DNA from: Octopus vulgaris
Lineage: Eukaryota
Reading direction: 5' to 3'
NCBI GenBank assembly: GCA_951406725.2
Contig: OX597824.1
Coordinates: 33,108,001 to 33,172,000 of the forward strand
DNA length: 64,000 bases
The position numbers and the translations under genes were made by a program. Under the pieces are notes generated by a model. That model was given only the letters and a program-made list of their open reading frames with translations. It was not told the origin of the DNA and made no database searches. Shown one piece after another: positions 1 to 64,000 of this stretch. How positions within the stretch are numbered: position 1 is the first letter of the stretch; the number at the start of each line of letters is the position of its first letter.

Positions 1-205
1 TTATATCATTTTATAATCATTTTGGAACAGTAGATTTTGAAAACACATGAAACTATAAATAATACCAATTTGAAAAACCCTTATGGATAGAAAAGCTGTT
101 TTCAACCCAATATTTACTGTTATCCCTAGCTTTATTATGTGTTCCAAGAACCCCTGTTTCAAAAACGAATTATCCCATATTGTTTCTGAAGTTTGTAAAT
201 ATCAC

Positions 206-244
<39 letters not shown>

Positions 245-273
245 TGTATACACACACAACACACAGCACATAT

Positions 274-359
<86 letters not shown>

Positions 360-1019
360 TTATTTATTTAGTGCATTTTCAGCCCCTTCCTGTTATTCTT
401 TTTTTATACACTTACACACACACACACACATATCACCCCTCCAAACACACATGAAACCCCATCAAAAATGAGAAAAAAGCCCTTTTCATCTGCTGCCCTC
501 CTTCCCTTTTTAACTTCCCAGTTTTGCAGCCCCTTCTGTAAGGGTGGTGAAATTTTTTGTGTTGCCATTGCCAGTCAGCAGCAATGAGGAGGGGCGCTGA
601 GAAGATATATCTGAGTCCATGAAAAATAGCTGATATAAATAGATTAGTAGATTAAGCTACACCCATTTTGAAAAAGTCATCTAAGGTACAAGAATACCTT
701 ATTTAGCCTTTGCTGTGTTTCAGATTTACTTGCTGTCCTATAAACAGAGAAAAAGACCCCAGCAAACTTATTAAGAGTTGTAAACAGCTTGCTAAATTAA
801 GAAAAAAAAAAAAAATTATGAATTATAAGCACAGGTGTGAATGTGTGGCTAAGATGTTTGCTTCCCAACCATGTGGTTTCAGGTTCAGTCCCACTGTATG
901 GTGCCTAGGGCAATCACCTTCTGCTATAGCTCTAGGCTGACCAAAGCCTTGTGAATGGATTTGGTAGAGAGAAACTGTAAAAAACCTATTGTATGTATGT
1001 ATATGTGTGTGTATATATA

Positions 1020-1052
<33 letters not shown>

Positions 1053-2127
1053 ATGTATGTATGTATGTATATGTAACTATTTTTTCCGTGTTAATTGTTA
1101 ACAAGGGAAAAATACACACATCTGTTTATATATATATATATATGTGTGTCTTTGGTTAGTGTTTCCCCCCACCATCACCAACACCTATTTCTTTACTACC
1201 CACAAGGGGCTAAACATAGAGAGGACAGACAAACAGATTAAGTCGATTACATCGACCCCAGTGCGTAACTGGTACTTATTTAATCGACCCCGAAAGGATG
1301 AAAGGCAAAGTCGACCTCGGCGGAGTTTGAACTCAGAACGTAACGGCAGACGAAATATGGCTACGCATTTCGCCAGGCGTGCTAACGGTTCTGCCAACTC
1401 ACCACCCTCACCAACACCACTTAACAACCAGTGTTGTTAGTTGTTTGTTCATGTTTCCATAACTTATCAGTTTAGTATAATAAGTACCAGATTTGAAAAA
1501 AAAACAAAAAAAAAACACTGAAGTAGATTTGTTCAACTAAAGGCAGTGCTCCAGCATGGCCACAGCCAAGTGATTGAAACAAAAGATAATAAAAGACAAA
1601 AGATTAAGTTAGTGTTAAGAACATATCCAAAATTTCTTGCATAAAATTATTATGTGGGTGGGGCTAAATTTAAATCAGACCATTTTAGAACAGGCAGAAA
1701 CTTTTGTGTTGAAGATTCTAAGATGACCTTAGGCGGATTAGTATTAAAAGGGATTAACTCTTTTGTTACCAACCAGCCTGAGACCACCTCTGGTTCTATG
1801 AAATAAACTTCCTTTTTTAATCATTTAGCATCAAGATTAGTCTGTCAAATGTAATACTTTTTTTTTTACATTGTTTTTAATTAATCATACATTAACTCAT
1901 AGCTTCAAGATTTCAAAGATTTTATTGTTTATTTTTAGAATGACATTGTTGGGTAGGTGTAAGAGGTCAGATCTGGCCAGTAAGAACATAAAATAGGTAG
2001 AACATTTTGGCTGGATATGGCTAGTTTAAATGCTAGAGGGTTGAAATGATCTAAGTTAAAACCCGCCATCAAAACAAAGGCAATTTATGTACCAAAAGTT
2101 AGCTTGATAATAATTTACTTTATTAAA

Positions 2128-2518
2128 TCTCTCTATATATAAAGCTGAAGTTGTCTGTGTATGGCAGGTTTGGTAGCCTTCAACTAACACTATTTCCTCC
2201 AGGGCCCTGTGGCGCAAGTTGATCAAAATTGAGAGAATGATAGAAGGCTCGCTCTTCCTTCCGTAGAAGAAAAACTTCAAATCGGACCATGTTAACACCA
2301 AAAATTATTTACATCAAAAAGGTGCTTTTTTTCTATGAAAAACCTTATTTTTTACGATTTTGTTTACTGCTGTGTCGCCATTTTTCGGTGTATTTCAACC
2401 AGAAAAATGTTCACTTAAAGAGAATAACAAGCTACATAATGCAAAATTTTTACTTTTCAAAAATTCCAATTCTAAAGGGTCAAAACAAGCCTGAGCAACG
2501 CTGGGCTATACTGCTAGT
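2128..2518 (+). mobile_element. Non-autonomous Helitron-like element, close copy at ~61544-61940
   Basis: 5' TC(TC)TATATATAAAG, subterminal hairpin cctgagcaacgctggg, 3' CTAG-T. Related ends at ~26271-26668 (+), ~2800-3342 (-) and ~6737-7197 (-). Confidence 0.7.
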
Positions 2519-3350
2519 TCTTTGTTATTTTCAAAATTAGCTGCAACAAAAGCAGTGTATTTCTGTAGCAATATGGTTATGAAAGTATTAAATCAACATT
2601 TCTGATTTCTTTATTACCTTCAAATTCAACTTCTACAAGACAAAAATTTTAATTAGTCATTGAAAGAACATATTTGATATTTTTCATTTTCACTTCCTCG
2701 TGAATTAATTTGAGTGTATTTCAATAATATTTATCATTGATATCATGCTGAATACTTCTACATAATGGTAGTTTTGCTATATATATATATATATATACAT
2801 ATACGAGCAAAACGCCCCGCCATCCAATGGACAATACTGAATCATATCTGCTGAATAAAAAGCAATCAGTGTTTTCTTTTCATTAAAAAATAATTAAGCT
2901 TGCCTTTATTTCAATAAAATTTTTGGTTTTATTAAACAAAGTTAAGGCAACAAAAAACTTCTTGAGAAACCAAATAGTCTTTCCTTCCGTCATGCCAAGT
3001 TTGAAGAAAATATCTCTTTTGCATCTTACTTTTTTGGTCTCTTAAATATACTGCATTTTGTGGCATTATTTCAAGCCAGGCGGCTTTTTTTTGTGCATTT
3101 TTCTTGCATACGCGTAGTATCAATCACAACAGCTGATGTACTTGTGCGTACAAATGCTCGTTCCCACAGCTTTATCAATCGCATTCTCACCTGGAATCGA
3201 TTTTTGTAATTTTTTCAAGACTTATACATGCCCTGATACCGTCAGTGTCTATATATCAAATTTGAGTGCAATCGGATGGAGGATGTCCAAGATCCTAGAA
3301 GACACACACACAGACAGACAGAACAGATTTTATATAATAGATATATATTT

Positions 3351-3393
<43 letters not shown>

Positions 3394-3649
3394 CACATAT
3401 GTATATAAATTGGCCCATCAGACAAATGAACCCTGCATGGTGAAGTGGTTGCTGCCATGAGTGTTGCAGGCCATTCTCCATGGCATCATCATCACAGTCA
3501 TTACCACAGAGTGCAGCTGAGCACACCATTTGTTCTGGGATGTGTGACGCATCACCCCCATCTCCTCCATCATCTAATACTTTTCCCTTACCTTTTTTGG
3601 TTTTCGATTTTACCTTTTTTTCTTTTTGTTTCTTTGTATTCAAGTGTAA

Positions 3650-3869
3650 TACTAGGGGCTGCTGAAAAGTTCCTGGCTTTGGGTAAAAGAAAATATAAGA
3701 GGATCAGTTAATTATGATTTTATACAACATATTCCACTCTCAGTTTCACAAACTAATTGCAGTGGTCCTTCAGTTTTTCTAAGCCCTGTAAAAGAAATCA
3801 GGAAGTTGGGCCTCCAGCTAGGCTTTTCGTGATACCCTTAGAGCCAGGAACTTTTCAGCACCCTGTCGT
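3650..3869. mobile_element. Mariner-type MITE (~215 bp), second copy at ~4427-4645
   Basis: TIRs gctgaaaagttcctggc / gccaggaacttttcagc, two similar copies. Confidence 0.75.
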
Positions 3870-4071
3870 GCATGTGTGTGTGTGTATCTGGCAGTGTGGT
3901 AAATAGCTTGCTTACGAACCACATGGTTCCGGGTTCAGTCCCAGCGCATGGCACATTGGGCAAGTATCTTCTACTATAGCCTCAGGCCAACCAAAGCCTT
4001 GTGAGTGGATTAGATAGATGGAAACTGAAAGAAGCCCATTGTATATATGTATATATACATATATATATATA

Positions 4072-4124
<53 letters not shown>

Positions 4125-4347
4125 GTATGCATGTATTTGTATGTCTGTGTTTGTCCCCCCAACATTGCTTGACAATCGATTCTGGTGTGTTTACGTCCCC
4201 GTAACCTAGCGGTTTGGCAAAAGAGACTGATAGAATAAGTACTAGGCTTACAAAGAATAAATCCTGGGGTTGATTTGCTCGACTAAAGGCAGTACTCCAG
4301 CATGGCCACAGTCAAATGACTGAAACAAGTAAAATAGTAAAAGAGTA

Positions 4348-4378
<31 letters not shown>

Positions 4379-4381
4379 TTA

Positions 4382-4426
<45 letters not shown>

Positions 4427-6347
4427 GCAAGAGGTGCTGAAAAGTTACTGGTTTTGGGTAAAAGAAAATACAGGAGGACCAGTTAATAATGATTTTATGA
4501 AATATATTCCCTTCTCAGATTCACACACTTATTGCAGCAATCCTTCGCTTTTTCTAAGCCCTGTAAAATAACTCAGAAAGTTGGGCCTCCAACCAGGCCT
4601 TTCATAACATCCTTAAAGCCAGGAACTTTTTAGCACCCCCTTGTAATTTAAAATGTAACTTTCTCTTTCTCTCTTACTTGTTTCAGTCATTTGACTGCGG
4701 CAATGCTGGAGCACCGCCTTCTAGTTGAGTAAATCGACCCCAGGACTTATTCTTTGTAAGCCTAGTACTTATTCTATCAGTCTCTTTTGCTGAACCGCTA
4801 AGTTACGGGGACGTAAACACACCAGCATCGGTTGTCAAGTAATGGTGGGGGGACAAATGCAGACACACAAACATATACACACATGCATATATATACATAT
4901 ATACGACGGGCTTCTTCCAGTTTCCGTCTACCAAATCCACTCACAAGGCTTTGGTCGGCCCGAGGCTATAGTAGAAGACACTTGCCCAAGGTACCACGCA
5001 GTGGGAATGAACCCGGAACCATGTGGTTGGTAAGCAAGCTACTTACCACACAGCTGCTCCTGCGCCTATATACTTGACGTATTATAAATTACTGTAGAAA
5101 TAAAATAAATAAAGAGCCAGCTGAATGTCACAGAATCAATGAAGTTAAAGGCCTTTTCAAAATACACAGAGAACAGTTAAGTCTACCGTGTACTGGACAG
5201 TCAGCCTCAAGGTGAACAGTTTGTCTGCTGTCATAGGACTGTATTTTACTGCATGGCAAAGACACTTAATACTCTCTCAAATAGGTTGGTCTGTCTAAGT
5301 TATAAGTAGGTGCAATAGCACAGTAACAACTAACTGCCATGTACAGAGAGAACATTATAAAACTAAGCATTTCATTAGCTTGTAATGTTGGAGTCAACTT
5401 TTATGAATATAACTTGAGGAGGTATGGGTCCTTACTAGGCTGAGTCACCCTAAATAAATCTTATACAAACGAGGAGTTTTTCAGTGTCCTATGACCCCCA
5501 AAGCATTTGTGTCTCGATTCACCATCTCTTCTGACCCTTGTCAAATAATTTTGTTGTTATTTCAGATAATTACTTTTCATTTGAAATAAGCATTATTTTT
5601 TTTAAAGGTAATTCTCCTATAAACTACTTCTAGGAGCAGTAATTGTTTTTCATTTTTTGTTTGTTTTTTGATTGGTAATAAAAATCATGCTCATCATCAT
5701 CATCATTGTCATCATTACCTTCACTATTGCCACCACCACCACCACCACCTCCACCATCACTAACAACAACACCACCATCATCATCATCACCACCACTACC
5801 ACCATTGCCCCCACCATCCCACTCTGATATCTGTACAATTGGACAGATATGCTATATAGAACCTCTCTCCGCATACTTCAATATTATATTACACTTGGTT
5901 GTGGGAGACAGCAAATCTCTTCTGTAACTTAATCTTTCTCTTTTAAAGCTACTTTTCAGCAATTTACCTTCACAATGAATCCCATTTGCCAATTAATACC
6001 TTGTACATTTTTTGTACTTGGTTTCAAACGTTAGACTGTGGCCACGTTGGGGCATCACCTTGAATAATTGTTAATCAAATGAATTGACCCTGGTTTTTCA
6101 TTTAAAAAAAAATTGACCCTGATTTTTCATTTTTGTTGCCAAACTATTAAGTAATGGGAACATAAGCACACCAACACCAGCTGTCAAGCAGTGTGTGCAT
6201 GTGTGTGTGTGGGGGGGGGGGGGACAAACACAGACACAAAAATATGCATGCATAGATATATGTGTGTGTGTATATGTATACATATATTACATATATATAA
6301 AATATACATACACTTATAGATATATGTATTTATATATATATATATAT

Positions 6348-6382
<35 letters not shown>

Positions 6383-6672
6383 CATATATACATATATATG
6401 TATGTATACATACATACATATTTATATGTATGTATGTATGTATGTATGTATTTGTGTGTCTGTGTTTGCACCCTCTTATTCCCCCCCACCATCACTTGAC
6501 AACAGATGTTGGTGTGCTTACATCTCCGTAACTTAGCAGTTTGGCAAAAGAGACCTATAGAATAAGTACTAGACTTACAAAGAATAAGTCCTGGGGTTGA
6601 TTTGTTTGACTAAAGGTAGTGATCCAGCATGGCCTCAGTCAAATGACTGACACAAGTAAAAGAGTAAAAGAG

Positions 6673-6721
<49 letters not shown>

Positions 6722-7346
6722 TATATATATATATATACTAGCAGCTAAGCTCGGTTTCACCCAGTCATTTTGGATGATGTGGTTGTAAAACCTGTTCTGT
6801 ATAAACATTTGACTTGTTTGGGCACACTTACATTAAAAAACAATTTTAGGATGACTTTTTTCTGTCAAAATGCTAAAAATAATTGACCAACAAAAAATAA
6901 AAGAACCAAGATTCAACCAAATCAAAATATAAACCCAAATACTAAGCAAACAAAGTTAAACTATCCCACTTCCATTTGTGTGCACACACATAAAACACAT
7001 ACACACACACATTCACATACTCCCCTTTTACATACACACCCATATATTCACACAGAGTTGAAACGCTGTTTGATTTATTTTTTCAGAGTACAATTTTCAT
7101 CATCTCACTACCAAGTATGACATCACCCCTTCCTTCCTTATTCATCTATCACCCTTTCCATTCTCATTCATAAACACAAGAGTATTATTATAGTAGATTA
7201 TCTCAGTAACAATGGGAGCTATGAAAAAGTACAAAGCTTAGCATCACCACTGGATCATTCTACACATCTGTGTAATTTTTCATGCAATTCCACCCAGCCA
7301 TTTGACTGTGAGTCCCAAGAAAAGAAAGAATCGCCCGTGTCAAATT

Positions 7347-7628
<282 letters not shown>

Positions 7629-7855
7629 GGCGAGCTGGTAGAAACGTTAGCACACCAGGCGAAATTCGTACCCATATTTCATCTGTCGTTACGTTCCGAG
7701 TTCAAATTCCGCCGAGGTCGACTTTGCCTTTCATCCTTTCGGGGTCGATAAATTAAGTACCAGTTACGCACTGGGGTCGATGTTATCGACTTAATCCCTT
7801 TGTCTGTCCTTGTTTGTCCCCTCTGTGTTTAGCCCCTTGTGGGTAGTAAAGAAAT
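7629..7855 (+). mobile_element. SINE family B (Nin/Deu-like central domain), representative copy
   Basis: ggcgagctggcagaa head, gagttcaaattcc B-box, ccgaggtcgactttgcctttcatcctttcggggtcgataaa core. Copies at ~1187-1405(-), 14748-14915, 27566-27790, 28664-28890, 30704-30925, 32040-32270, 50952-51690, 58312-58541. Confidence 0.8.
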
Positions 7856-8053
7856 ATATATATTTATATATACATATGAAAAAATACCGTTAAAAATGAA
7901 GGGAAATTACTCTGTTATAACTCTGCTTTGCCTGCGTACTTATACATCGCTCGCATTTTTCGTCATAAAAATTATATAAAAATACATAAAAAATATATAA
8001 AAATATATAAAAATATATAAAATCTTCTTGGGACATAACACAGAAAGCATGTT

Positions 8054-9698
8054 CTATCCGTTTTCTTTAGGGGACCAAAAACGTAACAGAAATTTAGTCA
8101 CATGTGGGCATGATCCGAAAAGTTCTGTCCTTGTATTTAGACATGTGGTAGGGTCTAAGCTGCTTTTCCAGATAAGCCATCTCTCCATGTCGCATAAACC
8201 GCACCTTCCGCTGCCGTTAGTATAGGGCTTACATCTGGCCAAAATCTTCCATTGTATGTTATAATCGACACCTTTATCTCTTAAAGACCAAATATGATTG
8301 GATAATTGTGTCGCTTTTCTTTTGTTCCAGTGCCTAAAGCTCAAAGTGTGGTTATTGAACCTGGCCTTGAAATTACCCTCTGTCAGGCCCACGTATTTCT
8401 TCGTCAAAACGGTGTCTTTAGTGGTTATAGAGTTTACGGTAGCCTCATATATGATGGTCTTGGACATGCAAGCTCCATTTAGCGGGCACAATTCTTTATT
8501 CCTGCATGAACAGCTGTTTTCTTCTTGTGTTTTTTGTATGTTATGATTGATTATGTTTTTAAAATTGGTAGTTGAACTAAAACTAATTTTTAAATTGTGT
8601 CTATTGAAGAGTTTCCTATAAGCATGGTTAACTGGAAAATGTCTATCTATCAGTGCTAGGAAATATTTACCTATATTGAAGGCCACCTCGGGTGAGTAAG
8701 GGGGCGTAAACCAGATGACCTTCCTATTTCTATTATTCCTTTTCTTTATTGTTGGGCTGGTGATAGGTGTATATTTTATTTTTTCGCTAAAACCACTATC
8801 TTTTAAAGCTTTATTATAAACTGGGGCAACGCTATTGAAGATGTCCTCATTAGATGAGAGGCTAGAAATCCTCTTACTAATATTTTTAACTAAATTTTTG
8901 AATACTATAGGGGGATGGCATGAACCTACATTAATATAACTTAGTCTATCATTGGGCTTCCTATAAGGCTTATAAATATTATTATTAAGATCTAAGGAAA
9001 CGTCTAAGAAATTGACAACCGTCAGGTTAGTGTCTATAGTTATACTAAGTCCGAAGTGTTTCATTAACTGGATAATATCCTTCCTAAAACGATCTTGTGC
9101 TGGTCCATTTGTATTAGCTGTTAAGGCGAGGGCATCATCTTTGTAGATGGCGAAATGTACGTTAGGGAATGTCTTACTGAAGGTATCTAGGAGAAAGAGT
9201 CCAATTAGATCACAGATGCCTGCCCCATCATATGAACCCATGCTCACATCGAAAGCGCCCTCCGTGTCGGTGTTTTTTACCCACTTTGCATTCTCACTGA
9301 AAAGTAATGTCTTTCTAGCATGGAAGATTATATCCTTATCATTGGTACTAATTTCTATGAAGTCACTAGCGAAGATTAGGGCTTTATCTAGCAGTTCTTT
9401 AGAGATAGAGGCATAAAAATCAACAATATCGAATTGTGTAAACCTCGCTTTTTTCTTATTCTTAATAGCTTTAAACCAGTCTACGACTTCTATACTATTG
9501 GACCATTGCACTAGCCTAGTATCGGTCTTAATTTTCGTATTTATTTTATCTAAAATTTCTTTGCTAATAATCCCTAGTTCTGACTTGGCTGGGTTGATAA
9601 GCCTACATTTAGGATTGGAAAGGAAGTTTTCTTTGTGGTCTTTAATAGTAATAAAGGCCTCTTTTTGGGGGAGGGTTTCTATTTTTTTATCTAATTTT
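8054..9698 (-). CDS. PLE polyprotein, 5'-truncated but in frame: RT (FDIVDFY, SMGSYDGA, YKDD, VNFLDV) plus C-terminal GIY-YIG endonuclease (IIYEA...KYVGLT...FKARFNNH)
   Basis: 556-aa ORF in the track, of which the first ~9 residues come from the junction fragment. Cys motifs CSCRNKELCPLNGAC, CGLC and CPH surround the endonuclease, which I recall as typical of the Hydra group of C-terminal-EN PLEs. Confidence 0.9.
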
Positions 9699-9757
9699 AT
9701 CTTGACTACCGAGTAATGTAACATATTGTATAGATAAATTTCCTCTATTTACATAAT

Positions 9758-11365
9758 AGAGGCCTTTATTACTATTAAAGACCACAAAGAAAACTTCCTT
9801 TCCAATCCTAAATGTAGGCTTATCAACCCAGCCAAGTCAGAACTAGGGATTATTAGCAAAGAAATTTTAGATAAAATAAATACGAAAATTAAGACCGATA
9901 CTAGGCTAGTGCAATGGTCCAATAGTATAGAAGTCGTAGACTGGTTTAAAGCTATTAAGAATAAGAAAAAGCGAGGTTTACACAATTCGATATTGTTGAT
10001 TTTTATGCCTCTATCTCTAAAGAACTGCTAGATAAAGCCCTAATCTTCGCTAGTGACTTCATAGAAATTAGTACCAATGATAAGGATATAATCTTCCATG
10101 CTAGAAAGACATTACTTTTCAGTGAGAATGCAAAGTGGGTAAAAAACACCGACACGGAGGGCGCTTTCGATGTGAGCATGGGTTCATATGATGGGGCAGG
10201 CATCTGTGATCTAATTGGACTCTTTCTCCTAGATACCTTCAGTAAGACATTCCCTAACGTACATTTCGCCATCTACAAAGATGATGCCCTCGCCTTAACA
10301 GCTAATACAAATGGACCAGCACAAGATCGTTTTAGGAAGGATATTATCCAGTTAATGAAACACTTCGGACTTAGTATAACTATAGACACTAACCTGACGG
10401 TTGTCAATTTCTTAGACGTTTCCTTAGATCTTAATAATAATATTTATAAGCCTTATAGGAAGCCCAATGATAGACTAAGTTATATTAATGTAGGTTCATG
10501 CCATCCCCCTATAGTATTCAAAAATTTAGTTAAAAATATTAGTAAGAGGATTTCTAGCCTCTCATCTAATGAGGACATCTTCAATAGCGTTGCCCCAGTT
10601 TATAATAAAGCTTTAAAAGATAGTGGTTTTAGCGAAAAAATAAAATATACACCTATCACCAGCCCAACAATAAAGAAAAGGAATAATAGAAATAGGAAGG
10701 TCATCTGGTTTACGCCCCCTTACTCACCCGAGGTGGCCTTCAATATAGGTAAATATTTCCTAGCACTGATAGATAGACATTTTCCAGTTAACCATGCTTA
10801 TAGGAAACTCTTCAATAGACACAATTTAAAAATTAGTTTTAGTTCAACTACCAATTTTAAAAACATAATCAATCATAACATACAAAAAACACAAGAAGAA
10901 AACAGCTGTTCATGCAGGAATAAAGAATTGTGCCCGCTAAATGGAGCTTGCATGTCCAAGACCATCATATATGAGGCTACCGTAAACTCTATAACCACTA
11001 AAGACACCGTTTTGACGAAGAAATACGTGGGCCTGACAGAGGGTAATTTCAAGGCCAGGTTCAATAACCACACTTTGAGCTTTAGGCACTGGAACAAAAG
11101 AAAAGCGACACAATTATCCAATCATATTTGGTCTTTAAGAGATAAAGGTGTCGATTATAACATACAATGGAAGATTTTGGCCAGATGTAAGCCCTATACT
11201 AACGGCAGCGGAAGGTGCGGTTTATGCGACATGGAGAGATGGCTTATCTGGAAAAGCAGCTTAGACCCTACCACATGTCTAAATACAAGGACAGAACTTT
11301 TCGGATCATGCCCACATGTGACTAAATTTCTGTTACGTTTTTGGTCCCCTAAAGAAAACGGATAG
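9758..11365 (+). pseudogene. Second PLE RT/GIY-YIG copy, frameshifted near its 5' end
   Basis: Same sequence as the left arm except A5 instead of A6 at ~9966-9970. The downstream 397-aa ORF 10172-11365 matches the left protein. Confidence 0.88.
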
Positions 11366-11560
11366 AACATGCTTTCTGTGTTATGTCCCAAGAAGATTTT
11401 ATATATTTTTATATATTTTTATATATTTTTTATGTATTTTTATATAATTTTTATGACGAAAAATGCGAGCGATGTATAAGTACGCAGGCAAAGCAGAGTT
11501 ATAACAGAGTAATTTCCCTTCATTTTTAACGGTATTTTTTCATAACGTTTTCAAATAGCC

Positions 11561-11623
11561 AGATAACCGAAGAGATGGTGTTGTGGATTTCCACTTCGGC
11601 ATCTGAAACTCAGAGTTTTATCT
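11561..11623 (+). ncRNA. Type I hammerhead ribozyme in the PLE pseudo-LTR (variant core)
   Basis: Helix I AGAUAA/UUAUCU, core CCGAAGA, helix II GAUG/CAUC with inner GUGGA/UCCAC, extra U, GAA, helix III ACUC-A-GAGU. Predicted cleavage after GUU at 11617. Confidence 0.75.
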
Positions 11624-11871
11624 TGACTACCGAGTAATGTAACATATTGTATAGATAAATTTCCTCTATTTACATAATATTGAGGTCTCTTTCTTTCTTT
11701 TGTTATCTTACCGTTTTATCAATATATATACATATATATGTATATATATACATACATACAAACATACATACATGCATACATACATACATACATACATACA
11801 TACATACATACATACATACATACATACACATATGTATATACACATACATATATATATATATGTGCATATAT

Positions 11872-11913
<42 letters not shown>

Positions 11914-11920
11914 TTATATA

Positions 11921-12788
11921 CAGGATGCAATGAATAAACTGTCGTCTAAATTATGTAAAAATGAAAATAACACTGACTTCTCATTTGACAAAAATTATAT
12001 AAAAGTGTCTTGGAATACTAAAGAGCAAATTTAGTCAATAAAATCGCCATTGTCTTCAACCATGGCCTCCAGATGACTTTGGAATCTTCTGCAAATCTTC
12101 TGGATGGTTTCCTTTATTTAAGTTGGTGAATGATGCCATAATACATGTCTTCAGTTCATCTTTGGTTTTTTAAGGAGTTTTGTTGATCTCTCACTAAACT
12201 GCACCCAACAAATAATAATCAAGGGGATTGTAGTCTGGGGAGTTGTTAGGTGGCCAGATGTTAGGGGTGATGTGGTCGCAGAAATTCTCTGAGATCCACG
12301 ACTGGGTTCTCCTGCTTGTGTGGCATGGTACAGAGTCCTGTTGCCAGACATAGTGTCTTCCGGCAGCCACCCTCTTGACCCAGGGAAGCACTACCACCTC
12401 CAGGTACTTGATGTAGGTCTCTGAGGCTGTGTGGGAAGATGAACGGAGGCATAATGTTGCCATCACTAGTGATCTCTCCAAACATCATGATGTTGACTGG
12501 GTGTTTGATTTTTATCACTCTCGGTACATGTCCTCAGATTGCACTGTCCTCAGATTGACACCCAAACACTCTGAAATGTTCAGATTCGAGCTTTCAGTGT
12601 GAATGCCAAGTAGTACAGCATATTGTTTCAAAATTTCTGGCAGAGTGAATTGTGTCATGGTGTTGTTTTTCTCACAGATAGTGCCCAATTGACCCTACTA
12701 TACTAAGTAGTCAACAAAATCAAAAGTAAATAATGCACATGCGCAAAATTAAAACCGTAAGATGGTGTCAATTTACCCATTGCACCCT
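11921..12788 (-). mobile_element. Internally deleted Tc1/mariner (DD37D-like) element
   Basis: Fragments YVWQQDSVPCH...WPPNNSPDYNPLDY. Imperfect TIRs caggatgcaatgaataaactg / caatttacccattgcaccct. Confidence 0.8.
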
Positions 12789-15246
12789 TCTTTTATTTTT
12801 TATTTGTTTCAATCATTTGACTATGGCCATGCTGGAGCACTGGCTTGAAGGGTTTTATCAGTCTCTTTTTGCTGAACCACTAATTTATGGGGATGTAAAC
12901 ACACCAACACTGGTTGTGAAGTGGTGATGAGGAGACAAACACAGACACAAAGACACACATACATAAATATATACTAACACACACACACACACATATTCAT
13001 ATACATACATGGCTCAGTGGGTAGGGTGTTACACTCACATATCACAAGATCGTGATTTCAATTCCTTCACTGGGTGGTGTTTTGTGTTCTTGAGCAAGAC
13101 ACTTCATCGTGCATTGCTCTGCGATCACTTCAACACCTAATACGTGGTACACAGTGCACCTGCTCAGACAACGTTGATTCGATGGAGAGAGTGAGCTAAT
13201 GTGTGGCAAGAACATTTGATCCCTACAAACAAATCATTTGTACAGGTTATTCATCAAAAGCTGAACACTAATACATCATCATCGTATGTATACGATGGGC
13301 TTCTTTCAGTTTCCATCTACAATATCTACTCGCAAGGCTTTGATTGTCTTGAGGCTATAGTAGAAGACACTTGCCCCAAGGTAGGTGCCACACAGTGGGA
13401 CTGAACCCAGAACAATGTGGTTGGGAAGCAGACTTCTCCCACACAGTCATCGCTGTGCCTTGCTGTGCTTTCTTTCACTCTGAGACTTCCCATCCCTTTT
13501 GATTGCATATCCAAACCATGCTGTTGCTGTCTTCGCTGTCTTGATGAGCTTTTTTATATATTTAATGCCTACACACTGTCTCAAGGGACTTGACATTTCA
13601 AATGATGTTATATTATTTGCACACTAAACTCAGCTTATTCCTCCTCCTCCTCCTACCTCACACCTCCTCTGCCTCCTCCGCCTCCTCCTCCTCTCCTCTT
13701 CCTCTCCCCCTCCTCCTCCGCCTCCTCCTCTGCCGCCTCTGCCTCTTCCAGCGTTTTCTTCTTCTTCTTCAGCAATTACTTCTCGTGTTTCTCTACTGGG
13801 AAGTATAAAAAAAAAAGAGTAAAAAATCCTGATCAACATTTTCAATGAGTATCATCATCATCACCACATTCTCTTCCCACTCCTCCCCTCCTTGCCCATT
13901 CCTTGTTCCCCTCCTTGCCCACTCCTTTCACCTCCCCTTCCCTCTCTCTCCTTTCACCTCCCCTCAGAGTGGAAGGCAGATTGTAAGATACCTGTGTATG
14001 TACAGCTATGCTACGCCACATGACAGTGAAACATGGGCTATGACTGCAGAGGACATGTGAAGGCTTGAAAGAAATGAAGCTAGCACTTGATGGGTAATGT
14101 CAGTGTGCACATATGAGAGAGTGTAAATGGTTTAAGAGGACAACTGGGTATAACAGGCATCAGATGTTGTGTGTAAGAGAGAAAAACTGCACTGGTTAGG
14201 TCATGTGATGCATATGGATAAGGACAGCTGCTGATTTCTAACTGTGGGGTGAACCTATGGAAAAAAGAAAATAATAATGAAATTATTGTATACAGTGCTC
14301 AGGTGCACCACAACTTGTCAAAAGTGCATATAAAATTTATACAGTAATGTACAAATGTCTGGGAGGTGAACAGTGTATGAGTCAGATACATGTTTGCGTG
14401 TGTATGGAGGGGAAAAAAAAATCAGGTGCAGTACTGGCGAATCTCAGGAAGCATGGAAGTTTTGAAGGATGCAGTGCTCTGACAACTAACAACTGATGCT
14501 AGCAGTGTGTTCCATGCTTCAGCAACTCTTAAAGGGGTAGACCCAGGAAAACATGGGACAAAGTGGTGAGAAAAGATCTTCAAATGCTGGGCCTCACTGA
14601 GGAAATGACAAGAGGCCAGGAGTTGTGGTAATTTGCTGTGCTTGAGAAGAAAACATCAAGCTAAGTATTATCATGATCATCCATACATACAGACATGCCC
14701 TTTGCAGGTGCTGGTGCCATGCAAAATGCACTTGTGCTGGTGCCATGTCGTTACGTTCTGAGTTCAAATTCCGCCGAGGTCGACTTTGCCTTTCATCCTT
14801 TCGGGGTCAATAAATTAAGTACCAGTTATGCACTGGGGTCGATGTAATCGATTTAATACCTTTGACTGTCCTTGTTTGTCCCCTCTATGTTTAGCCCCTT
14901 GTGGGTAATAAAGAAATATATATATGAATGTACCTATGCTGGTGGAACATGAAAGGTACCCAGCACACTCTGTAAAGTGTTTGGTGCTAGGAAGGGCATC
15001 CAACCATAGAAAACCATGCCAAAATAGACAATTGGAGTCTGGACAGCTCTTGTCAAACTGTCCAACCCGTGCCAGCATAGAAAATGGATGTTAAATGACG
15101 ATGATGATGAGGAGGAGGATGATATGTGGAACCATTAATCCCAACACATTTCTGTTGCTCTCTGTTTTTCTTCTCTCCCTCCATTTTTTATTAGTCTATT
15201 TGAGTATTTCAACTCATCAAAATGTAATCTCTGTATTGCCCTTTTT

Positions 15247-15353
15247 CATGCCCTGAAGATTTTCCACCCAAGATATTTTGAAAAGCAAACTTATATATTT
15301 ATATATGCTCTGTTATTTAAATTGGATGTGAAATGAAACAATTGTTGGCAATG
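15247..15353 (+). ncRNA. Hammerhead ribozyme with extended helix II
   Basis: UGCC | CUGAAGA | UUUUCCAC..~60 nt..GUGAAA(U) | GAA | ACAAUUGU | U | GGCA. Followed by a PLE-type tail ending at TA. Confidence 0.65.
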
Positions 15354-15906
15354 GTGATAATTAATTGATAAATTAATTTATATCCATTGAATCTCTCCAT
15401 TTTCAAACTTGATAATATTTGATAGTTTATGATATTTTATAATATATTCATTGAAGGAATATCCCTTCAAAATACAATATATTAAACCAGTGCATCTTGG
15501 ATTAAAATAACCCTATAAGAGGTCTAATTATCCTCATAGTCACTATATGTATATACTCTTTTACTTGTTTCAGTCATGTGACTGTGGCCATGCTGGAGCA
15601 CTGCCTTTAGTCGATCAAATCGACCCCAGGACTTATTCTTTGTAAGCCTAGTACTTATTTTATCGGTCTCTTTTTTGCTAAACCGCTAAGTTATGGGGAC
15701 ATAAACACACCGGCATGCAAACATGCACATACATATATATATATATATATATATGATGGGCTTCTTTCAGTTTCCGTCTACCAAATCCACTCACAAGGCT
15801 TTGGTCGGCGTGAGGCTACAGTAGAAGACACTTACCCAATGTGCCACGCAGTGAGACTGCACCCAGAACCATGTGGTTCGTAAGCAAGCTACTGACCACT
15901 CCTACA

Positions 15907-16030
<124 letters not shown>

Positions 16031-16040
16031 CATATATACA

Positions 16041-16113
<73 letters not shown>

Positions 16114-16852
16114 GCAAATAAGAAAATGGAGGAACAAAATAGTTGGTTCATCAACTTTAGGACATTAGAAATGTTAGCTTATTTATTTATCAGTTTAATA
16201 AATAAATAAGTTAACATTTTTAATGTCCTAAAGTTGATGAACCAACTATTGTGTTCCCCCATTTTCTTATTTGCAAAATAAATTAATGGTAAAATATCTC
16301 TTTACCTCCACCCATTCAATACACTTGGTAAGTTAATTGCAATAAAAACACTTGTGTATTAATAATTGGGTATTATACCAACAGTATACTGGATAGATAT
16401 TATCGCTTAGTGGGTTGGACACACAACCTCTAACTTTTTTGGAGTTAAATATATATATATATATATATAATCAATCATCATCATCATCGTTTAACGTCCG
16501 CTTTCCATGCTAGCATGGGTTGGACGATTTTGACTGAGGGCTGGCGAACCAGACGGCCGCACTAGGCTCCAGTCTTGATCTGGCAGAGTTTCTACAGCTG
16601 GATGCCCTTCCTAACGCCAACCACTCAGAGTGTGTAGTGGGTGCTTTTTACGTGCCACTGGCACGGGGCCAGTCAGGTGATACTGGCAATGACCTCACTC
16701 GAATCTTTTTACACATGCCACCGGCACACACACACACATATATATATATATATAGTTAATCCAAACAAGAAAGCACAAAAAAACACAACAACGCGAGGAC
16801 GTGGAACAAATATAGTATTATTGGACGCTCAGGAAAGAAGGAAAGAAGGAGG

Positions 16853-16887
16853 GTTTAACGTTTCGAGTGGAGCTCTTCGTCGAAAAC
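16853..16887 (-). ncRNA. Minimal hammerhead-like motif (decayed core) in a PLE tail fragment spanning ~16755-16960
   Basis: Minus strand GUUU UCGACGA A GAG-CUCCA-CUC GAA ACGU U AAAC. Confidence 0.5.
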
Positions 16888-18129
16888 ATAGGAGAAGGAA
16901 ATATCCAGAGAAGGGAAGACAGAGGAAAAAAAATCGCCAATGGTACACACGCGGTCACATACATATATATACATATGTATATATGTATGTATGTATGTAT
17001 GTAAGCCTGTTGATTTCCAAAGTAATCTGATTTTTACATTTTAATTTTTGTATTTTTACAATATTATTAATACACATAACAATATTACAAGTATTTTTAG
17101 GTTTTACGTTTAATAGGAGCAGCAAAGTAAGATAGACAATTTTTCAAATAAAATTAATATATTGAACTTGTTATTAATGATCTTAATGTAAATGTTTATA
17201 TGGGAGTAATACTAACAAACAGTTAATCTGCTTCATGTTTCTCAATTGAAGAGAAATGACTGAGTTTTTTTATTAAATTATTATGATTTGATGAGTGCAG
17301 TGATATGGTTTCAAGAAAAGTTTAATTTTAATCAATATTCTTCTTCTTCTTCTCCTCCTCCTTGTTGTTGCTACTGCTGTTTGTTTGTTTGTTTGTTTGT
17401 TGAGCGAAGCAGTCTTCGTCCCAGAGCTCACAAGATCACACCTCTGTAGTGGGAGAAGTCCGAAACGTGGTCCTTTGCTATTCATAAGACCCGCAGAAGA
17501 GAAAGCAGGTCACCCCCACCCCTGACACCGAGAGCATCAATGGATGGATGAATGCGCATCCAGGCTCAGCAGTTGCGCAGGAAGTTTGGGACAAGAAACA
17601 GGAAGAAAGAGTGAGAGAAAGTTGGAGCGAAAGAGTACAACAGGGGTCACCACCACCCCCTGCCGGAGCCGCATAGAGCTTTAGGTGTTTTCGCTCAATA
17701 AACACACACAACTTCTGCTCTGGGAATTGAAACCGTGATCCTCCGACCGCGAGTCTGCTGCCCTAACCACTGGGCCATTACACCTCCACTGCTGCTGCTG
17801 TTACTGTTGTTGTTGTCATCATCATTGCTGTTGTAGTTGTCATCCTTTCAGAACAAGTTTAAACTTCTCGATAAATATTCTTTTCTCTTACTCTTCTTCT
17901 AACTTCACTTGAATACTCTTTTTGACTGTGGCCATGCTGGAGCACCGCCTTTAGTCGAGCAAATCGAGCCCAAGATTTATTCTTTGTAAGCCTGGTACTT
18001 ATTCTATCGGTCTCTTTTGCCGAAGCGCTAAGTTATGGAGGCGTAAACACACCAGCATCGGTTGTCAAGTGATGTTGGGGGACAAGCACAGACACACAAA
18101 CATATACACATACATACATACATATATGT

Positions 18130-18237
<108 letters not shown>

Positions 18238-19317
18238 GACGGGCTTCTTTCAGTTTCTGTCTACCAAATCCACTCACAAGGCTTTGGTCAGCCCGAAGCT
18301 ATAGTAGACGACACTTGCCCAAGGTGCCACGCAGTGGGACTGAACCCGGAACCATGTGGTTGGTAAGCAAGCTACTTACCACACAACCACTCCTACAGCT
18401 AATGAGAACAGTTGCATCATGAAGTGCAAATCACTTAAAGTGGGGAGAAGTTGTGAAAGAAGGTGATTCAGGAAGGTATAGGATGAAGTACTAAAAACTG
18501 ATCTCAAAATGCTGAATCTTATGAAGGAGATGACAGAGGGCAAAGGTATGTGATTTTACTGCTGTACTTGAGAAGACCTGCCCACCACAATAGAATCAAG
18601 ATCCTAAAACTAAGATGCCACATAAAAAGCATTGGTGTGGGTGCTGGTGCCACGAAAATGGCACTGGTGCTCATGCCACTTAAAACGCACTGGTGATGGT
18701 GTCATGTAAAAAGCAGCCAGTAGAGTGGTTTGCATTATGAAGAGCATCCAGCTGTAAAAACCAAGCCAAAACAGACTATGGAACCTGGTGTGGCGCCTGG
18801 CCTTGCCAGTTTCTGACAAGCTGTTCAACCCATGCCAGTATGGAAAATGGACATTGGATGCTGATGATGATGATGATGATGTTGTCTTTGTCAAAAATTG
18901 CTTCAGGTTTTTGGTTGTTTTTTACTTTGATCAAGTGCATGACCAGTAATGAAATATTTTAGTTCCTTACTGTTAATTAGTCTGATGATAAGTAAGTTCG
19001 AATATGTGATGTTAAAAATATTTTGGTGGAGCAAAAACCAGTTGAAGAATATTTCCAAATGCAAATATGAAGTGCAAAAGCAGAATTCTACTCTACAGCA
19101 TCAACTGCACTAGCCCTTACTAACACCAAAAAGGAAGAAGCATGAAAGTATTATTAAGAGGGATTGTTGAATGAGGAGAATGCATAGGAGACAGAAACTG
19201 TATCCTATAAGGACCCAACAGAGGGACCAGCCATTCAAGTTGGCACCAAAATTAAAGAAGGCGGGTGGTCCTTTAGGAATAGTTGCTGAGATGCTTAATA
19301 TATATAAATATATATAA

Positions 19318-19373
<56 letters not shown>

Positions 19374-19450
19374 ATATATATGTATATATACGTGTATATA
19401 TATATATATGTGTGTGTGTATGTGTGTATATATGTATATATATATGTATA

Positions 19451-19548
<98 letters not shown>

Positions 19549-19989
19549 CATCATCATCATCATCGTTTAGCGTCCGCTTTCCATGCTATCATGGGTTGGA
19601 CGGTTCAACTGGGGTCTGGGAAGCCAGAAGGCTGCACCAGGCCCAGTCTGATCTGGCAGTGTTTCTACGGCTGGATGCCCTTCCTAACACAAGCCACTCC
19701 GTGAGTGTAGTGGGTGCTTTTTACGTGCCAGACGAGGCTGGCAAACGGCCATGATCAGATGGTGCTTTTTACATTCCACCGGCACGAGGGCCAGGCGAGG
19801 CTGGCAACGGCCACGATCGGATGGTGCTTTTTGCGTGCCACTGGTACGGGTATCTCAACTACAATTTCCATTTGATTTTCATTTTGATGTTGATGTTAAT
19901 GTACTTGACTCAATAGGTCTCCTCAAGCACAGCGGGTCACCCTATGATCCAAGGTTAGCACAGCAAGTTGATCTACGAGCCATGAACTC

Positions 19990-20400
19990 ACTTCATTCAT
20001 TGGGTCTTTGCAGTCACAGCATATCTCCAGAGGTTTTGGTGTTTCGTCATAGCCTCTGTGAGGCCCAATGTTCGAAGGTCATGCTTGACCACCTCATCCC
20101 ATGTCTCCCTGAGTCTACCTCTACCCCTGATTCCTTCAACAGTTTGGGAATGGCACTTCTTCACACATCTCTCCTCATTCATCCTAAGTACATGACCATA
20201 CCAACGCAAACGTCTCTCCTGCACACCACATCTGATGCTTCTTATGTTCAACATTTCTCTCAGGGGGCTTACACTCTGTCGTGCATGCACACTGACATTG
20301 CATATCCAGCGGATCATGCTAGCTTCATTTCTTTCGAGCCTATGCATGTCCCCCGCAGTCTCAGCCCATGTTTCACTGCCGTGAAGCACAGTACCTCAGC
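19990..20400 (-). pseudogene. RTE-clade LINE ORF2 C-terminal fragment
   Basis: LHGSETWA...ERRLRWYGHVLRM...GRGR.R.TW. Related pieces at ~13970-14660 (+) and ~18400-18580 (+). Confidence 0.85.
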
Positions 20401-20981
20401 ATAGCTGCAGTCTAATGACTGAAACAGGTAAAGGATAAAAGATTAAAGATATCGTAGTCATGGCTGATGCTGGTGTCACGTAACTGGCACCCATGCTGGT
20501 GATACATAATAAGCACCTTTCGAGTGTTGGGCCACCCGGAGGCAAAGTGGCTGATGCAGGCAGCACATGAAAAACTCCTTTGGGCCTCACAAAGGCAATG
20601 ACTGAAACTTTTGACATTATACCATGCTCGAGAAGAAGACACATCAAGCCAAATAAATTCACAGTCATAGCAGATACCAGTGTCACGCAAATGGCACGTA
20701 AAAGCACCCATTGCAGCCTTGGAGTGGGTGGCGTTAGAAAGGGCATCCAGCAGTAGAAACCATGCCAAATCTGACCGGAGTTTGGTGTAGCTTTCCAGCT
20801 TACTAGCTCTGGTCAAAGCGTCCAACCCATGCCAGCATGGACAACGGACGTTAAATGATGATGGTGATGATAGAGAGAGAGAGAGTGAGAGAGAGCAATA
20901 AGAAAATGGAGGGGATCAATAGATGGTTCATCAGCTTTTTGACATATTATGTCAACTTATTTATTTGTTTACTAAAATGAC

Positions 20982-21014
<33 letters not shown>

Positions 21015-21696
21015 TGTATGTATGTATGCATGTATGTACGTATGTATGTATGTATGTATGTATATATATATATATATATATATGTGAATATTTATGTGTG
21101 TATGTATGTATATGTGTGAGTGTATGCATACACACACATACACAATAAAATTGGTATGCGTTAATATTTTATGAAATATACGTTATCACGAGGTAATCTA
21201 TTATTATGTGCTTGAACGTTAATACTGTAGAATTTCACACCAGACAACAAAAGCAATTTTAAATAGATAAGAGTAAAGCCAGGGACAGTGTCAGGCAATC
21301 ATTTGGGTCAATATATTTAACAATACAAATAGAGAAAATAAACATTGAATCGCTCATCTCGACGCTTCTAACTATTGTACACAATTCTTCTTCTTTTTTT
21401 TTAACAGTAAAGAGGCCACTCGGATGATATTTGATATTAGAGTGAAAGAGTTAAGTGTTTAATATTAAAGTGAAAGCAGACGATGAAACCAACTTTCGTG
21501 TTAAAACCACCGAGATTTTAATTAAAGTGCTGTTGCCACGTTAAGCTGCGATTTTGAAAGACGCGAATTAAAAGTTTACACAAGTAAAAAAGAAAAATAA
21601 TAAAGAAAGAAAGGAATAAATTACTCCAGAAAAGGAAAACCTCTGAACAAAAGTTGTTTCAGTAATTAAAAAAAAAACTGTAGGACACTAGTTACG

Positions 21697-21759
21697 ATGC
21701 AGCAAGAACCACCTTCGATATTACCGTATATGAATGGACCTATCATACGTATGAAACCG
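21697..21759 (+). CDS. Galectin coding exon 1 ([21 protein letters not shown])
   Basis: ATG at 21697, 63 nt, followed by donor GTAAGA. Ends in PIIRMKP, analogous to the PPIFNP that precedes CRD2. Lies in a repeat-poor stretch. Confidence 0.7.
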
Positions 21760-23685
21760 GTAAGAAGTAAACAAATTATGTATTTCATATGTGTTTATAT
21801 GACTATCTTGGCTCTTTAAATAGTTATTAAATCATTATTGCTTTTTTTTTTTATATCTGATTACAGATTTACAGGCGTTCATTGACAAGGCGGATCTTCG
21901 AGAAGTATACATACATAAAAGTTCCGCCTAAAAATATTGCAATGTTATTAAGTATCAACAAACTCGTCAAATGCAGGAGGTTGTTTTTATTAATGTGTAT
22001 AATGCATTATACATTCATGAATATGCGATTTCATTGATATGTATATTACACAACCCATGCATTTTTCTACACATACACAACCACCTATATCTACTTGGTG
22101 GGTAGATATTGTGTCTTTTGAATCCAGTATTGTTTTTTTTAAATAGTGACTGGGATTAAGAGCTGATAAATAATCGCAACTGATACCTTTAATCTAATCG
22201 ATACTACTGTATATATTTAAAATACACGGCGTTCGATTATTCTAGAAGATGCTATTTTTTTACCTATCACATTCCGATGTCCTCTCGAACTGCGTTAGGA
22301 GATAAAAAAAAGTTTCTTGTAAAAATATCCATTGGTAGGGGTGAGGAGAATGGGGCCCTTTTATTGTTGGAATAGAGTGAATGCATATAATCAACTATCA
22401 ACGTATGGTTTATTGCATTAAAAACTGGGAAATTGAAAATATAAACAAAAAGATATACGGAGGGGATACTCCATATGATCTGATCTCCTGACCAGCTAGA
22501 AAGAGCAGCAAAATGTTCCTCAGCTCACACCACCCAAGTCTCCTAAATAAGGAAAGGACACGTTAGATATTGTAATCCAAAATATCATCTAAAATGATGG
22601 GATGGTCACAGGTGGAATGCCTTTGATCATAGGTCTGTTGGATCGGTTCGATGTGGGGCTAAACAACGACAACAACAACAGCGAGAAAACGAAAAGGTTA
22701 GAGCTAATGTGGGAGTATCTGCCTGTTAGAAATAACAATCAGTTGCCTTCGAAACATAATCTTACGGTTATAGATAGGGTAAGACATCTTGGATGCAACA
22801 TTCCTTTGATAAATTAACAAAAGGCAGGAAGAAATAGGGGCGTGACAATGTAAGCGTTTGTAAGTGAAGTAAACAATCTCTCTCTCTCTCTCTCCGTCTC
22901 GCTCTCTTTCTCTCTCTCTCCACGCACATACGCTTACGCGTGCACATATATTTGGGAAGGGGAATGTGTGTATGGGCGGTTGGTTTGTTGTGAAAATACG
23001 CGGCCAGTTGGTTAGGGTGTTACACTTAAAATCGCAAGACCACGGTTTCGATTTCTGAACCGGGCGGTGCGTTTTTTTCTTGAGCAAAACATTTCATTTC
23101 ACATTGTTCAATCCACTCAGCTGTAAAGGAGTAACCCAGGAATGAACTGGTATCCAATTCAGTGGGGAATGTTGTGGTCTTGGTCCAGAAATGTCCAGAA
23201 TACACACATGCACACTCTATCTATGTATTTATATAGATGGGGAGTCTCTTGGGGGAGACTCTATCGTGGCACGTGACTCTCGAAGAGACTTTTACAATGA
23301 ACTAGTGGAAGGCAAGCCCACGCGTGGTGGACAGAAAACGCACTCCAAGGATACAATTGATGCCACACTGAAGAGCTTTCAGATCATCCCTGACACCTGG
23401 GATGCACCAGCACAAGATTTCCCTGCCTGACAATGCTGCGCCAACAGAGATGTCAGCCCCTATGATAAGAACAGGATTGCAAGGGCACAAAGAAAATGCA
23501 AACTGAGCAAGTCCATATCCAACTCCTTACCTTCAGTCCCAGCTGACCACCAGTGCCCAATCTGTGTCGGAGCCTTCCAAGCATGCATCGGACTGATCAA
23601 CCACAGCCTGACACACCATGACCCATCCTCTTCTCCCATGTGATGTCCTTGGTCAATATTGACAACAATGGATGATCTAATAATA

Positions 23686-23717
<32 letters not shown>

Positions 23718-23878
23718 GATAATAATTACACTCTTGGAGTGGTTGGCGTTAGGAAGGGCATCCAGCTGTAGAAAGATTGTCAGATCAGATTGGAGCCTGG
23801 TGCAGCTGCTGGCTCTCCAGACTCCAGTCAAACCATCCAACCCATGCCAGCATGGAAAATGGCCGTTAAACAATGAAA

Positions 23879-23923
<45 letters not shown>

Positions 23924-24710
23924 TATTCCCTGATGCAGTACCAGGCAGTGGCTCTCATGGCTTCTGATCTTAACTGATTGGAAGTGTTATCATGTACATT
24001 GTTTTGTCTTGGTATAAAAGATGGGCTACAGCAAATATTCTGCTCAATACCACAGATTTGCTTGTCAGTTGTTTGACCTTAACCAGTTGAGCATGTCCCT
24101 TAGTGGCTGACGATATGTGCATCTCTGATCACGAGCAGAAGTAGTGGGGGAGCAATGCCCTGATGCAGTACCAGGCAGTGGCTCTCATGGCTTCTGATCT
24201 TAACTGATTGGAAGTGTTATCATGTACATTGTTTTGTCTTGGTATAAAAGATGGGCTACAGCAAATATTCTGCTCAATACCACAGATTTGCTTGTCAGTT
24301 GTTTGACCTTAACCAGTTGAGCATGTCCCTTAGTGGCTGACGATATGTGCATCTCTGATCACGAGCAGAAGTAGTGGGGGAGCATCATAGCCATGTGTTG
24401 AGAGGGATTCTTTGGGATTTGAATAGTTCACCTCTGGAAACATGGGTGGTTCTTTCAACATCCTTAAACAACCCTTATTCAGGGACCGTTTGAGTGGGAT
24501 GGGCTACTCAACCTGAAGAAAATTCTAACTGGGCCCCACCTGCAAGGTCATGTGCTGTTTATCTTGATATGAGATCACCATGTCGCGCACATATGGTTGT
24601 GATGCATGTGCCTGGTGTACCTTTATCAGACGGGTAGTCATGATGGGTATATTGGACTTCGTATATTTTACCCCAGTGTCACTTTGATGGTATGAACTGC
24701 TCTCTCACTC

Positions 24711-24749
<39 letters not shown>

Positions 24750-25793
24750 TGCTCATATCCTATGCAAAAACCTCAAGTTTTAAAACAAACATAATTTTCG
24801 TATGTTATTTTTTTAGACATTCACTAGTACAACACTAAATACAAAACCAAATATATGGCACACTAGGCATAACAACAACATGAACTTCCAACCTGTTGTC
24901 TCTTGAGGTCTCTGGGCGAGACTTGGAGCCAACTTGTACAAATATAAAGCAAAAGTCAAACATAGAATAATAATAACAATAATAATAATAATAATGAGAA
25001 GAAGAAGAAGAAGAAGAAGAAGAAGCTTTGTAGATATAATTATATTCATTGTATTAGCTTGTTCTGCTTTTTTTTTTATGCATGAGTGGAGGTAAAAATT
25101 GAAACAAGTATGCTCTGTCGGAAGGGTCTACATTATCAGTGTTGTACAGATAAACTGAGAGATAAATGGTGGTGTTGCTAGGGTGTGTTCCATTCAGAAC
25201 AGTCCTTGAGCTTACCCTTGTTCATCATTCTCTGCATTTGCCTCTACCTCCATCTCTAACCATTCCTCACACTCCCCTCGCACTCTAATGAAACAGTTCC
25301 CTCATCTCACAAATCCCCTGTTTGTAACCTCTTTAACACTCACCATCTTGTATCTTGAGATGCTCTGGCATCTTGTCACCACCATCCATTCATCCTACAC
25401 TAACCATTATATAATGCACGACAACCTTGTATCTGCTCTGTAGCAAGACACCCGGGGTTCTCCTTCCAACACACTTTAGCCTCTCACAACTTGGCATAAC
25501 CCATTTTCAAATACTTCCCCTTCTTAGTTGAGGGGGCTTTTTTTTTCTGCCCTTTTTTTCCTGTTGTTTTCCTGCCATGCAAGTTACATGGCAACCTCAT
25601 ATGTGCCACCCCTCCACTCTACCCCTCCAATGCACCATTCTCCGAGCCTTCCAGCGATTTCATCAATAAGGTGAATTATAATCGTCACTAAATGTGACTA
25701 GGGTGTTAAAAAACACCTACATTTCTAGAAGAGCTAAAATGTTCTACTGTATTTTAGCTCTTATTTCTAGCAAGGTAGGTGTTTTTAACACCC

Positions 25794-25828
<35 letters not shown>

Positions 25829-26202
25829 GCTACCATGGAAAATGGACATTAAACGACGACGACGATGATGATGATGATGATGATATATATATATTTATAT
25901 ATACATATTTGGAAAAAGACTAGAGTTCTATACTAATCAAATTTCTATATATAAAAGATGAAGGTGGGAATAGCGTAGAAGTAAGTCTAAGACATTTCAA
26001 TTTAAGAGAGAATTTAATAAAAATGATTAAAAAAATTATATAAAGAAAATATTGCTGGTTTTGATTAAACTCATCTTATCAAATATTAGTAAAAATTTAT
26101 AAAAATTTGAAGTGAAAACATTCTGTCTTCTTTTTGGGGGTCAAGAACATGTCACACAACTGAAATAAACTCATTGTATATATATATACTTTATTAATAA
26201 AG

Positions 26203-26243
<41 letters not shown>

Positions 26244-26820
26244 TTTATTAATAAAATATATGTATATATATCTTTATATGTAAAAGAGAGGTTGTGTGCT
26301 GTCTGTCTCCTACGATTTAGATTCCTAACTACTCCCACATTTTGCAGTGCAGTTTAACCAAAACCGGGTATCTTATAGTCGTGATTTATATCGAGCCCTT
26401 CTGGGTATTAGCGCACGTCTACGATGAGTCTACGATTTAAAAAAAAATTTACCATCATTTTATCCCATTTATAATGCATTTTTTTTGCTATTATATAAGG
26501 GAAGTAACTCTCTAAAATGTATTATTAATTCTCAGAACGTAAAAAGCTACAGTAACACACCCCTTTGTGGTTAGCCATATTGAGATGGCTATTATACTTT
26601 ACATCTCTAAAAATGCTTATATAGTTATTTCCCTTATAAACCCGAGCAACGCCAGGCGATACTGCTACTATATATATACTTTATTAATAAAGCTGCAAAG
26701 ATATCAAAAAATCTTACACTGAGTTTCAAGTTCCTGTTTGCCAGCTTTATTAATAAGCATATTACTCTACCTCCAGTATTCGAGTACTAATTTTTCCATC
26801 TTGTTTCACATTTATATGCT

Positions 26821-26882
<62 letters not shown>

Positions 26883-27191
26883 TGTGATCACCGTGACTGA
26901 CCAGCTACACATCGCTTGTCACAATGCGCTTCACATTGTTTTAGCCTTCAAATGACGCCACCCCGCTGGCTAAGCGAGCAGGCCAACAGAAGAAAGAGTA
27001 AGAGAAAGTTGTGGCGAAAGAGTACAGCAGGGATCGCCACCAGCACCACCCTGCCGGAGCCTCATGGGGCTTTAGGTGTTTTCGCTCAATAAACACTCAC
27101 AACACCCAGTCTGGGAATCGAATCCGCGATCTTACGGCTGCGAGTCCACTGCCCTAACCACTGGGCCATTGCGCCTCCACACACACACACA

Positions 27192-27227
<36 letters not shown>

Positions 27228-28928
27228 TGTGTCTTTGTATCTGTGTTTGTCTCCCCATCACCACTTGACAGCCAGTGTTGGTGTGCTTACATCTCTGTAA
27301 CTTAGCAGTTCATCAAAAATAACCAATAGAACAAATACTAAGCTTAATAAAAAAGACCGGGGATAGATTTGTATTTATGTATGATGGGCTTCTTTCAGTT
27401 TCCATCTACCAACTCAAAAAGGCTTTCGTCAGTCCGAGGCTATAGTAGATGACACTTGTCAAAGGTGCCACACTGTGAAACTGAACCCAGAACCATGTGG
27501 TTAGGAAGCAAGATTCTTACAATACTGCCACTCCTGTGCCTATGTATGTATGTATATATATCCATGAGCTGGCAGAAACATTAGCATGCCAGGCGAAATG
27601 CTTTGCGGTATTTCGTCCGCCGCTGCGTTCTGAGTTCATATTCCGCTGAGGTCAACTTTGCCTTTCATCCTTTCGGGGTCGATAAATTAAGTACCAGTTA
27701 CGCACTGGGGTTGATGTAATCGACTTAATCCCTTGGTCTGTCCTTGTTTGTCTCCTCTGTGTTTAGCCCCTTGTGGGTAGTAAAGAAATATATATATAAA
27801 GATAAGTCCTAGGGTTGATTTGTTCAACTTAAAAACCTTTCAAAGTGGTGCTCCAGCATGGCTACAGTCAAATGACTGAAACAAGTAAATATATATATAT
27901 ATATTCTAGCAAAAACTGTCTGACGAACGGGAACGTGAAACTCAGAGTAACAGGTTTTGTTGAATTTTCTGCTGCTTTAAATAAAGTATACATATATATA
28001 TATATATATATGGAAAAAAAAGTCAAGATAGAAAATGCTAAAATAATTTTATAAAAAACATTTCAGTATCGGTTTCAGTCATTGAGACTTTTTCAACTGT
28101 AACAATTAAACAATTAAATTTAGAAAACTTAAAAGTAAAGTTTTTTTAAAAGAATATTTGTATAGTGTTCAAATACAAGTGGCCTTTTCCTTGTTTCTGC
28201 CTGTCTCTGTCTCTCTTGTTTAATCTTGTGGGTTCCAGGTCAGGTCATTGTGAATTCTTGGTAGGGAAGAGGAAGAAAAAGAAGAAGGAGGAGGAGGAGA
28301 AGGAGAAGAAGAAAAATGTGGGAGTGCCATGACAGTAGTATTTTGGCACTCCCACATTCTTCTTCTCCTTCTCCTCCTCCTTCTTTTTCTTCTTCATCTT
28401 CTTCCCTACCAAGAATTCACAATGACCTGGAACCCGCAAGAGTAAACAAGAGAGACAGAGACAGGCAGAAACAAGGAAATTGCCACTTGTATTTGAACAC
28501 TATACAAATATTCTTTTAAAAAAAACTTTTCTTTTAATTTTTCTAAATTTAATTGTTTAATTATTACAGTTGAAAAAGTCTCAATGACTGAAACCGGTAC
28601 TGAAATGTTTTTTTATAAAATTATTTTAGCATTTTCTATCTTGACTTTTCTTCCATATATATCCGGCGAGCTGGCAGAACTGTTAGCACGCCGGGCGAAA
28701 TGCGTAGCAGTATTTTGTCTGTCGTTATGTTCTGAGTTCAAATTCTGCCGAGGTTGACTTTGCCTTTCATCCTTTCGGGGTCGATAAATTAAGTACCAGT
28801 TATGCAGTGGGGTCGATATAATCGACTTAATCCCTTTGTCTGTCCTTGTTTGTCCCCTCTATGTTTAGCCCCTTGTGGGTAATAAAGAAACATATATCAA
28901 CTCATGTGTTCCTTTTCATCCTTCTACA

Positions 28929-28967
<39 letters not shown>

Positions 28968-31484
28968 GCACACAAACACACACGCACACACACATATATA
29001 TATAATTGACTTTATTCTCACCATCCCTCCAAGAGTGTGGCTTGGTTCTTGGGCTATAAGCATTTAATCTTTTACTATTTCATACAGGATGTTCCATATA
29101 TTGAAGAAATTCCTGACTGGATTAAGAATGGAACTATAACTTTACAAGGTCAAGCTGAAACAGGACAGAATGGGTAAGTAAATGAGATGATGCACCATTT
29201 ATTTCAGTTTTAAAGACTTTAAAGATTTCTCTTTCTCACAGGCGCAGGAGTGGCTGTGTGGTAAGTAGCTTGCTAACCAACCACAAGGTTCCGGGTTCAG
29301 TCCCACTGCGTGGCACCTTGGGCAAGTGTCTTCTGCTATAGCCCCGGGCCGACCAATGCCTTGTGAGTAGATTTGGTAGACGGAAACTGAAAGAAGCCTG
29401 TCGTATATATGTATATATATATAAGTGTGTGTGTATATGTTTGTGTGTCTGTGTTTGTCCCCCAAGCATTGCTTGACAACCGATGCTGGTGTGTTTACGT
29501 CCCCGTCACTTAGCGGTTCGGCAAAAGACCCGATAGAATAAGTACTGGGCTTACAAAGAATAAGCCCCGGGGTCGATTTGCTCGACTAAAGGCGGTGCTC
29601 CAGCATGGCCGCAGTCAAATTACTGAAACAAGTAAAAGAGTAAAAGAGTATGTCAATTCAAGCTGACTCGTACAATTTCCAGTCTAAATTTACTGCCTTG
29701 TATTTAACTGATATTAAATTTAAATTAGCTTTGCTTGAAACAGAAATAAAGTAATATATAATATTTTTTAAACTCCATAAAAGCTTTCTAAGGTTGAAAC
29801 AATGCAAAATGAAATACAAAAGTGAAGGGGGCACAGGAGTGGCTGTGTGGTAAGTAGCTTGTTTACAAACCACATGGTTCCAGGTTCACTCCCACTGTGT
29901 GGCACCTTGGGCAAGTGTCTTCTACTATAGCCTCGGGCCGACCAAAGCCTTGTGAATGGATTTGGTAGACGGAAACTGAAAGAAGCCCGTTGTATATATA
30001 TATATATATATATATATATGCGTGTGTGTGTTTGTGTGTCTGTGTTTGTCCCCCTAGCATTGCTTGACAACCGATGCTGCTGTGTTTATGTCCCCGTTAC
30101 TTAGCGGTTCGGCAAAAGGGACCGATAGAATAAGTACTGGGCTTCCAAAGTATAAGTCCCGGGGTCGAGTTGCTCGATTAAAGGTGGTGCTCCAGCATGG
30201 CCGCAGTCAAATGACTGAAACAAGTAAAAGAGTAAAAGAGAGAGAGAGAGTAAAGGGAACAGCAGCTGAAGCCTTTTCTTGTATTTCTTTGATATTTTTG
30301 GATTATATATATAATAAACTTATTGTATACAGTGCTCAGGTGCACTACAACTCATCAGATAAGGTAGTCAAAAATGCTTATATAGTACATAGAATAACTC
30401 ACAGAAAGTGAACAGTAAATGAATTGTTTAAAAAACGAAGGTGGAAGGTATCAGGTGTACTTTTGGCAAATTGCAGGAAGCACGGAAGTTTTGAAGGATG
30501 TAGCGTCCTGACATAACAACTGGTAGCAATTCTGGGCACGAAAGAATGTTTCCAAAAGTCACGGGTTCTGTGTTGTTTTTTTCAATTTTGTAAGCATCTC
30601 CATGAGTGTTAGACAAATGGAATTCAAAAAGGTACTGAAGATTGTTGTTGGAAAGCTGGAGGATAATTTTATGGGTGTCTGCCATGTCAGTTGCCAGAGG
30701 AAGGCGGTGAGCTGGCAGAATCGTTAGCACACTGGATGGGATGCTTAGCAGTATTTCGTCTACCATTACGTTCTGAGTTCAAATTCCGCCGAGGTCGACT
30801 TTGCCTATCATCCTTTCGGAGGTCGATAAATTAAGTACCAGTTACGCACTGGGATCGATGTAATTGACTTAATGTCCTTGTTTCTCCTCTCTATGTTTAG
30901 CTCCTTGTGGGCAATAAAGAAATAAAATGTTGGAGCTTTAATGTGTCCATGCCCAGGGAAGCAAGTGTTCATAGGGACCCGTTCATTAGGACACATGAAG
31001 AAATAAGAGACGGTCAAACCTTTTTTTTTTATTGCTACTATTGCCATTTCTCCATGGAAGAAACAACTTCAGTTGATACTAATATTCTAAATCAATTTTC
31101 AGTATCCTCGCTTGGCAATATTTCACCTTAATGTCCTCTTATTTATTTTTTTGTCTTTTAAGGTTTTCTATAAACTTATCAACCGAACCTTGTTTTGAGC
31201 CACTACCAGACACAGCCCTTCATATCAATGTACGATCACAAAACAAAATTATTGTGTTTAACTATTACAAGAGTGGAAAATGGGGCATGGAAGAAAGAGT
31301 CCATGACAAATTTCTCTTGCGGCAAGATTTCTCCTTTGAACTTACGATAATGATAGCTAAATCTGAATTTATGGTTAGTAAACTTTTTCAAAATTTGTTA
31401 TCTTTATTTGTGCAAATGTTTATCTAGGTTGTGAGAATAGTAGAATACAGAGGTGTAAATAACCTGAGAATGTGTGTGTGTGTA

Positions 31485-31515
<31 letters not shown>

Positions 31516-33226
31516 TTGTGTGTGTTTGTGTGTGTTTGTGTGTGTGTGTAGAGAGAGAGAGAGAGAACAAATGGGCTGATATATACTAATACACATACAC
31601 AAAAGCTGGGTTTGTTTGGAGAAATGAAATGATTTTAAAGAAAGATTTCATTGTTATCCCATTTAAGCATATTCAGTTAGATGAATTATAAAGTATATAT
31701 CGTTCGCATTGTTATTATCATCCCCATTGTTTTAATGTCTATCTTTCAATGCTTATATGATGGTGGCTCTTATTTACAATTATCACACTTTATCAAGACT
31801 AGTAGACAAGCAAACACACACACACACACACACACATGCACACACACATCTGTACATGCACGCAACAGGCTTCTTTCAGTTTCTGTCTGCCAAATCTACT
31901 CACAAGGCTTCAATCAGCCCAGGGCTATAGTAGCAGACACTTGCTCAAGGTGCCAATCAGTGGGACTGAACCTAGAATCACATGGTCAGGAAATGAGCTT
32001 CTTAACCATACAGCCATACCTATGTGTAATACATAGCAAGGTGGTGAGCTGGCAGAAAAATTAGTACACTGGGCGAAATGCGTAGCCGTATTTTGTCTGC
32101 CATTACGTTCTGAGTTCAAATTCTGCCAAGGTCAACTTTGCCTTTCATCCTTTCGGGGTCGATAAGTTAAGTACCAGTTACGCACTGGGGTCGATCGAAT
32201 CAACTTAATCCATTTTTCTGTCCTTGTTTGTCCTCCCTGTGCTTAGCTCCTTGTGGGTAGTAAAGAAATTGATATGTGTAATATATAAGTGATTTGTCAA
32301 TGAAAATGATCGATGTTTGTCATTAGACTTTCTAAAGAATGACAATTTTGGTCTTGTAAACAATGTCATTATTAGGAATTTTTCATTATCTTGGGAATAT
32401 TGTTTTAGTTAATTTTTTAAGGACATTCATTAAATAAGAAATAGCGATATAGTATACTGACTACTGCTTTGTTAGTAGTTGAATATATTGAGACTAAGTT
32501 AGGCAAATAAGGGACATTGAAAATGAAAAGAAATAAATAGGTGCAAGCATAGCTGTGTGGTAAAGAAGCTCATTTTGTTACCACATGGTTTCAGGTTCTA
32601 TCCCAATATATAGCAAGATAGCAAGATGAGCAAGTGTTTTCTGCTATAGCCTGGACCAATCAATACATTTTGAATGAATTTGGTAGATGAAAACTATATA
32701 GAAGCCCATTGTATTTATACATTTGAGATCTGATCAAAAAGTATCGGGACTGTTGCTATGGCTATGCAGAGCTGAAGTATGCAGAGTGAAGCCACTTGGC
32801 ACAGATTGACCTTGAACACTGTCGTGCATGCGCACTGAGATATAACATTCTCGCTAATTTCTGTTGTTTATAGTAGTACTTGGAAGTAAAGTGCGATTGT
32901 TTCTAAAACAAAGACCAGGTTTCTGCGGAACAGGATCTCCTTGATTGTGTTGAGGAAGAGCTGTGATATTTTATGTCAAAGACCTTCATACATGGAGTTG
33001 CTAAGTCATTCATCAAATTTTTATATATGTGGAATGTAACAAGCATCACTGTTCTCCAAGTGAACACACACACACGCACACATGCACATGCCTGTATGTA
33101 GATGTATTGTGTTTAAATATATGTTTATATGTATGTATGTGTTTGTATATATGTGTGTGTGTATGTGTGTATACATATATATGTATATATGTATATATAT
33201 ATACATATATATTATATATATGTATG

Positions 33227-33285
<59 letters not shown>

Positions 33286-33496
33286 CTGGTGGCACGTAAC
33301 AAGCACCCACTAAACTCTCGGAGTGGTTGCCATTAGGAAAGGGCATTCAGCTGTAGAAACTTTGCCAGATCAGATTGGACCCTAGTACAGCCTTCTGGCT
33401 AGCCAGTCCTCAGTCAAACAGTCCAACCCATGCCACTATAGAAAACGTTAAATGCCGATGATGATAATGATGACAATGATGATGATGATGATGATG

Positions 33497-33528
<32 letters not shown>

Positions 33529-33633
33529 TTATGAATTTGAGTTGCAAGATTCCTGATTTGAAAACATGTGCTGAAATTGATATTGTTGTATTTTGGGATG
33601 GTCACTTTTTCTTTTGCCTAAAAAACACACACA

Positions 33634-33690
<57 letters not shown>

Positions 33691-34355
33691 CATACATACA
33701 TTAAACGATGATGATGATGATATACATACATACGTTAAACGATGATATATATATATACATACATATATATATAGAGGTTAGAATAACCTCATTAAGGGAT
33801 AGAAAATATCCACCGAATTACTGGTTTGTTACCTATTATTTTGTTGTGAATAGCAATATTCCTAAAATAATAAGTTCAATTATAAATCTTGGTTTATAAA
33901 TATTAAAATTAAAATCCAGAAAATGGAGAAGTAGCATTACTATAATTTATTAACTCCAAAAATTCAGCATGTTCTTTTACAGTTGTTTTGGTTTTGCCCA
34001 AAAGAATTAAATTCTAGTTGATTAAAACATTCTATTGGGCAAACTCTCATCAGAGGAATAAATAAGAAATATCGTAAGGTTATTACATGTTATTATTCCA
34101 AAACATCTCAACAGATTGGAATGTTCCTTATACTTAACATCTAACAACATAATGGTGTATCTTTTTTCTGCCTCTGATGAAATTCTGCTTTAGAAAATGA
34201 TTTAATTATCACAATTACAATTTCTAAGGTATGAATCGAAACAGCTGTAAGAAATTATGTTTGTTTTGCAGTTAATAAATATTCTTCTTCTTCTTCTTCT
34301 TCTTCCCTACCAATAATTCACAACGACCTCAAACCCACACGAGTAAACAAACATA

Positions 34356-34414
<59 letters not shown>

Positions 34415-34509
34415 ATGTATGTATATATGTATATATATATATATATGTGTGTGTGTATATATATGTATATATATGTATATATATATATATGTATATACAT
34501 ATATATGTA

Positions 34510-34550
<41 letters not shown>

Positions 34551-35538
34551 ATATATGTGAGCTGCAGTGGCGACCCGTGTGGGCATTTGTGTAGTACTTG
34601 ATGCCAAAGTTTGGTACCAGTCCTGCCAGTATTTTCTATATGTAAATTATTACATATCTCTCCTGCCTGCACTCCAGGGAGTAGAGACTTAGTGCCTTCA
34701 TCTGCTGGACTCTGGTGATCTTTTTGTATAGTGACGCTGAATTGCCCCGAGTTCTGCTGGTGACCACAACTGAGAGCAATAGTCTAGGTGGCTCAGAACA
34801 AATGTCTTCCATAGAGTCAACATGACTTTTTGATCCCTCGTTCTGAATGTCCTCAGTATCCACCTTGCCAGTTGTTTGCACTTTGCTGTCAACTTGACAA
34901 TGTGCATATGAAATGATGCATCACTACACATGCTGACTGTTTGTGGTTCTGGGATTGCAGTACCTCCAGGTCCTGTGTATGCCAGTTGGGAGGCACTTGT
35001 GTCCTTGTAGCGCAGTACTTGAAATTTTTTAGCATTGAACCGCGTGTTATTTTGCTCTGCCCACTTGTATATAGCATTTAGGTCATTCTGCAGGCTTATG
35101 ACATCATCAGGATTCTTTATTGCCTGAGATAGTTTTTTGTCTTCAGCGTAGCTAGTGACAATGGCTGTCCCAGTGACCGTGGGCATGTCCAGAATGGCTA
35201 CTATGAACAATTGTGGCCCCAGGACAGTTCCTTGTGGAACACTGCTAAATAGTTGCATTTCCCTAGTGACATCTAAATGCATCCTGGTGTCATGCAAATG
35301 GCACCTGTGCCAGTGGCATGTAAAAACACCCAGTACACTCTTGGAGGGGTCGGCATTAGGAAGGGCATCCAGCCATAGAGAACCAGGCCAAATCAGACTG
35401 GAGCCTGGTGTTAGCCCAGTCAAACTGTCCAATCCATGCCAGCACGGACAACAGACGTTAAATGTTGATGATGATGATATTATACACACACACACGTATA
35501 AATATATTACATATAATATAATTATATATATGTGTGTG

Positions 35539-35596
<58 letters not shown>

Positions 35597-38586
35597 ATAT
35601 TACATGTAAATATATTGTGTGTGTGTGTTTATATATATATGTATATGTATGTATGTATATATATATATGTTATACATATAACATATTATATATTATATAC
35701 AGGGTGTGTAAGGTATTTGAGGACATACCTTTTTTGGGTCATTGCTGCAGTTTTTGCTAACTCTGTATAATCTTTGTTTCTGAAAATAATAATGGCAGAC
35801 CCTCGGCTTACTCAAGAAATGAAGAGGCATACTGCTATTGTGGCTATAAAGGCTGAGCATTGTGATTTAGAAATATCTCGATTTTTAAAAATGTCCTCTT
35901 CTTTCATCTACAAAGTTTGTAAGGAGCTAGAGACTGAAGATGGAAATGTATCACCAATATCAAAACATAAAAAGCATTCTAAACACTCTGAAATCATCAG
36001 AACGCCTGAATTAATCCAGCAAGTTCAACAAACTATTGATTACAATCCCAGAAAGATTTCCATGTGTCAGAAGGAACAGTCGGAAATGTTGTCCACGAAG
36101 ATATCAGATATAAGTCTTATATGACGAGGAAAGGTTAATTTGTCAGAAAATGCAAAAGAAAACCACTATATCAGATCTAAAAGGTTCTTAAACAAACTGA
36201 AAAATCCAGCAGAAGAAGATTTAATTTGGTGTTTCTCAAACAAGAAAAACTTCGACCAAGATCAAAAAGTTAAAAGAAATGACAGATGGTTATGTGCAGA
36301 CCCTTCTGAAGTTCCAAGTGTTAAGTATACAAAATTTCCTGCAACTGTCATAATTTTAGGGGTTGTCAGCTATGAAGGACATGTAATGCCTCCTTACTTC
36401 TTTCCACAAGGCCTTAGAGTTAACTCTGTCATATACATTGAGGTCCTGGAAATAACTGTTAATCTCTGGATAGACAGTGTATGCAATGGAAGGCCATATG
36501 TGTTTCAGTAAGACTCCACACTATCATATATGTCTCTAGTAAGACAGGAATGGATGGCTGAAAATTTTCATGATCATATAACCCCTAACATTTGGCCTCC
36601 TAATTCCCCTGATCTCAATCCATTGGACTATTACATGTAGTACATTGTTGAGAGAGAGGTCAATGAACATGCCCGTAACACCAAAGATTCTTTGAAAGCT
36701 GCTATAGTCAGAGTAATGTCCAAAATGAACCAAGACCACCTGATTTGAGCATGTAGATGATTTAGATCTTGTATAGAAGCAGTTGTTGAAGCTGAAGGTG
36801 GCTTTATTGAATAACATTATAGAAAAGGTTTATTTTTATCCTCATAGCATTTTTTGATAAAGTTTTTATCTGTTATTATGTATGTTTTTTTTTATAAACA
36901 TAAATCTGTCCTCAAATATCTTACACACCCTGTATATATTACATATAAATATATCGTATGTGTGTACAAATACACACACAGCTATTTTTATATACTGTTT
37001 CCAGCTACCAAATTCTACTCAATGACAATGGGCAATCTGAGGTTACAGTGTAACCTTTTGCTAAAAGGGTCATGTCATTGCAAAGTGACCATGTCATTGC
37101 AAAATTACCCTCTTAATTACACAGATATGCTTCCACCTATATATAGCAATTTTCAAAAATGTAATTAAATTGGCATCTTCTGTCATTTTTTCTGCCATTA
37201 TTTCAAAATACTTAGTGGCATTTTGTCTGTCTTTATATTCCAATTTCAAATTCTACCAAGGTGGACTTTACCTGTCATCCTTTTGGGGGGGTCAATGAAA
37301 TAAGTATCTGTTGTGCACTAGGGTCGATGTAAACAACTAGCCCCTTCAAGGGATATCTTTTGACATAGTAGGTTGTCGTAAAAGATAAGAACGATCAATG
37401 ATGTTTTCACTGTTAAATTTATATTATTAAAAGACACAGGTATGGCTTTGTGGGTTGTCCAAAGCCTTGTGAATAGATTTGGTAGACGGAAACTGAAAAG
37501 AAGCCCATTGTGTGTGTGTGTATGTGTGTGTATGTGTGCATGTGTGTTCTTTGTGTCTCTGTTCAGTTGTCCTCCACCACAACTAGACAACTGGTACTGG
37601 TGTGTTTACATCTCTGTAACTTATCGGTTCTGCAAAAGAAACTGACAGAAAAAGCACCAGGCTTTAAAAAACAAGTACTACGGTCAATACATACAACTAG
37701 AAATTCGCCTTCAAGGCAGTGCCCCAGCATGGCCATAGTCCAATGACTGAAACAAGTAAAAGATAAAAATACAAGATAGAAGATAAATGAATTAATAGTT
37801 TCTTTTTTTTCTTCTCTTTCAGATTTTCTTCCATAACGTCTATCATTTAAGTTTGCCTCACAGAATGGATTATAATAGTGCAAAGTTTCTTGTCATTAGA
37901 GGTTCTGTTCAAATGCAACAAGTTCGAATTGATGGTTCTGTAAGTACTGATGAAGCTCTCATTATTACAATAGTTTTATATCTACTTCATGAAGTGCATG
38001 GCTTAGTGTTTACGGTATTCAGCTCATGATCGTAAGGTGGTGAGTTCAATTTCTGGCAACACGCTGTGTCCTCAAGCAAGACACTTTATTTCACACTGTT
38101 CCAGTCCTCTCACCTAACAAAAATAAATTGTACCTGTATTTCCGAAGAACCAGCCTTGTCACACTCTATGTCATACTGAATCCCTCTGAGAACTATGTCG
38201 AGAGTACACATGTCTGTGGAGTTCTCAGCCACATGCATGTTAATTTTGTGAGCAGGCTGTTCCATTGATCAGATCAACTGGGGCCCTCATTATCATAACC
38301 AGTATATCTACTACAGAAGCTGGGGATCTCTTTTAGATGTGAAAATCATTTAAAGCTGATTGTTGATATTTTGTCCCTTACTTTGTGATTCATCAGTAGT
38401 GCTTCGATGGAACAGCTAGATCCCCTTTGTTAGTATATATAAGTGTACTTTTCATGCTGCTTTAAGGGTTTTCACTCTTATTTCTTGCAATATAGGTGCT
38501 CCCAGCATCCTCAGTTACAATTAGCGATGATTGTCGTATATATATATATATATATATATACGACAATCATCGCTAATTGTAACTGA

Positions 38587-38682
<96 letters not shown>

Positions 38683-41290
38683 ATATATATATGTATGTAT
38701 ATATATATATATATATGCTAGCATGGAAAGCGGACGCTAAACGATGATGATGATGATGATGATATATATATATATATATGTGTGTATATACATGTTTATA
38801 TATATGTATATATATATGTATGAGTGTGTATATCTTTGTGTGTCTGTGTTTGTCCCCGCAACATCGCTTGACAACCGATGCTGGTGTGTTTACGTCCCCG
38901 TAACTTAGCGGTTCGGCAAAATAGACCGATGGAATAAGTACTAGGCTTACAAAGAATAAGTCCTGGGGTCAATTTGCTCGGCTAAAGGTGGTGCTCCAGC
39001 ATGGCCACAATCAAATGACTGAAACAAGTAAAAGAATAAAAGAATATTAAATTTTTCCTATATAGTTTTATATTGCACTGAGCTGCTTTTATCAATATTG
39101 AGTATACACATTGGCATTTCACCAAGTCAGCCATAAATTTATATACCAAATATATATACTGACTGTGGGATCTTACTGTTCCATTGAAGCAATGGAGTGA
39201 CACTGTTAATGGGTCCCAAAGTAAGCGACGAAACCAGTCCACTGTTTTTAGCTTTGCTCATGGGGCAGTTGTCTCCCATGGCAATATATATAAATGTACT
39301 TTTCATGCAGCTTTAAGGGTTTTAAGTCTTATTTGACAGGATCTGTCTAACCTAAAGACTCTGTTGGTGTCCATTAATTTAGTGAGAGAATTCTACAGTT
39401 GCATGCCTTTCCTGACACCAACCTTTTACAGAGTATACTATGTGCTTTTTTGTGGCACCAGCGTTTGGAGTGCCACCAAGTAAAACACCAGACAGAACCC
39501 CTTCACTGAATGGATATGCAAGACAAGATCATAAATAGAACCACAATTCAAGTTAGCTGTATTTGCCCCCCCCCTCAACATAAGATTGATGATCTTTTAT
39601 TATAGTAAGAATAATAATCTTAAGAACACCCCTTTATAGACCTTGTAATTGTAGATCCCTTGAGAACTGTCCTCTGAACAATGTGCCTGGAAAAAGAACT
39701 GGTATATAAAACTAACATCACTGACATGGACAGGACCATAAAATCTTATATAAGAATGGCTATAAATACTTTCAAGGAAAGATATATGCAACACTTGGCT
39801 TTCTTAACATATAAGAACAAAAGACAAGCTACATCTTTAGTCAATATGGTATGGAACCTTAAAGGCAGGAGCATGGACAACTGGAGCATCATAGTTAAGG
39901 CTGAAAACTATAAAGGATGAAACAGCAGATGCAATTTCTATATAACATCAATAGTGGTCCTTTTGAACATTAGGGAAAACAACTTCTCCCATTACATACA
40001 CAAACAACAATTTAAGCTATGAAATTTGAAGCATGGCCCCTCATCCACTTCGCCACTTATCCAACCAGGGCAAATTTTGAAAGACACATACTACCAGGAA
40101 TTCATACTGAAATTCTAAACTGCACAGATATGCATAACATAAACATAACACATACTCTTTTACCCTTTTACTTGTTTCAGTCATTTGACTGCGGCCAAGC
40201 TGGAGTAACTCGACCCCGGGACTTATTCTTTTGTAAGCCCAGTACTTATTCTATCGGTCTCTTTTGCCGAACTGCTAAGTAACGGGGACATAAACACACC
40301 AGCATCGGTTGTCAAGCAATGCTAGGGGGACAAACACAGACACACAAACACACACACGCATATATACGACGGGCTTCTTTCAGTTTCCGTCTACCAAATC
40401 CACTCACAAGGCTTTGGTCAGCCCGAGACTATAGTAGAAGACACTTGCCCAAGATGCCATGCAGTAGGACTGAACCCAGAACCATGTGGTTAGTAAACAA
40501 GCTACTTACCACACAGCCACTCCTGTGCCTATTCAAGATATCACATAATTTACAAAGGATATTTTTATGAACTTACAACTGCATGATCTAATTTACATTC
40601 AAAACCTGTGGAAATCTCATAAATGATAACATACACATACATATACATCTAGAAAATGTGTGCTGGGTGCATTAGTATAAATTCATATATATTTATAAAT
40701 ATGAGTATGCATGAACATTACCCCATAATATAATTAATGTATATTTGCCACCTAAATGTGATTAACCCTTAAGGGTCTATGCTACCGTAGCTTGTAGCCC
40801 CAGGAAGACATCTCCTCCAGCTGGCTATTGACACACTATTTGTGCCTTATCAGTATTTGCAAAAGGAAGTCATTGTTCCCATCTCCAGCCTGACATGATA
40901 CACACAGATCCGGGACTTTGATGCCAAACTGTTTGGACAAAAGAATTGTCAGAATTAGGGTGGGAATAATCCCACTGTCAATAGACCCAGAGTGGATAAT
41001 AGCTGCAATTTTTTATTTGGAGACGAGGAAGAAAAGTGAAGACATGACGATGGGCATGATAAGCCAAACCCAACAAGTGAAGTGTTGGGGCTATGGATTA
41101 GAGATAATTTGCGTATATACGTATATACGACAGGCTTCTTTCAGTTTACATCTACCAAATCCACTCACAAGACTTTGGTCGGCCCGAGGCTATAGTAGAA
41201 GACACTTGCCCAAAGTGCCATGCAGTGGGAATGAACCCATAACCATATGGTTGGTAAGCAAGCTACTTACAACACAGCCACTCCTGCACC

Positions 41291-41330
<40 letters not shown>

Positions 41331-44006
41331 ATGGACATGTGTGTATATATGTATGTTATGTGTGTGTGTGTCTATCCACATATCTATTTATATATACTGT
41401 GTTGTTGGTTATAATTATTCGTTCAATGTATGATAATAAATTTGTTCTTGTTTACAGACATTAGTTCCTCCTGATACATTTAAATCTGCATTTCCTCCTA
41501 TTTTTAATCCAGTAAGTTATTCTATTCATTCATTTATTTAATTATTCAATTAACTTGCCTGAATGTTTCTGTTAATTCCTTTGTTCATTTTATTGCATTT
41601 ATAATCACCGTGTTAATTCATCAGCAAAGACTGTCTGAAATATAATTGTAGCTGGCCAATCCTACATCTTTCACAGCCATTAACATGAGTTTTGTAGACC
41701 CTGATTCACTGTTATTCTCATCTATCAGTCATACAGGATCGATTTCTTGATTCAGGGAGCCATTACAAAAGCATACAATACTTCAGTTGAACATGGTCTA
41801 CAAACTTTTTATTCCTTCAGTCATTTACCACTGTTATACATCAGATTAACCTCCTAAATTGGTAACTTCTTCACTGATAAAGGATGTATATGTATATAAC
41901 ACCTATCTTTCAAACTCGGTGATTGGCATCCATTGCTAGTGGAGCGCTAAGAGTACCATACAAGTGAGATTGTTGCCAGAACAACAAGCTGACTTTTATG
42001 CCGATGGCACTAACACACCATTCAAGCGTGATTGTTACCTGTGTCGCCTTACTTGCACTTGTGCTGGTGGCACATAAAAAAACATTCGAATGAGGTCGTT
42101 GCCAGTGCTGCTGGACTGGCTTCTGTGCAGATGGCACATAAAAAGCACCATTTGAGCGTGGCCATTGACAGTACCACCAAACTGGCTCTCATGCTGGTGG
42201 CACATAAAAGCACCCACTACACTCTCAGAGTAGTTCACGTTAGGAAGGGCATCCAGCTGAAGAAACTCTGCCGGATCAAATTGGAGTCTGGTTCGCCAGA
42301 CCTCAGTCAAATCGTCCAACCCATGCTAGCATGGAAAGCAGACATTAAACGATGATGATGATGATGATGATGATCTTTCACCTCTTCATTTCAAGATAAA
42401 AGATCTACCTTTAATTCTTGTTGGAGGAATTCTTTCCCTTACAATCTCACTCCACTGCTACTCAAGCTGCACCCTAACTTGCTTGTCTTTTCTCCTATTA
42501 TCACCCATAATGTGTAACTTATACTGTGTGAAACTTCATATTGACCACTTAGCTCAGCTCTTTGTTCTAAAATTTCAATCTTCTAGAATCCCCTCCCAGA
42601 CCAAAAAGAGTAGATTCTTTCAAGAAATTTTTAATTAATCTTCAAAGTTAACTTACATGCTTACAGGAAGGAAAGTCTGGTATGTTGGTTTCCAACAAGG
42701 TGCATTTAAGGACATATTTCAGTCCGTTGGACTTCATCAGCACAGTAGCCTAACCAAATCTGTGATTCAGTTGACATAGATTTTTACTAATAGAAAAAGA
42801 GTTACAAATAATTTCTGAATTGTAAAATTTGCATAATCAAAAGTATAATGCATTGAGAAAAATAATTGAAATGGGTTAATGGCATGAATTAGGTAATTTA
42901 TTAAATTAAATAGCGATGTGTTGATATTTCAATTAATTGGGAATTTTTTTATATACAGCATTTAGTACATTACATTTTGAATTAATTATTCATAGTCATG
43001 CCATTGGTCTATTTAAGTTGTGTTCCTTAGCTCATTTGTGTTTAAATAGTATCAGCTTAGATTGGTAATGATTTTGAATATAATTCCACAGTCATATGAT
43101 TTGAAAGACAATTTTTTCAAAAATTGCTTATCTGATACCGTAGTACAAGAAATGTTTAGACTCTTTGAGATTGCTTCTTGTAAATATCCTCTAAAATACT
43201 GCCATTATCATGACAGTCTCCCCTTTTGCTATCAAAAGTTAATCTATGAACACACCAAACAATATCCTAGTTATTGATTTCATTAATCGAGCAACAAGCT
43301 AATTTGTACTGTTCAAGCTAGAAGTGATTATTTAATTGAACTGATAGTGTAGAAATCAATTATAGCAGTTCCTTAACTGACTGTTGCAATTGAAACTGTG
43401 AATGCGATATTGGTTGATTTGTAGGTTAAACTGGGGAAGTCAAAGATAATTTATATATAGATAATTTATATATAGACAATTTATATATACATACACATAA
43501 TTAAGTTATGTTTATGTAAGCATAACAAGAGCATAAAAGTGTTATGTGGGTTAAATGTCTGTGTATTCATGTAGAACATGAAATAATGGTTTTCAATTTT
43601 AGCCCAAGGCTAACAGTTTTAGTGGGAAGTGGTTGATGCTACTGATCATTAGTACTTGACTGGTATCTTATTTTATTGACCCCAGAGAGTGAAAGGTAAA
43701 GTCAACTTTGGTAGCATCAGAATATAAACAACTGGAAGAAATGCCTTTAAACATTTTGTCTGATGTGCTAACGATTCTGCCAGCTCCCTGCCTTAAGAAC
43801 AAGAAATAATAAAAAAGATGGAGAGCCATTCCAAAATTTAGTAACTGCTCCTATGAAAGAGACAAAGATCTTTGGTGGGTTCTTGAAAGACAAGCACAAT
43901 ATTTTCGTGAAAATGCAAGAATAAGATTAGACGTTTAAAACAGCATTTAAAAGTATCAGTAAGCACTCCAAGAATTTGTGTGGTGGTGGTGGTGGTGGTG
44001 GTGGTG

Positions 44007-44042
<36 letters not shown>

Positions 44043-45284
44043 GTTGTGGTAGATGTATTGAAACAGCTATTTTTTTATTACCCATAAATGTGTAATTTTG
44101 CTTGAATTTGTTTTAAAAATTGTATTTGATGAAATTTTGCTTGCATTATGTTCCAGAAAATTCCATTTATCTCTAAAATATTGGGTGGCTTAAATCGCCA
44201 AAGAATAATTACATTTAGTGGATATCCATCCAAATTCAATCCGAGAAGGTAAGTGTTATTAAGTTATCTCTTTGGTTACTTTCTCATTTTTATTTAAGAA
44301 AACTGCATAGATTTAGTTGGACGATTTGCTGATTGCGGAACAGAATATGTATCGGCAAGAGAATGGATGAGGATTACTTTTGAACTCCTTGAACTATACA
44401 TACAAGGTGTCCCAAAATTCACTGATGGGTTTCAGTTTTTAATAACTTCCTTAACTTTGCAAATAAATACATGAAATTTTGATGCAACAACTTGTGTAAA
44501 CAAACTTTTTTTTGTTTTTGGAAGCATCATATGAATCATAAAGACAAGAAAGTAATATTTCAAATGCAGTATAATGGAAATTAATATGCACAAGTCAAAT
44601 TTTGTAACACTACTACATCACATATGAAAAAATGACATTGCTTAAATGCCGGTCATTTTCAGCTTCGCATGCCTGTGCTCTTTCCAAAACTTGCACCATA
44701 ACACCCTCAAGAGTTTCAGACCCCACTTCTCTGGTCTGTCTATTGATGTTCTCCTTCAGTTGCACCAGGGTCTCCAGTTTGTTGATGTAAACCCTCTCTT
44801 TCAGGTATCCCCACAAGAAAAATCCGGGCTAGTCAAGTCTGGGGAACATGAAGGCCAGTTAATATTGCCGTAGTGGGAGATTATTCTCACTCCAAAGCAC
44901 TGCCATAGCAACTGCATTGTTTCTCTTGTGGTATGACCAGTTGCCCCATCTTGCTGGGACTGTGTGTGTGGTCCACTTTGAATGGCCTTCACATTCCCCA
45001 GACTTGACAAGCCCATATTTTTCCTTGTGGAGATACATACATACATATAAAGATAAGATCCAAGGATCAAGGTGTAGGAATTTGGGAACCTTCAAGCAAT
45101 CCATAGAAGATATAAAAAACACAACTTTCAGGAACATTAGTGATTTATTGGTGCAGAAGGTTGTCAATGTTTCCTGTATCAAAGCGCAAAAATGCTGAAA
45201 AAAGTTAATTTTATAGTTCATGGTTAGTAACTGGGGCTGCTGTATATGCAAATGAACATAAAAAATTTTGAATGTTTATTTGCA

Positions 45285-45330
<46 letters not shown>

Positions 45331-46141
45331 GGATGGAATTTATAAACATTTAATGCATTGCTACGCATGTTTCCACAAATCACATGACTTTTGAGATCTC
45401 TGTATTCTTCGGATGATTACAGTGTAGTCTGTAGTATCCTTATATTTATCCTACATTATATTAGTATAACTTGATGCAACCCCAAAAAACTGGTTCACTA
45501 GTCAGCATCATTAGATAGTGACCGGCATTATGGAATAGGAATTTTATTTGCATGTTCAAAATATTACCATAAACGAATTTAAAAGATAAGGTGCAGGAGT
45601 GGCTGTGTGGTAAGAAACTTGCTTCCCAACCACAGGGTTCTGGGTTCAGTCCCACTGCATGGCAACTTGAGCAAGTATCTTCTACTATAGCCTCGGGCTG
45701 ACCAAAGCCTTGTGGATTTGGCAGATGGAAACTGAAAGAAGCCCATCGTATATATATATATGTATGTATGTATCTGTGTGTCTGTGTTTGTCCCCCGACA
45801 TCACTTGACAACCAATGTTAGTGTGTTTATGTACCCGTAACTTAGCGGTTTGGCAAAGAGGCCAATAGAATAAGTACTAGGCTTACAAAGAATAAGTCCT
45901 CTGGTCAATTTGTTCAACTAAAGGTGGTGCTCCAGCATGGTTGCAGTCACATGACTGAAACAAGTAAAAGAATAAGAGAATATAGGTGTAGTTGTATAGT
46001 AAGAAGCTCACTTCCCAACCATATGGTTCTGGATTCAGTCCAACTGCATGGCACGTTGGGCAAGTGTCTTCTACTACAGCCTCAGGCTGATCAAAGCCTT
46101 GTAGGTGGATTTGGTAGATAGAAACTGAAAGAAGCCCGTTG

Positions 46142-46195
<54 letters not shown>

Positions 46196-47814
46196 TATGT
46201 GTGTGTGTGTATATTCGTGTTTGTGTCTGTGTTTGTCCCTCCCATCATTGCTTGACAACCTATGTCAGTGTGTTTACATCCCTGTGACCTAGTGGTTTGG
46301 CAAATGATACTGATAAAATAAGTACTAGGCTTACAAAGAATAAGTCCTGAGGTCGATTTGTTCAACTAAAGGCGGTGCTCCAGCATGGCGGCAGTCAAAT
46401 GACTGAAGTAAGTAAAAGAATAAAAGAATATCCCTTGGACACAAAGACCTGTTGAGGCAAGCGAAGTCGATATAGAACCTCATCCGACGACAGGCACCCA
46501 TGCCAACCCCCTTTGCTTGTGAAGACATGTTGGGGCAAGCGAAATCGAAATCGAATTGAACCAGCCAGGATCCCTGGTCTGGTGGTACGTAAAAAGCACT
46601 ATCCGACTCGTGGCCGATGCCAGCACCGCCTCGACTGGCTTCCGTGCAGGTGGCACATAAAACACACCAATCCGACCGTGGCCGTTGCCAGCCTCGCCTG
46701 GCACCTGTGCAGGTGGCACGTAAAAAGCACCCACTACACTCACGGAGTGGTTGGCGTTAGGAAGGGCATCCAGCTGTAGAAACATTGCCAGATAAGACTG
46801 GAGCCTGGTGCAGCCTTCTGGCTTCCCAGATCCCTGGTCGAACCGTCCAACCCATGCTAGCATGGAGAACAGACGTTAAACGATGATGATGATGATGATG
46901 ATATATATATATAGAAAAGAAAGTTATTTTATTCCTCCTAGGTAGAAGTATAGGAAAAATAGAAGTTGAAAATGCTCTGAGTACTAGACAGATTCCACTG
47001 AGTGGACACATAGATATATGTGCAAAAAATAAGTCCACCAAATTGCAGGTCTTCCCACTCTACCTATGTTTTAAACAAAGAAAATGCATTCAAACAAAAG
47101 TTCAAACCAAGACTTTACAAACTTCAACAGAGTACATACACAAATAACTATTCACACATAAAATTCATCCTGCCATTTATCATGAGGAAGCTACACTGCT
47201 AACAACCTAAATATTAGCCACTGGGCTACATACAAATGACTTCAGTCCATTCTCCCAACAGATAGAATAAATTTGGAACGCCTTGATTATAGCTAAACAT
47301 GTTCACTCAACCGTGCTGGCCTTCTTTTTAGGCGTAAAATATACTGTCATTTGACACTAATGCATGAACGTAGCGGGAAATGTAAAAAAAGGTTATAAAC
47401 TTGATAATAATAATACTTAATACTATGTTCATTTTCTACAAACACTTGAGAGAAAACATACAGAGCATTGATTGTTGGGACACGGTCAACCAACTGTGTC
47501 AGCTTTAAATTACAACACTAAACATTGTCACTTGATACTAACACGCAAACATAGCAGGGAACCTATAAAAATTTCTAAGACCAATTATGTAACTATCCAC
47601 TATCAATCAAATCTTATTCAAAGCATATACTAATTTGAGCCATGAACTCCCACACGGAAGTCAGAAATAAGACAGCTGCAAATAAGCTATGTCTTTCTGT
47701 TTAAACTTTTTGAAAATCAGTGTAAACTGTGAAACTAGTTAAAGCTTTAAATATATCAATAAAAAATATTTTAACTATTTTCAGTGCATTTCAACTTCTA
47801 TTTTTCATATATAT

Positions 47815-47870
<56 letters not shown>

Positions 47871-48140
47871 CAAAAGAAAAACAGGACGCAAAGGATTTTG
47901 CGGTACATATGTTTTGGGCTTTATCGAACAACTTATTCTTATATCAATGCATAATTGATATAACAGGTAGATCAAAAGCCTTCTTCAGCTGCGTACAATT
48001 ACCACACCAAAGACATGTATCATATTATAACAGATTTGAGAAAAAGTTTGAGAAAAAACCGAGTTTCATTGGGAAAGTAAATCCTCGTAGGCGTACATGG
48101 TATTGCGAGACTCCAAAACAAATTGTCCATACCATTTTTT

Positions 48141-48174
<34 letters not shown>

Positions 48175-48433
48175 CATATATATATAAATTAGAAAAAAAA
48201 CAGCTTTCATCAATTCAATAATGAAAATTTAAATTATACCATCTAGAAAATTACATATTATAGAAAGATTAAATACAAGATAAAACATATAATGATGATT
48301 AAGTAATATACAAAATAATTGAATTGATGAAAAGTGGGTTTTTTTCTAATTTATATATATTATATTTTGTGAAAATTGATTTAGTATTTCTAAATTGAAT
48401 TTTTCCCTGTAAGTTTGGAATAATATTCTCTCA

Positions 48434-48482
<49 letters not shown>

Positions 48483-48484
48483 TC

Positions 48485-48515
<31 letters not shown>

Positions 48516-48851
48516 ATATATATATATATAATTGAAAACCAAGGGGAGAGTGGAGATTTATTCACTTCCAAAACTTTCTTATTAAAAAGTTTTCTGCGGC
48601 ATATATAACAATGTCCAACATATGTTTATACTGTGGCAACTACACATTGCTCTGTATGCAATTATGCATCCTAGTCGCTGCAGCTTCATCAGGGGTCCAT
48701 CACTTACGACGTTTTCAAAATGAACTGATTCAAACAAGCTTCCTGCGTTGGTATTCAGTTGAAGGTTATAGCGTTACTTTTAAAATCGAATTGAATTCTG
48801 GTCTTATATTCACCTCTACTGGTATTACAGATGGAACGTGGTTTAAAATGT

Positions 48852-48898
<47 letters not shown>

Positions 48899-50038
48899 TA
48901 TATTAAATTAGAGATTAAAAAAAAAATTAGATAAATAAATTAATTAATTAATTAATTAATTAATTAATTAAATAATATATAAATATAAAAATATACATAC
49001 ATATATATATATATATTTGTATATATATATAAAATTTATAAGTTTAAATTATTTAAATAATTTTTTTATTTTTAACTTTTATATTTTTAAATTAATTTTA
49101 TGTATTGGCTTATGTTTTTCACGGTTTGATTTGCCTAATAGTGGTTTTATCTCTAATTCAATATAATATAATATAATATATTTATACTATAAAATTGGAT
49201 TTAATCCTAAATCTCATTTTCCCTGTAAGTTTGGATTTATTCCCTAATATTATATATATATATATATACATATATCACCGTGATCACCGTGACTGACCAG
49301 GCTATCAGATGTTGCTACACATCGCTGGTCACAATGCACTTCGCATTGTTTTAGCCTTCAAATGACACCACCCCACTGGCTAAGCGAGCAGGCCAACAGA
49401 AGAAAGTGTGAGAGAAAGTTGTGGCAAAAGAGTATAGCAGGGATCGCCACCTCTCCCTGCTATGAATATATTCCTTCTTAGCCAGGACTGGGAAGCCAGG
49501 GATAATATGATTTATTGTTTCTTGTCCATCTCCACATATTCTGCAGTTATTTGTTATGTTTCTTTTCATTATATATTTTTGGTAATTTCTTGTGGGAAGG
49601 TTTTGGTCTTGTGCTGCAATTAAAAATCCTTCAGTCTCTGCTTTGAGTCCTGAGCTTCTCAACTGTTGCTGGGATTTTTCTCTGTCTATCTCTTTTGCAT
49701 TTAATTTAGCCCAGTATTTGCCACCATTTTATCATGGTCCATTGCTGTTCTAGTTTTAGTTTGGATTTCATTTGTTTTATAGCTTTTGCTGTTTCTTCTT
49801 CTTCTTCATATTTGTTACAAAGTATGACTTCTTTGTATTTGTCAGCTGAAAGTAGTTTTTTGTTTTGCTCGTGTTTTGTGACTATTTGTATTAGTTTTCC
49901 TTGCTTCTGAAGTAGGTATTTTTGCAGTCCTTTGGTGGTTATTTTATGATAGTTTTCCAGCTGTATAAGGCCTCTACCAACTTCTATATATTGGATATAT
50001 ATAGCCTTTCTATGTCAGATTTTGGTTTGTGAATATCA

Positions 50039-50091
<53 letters not shown>

Positions 50092-53000
50092 GCAAGGATT
50101 TAGCATAACAAACAGAAAAAGTTAACATAAACATAACAAACGGAAAATTTGACAAAAAACATAACAAATGGAAAATTTGACAAAACCATACCAAACACAA
50201 AATTTGTAGCGAATTCCTCATCAGTCAATGTCCGAGAGAACATAATGATTTCATGCCATTATCAATGATATTGTTCACTCTAGTGGTGCCGGTTGCAAAA
50301 GCCACTGGGAATACCTAACAAATGTACAGGATAGTGGCAAAAACAAACAAGACAAATTAAAATAATTATACTAATTATACATATTGGCACAGGAATGGCT
50401 ATAGGTGCAGGAGTGGCTTTATAGGCACGGAGTGGCTTTATAGGCACGGAGTGGCTGTGTGGTAAGTAGCTTGCTTACCAACCACATGGTGCCTTGGGCA
50501 AGTGTCTTCTACTATAGCCTTGGGCCAACCAAAGTCTTGTGAGTGGATTTGATAGGTGGAAACTGAAAGAAGCCCATCATATATATATTATATATATATG
50601 TATATGTTTGTGTGTCTGTGTTTGCTCCCTCACCATCGCTTGACAACTGATGTTGGTGTGATTACGTCCTGTAACCTAGCAGTTTGGTGAAAGAGACTGA
50701 TAGAATATGTACTAGGCTTATAAACAATTTGTTCGACTAATGGTGGTACTCCAGCATGGCTGCAGTCAAATGATTGAAATAAACAAAAAGAATAAAGAAA
50801 AAGGATATACAAAAAAAAAATGCTGTGCAGCTACCAGGCAGATGAGTATAGGTAATGCAAATGAAAATGAAGATGACCTATACGACAAGAGACAGAATGG
50901 GAGATAGAAAGTCAGAATGAAAGAAGAAGTAAACAAACTGTGTAGGAAAAAGGCGAGCTGGCAGAAACGTTAGCATGCCAGGTGAAATGCTTAGTGGTAT
51001 TTCGTCTGCTGTTACGTTCTGAGTTCAAATTCCGCCAAGGTCAACTTTGCCTTTCATCCTTTCGGGGTCGATAAATTAAGTACCAGTTATGCACTGGGGT
51101 CGATATAATCGACTTAATCCATTTGTCTGTCCTTGTTTGTCCTCTCTGTGTTTAGCCCCTTTTGGGTAGTAAAGAAATAGGTATTTCATCTGCCGTTACA
51201 TTCTGAGTTCAAATTCTGCTGAGGTTGACTTTGCCTTTCATCCTTTCGGTGTCGATAAATTAAGTACCAGTTATGCACTGGGGTCGATATAATCGACTTA
51301 ATCCATTTGTCTGTCCTTGTTTGTCCTCTCTGTGTTTAGCTCCTTTTGGGTAGTAAAGAAATAGGTATTTCATCTGCGGTTACATTCTGAGTTCAAATTC
51401 TGCTGAGGTTGACTTTGCCTTTCATCCTTTCGGTGTCGATAAATTAAGTACCAGTTATGCACTGGGGTCGATATAATCGACTTAATCCATTTGTCTGTCC
51501 TTGTTTGTCCTCTCTGTGTTTAGCTCCTTTTGGGTAGTAAAGAAATAGGTATTTCATCTGCGGTTACATTCTGAGTTCAAATTCCGCTGAGGTTGACTTT
51601 GCCTTTCATCCTTTCGGGGTCGATAAATTAAGTACAAGTCTGTCCTTGTTTGTCCACTCTATGTTTAGCCCCTTGCGGGCAATAAAAAAAAATAAGGTGA
51701 AGGAACACAAAGAAGCATGACTGACTTGATTAACAGCAAAGCGATAAAGGATAAGAGAGGCTTTGATGGTCACAGGTCACAAGGTAGTGGGAGGATAGAG
51801 AAAGAGTTGTGGAAGGCAGAGGGACAGAAGCAATGGACAAGAGTATTGGGAGGGAAAGAAAGAGAAAGTCAGAGAGAGAGGGGGAGGTAAAAGAGAGGCA
51901 AAAGAAAGAGACAGAGTTAGACATTGCACAAAAAATATTCCAAGAATATTTTATAAATGGGTAAAAAAATATAAGGAGTGCGTTGCATGACATAAATAAT
52001 ATTTCAAGGATTTAACATGGCAAATGGAAAAATTTGACAAAAATTTAAACAAGTGGAAAATTTGACAAAAACATAACAAACAGAAAATTGAGTGAGAGTG
52101 TGTATAAATGAGTGTGTGTATATGTGTTTCCTTGTTTTTAACGCTCATTAGTTGTAAATGAGTGTAACCGTTGTATAAGCAGTGTTATACATTTCCAATA
52201 TTCTGTAAAAACATATTTGGCATTGAGTAAATATTTCCTTTTTGGGAACAAGTGTTTGCAATAGGAAGGGTTTCTGGTCATAGAACCTGCCTCGAAAACT
52301 CTATGTGACCCTTGCAAGCTTGGGGAAATGACAATGACAGTGGTCGTGGAAACGGCGATAATGATGACAACAGACATAATCAAAGCTTTAATAAATATAA
52401 TCAAGCTATGTTTTTTTTCTCTAATGAATTAATTTAATGATGAATTTAGCGGTAAATTTAATTTAATGATGAATTAATTCTCTTATGAATTTAATGGTTA
52501 CATCTATTCAACAAACTAATTTTTCATGTCTTTCTAAATATCAAATAAAATATTTCTTCATTTGCTCTCTTTTTCTCCATTTTCCACTAGGTTTACTGTG
52601 AATTTCAACACTGACAGAGATATTGCTTTCCATTTTGATGTTCGCCTTAGTCCTGACTATAATGTTATTCGTAATTCTTACATAAAAAAATGCTGGGGAG
52701 AAGAAGAAACTTATAAACCTTCTTTTCCTTTTCGACCGGGTATTGGATTTGATTTGATGTTCACCATTGAACGTTACTGTTACAGAGTAAGTATATCAGT
52801 TCTGAGAAATCTCTTGTTTATCTTTTATCATTTCTTTGTTTCCGTCATTAGAATGCAGCCATGCTGGGGCACCAGCTTAAAGAATTTTTAATCGAATGAA
52901 TCGACCCTCAATTACTTATTTATTCTTTTTAAGCCTGGTACTTGTTCTAGCACTCTCTTTTGCTGAAGTGGTAAGTTACAGAGACATAAACAAACCAACA

Positions 53001-54704
53001 CCAGTTGTCAAGTGATGGTGGGGAACAAGCACATTCACAAAGACATACACACACATGCACACACACACATACACACATACACACATTCACACACACACAT
53101 ACACACACACATACTCACACACATACACACACACATGCACACACATACACACACACATGCACACATACACATGCACACACACACACACATGCACACGCAC
53201 ACATACACACACACACACATTGTCATCCCATAAATAATGTGGCTTTTTTTTATATTTCTTTTATTTTTCAAAATTAAGATAAACAAGGTTAATTTTTAAT
53301 CTAAAATATACTTTCCTTCATTTTCTACAATGCTCTTCCATTTATCTGGTAGACTTGCCAGGCCTCACTTCCAAAATTCACTTGTCTGTGACGAAAAATA
53401 CTCTTCCAGTAATGTTCTGACCTTGTCTACAGAATTCATATTCTGCATGTGTGTGTGTTTTTGTGCGTGTGTGTGTCTTCATGTCTGTGTTTGTTCCCCA
53501 CCACTGTTTGACATCCAGTGTTGGTGTGTTTATATCCATGTAACTTAGTGGTTCAGAAAAAGTGACTGGTACAATAAGTACCTGATTTACATAAAAAAAA
53601 GTACTGGGTTTGATTCATTTGACTAAAATTCCTCAAGGCTGTGCCCCAGCATGGCCTGTGGTTTAATGACTGAGTCAAGTTAAAGATAAAAGATAAAGTA
53701 TGTTGTATGGTATTTGATATACCTGTATTCATCTATATTATTTAAATATTTGCCACTGGCTATTCTGTGTCATGTCTCTTGACTCATTTTTGTTTAAATT
53801 ATAGAAACTGAATTGTTAACCAGCTATTTATGAAAAAGTGTTGATATATTGGGTTGTCTGGAAAGTTTGTGCCGATTTATAGTAGCTTACTTTTTGACTT
53901 ATTTTAGAACATGGTTGAGTCCATAAAATAGGATTTGACTACACCTCCATTTAGAGCACAGTTTAAGCTATCTTTTCGTGGAAGCAGGTTTATGTTCCTA
54001 TAACCCGTGTTAATTCTGTAACCCTTTAAAATGGAAGATAAGAAAGTTCATTTTCGGCACTTGATGCTTTGGGAACCAGACAAAAATTGCTGCAGCTCGG
54101 CTGGGATGTGTTACCCCATCCTCCATATTCACCAGATATTGCTCCTTCGGATTTCCACTTATTCAGGTCTCTACAGAATAGTCTTAATGGTAAAAATTTC
54201 AATTCCTTGGATGATGTAAAAAGATACCTTGATGAATTCTTTGCCATGAAACCACCTCAATTCTGGGGAGAGGAGTATTTTCAAGTTAATGGAAAGGTGG
54301 AGACGCATTGTGCAACAAAATGGTTCATATTTGGTTGATTAAAAACTTATTGACCTTTTTCTTTCCTCTAAAAGTCGGCACGAACTTTCCAGACAACCCA
54401 ATATTTTTAGCTGACAGAAGTGCAAGAAATATCTAAGTAAACCCAAAGATAAAAAAATAATTTTGAATGATGTATTCTGTATAAATTCAATATATATTTT
54501 CAACACATTTCAAAGAAATAATCACTTAATATTGGTTGCTTATTTAATACGGCTGTTTCTTTTCTGCTATTTTATTTTATAATTTAGGTTGCTGTCAACA
54601 GTCAACATTTTATAACATTCGAACATCGTATAAAGGATATTGAAACAGTGAATCAGCTGCAAATAACTGGTGATGTTCATTTGAATGTGATGCAGTTTTA
54701 TTGA
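21697..54704 (+). CDS. Tandem-repeat (two-CRD) galectin, galectin-4/8/9-like, 8 coding exons, 311 aa
   Basis: Manually joined exons 21697-21759, 29088-29173, 31163-31373, 37823-37939, 41458-41511, 44157-44248, 52591-52786, 54588-54704. All introns are GT-AG, phases 0,2,0,0,0,2,0 give an open frame to TGA. Two galectin signatures: HINVR..VFN..WGMEER and HFDVR..IRN..WGEEET. Confidence 0.92.
23280..23660 (+). pseudogene. RTE/BovB-like LINE 3' fragment
   Basis: [16 protein letters not shown]...KDT...LKSF.I...W, then a CPIC...F...IGL..H zinc-finger-like tail. Confidence 0.65.
23928..24710 (-). mobile_element. (TAA)n-flanked element with an internal exact 230-bp tandem duplication
   Basis: ccctgatgcagtaccaggc... 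begins at 23928 and again at 24158. TAA repeats on both sides. Strand is inferred. Confidence 0.6.
26714..26744 (-). ncRNA. Decayed homologue of the 27912 hammerhead
   Basis: Minus strand ctggcaaacaggaacttgaaactcagtgtaa aligns with ctgacgaacgggaacgtgaaactcagagtaa. The downstream gc.gcttta..aataaag is also shared. Confidence 0.5.
26878..27180 (-). mobile_element. tRNA-derived SINE family D, copies at ~17480-17790(-) and 49275-49455(-)
   Basis: Minus-strand head gtggaggcgcaatggcccagtggttagggc...ggattcgattccc with A/B boxes, followed by a shared body. Confidence 0.75.
27912..27958 (+). ncRNA. Minimal type I hammerhead ribozyme, canonical core
   Basis: Helix I (AAAA)CUGU/ACAG(G)UUUU, CUGACGA, helix II ACG-GGAA-CGU, GAA, helix III ACUC-A-GAGU, cleavage triplet GUA (after 27949). 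Sits in an ~85-bp insert within (TA)n. Confidence 0.85.
28011..28655. mobile_element. Fold-back non-autonomous PLE-type insert (645-bp imperfect palindrome)
   Basis: Arms 28011-28329 and 28344-28655 are reverse complements around a 14-nt spacer. Each arm carries a hammerhead and both ends abut TA repeats. Confidence 0.8.
28567..28602 (+). ncRNA. Minimal hammerhead ribozyme with U3-A8 core variant
   Basis: CAG | UUGAAAA | AGUC-UCAAU-GACU | GAA | ACCGGU | A | CUG. Mirror copy on the minus strand at 28064-28099 has ACCGAU. Confidence 0.7.
29088..29173 (+). CDS. Galectin exon 2 ([29 protein letters not shown])
   Basis: Acceptor tttcatacag, donor GTAAGT, phase 0 to 2. xVPY...I.L.G is the typical start of a galectin CRD. 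Confidence 0.85.
29240..29648 (+). mobile_element. tRNA-headed SINE family A with internal (TA)/(TG) microsatellite, representative copy
   Basis: A-box/B-box-like head (tggctgtgtggt, ggttcagtccc), conserved body, gtaaaaga tail. Other copies at ~830-1590, 3888-4345, 4665-5066(-), 6450-6672, 12795-13460(-), 15555-15908(-), 17915-18397(-), 29830-30240, 37437-37770, 38835-39040, 40155-40530(-), 45590-45975, 45983-46428, 50385-50795. Confidence 0.85.
31163..31373 (+). CDS. Galectin exon 3, W-exon of N-terminal CRD (FSINL...ALHINVR...VFN...WGMEER...SEFM)
   Basis: Acceptor tcttttaag, donor GTTAGT. Carries the H-x-N-x-R, N and WG-x-E-x-R sugar-binding residues. Confidence 0.93.
33972..34058 (-). ncRNA. 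Decayed hammerhead ribozyme
   Basis: Minus strand UUCCU CUGAUGA, helix II UUUGCCCAA/UUGGGCAAA, CAAAA in place of CGAAA, ACAACUGU-A. Confidence 0.5.
34171..34252 (+). ncRNA. Partly decayed hammerhead ribozyme, long helix II
   Basis: CUGAUGA at 34174, helix II (A)AUUC..UUUAGAAA/UUUCUAAG..GAAU(C), GAA, palindromic ACAGCUGU, then A. Helix I is weak. Confidence 0.55.
34600..35250 (-). pseudogene. CR1/Jockey-group LINE reverse transcriptase fragment
   Basis: [20 protein letters not shown] (decayed YADD), LQNDL..IY.WA..N...[13 protein letters not shown]. Confidence 0.85.
35700..36932 (+). mobile_element. Tc1/mariner superfamily DNA transposon (DD37D/maT-like), near full length, decayed
   Basis: 26-bp TIRs cagggtgtgtaaggtatttgaggaca / tgtcctcaaatatcttacacaccctg with TA on both sides. 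Transposase fragments including [13 protein letters not shown] are broken by stops and frameshifts. Confidence 0.88.
37823..37939 (+). CDS. Galectin exon 4 ([39 protein letters not shown])
   Basis: Polypyrimidine acceptor ttctctttcag, donor GTAAGT, 117 nt. HR...L.I.G.V pattern of a CRD C-terminus. Confidence 0.88.
38507..38590. repeat. Perfect 84-bp palindrome centred on (TA)12
   Basis: atcctcagttacaattagcgatgattgtcg-(TA)12-cgacaatcatcgctaattgtaactgaggat. Confidence 0.9.
39600..39990 (+). pseudogene. Degenerate PLE GIY-YIG endonuclease fragment, same type as the 8-11 kb element
   Basis: [27 protein letters not shown]...KRQATSL...VWNLK....WSII aligns with CMSKTIIYEATV..YVGLTEGNFKARFNNH...KRKATQLSNHIWSLR....WKIL. 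Confidence 0.75.
41458..41511 (+). CDS. Galectin exon 5, inter-CRD linker ([18 protein letters not shown])
   Basis: Acceptor ttgtttacag, donor GTAAGT, 54 nt in frame, Pro-rich linker ending in PIFNP. Confidence 0.85.
42710..42741 (-). ncRNA. Hammerhead core with perfect helix II but poor helix I
   Basis: Minus strand CUGAUGA AGUCC-AAC-GGACU GAA AUAUGU C. Confidence 0.45.
44157..44248 (+). CDS. Galectin exon 6 ([30 protein letters not shown])
   Basis: Acceptor gttccag, donor GTAAGT, phase 0 to 2. IPF...I.GGL...I...G.P start of CRD2. Confidence 0.9.
44401..45280 (-). mobile_element. Degenerate Tc1/mariner-type transposon
   Basis: [22 protein letters not shown] and WGYLKERVY fragments. TIR-like tacaaggtgtcccaaaa at 44401. 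Confidence 0.7.
46440..46900 (+). mobile_element. SINE/LINE-tail family C ending in (GAT)n, representative copy
   Basis: ggagtggttggcgttaggaagggcatccagc...ccaacccatgctagcatgg...gttaaacgatgatg. Copies at ~14700-15115, 16475-16725(-), 18610-18880, 19548-19860(-), 20450-20870, 23730-23875, 33285-33500, 35280-35480, 41910-42375. Confidence 0.75.
47900..47992 (-). ncRNA. Decayed hammerhead ribozyme, long helix II
   Basis: Minus strand GCAG CUGAAGA AGGCUUU...AAAGCCC AAA ACAUAUGU A CCGC. The deviations look like CpG transitions. Confidence 0.55.
48614..48695 (-). ncRNA. Decayed hammerhead-like motif
   Basis: Minus strand CCC CUGAUGA A GCUG...CAGU, damaged GAAA, palindromic ACAUAUGU, U, GG. Confidence 0.4.
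49460..50035 (-). pseudogene. R4/Dong-like (restriction-like endonuclease) non-LTR retrotransposon fragment next to (TAA)n
   Basis: [22 protein letters not shown]...[15 protein letters not shown] zinc knuckle. A 3' end piece (TAHIL) lies at ~24748-24990 between TAA repeats. Confidence 0.75.
50952..51690 (+). repeat. Tandem array of SINE B body, 184-bp period, ~4 units
   Basis: taaagaaataggtatttcatctgc recurs at ~51170, 51354 and 51538. Only the first unit has the SINE head. Confidence 0.85.
52591..52786 (+). CDS. Galectin exon 7, W-exon of C-terminal CRD (FTVNF...DIAFHFDVR...IRNS...WGEEET...FPF...YCYR)
   Basis: Acceptor tttccactag, donor GTAAGT. DIAFHF-x-x-R, RNS, WG-x-EE and FPF motifs. 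Confidence 0.94.
53849..54401 (+). mobile_element. Internally deleted mariner (DD34D) element
   Basis: TIRs ttgggttgtctggaaagtttgtgccga / tcggcacgaactttccagacaacccaa, TA flanks, [18 protein letters not shown] motif. Confidence 0.88.
54588..54704 (+). CDS. Galectin exon 8, last coding exon ([38 protein letters not shown])
   Basis: Acceptor aatttag. VAVN..HF..F.HR...L.I.GDV consensus, TGA at 54702-54704. Confidence 0.93.
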   Translation, partial: VAVNSQHFITFEHRIKDIETVNQLQITGDVHLNVMQFY

Positions 54705-54716
54705 AGAGATTCATTT

Positions 54717-54727
54717 AATAAAATAAA
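54717..54727 (+). promoter_or_regulatory. Candidate polyadenylation signals of the galectin gene
   Basis: Overlapping AATAAA hexamers 13 nt after the stop codon. The region is AT-rich, so they could be chance matches. Confidence 0.4.
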
Positions 54728-57489
54728 CTACATTTATACACAAAAGAAAGCTGGAAAACTTCATTTTCCACCCTCTACTAAATTTCTCATTTTTTTCCTT
54801 TTTCTTTGGCATTATTTTTAAAATCAATTCATTTTGTGCCTAGAGAAATTTTTATGAATAACACATGATCACACAAACATATTTTATATCTTTAGCATTT
54901 AATCTTGCCTTATCCGGCTCAAATATTCTACCTGTTTTATGTTGAAACTGACCAGATCCAACCTCTCACACCTACTGTACAATGTTGCTCTAAAAATATG
55001 CAAACACATCATTGAAACCTTGAAACTACAAAATAATGCCAGATTAATTCAAAGGATAAAAGGAAGTTACCCTCCCAGGCACAAGTCCGGGCAAGGTTGT
55101 TTATGGAAGACCAGCAGTTGCCCATGCATACCAGCCTCAAGAGAGGTAAAGTCTGACACAGCTTGGCATCAGTGATGTCACAACTCATTTCTACAGTTGA
55201 ATGAACTGAAGCAACATGAAATAAAGTGTTTAACTCAAGTACACAACCTGGTTCAGGAATTGAACTCACTATCTCTTGATTGTGAGCCTGACAGCCCTAA
55301 CCACGAAGCCATGTACCTAATTCAAAGCAATGTGAAGGAATTTCAACCGTGTTTCGTGGTCTGCTACCACAACAGCTCCTTTATAGGATCCAGTTAGCTC
55401 AAGACATCATCAGGAGGAACTACGTCCGGTTTCAGCCCCTACTCCTCTACTGTTTTGTTGTGGCGCACCCCCTTTCAGAGGTGTCTTCAGCTCTGGTGTT
55501 GGGTACATGTCTTCTTTCTCCTTCTTTCTTCTGTTCCCTGGTCTCTTCGATGTAGCGCCAAAGAAATCCGAACACAAAAGGACTAAGATAGATATCTCTT
55601 CAATAACTTACACACTTCAATAAATCTGTAGGTATTCTTGTCATCTCAGGTTTTTTGTTGCTTTTTTTTTTATCCCTCAAACTCTAAGGACACAAACTCT
55701 AGGGTGATTATCCAGTTTTTATGGCGTATAACTGACTGAGGTCACAACATTCCCCCTGAATGAGACTTTGATGTTGGGTTCAAGACCAGCAATCTTGATG
55801 AGAGGTGGACCTTGATACATGACTGGTACTTTATTTTATCAACCTTGAAGGGATGAAAGACAAAGTTGACATCAGTGGAACTTGAACTCAGAACATAAAG
55901 AGCTAGAAAAAATACCACTTAGTATTTTGTTTGACCTGCTTGAGACACTGCTAGCTCATTGCCTTTGTCACCTTATAGCACTGAATTTTATGCTTTCTTT
56001 AGGTACCATGTGCAGAATGTATAGCATAGACCAATCATGTCCTGTCCAAATTCTCTATTCTTTATTTTCTGTAACAGTTCCACTTCCTATTGTTAAACCT
56101 TTCAGCATTCAAGTTACTTTATCAAATGCAATCCTTATTTATTCGCATTGTTTTGAATTAATCATGCATTATCTTGTAGCCTTAAGATTTCAGCAATGTG
56201 GTTGTTTATTTTCAGAATGACATTGTAGGATAAGTGTGAGATGTTGGATCTAGACAGTTTGCATGTAAGACAGGTAGAATATTTTGGGTCAAATATGGTT
56301 GGTTTAAATGCTAAACAGTTAATGCCTCGTTCTTTCAACCACTTCAAGCTTGAGAACCATATTGTCCTCTTCCTTCTTCTGTTTCTTTTCTCTGCAATCT
56401 TTATACCAGAAATGTAATTTAACAAGCCATCTACCGAGAAATTTTGTGCATTTTATTTTTAGTCTCCAGAATATATTGTAGTTTATATTAGTTTAACAAA
56501 TAAAGGCTTGTATAATACTAAATAACTTCTATCTGTACCCAAGTTTAATTTCCATCTGATTTTCACCACATGCAGTTTTCTCACTTCAATAAAAGGGGAT
56601 TATATAAAACTACAAAGAAATCAAGAACTACTTAAAAAACATTACAAGCAGTGATATCAATGGCATATGACCCACATAACAAAATATATTCCATAAAAGG
56701 TTAGATATACAGGAGAAAAGTTAGCTGAAATGTGTATGTTCTATGCTGACGACATATTCTAGAGTATAATGCTTACTAATGCCGTACTCAAAAGTGAATT
56801 GGCTAATATAGTCAAGAAAATCAATAGGAGAAAGTCATAAAGATCAGTTAAATCTATTATCAATGACTGTAGAATTTGTGAAACTAATCTAAAAATCAAT
56901 ACTGAGCTATAAAATATGTTGTTGTTGTTGTTGTTTAACCCCAGGTTAACCCTGATCAAGTAGACTGATGATCAAAGGTTTTCTAACTTTGTCTGTTTCC
57001 TCTTTTCTTCAGAAATTGAATATTAATGGCTACGTTGTCCAATGTGTTATTTAAAATGGTAGGGGGTGAAATGAGGGAGATTTTATTGCTATTTTTAGCA
57101 GGTTGAAGTACAGGCTTTGAGAAGAAGGGACACATGGGTTTTTGTTTGTGTAAAGGTTTTATGATTTTATGATGTAAGTCTATCATCATCATCACTATCA
57201 TCATCATCATCAAGATGATCGTAACAAAACCCATCGACTGAGTGGAGTAGTAGTATTGAGAGATAAGAATAGGTGTCTTGTAGTAGAGGAGAAGCATGGT
57301 TACCTCAGATAGAGAGAGAGTGATAAGAAGGTAAAGATGTGACAAGGCATACACTCTGATGTAAAACCCCTACAGTTATCCACTACTCTTTTCCTTCTAG
57401 ACATCAAGGACTTACTTGTCATTAGGTCCAACAACAGCCACTCTTCTGCAGATCATCATCATCATTGTTCGACCGTGGTCGAAACAATG

Positions 57490-57845
57490 GAATTTACTAT
57501 GCTACTATGCAACGGAGGTCCTGTTGCTGGATGCCTGTATCCCTGGAGATTACATCAGGGTAGGAGAGTGTGTGTCCTCTGGTATCGCGAGCAGATGGCT
57601 TCCAGGGGAGAAGAGTAGAAATTACCTCATTTTCAGCTCTACAACAATGTCTAGCAAACTGGACTCTTCTACCTTTCACAAGAGATGGTACAGGTGGTAG
57701 TTTTCTATATATTTGTACTTTGGTTGGATGACGCTTCCACGAGAGATTTTGAGCTCTCATAAGGAGGCGAGTGTAAGTTCCATCCAACCACCTGTCAAGC
57801 TTCTTTGATAACATCTAGGTTTCTGAGCCATATAGTAGAATTGGT
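57490..57845 (-). pseudogene. RTE-like LINE C-terminal fragment
   Basis: LDGTYTRLLMRAQNLSWKRH...LP....RRVQFARHC.R. Confidence 0.7.
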
Positions 57846-58199
57846 TCATCATCAATAGCATCATCAGTGAATGTTGGTCTTCCATGCAAGCAAGGGCTGG
57901 ACAGTTTGTCAGAATCCAATGGGTTAGAGGATTGCATCACACTTCAATGTCTGCTTCAGCTGTATGTCCTACTAATGCTAACCACTTAACAGAATATGTG
58001 GTACCAGCACTAGTGATGATTCCCTGTAACCTTCAAGACAACTGTGGCAACAATGACCTAAAGGCAACCAAGTGTAGTTCTAAAGCAGTGGTTCTCAACC
58101 ATTTTTTACCTACAGACCCCTTTGAATCCTATTTTACTTGGATGGACCCTATAGCCATTCAATGTTTAACATTGGTTCCTATGGAACAGTCCTGTTTAA

Positions 58200-58664
58200 C
58201 CCTTTCGTTACTGTATTTATCTTGAGATACTCTGTTTCTTTCAATCATTTTAAATATAACAAAGAATTTAATAAAACTAAGTTATCATTCAGCTAGTGTT
58301 AGGAACATAAAAAGGCGGCAAGCTGGCAGAAATGTTAGCATGCCGGGCGAAATGCTTAGCGGTAGTTTGTCTGCCGTTACGTTCTGAGTTCAAATTCTGC
58401 CGAGGTCGACTTTGCCTTTCATCCTTTCGGGGTTGATAAACTAAGTACCAGTTACGCACTGGGGTCGATGTAATCGACTTAATCCCTTTGCCTGTCCTTT
58501 GTCCACTCTATGTTTAGCCCCTTGTGGGCAATAAAGAAATAAGTGTTAGGAACATAAATTGTGACTAAAGTTTGGTGAAAGATTTTAATTCAAAACTTAT
58601 GAAAACAAGACATTTGTACTACAGAGCCAGAGCTGGTTTTGGCTGGGTTTTGTTAATGAAAAGG
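58200..58664. mobile_element. piggyBac-like MITE with a nested SINE
   Basis: TTAA-ccctttcgtta ... taatgaaaagg-TTAA ends. SINE at 58312-58541 has a 17-bp TSD agtgttaggaacataaa. Confidence 0.65.
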
Positions 58665-61543
58665 TTAAGTGGTGGTAAACATTACTTAATATAATTACTG
58701 CTTTCATCTCTTATAGAGATTTTCTTAACTAACTAATTTGCTTGTTGCAAGATCAGTGTCTGTGTGTCTCTTGTCTTCTATATATTGCGAGCTGGAGTGA
58801 ACTACTACTATCTCTAGTGGATGAACATCCACCACTGATGATAACCACAAAGAGGTCTAAACTGTACAGTCTGGTGATTTTGTGGCTGGAAGATGGTAGG
58901 AGTTCACTCCCCTACTTGCAATATATATTAGGTGCAGATTGCATCAAATAACCAGCTGGAGGAGGCGACCAGCTTGGGTTAAAATAGCAGTAATATCAGT
59001 TCCTACAGAACAGCTGTGTTTAAGTAGTGATAACCATTACTTCTCAGTATAATTACTGCTTTTGTCTCTTCTAAAGATTTCCTTAACTAGCTAATTTGCT
59101 TCTTGTTTAATATATTCTATTTTTAGAATTAGATATTATTAGGAATTGTATAAAAATTGAAAAAATATTTCAAGCATTGTAGAAGTATAAACAGTTTATC
59201 ACAAAAGAATTTTAACAATAAAATTATATATGGACCCGCAAGGGGTTTAGATGATGTCTTCCTGACTCAAAAGCTAGGCATTGACTGATTAAATGACCTG
59301 TCTTTGTCTGTTTTTATAAAAGTTGTTATAAAGATGAGTTATGATTAGAATGGTCAAACTGACACATTTGGCTGTTTGTTTAAGACCCAATAAGTAAATA
59401 TTATTGCATTGGTAGGTCACTACAGGAAGTAACAACAAAATCACAAGCTATGAGATGTGTCAAGATTTCAGATCAAATTCTTGTTTTATTGGCGCTCTCC
59501 CAACTGCCCCTTGTCTTTTGGATTTATGGCTCTCCTTCATTCTTTGTTGATGTACATTGCTATTTGGCATTTGACTTTATTAGTTTTTAGTCTGAAATTC
59601 CGGCTCTGATGATATATCAACTTTAAGTGAAAACCAATATTTATTTTAGCTTCCTTCTCATCGAAACATTGAGAATATATACCAACATCTATTAGTAAAG
59701 TCGTCCGCAGCATCAGCTAATGTTTTAACAATATTATTGATGTCCTATAAGGTGGTCAGCAGACAAAATCATTTGCACACTGGGCAAAATGTTCTGAGTT
59801 CAAATTCTACTGAGGTTGTCTTTGCCTTTCTTCCTTTCAGGGTTGATAAAAACAAGTACCAGTTGAACACTGGGGTCAATCAAATCGACTTACCCCACTC
59901 CTAAAAGTTTGCTGGCTCTGTACCAAAATTTGAAACCAATATATTCCTGTTGATTTATTTTTTGCAAAAATTTACCTTATGCAAAAATTCAAGGGAAGCA
60001 ACTTCCTTCAAAGGGAAGTTATCTTTTAGTTATCCATTTTCCAATGAATGATTAGACCAGTGAAACAGTACTCTTAGCAATGAACTGGCTGTATAAATAC
60101 GATTCAAAATGGAACAAATCTTTCTCTTCAGAATAAGGAATTGGTAGAATTGATTGCTTTCTTTGTTTAGTTAGTTTCAGCACAACTCATGTTTATGTTG
60201 AATGAGACATTAATTTGCTATATCTCAATTCCATTGAGTTACTGAATATATGAATTACACCAATGACTGGTAACATAAAAGATACATTGGCATATTAGAT
60301 GCACCCCAGTTTGAGAAGCACATATTCAGGATAAAAAGTTTTTAGTGTATTAAATCAGATGTGAAGCTCAACTTTGCACATAGGACCTTGGGGGATTTTT
60401 TGAGTCATATTTGGGGTAAAAAGTGCATCTTATATGTCATCAAATATGGTACATAATAAGGTCTCCTTTTTGCCCATGAGCCATTAGAAAGAATTACACA
60501 TGCACACACACACACACATACAAACATAAATACGCACAAATATACACATACACACACAAATAAAAGTTCTCTTTTATTTCCAGTGTACCATCAGAAATAG
60601 ATGTTACCCAGCCTATGTTTTGCAGGTATTCAATATGGCTAAACAGTATGTTTCCAGGTTTGAATGAGACAGCAATCCATGCAAAATAGAAAAAACATTT
60701 TTCACTTGTAACATTCATAAACAAGAAAGCTATTTGAGTTAACATGTAGCGTAAACAGAGTGTTACACATATGGATATGTTTGAACAGTCATTGGTGTAA
60801 TTCATATATTCATAAAGTACAGTTCTTTTGCTATACATGTAGTGTGAACAGGAAATGTTGCCGAGATAAAGGAATATAATATATGTATGTGCATGTGTGT
60901 GTGTGTGTGTGCATGTGTGTAATACTTTCTAATGGTACATAGAAAATAAAAGAGAAGTTATAAATATGAAAGAGAAAATATGTTCTTTATTGTTGTGTAT
61001 CGTACATCAAAATTTTTCACATTAGTGAGCATGATATTTTTTTATCAAATATTCCTCTTTTAGTATCAGATACAGAATCTTTTTAATTTATTTTCCAAAT
61101 ACACTCACCCCGATGATCCAAATGATGTTAGTACATCAATCAGACTTTAAAGCTCGAAGCTGCCTTGTCAGAAGCTTTGATCAAATGCTATATTTATGAG
61201 TGTCATTAAAGAATTAATTTCTAGAGTTTCCCACTAAAGAGAACAGCTGACCAGCTGTGATGCATCACTCCTGATACTGATCCTCCAGCTACCAAGATCC
61301 TGTTATGCAGTGTCCGTTTCAATGAGTATGCCTTTCCAGCTAGCGGAAAGCATCATAATCTCATTTCAAATGCACCAGCTGGCAAAGGCCATCATGAGTT
61401 CACTTCATAAATATGTAAGCTCAACATAGTTACTTCAATATAAATACCAGTACTTCATCTCATTACTAATACCAAAACTCACCACATTTGCAACTGCAGA
61501 TTACAATACTAAGCTATTTCTCTGAAATTAACTATTTTTTAAA

Positions 61544-61940
61544 TCTCTCTATATATATAAAGCTGAAGTTGTCTGTGTATGGCAGGTTTGGTAGCCTTCA
61601 ACTAACACTATCTCCTCCGAGACCCTGCTGCACAAGTTGACCAAAATTGAGAGTATGATAGAAGAAGGCTTGCTCTTCATTCCATAGAAGAAAAAAATTC
61701 AAATCGGACCATGTTAACACCAAAAATTATTTACATCAAAGAGGTGCTTTTTTTCTATGAAAATCCCTATTTTTTACGATTTTTTGACTGCTGTGTCGCC
61801 ATTTTTCAGTGTATTTCAACCAGAACAAGGTTCACTTAAAGAGAACAACAAGCTACATAATGCAACATTTTTACTTTTCAAAAATTTTAATTCTAAAGGG
61901 TCGAAACAAACCTGAGCAACACCGGGCGATATTGATAGTA
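61544..61940 (+). mobile_element. Non-autonomous Helitron-like element (same family as 2128-2518)
   Basis: Colinear and highly similar to 2128-2518 over ~390 bp. Confidence 0.7.
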
Positions 61941-63399
61941 TTTTTATGAACCTACTCAGATTTCACCAGAGAAAAGCAGATAGATAAACAAACTTGTATG
62001 TGCATGCATACTAAAATGCTAATACCATTGTTCATTCACTTTCTTCAGATCCACTAGTACAAAAGTACACATATTCTAGCAGAGTCACTTGCATTTTATG
62101 CACACTCATTTGCATCTTGTGCATACATTATGCAAACGCACTTATACCATGCACATACATCACACAGACTTGTTTGAAAGTACACACATGTAGGACTCAC
62201 TTGCATCTTATGCACATATCATGCAAACCAGTTTTGTTTTGAGACTTAGCAATCATTCCTTCTCAGCAACCTAGAAGAATATTAATATAACAACCCACAT
62301 GTAACCAAGTGACACTTTAGTTGTTCTATGTTTTCCAGTTGTTTATTAAACCAATAGACAATAGTACCTCTCAACCATGAGCCGGATGTATAAACAGAAC
62401 CCAAAATCGTTCTTGCTCTCTTTCACTTTTGATGTAACACAGTCTGAACAAGGAGCAGAAGGAATCTGTATTTTATAGCCTTGTTTCAGTTAATCTTAAT
62501 TTAACACATTTCTGCAGAATGAGACATTGATGGCTGTATATTGATTTCACCAGGTTGCTGAGTATGTTTGTCCATTTCTTTTTATCAAACAGTACATATG
62601 TGGCTAAAAAGAACTTGTATTTTATGAACATGTTTTACACCACTAACTTATTTTTATGCACAATATTACCTTAGTAATCTGTGTTGATTTAAATCTTGTT
62701 TTTATTAATGCTACAAGGGGAAAATGTTACTTCTCTTGCTGGAAATCTCTGTCACATTCAAACCTGTATTTTATAAAACATTTGTAAGTAAACATGTGTA
62801 GTTTAACTACATTGTATTATCGTAAAACTTGGACTGACAGGTAGTCCACCTGTTGATGGTACATAGGAAGTAAAGATCATATCTATATTTTATTGTTGTC
62901 CCTCAGATCGATATTTTCTACAGAGCTGTTGATTACTTTATAAGTGGAGTGATTAGTACAATACCATTTTCTTTATTTATAGGCTTCCAAGTAACCATAA
63001 GGAATAATATGATATGTCAAACATTCTTTTATATTTTAATTTCTGTTTTTTCTTTTTGCCCCAGTAACGTGAAATGATTTATGTTAGCCCCTGTAAGTGG
63101 GGACACATTACTGGGTTGATGATAAACAGTTCTGTTTAGAAAACCATTTACTTGTAATTTTTGATATAGCTTCCCGGCATCAGTGACATGGATGAGAAAA
63201 AAAATAAAGAAAGAATCATTCTGTATACAAAATATAAATATGGTAGTGACCCAAATTATGTAATATAATGAACTGAAGAATTTGATTAGTTGCGATTATC
63301 CATGCAATTAGTTAACAAAAACTCCCTCTAAAATGATGTGCATGTGTGTGCAACTAAGTGCGAACTTATCAAAATAATCTTTTTCTTGCTCTTTTATTA

Positions 63400-64000
63400 T
63401 TTGTGTTTTATTCGCAATGAACTATATGTAGACCCATTAACTGTATATAAAAAAATAAAAAGTATCCATCCCATGTCATCCAAAACACAATTGTACAAAA
63501 TCTCCCTCTGCTCACTCAAGACCCAAAAATGAAGAACATTCTGAACACACATAAACTCCTCAAAATGCAAAAGACAACACAAATCACATAAAAGACTCCT
63601 AACAAATGCAAAACTGAACTCATCACATACAACACCAACAGCTAAAAAATGCAGATGACCTAATTGTGGTGCAGGCCCAAACTTAACTGAAGGCATGGAA
63701 TTCTCATCCCAGCATGGAAAAATATTTTTAATTCAAACCAACTTCACATGTGCCTCTCAGAACCTGATTTATGTCCTAACCTGCTCAGGTTGTGGCCACA
63801 AATATGCCGGCCAAACGAGCCTTACTCTGAGATACAGTGTTACACTGCATAAAGAACAGATTCATTTTCTTCAATACAGACAGATAGTTCTGTGCGAACA
63901 TATTGACAGATATACAAGAAATAAAACACCAAATTTCCATATTTTTCCATCATACCAATGCAATGATTAAATCTCTTTACAAGAACGCCTAAACTAGGAA
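63400..64000 (+). pseudogene. Degenerate PLE of another group (Neptune/Nematis-like GIY-YIG with CxxC insert), runs off the window
   Basis: NFTCASQNLIYVLTCSGCGHKYAGQTSLTLR....HK.QI. The upstream Cys-rich linker is interrupted by a stop. Confidence 0.7.

Follow-up and report, generated by a model that had tools for sequence, protein, structure and literature searches.

Organization of the locus

The window, by which we mean the whole stretch of 64,000 nucleotides of Octopus vulgaris DNA that was analyzed, harbors at positions 7875 to 11724 two inverted arms which, judged from their sequence, are an ordinary head-to-head, 5'-truncated insertion of a young Penelope-like element (PLE) of the Hydra clade. 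In what follows, +1 is window position 11618, the first base 3' of the predicted hammerhead cut, and unit positions are counted from +1 along a full natural unit, which was cut from the tandem array L061 of the G000 genome and served as the reference for the anatomy. The features are as follows:

7875..9697, minus strand: inverted arm, unit 695-2506, with 5'-truncated ORF and 3' UTR (repeat alignment against the L061 unit)
8054..9694, minus strand: 5'-truncated ORF of 546 aa for reverse transcriptase (RT) and GIY-YIG endonuclease (EN), with CxCX5C, CxxC and CxH (ORF and motifs, domain search)
9695..9697, no strand: TTT microhomology between the end of the inverted ORF and the T4 run with the predicted cut (alignment)
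9695..9758, plus strand: 64-nt duplicate of -2..+62 at the predicted cut, comprising tail / 5' UTR start (alignment)
9758..11724, plus strand: direct arm, unit 729 to +107 (alignment)
11561..11623, plus strand: variant type I hammerhead, predicted to cut at 11617/11618 (sequence, fold, sister subfamily, and the Hydra table in the PMC8557442 supplement, as far as consulted)
11618..11724, plus strand: long-form tail, +1..+107 (alignment)
11725..11800, no strand: right target flank, (TA)n-rich (sequence)

Both arms carry a 5'-truncated ORF, and positions 7875-9665 are an inverted copy of 9755-11544 with 99.89% identity over 1,791 nt, the two differing by one mismatch and one one-base indel, because of which the ORF frame of the direct arm is shifted near 9965. 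The outer end of the inverted arm lies 74 nt short of the cut and holds neither ribozyme nor tail, and a TA-rich flank is likewise found left of 7875. The spacer between the arms is the segment -2..+62, and the identity of 9695-9758 with 11616-11679, from which the original prediction started, was confirmed as exact over 64 nt (E 1e-27). This match is far beyond chance, but not so, taken alone, the nearness of its start to the predicted cut.

The bases T9695-T9697 belong equally to the antisense strand of the inverted ORF (to unit 695) and to the T4 run, and because of this 3-nt microhomology the start of the duplicate floats over -2..+2; the interval does contain the cut, as had been claimed, but it is wider than the 2-nt ambiguity originally allowed. 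An 8-nt TTTTATCT repeat spans the same junction. At the right junction the tail ends at +62 and the ORF picks up at unit 729 with 1 base in common. The GAGG microhomology proposed for this jump had to be given up, as the GAGG of the tail lies 2 nt further on, the likeness is gapped and imperfect with an exact overlap of 1 nt, and it is not a clean crossover since such a crossover would keep a TT that is absent at the right junction. Likewise, the 3' tail does not end at 11679 but extends to 11724 (+107). An intron reading of the +62/729 jump was rejected, its ends being devoid of GT..AG. Inverted arms ending at unit 693-698 occur at no fewer than three loci, i.e., at least at window 9695-9697, L036 and L213 (G000:C1:185993037), which may mark a place in the ORF where truncation is frequent. 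Read on its opposite strand, the 64-nt piece stays open in the frame of the inverted ORF (8054-9748, minus strand), to which it adds 18 unrelated codons, likely by chance.

The near-identity of the arms might suggest an assembly or sequencing chimera, an explanation that we consider extremely improbable given that one mismatch and one indel distinguish the arms, that their outer ends differ, and that the genome contains many further inverted pairs in which a long and a short tail are regularly combined.

Identity of the element

The Hydra clade of C-terminal EN+ PLEs (Craig et al., 2021, PMC8557442; definition in section 11) comprises elements shorter than 3 kb with a single ORF, specific motifs and (TA)n targets. 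The natural unit of the octopus element measures 2,579 bp and encodes one ORF, RT followed by a C-terminal GIY-YIG EN, although the match to the latter domain is weak (E 0.015, under the Pfam cut-off). In the L061 unit the N-terminal frame contains the RWK and DKT motifs, which read KRMRWKAFF and FSDKTKN, and the linker and EN motifs CxCX5C, CxxC and CxH are present as CSCRNKELC, CGLC and CPH; the preference for (TA)n insertion, the tandem and inverted arrangement and the tails were also found. In common with the clade as described in PMC8557442 are therefore size, single ORF and motifs, (TA)n targets, partial tandems, inverted truncated arms and tails, together with a hammerhead in the pLTR laid out as in Hydra-1_aJap, whereas the CCGAAGA core sets the young octopus subfamily apart. 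Three probes of 15-19 nt from this family had no match in the consulted part of the PMC8557442 supplement. By these marks the element would be new to a known clade, and its inverted arrangement was already known.

Consecutive units at L061 are spaced by 2,585, 2,579 and 2,580 bp. At L061/L062 (G000:C1:57207500-57224000) and L100-L104 (G000:C3), 4-5 nearly identical full units follow one another head to tail, and these arrays are in turn inverted. A metagenome scan for relatives reduced 239 candidate stretches to four, one of which (L341) is a full-length Hydra-like relative on a metagenome contig, with partial-tandem pLTRs, a canonical hammerhead, a tail ending in (TA)n and a protein sharing 46% identity with the window element over 544 columns. 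The window also contains dispersed SINE-like families (D11-D17; 7618-7860, 14724-14920, 27552-27880, 28654-28980, 50941-51640 and others), the element being inserted in the TA-rich end of one such copy, and a fragment at 34698-35669 (minus strand) that, from its motif, we take to resemble a CR1/RTE-type LINE reverse transcriptase.

The predicted hammerhead

The predicted ribozyme consists of stem I (AGATAA/TTATCT), the core CCGAAGA, stem II (GATG/CATC), an unpaired T, GAAA, a palindromic stem III of 3 bp, and the triplet GUU; three stems thus surround the core next to an NUH triplet, as in type I hammerheads. The constrained fold has -17.5 kcal/mol vs. -18.1 for the free fold, and -47.2 for the self-dimer, in which the predicted pairing runs through the palindromic stem III. 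A hammerhead at 11561-11623 with a predicted cut at 11617/11618 had been proposed originally, and a hammerhead-like fold is indeed found there: the same layout recurs in the sister subfamily, in L341 and in the published Hydra-1_aJap, which has an identical layout and cut in the consulted table of the PMC8557442 supplement. Of the 76 matches that an Rfam search of 5000-20000 returned at E<=1, none was a hammerhead.

The young subfamily departs from the canonical CUGANGA core, the 178 fetched copies reading CCGAAGA (163), CCGATGA (11) and CTGAAGA (1). The canonical CTGAAGA occupies the same place in the older sister subfamily (among 100 of 213 matches listed) and, read by eye, in L341; a motif script called no hammerhead on the four metagenome relatives. 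Changes at U4 slow hammerheads. As it expanded, the young subfamily may also have lost the canonical core. The variant type I hammerheads of metazoan PLEs share with ours a short, palindromic, dimer-suited stem III, and low activity would be expected of the window variant too, the differences being an unpaired base before GAAA and the U4-to-C core in the octopus (Cervera and de la Peña, 2014, PMC4209133, in the sections consulted).

5' ends across the family

A family of about 2,500 near-identical arms permits a base-level comparison between the cut of a ribozyme and the 5' ends of the copies. Exact-pattern searches of the G000 genome yielded 2,486 copies of +1..+22, in 34 of which G was absent at both -3 and -5; 16 of these 34 proved to be true junctions (13 of the 30 fetched by script, 3 of the remaining 4 by eye). 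With a filter sensitivity that we estimate at about two-thirds, arms starting within -2..+1 amount to approximately 1% of the total. There are 152 arms that extend further into the 5' UTR; of the first 30 of these, taken unselected, 24 cross the cut, so that full-length copies do not generally begin there, and the tandem units of 2,579-2,585 bp run seamlessly across it. After filtering, 32 of the 152 were classed as broken, and the ends of the 30 that were mapped spread evenly from +93 to -70, with one at +1. A pile-up just 3' of the cut that had appeared among full-unit arms vanished on this filtered set.

Filtered counts from a single anchor (+13..+31) were 192 for -18..+13, 373 for -57..+13 and 867 for -85..+13, or roughly 6, 5 and 14 per base, with filters that differ slightly between ranges and with a subfamily variant making up about 12 of the 100 rows listed for the -85..+13 set. 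The 5' ends are hence densest at -58..-85 (window 11533-11560), upstream of the ribozyme and at about three times the density round the cut. This zone could correspond to transcription starts or, by analogy with Drosophila virilis Penelope, for which such a site is reported (PMC4209133, in part), to a 3' splice site immediately ahead of stem I.

R2 elements with 5' HDV-like ribozymes (PMC6765202, as far as consulted) are the model for the original reading, in which cleavage would define the template's 5' end; about 99% of the octopus arms, unlike R2, read through the ribozyme. Although the ambiguity interval of the window junction contains the cut and +1 is the top local position, we regard that reading as highly improbable, and the 5' end of the RNA template is not set by cleavage, because only about 1% of arms start at the cut, 24 of 30 full-unit arms cross it as the tandem arrays do, and ends are densest upstream. 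Since about 99% of the arms read through the hammerhead, uncut RNA is likely the normal template. Contigs of four runs, guessed to be RNA, contained no joints, and such contigs cannot show RNA ends. We favor, with a probability of roughly 0.55, a read-through family in which uncut RNA would be the normal template and in which self-cleavage, if any, would likely leave behind no more than a few rare arms that start at the cut. Correspondingly, the map of 5' breakpoints that had been suggested displays no general peak at the cut, but it does reveal a surplus at +1 involving less than 1% of the arms.

A small surplus of starts at +1

The 192 rows of -18..+13 were analyzed by script (168) or classed by eye from the listing alone (24); none of the latter was at +1, and the signal at this position is therefore diluted. 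The scripted rows included 39 indels or internal deletions and 129 true junctions, with 16 of them at +1 (13 loci), compared to 3 at -2, 1 at -1, 3 at +2 and 2 at +3; other peaks were at +11 (16), -12 (10) and -8 (8). The surplus at +1 is small and sharp, and it rests on 13 loci.

Twelve of the 81 clean inverted junction arms start at +1 vs. 2.6-3.8 expected under nulls with and without fitted microhomology weights, which are our own and approximate and handle both arms of any other palindrome as if they were independent. With every +1 palindrome entered a single time, the figure is 9 of 78 (P 0.001-0.01), or 0.03-0.32 when multiplied by 31 positions, the position having been named in advance. 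For the T4 run overall the enrichment is not significant (16 of 81 vs. 10.5-11.5 expected, P 0.05-0.10). A microhomology-aware mixture test ranked +1 best of the 31 positions (LRT 12.5; next +11, 5.8) and assigned to it a fraction of 0.15-0.20 of local junctions. Three blunt perfect palindromes occur among the 81, all centered on the cut and with different flanks and short-arm ends; blunt palindromes were also seen by eye elsewhere, at -66 and -58. Downstream sequence was seen for 13 of the 16 arms at +1, and all but L056 and L154 are tail-only. In the older sister subfamily, whose copies are older and more diverged, 93 rows read by eye gave no clear start at +1, whereas 2 started at -1, 6 at -2 and, between +3 and +10, about 2 at each base, although with its canonical CTGAAGA core it should cleave at least as well.

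These arms and blunt palindromes at +1 may be the first trace left in vivo by a PLE hammerhead that cleaves, in a rare and abortive manner, with about 1% of templates cut, an interpretation that we place just short of even odds. In the consulted part of the open literature we found no mapping of genomic 5' junctions of any PLE to its hammerhead cut. The chief alternative, tentative but serious, is that no footprint exists and that all junctions, the one in the window included, derive from ordinary truncation and microhomology joining, the surplus at +1 being due to chance, to re-mobilized copies of one palindrome or to RT pausing at the hammerhead fold. In its favor are the TTT microhomology and the 8-nt TTTTATCT repeat at the window junction, the sister subfamily devoid of a +1 surplus, the peaks at -12/-5, -16/-8 and +11 that track microhomologies, the C that replaces core U4 in 163 of 178 copies of the young subfamily, and, for the Poseidon element PAc, RNA-seq in which the consulted sections of PMC11167929 report no reads ending at the cut. 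Against this, +1 remains the top position once microhomology is modeled, 9 of the 40 arms with 0-1 nt of microhomology lie at +1 vs. 1.5 expected, neither the flanks nor the ends of the short arms are the same in the three blunt palindromes, and RT pausing would be expected at the entry of stem I (+6) rather than at +1.

The window junction itself falls outside the sharp +1 class; it is not decisive alone and cannot by itself show ribozyme activity. That it is a product of cleavage seems unlikely, while its being a run-off product would be somewhat favored if the +1 surplus is real and the mixture model holds. The idea of a fossil of self-cleavage thus retains modest support from the family (LRT 12.5, three blunt palindromes), but not from the sister subfamily, where the signal is not repeated, nor from the junction that inspired it. 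Fold-back junctions with 5-6 nt of microhomology recur at the palindromic stem III (-12/-5; -16/-8), among others at L173, L184, L273, L304 and L308.

Tails, priming and possible role of the ribozyme

Arms of the family end at either of two tail sites, about +37-43 or about +107-110, and the inverted loci L067-L080 (G000:C1), picked for their wide spacing among the matches listed (100 of 2,486), all have one long and one short tail (14 of 14), the expected outcome if the two arms were primed at different RT start sites; at the window locus the inverted arm has no short tail. A similar picture is described for Poseidon PAc of the green anole (Frangieh et al., 2024, PMC11167929, in the sections consulted), in which reverse transcription begins at two tail sites on both strands, hammerhead mutants still inserted, uncut RNA was the main substrate, and no RNA ended at the hammerhead cut in RNA-seq. 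PAc shares with the octopus family the two tail ends 3' of the hammerhead, the AT-rich targets and, as we read our data, uncut RNA as main template. It belongs, however, to another clade, its ORF starts inside the hammerhead rather than about 210 nt 3' of the cut, and the absence of RNA ends at its cut contrasts with the small genomic surplus at +1 found here.

Insertion may accordingly start with an endonuclease cut in a (TA)n target, both DNA ends then serving as primers for reverse transcription (twin priming), one at each tail site (about +107 and about +37), and the two cDNAs would be linked in head-to-head orientation, either bluntly or through short microhomologies. At the window locus a jump of the long cDNA from unit 729 to +62 is likely, and this cDNA would then have joined the other arm at TTT, either after running off a ribozyme-cut end or by merely using TTT. 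Where cleavage occurs, two cDNAs would run off the cut end and be joined into a tail-only, dead insertion. As most arms at +1 are tail-only, cleavage would mainly abort transposition and not define the 5' end of the element, and the ribozyme, if this is true, would act to restrain transposition instead of producing that end. The family data thus point to uncut RNA as the likely rule in vivo, with a small, testable surplus at the cut. The tail is also found alone, as four tandem 89-bp copies at G000:C30:5433129-5433446.

Follow-up and report, generated by a model that had tools for sequence, protein, structure and literature searches.

The window, the whole 64,000-nucleotide stretch of Octopus vulgaris DNA that was analysed, is AT-rich animal DNA rich in SINE-like repeats. 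Two galectin exons recognized by Pfam and a shorter probable one (Table 1) point to a probable galectin gene with several domains that extends across this part of the window; the short exon at 29088 gave no Pfam match by itself. Because the splice sites and the phase of this short exon fit the exon at 31163, a palindromic insertion lying ahead of it, at 28004-28662, is probably intronic in this plus-strand gene. Part of a reverse transcriptase from a non-LTR retrotransposon was observed on the minus strand at 34701-35669 (Pfam RVT_1, E 2e-5, below the cut-off).

The arms of the insertion are 92% identical (303 matches, 14 mismatches and 11 gap columns) and are separated by a spacer of 14 nt (28330-28343). 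Two copies of a hammerhead motif lie near the outer ends of this 660-bp inverted pair, which is set in (TA)n, and each arm stops approximately 55 nt past the cleavage site, within (TA)n. No convincing ORF was found in either arm, and no ORF of a Penelope-like element (PLE) is attached to the stub. The insertion combines an inverted, 5'-truncated copy adjoining at the 5' end with a (TA)n target; inverted 5'-truncated copies and (TA)n targeting have both been described for PLEs (PMC8557442). The head-to-tail tandem monomers typical of non-LTR retrozymes, which are repeats that form circRNA, are absent: within the window the motif is present in two copies only, and these are inverted. The tail (34282-34350) of another stub, the old inverted pair at ~33945-34350, is 88% identical to the inner part of the arms (28381-28449), and the arms may therefore combine sequences of two families.

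Table 1. Position, strand and basis of the features annotated in the window.
Feature	Position	Strand	Basis
5'-truncated Penelope-like element, RT and GIY-YIG features, inverted pair in (TA)n	7875-11720		motifs, self-comparison
Canonical C3-G8 motif: CUGACGA, A10.1-U11.1, helix III ACUCAGAGU, GUA; stub ends in (TA)n	27916-27953	+	descriptors
Left arm of palindromic insertion, outward end in (TA)n	28004-28329	-	self-comparison
Inverted hammerhead copy, UUGAAAA core, helix III palindrome broken (ACCGAU)	28064-28099	-	pattern match, duplex energy
Right arm of palindromic insertion; high-copy repeat family corresponds to ~28475-28655	28344-28662	+	self-comparison, contig/read matches
Type I minimal hammerhead motif, U3-A8 core, A10.1-U11.1 helix II, palindromic ACCGGU	28567-28602	+	descriptor, shuffles, co-fold
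Probable galectin exon, 28 aa, AG/GT ends, phase fits 31163 exon	29088-29173	+	splice sites, phase
Galectin exon, Gal-bind_lectin E 9.5e-16	31163-31372	+	Pfam
Old decayed C3-G8 inverted pair, 68% identical, CUGAUGA core, long helix II region, ACAGCUGU palindrome	~33945-34350		
Second U3-A8 motif: CUUU/AAAG, UUGAAAA, CAGU/ACUG, ACUAGU palindrome, U17	47706-47744	+	descriptors
Galectin exon	~52589-52800	+	Pfam

The right-arm motif reads, on the plus strand, CAG-UUGAAAA-AGUC(UCAAU)GACU-GAAA-CCGG-UA-CUG. Helix I is formed by CAG/CUG, and positions 3-9 of the core are UUGAAAA, with U3 at 28570 and A8 at 28575. Helix II consists of four base pairs (AGUC/GACU) with a UCAAU loop and an A10.1-U11.1 closing pair, and is followed by GAAA; helix III is the palindrome ACCGGU, and the cut is predicted after the triplet GUA, between A17 (28599) and 28600. 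The type I hammerhead features are present at positions 4-6 and 9, in GAAA, A15.1-U16.1 and H17, and in the three helices. A Watson-Crick pair is possible between positions 3 and 8 (U3/A8), and the strict C3/G8 consensus is not matched. The G10.1-C11.1 pair and the extra base between positions 9 and 10.1, which belong to the >80%, non-universal, consensus of minimal hammerheads (min-HHRs), are absent. A first-pass annotation had placed the UUGAAAA core in both arms and found helices I, II and III and the GUA site intact in the right arm, and our reading of the sequence confirms this. The left arm (28096-28067, minus strand) fits a 30-nt pattern of the right arm with a single mismatch, which turns helix III into ACCGAU; the calculated self-duplex energy is -8.3 kcal/mol for the ACCGGU of the right arm and -1.3 kcal/mol for the left-arm sequence.

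A U-rich tract followed by CAG precedes the core (28555-28569, plus strand) and resembles a 3' splice site; the motif at 47706 is without this AG. In Drosophila Penelope the end of an intron coincides with helix I (PMC4209133).

In none of 150 dinucleotide-shuffled versions of the window did the descriptor written for the U3-A8 form find a match. A less strict descriptor that leaves positions 3 and 8 unconstrained had three matches in the window, all with a Watson-Crick combination at 3-8 (CG, UA and UA), and in 200 local shuffles it yielded a mean of 0.055 matches and a maximum of 1. The stability of the 51-nt monomer fold of the motif was not unusual (z = -0.81). Another candidate, at ~63113 with a UUGAUGA core, failed the stricter descriptors.

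Rfam gave no match in the whole window at the gathering score. For the segment 27800-28800, 67 matches with E <= 10 were obtained, mostly to miRNA-type models over the central hairpin, and no hammerhead was among them. The miss is not specific to U3-A8, because the canonical C3-G8 motif at 27916-27953 was missed as well; the Rfam models do not cover such minimal forms. A pattern with positions 3, 7 and 8 free had no match in viral contigs or in GTDB genomes, and its two matches in metagenome contigs were discarded as chance, since both fall in bacterial coding DNA rich in GC and lack helix I and context.

The sequence at 28567-28602 is confirmed as a true minimal hammerhead motif of the PLE type, with a core variant that has been published before. 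Apart from the non-universal G10.1-C11.1 pair and bulge, it agrees with the min-HHR class in the features examined. PLE hammerheads with U3-A8, the UUGAAAA core, opposite-strand pairs and a U3-A8 descriptor have been known since 2014, and natural U3-A8 hammerheads since 2011. Cervera and De la Pena (2014, PMC4209133) described U3-A8 min-HHRs in the Cercyon PLEs of Schistosoma mansoni and obtained about 1,300 matches in Schistosoma PLEs with a U3-A8 search descriptor. In the same work, hammerheads on opposite strands occur as pairs separated by 100-700 bp, and min-HHR dimers showed low activity in vitro; the Fig. S3 alignment of that paper contains an example with the UUGAAAA core (S. mansoni 4). 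The first-pass annotation had called U3-A8 a rare substitute and had stated that searches based on CUGANGA would miss this family; both statements were too strong, given the number of Schistosoma matches, the published descriptor and the failure of Rfam to recover the canonical motif at 27916-27953.

The Cercyon min-HHRs resemble the octopus motif in being of type I with U3-A8 (in one case with an identical UUGAAAA core), in their short helix I and in a palindromic helix III that requires a dimer; they also occur mostly as dispersed stubs and as opposite-strand pairs, the present pair being ~500 bp apart (PMC4209133). They differ in helix II, where the octopus motif has 4 bp, A10.1-U11.1 and no extra base after A9, whereas Cercyon has G10.1-C11.1 and a bulge. 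Helix III of the octopus motif has a 4-nt insert, unlike that of the Cercyon min-HHRs, and position 17 is A, in contrast to U and G in the two listed Cercyon U3-A8 examples; a machine-read consensus figure in that paper suggests a purine at N17 in one small family. The hammerhead of a Marsupenaeus japonicus PLE (PMC4209133, Fig. S3) shares with the octopus motif a 7-nt bulge-free core, a 4-bp helix II, A10.1-U11.1, a 6-nt palindrome and A17, but its core is of the canonical C3-G8 form and its helix I has 5 bp. The 40-species list of the same paper is without a cephalopod, whereas the present host is an octopus.

The natural U3-A8 variants of Perreault et al. (2011, PMC3088659) show the same covariation at positions 3 and 8 and were active in vitro, which supports the initial description of a 3-8 core pair with U3-A8 as a functional form. 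That study is a broad survey of all domains and, in the part covered here, makes no link to PLEs or to a dimer-only architecture. The PAc hammerhead (Poseidon of Anolis carolinensis; Frangieh et al., 2024, PMC11167929) is likewise a minimal PLE hammerhead; its dependence on the 3-8 pair was established by mutant rescue, and no RNA-seq ends were found at its cleavage site. Unlike the octopus motif, it has a C3-G8 core; it overlaps an ORF start and was shown to need the PLE protein. Penelope-like families are listed for Octopus vulgaris in a source whose accessible text is without the word 'hammerhead' (PMC13282606), and octopus goes unmentioned in the accessible part of bioRxiv 10.64898/2026.07.22.740005. 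Literature searches for cephalopod hammerheads or for U3-A8 wording returned no report of an octopus hammerhead, a result that does not establish absence from print. Studies by Lunse et al. on dimeric PLE hammerheads and by Przybilski and Hammann in 2007 may already cover U3-A8 with A17. The present data extend U3-A8 PLE hammerheads to a probable octopus genome in which the family is abundant, a result of modest importance, and the family helps to assign short repeats anchored in (TA)n to the Penelope-like stubs.

Sequences from 4 of 24 sequencing runs (X2, X4 and X7 among them) were compared with 28404-28655 at 80% likeness, with 28404-28473 skipped. The repeat family was matched by 4067, 3564 and 1393 contigs in DNA runs with the organism labels A, B and D, respectively, and by 86 reads from RNA of organism E. 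Summed depth does not measure copy number, and the rough estimate of 3,000-23,000 copies was therefore not relied on. Judged from the loose ends of the matches, the copies share a constant 3' end at (TA)n and differ in sequence upstream of ~28499; such a dispersed high-copy family, with the motif near the 3' end of short copies, is a feature of min-HHRs.

Among the best 40 of 68 variant rows, none falls at positions 3-9, 12-15.1 or 17, which include 28570, 28575 and 28599. Positions 28504 and 28563 fully account for the two A>G changes tallied in X4 and for the two tallied in X7, and therefore G8 is below 4% in these two runs. Beyond the best 40 rows, the unplaced positions comprise T>C changes (one in X2, one in X4 and two in X7) and one A>G change in X2, and the only limit on C3 is that those 40 rows do not contain it. 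Short contigs with both C3 and G8 may clip at double mismatches, and the depth of X2 dips near the core. From the best 40 of 68 rows, U3-A8-A17 appears to be the state of the family and not a local decay; a family in which most copies carry C3/G8 or unpaired combinations, the case that the first-pass annotation had set against its own reading, was not seen in these rows.

The second U3-A8 motif of the window is unrelated to the one in the palindrome: all three helices differ, and no blastn match to the arm was obtained. It carries a U10.1-U11.1 mismatch, which is a tolerated variant (PMC3088659), and TTTTTCATA(TA)n lies ~65 nt downstream (span to 47810). The canonical motif at 27916-27953 sits 650 bp upstream of the right-arm motif, has its helix III in common with the PLE motif at 11561-11623, and has a decayed relative at 26744-26680 (minus strand, 75% identical) that likewise ends in (TA)n. 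The C3-G8 motif of the old inverted pair is located at 34171.

PLEs with the inverted (TA)n insertion style occur in this genome. The element at 7875-11720 has an open frame of 564 aa with YDG, KDDAL, a CxC..CP..C linker, YVGLT and CGLC; this ORF had no Pfam match at E 0.01, GIY-YIG being found only at E 0.016, below the Pfam cut-off, and no match in a PDB sequence search. A total of 1432 relatives were found. Its inverted copies look young, the 3' 144 bp and a 64-bp tail being 100% identical, and the tail is repeated at 9695-9758 and 11616-11679. At 11561-11623 it contains a degenerate hammerhead-like motif with a CCGAAGA core. No autonomous partner of the U3-A8 family was identified within the window, and this PLE has a different motif. 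A link between the family and this PLE through a shared 10-mer, TATCTTGACT, was rejected (9 matches at <=1 mismatch vs 7.2 expected).

Most probably, the motif is a pseudo-LTR minimal hammerhead of an abundant PLE family, the founder of which already carried U3-A8, and the copy in this window is dead. In an active element, two RNA copies would pair through the ACCGGU palindrome to give a double hammerhead. Extrapolating from published PLE hammerheads, U3-A8 would stand in for C3-G8, with cleavage after GUA that would probably be slow and may be assisted by the element's protein. Two right-arm copies co-fold in the calculation with intermolecular helices III and I and with helix II intact (-21.1 kcal/mol, homodimer MFE), the probability of intermolecular helix III being 0.91; the short, palindromic, dimer-competent helix III is present in the right arm and broken in the left. 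Dimer cleavage of hammerheads has been reviewed (PMC6765202).

The insertion at 28004-28662 is probably a dead, head-to-head pair of 5'-truncated 3' ends, which would have been written in this orientation into a (TA)n tract to give the typical inverted structure of PLEs. Folded as a whole, the palindrome RNA has a predicted energy of -480 kcal/mol, with 94% of its positions and the entire motif paired. A transcript across the insertion most likely folds as one long hairpin, of ~320 bp, that buries the motif and leaves this copy inert. From either strand the antisense arm would come first; because the hairpin buries the motif and the complementary arm is transcribed first on either strand, the copy at this locus is probably inert, whatever the founder did.

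The ability of the founder to cut is the sole point on which this explanation differs from one in which the motif is a hitch-hiking dead relic: the founder would have fixed U3-A8 and A17 by chance, with the cleavage site locked, and would have been amplified since PLE transposition needs no cleavage. Such a relic is possible, though we consider it unlikely. For the monomer, U3 is predicted to pair with A17 at P = 0.81, and for the dimer the value is 1.48 of 2; in the C3-G8-A17, U17 or C17 variants, the predicted value for 3-17 pairing is 0. This pairing would be expected to lower activity, mirroring the inhibitory C3-G17 trap, a pair that strongly impairs minimal hammerheads (PMC3884650), but a lone A-U pair is presumably weaker than the C-G trap. 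Mutants of the PAc hammerhead still insert in vitro, as found for the one PLE assayed (PMC11167929). No pile-up of RNA ends was detected at the cleavage site or elsewhere in the 86 reads, a weak test with ~35-40 reads across the site. The reads run in both orientations, and 79% of them continue into unrelated sequence, like passengers in other transcripts. Variable positions numbered 0/13 in the core and 16/139 in the flanks (p = 0.36), as counted from 24 of the best 40 of 68 variant rows, the other 16 being <4% in all three DNA runs. The core is not significantly more conserved than the flanks, and selection for catalysis, which the first-pass annotation had read into the double change, is not demonstrated, also in view of the predicted U3-A17 pair and the insertion of the PAc mutants. 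Two facts speak against the relic: two changes restoring a pair are needed to reach U3-A8, and the unrelated 47706 motif in the same window is also U3-A8, with U17 and no trap. The A17 family and this U17 motif form a natural pair for asking whether U3-A17 throttles cleavage, which bears on whether PLE hammerheads serve the element or merely ride along. It is quite doubtful that the U3-A17 pair was kept as a built-in latch, one that would keep the ribozyme inactive until U3 is moved onto A8 by the dimer partner or by the protein of the element. If it were, the family would be a natural self-locking hammerhead at high copy number in probably cephalopod genomes, where U3-A8 would have been put to use by two or more unrelated families, the A17 family with a latch and the U17 family without.

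Two further explanations carry far less weight. Under local decay, the inverted duplication would have been preceded by two changes, C3U and G8A, in a C3-G8 hammerhead of this locus. Both changes are transitions, the arms stem from one event and hence are not independent, and canonical C3-G8 stubs lie nearby (27916 and 34171); these stubs, however, belong to other families with different helices, and thousands of contigs under the labels A, B and D agree with U3 and A8, G8 being <4% in two runs, which makes this origin barely credible. Slightly less remote, and still very improbable, is that the 660-bp palindrome is a MITE or a foldback DNA transposon carrying the motif in its arms by chance or as a passenger. 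The long inverted repeat, the 14-nt spacer and the lack of an ORF would suit such an element, but chance does not account for the descriptor matches, the family pieces vary upstream of ~28499 and end at a fixed 3' end in (TA)n, as 5'-truncated retroelements do, and the RT-bearing PLE of the window shares the inverted layout and ends in a similar TTTTTTCATA.

Some variation was observed among family members around the motif. RNA reads of organism E showed that some copies deviate at conserved positions, with T>C at U16.1 (9/35 reads), and had an extra A in the A run (7/39 reads). In X2, the last base of helix I (28602) was changed from G to A in 19% of the depth, and loose ends at 28568 end in CTCTA; these unphased observations hint that one subfamily has helix I in the compensated form UAG/CUA.
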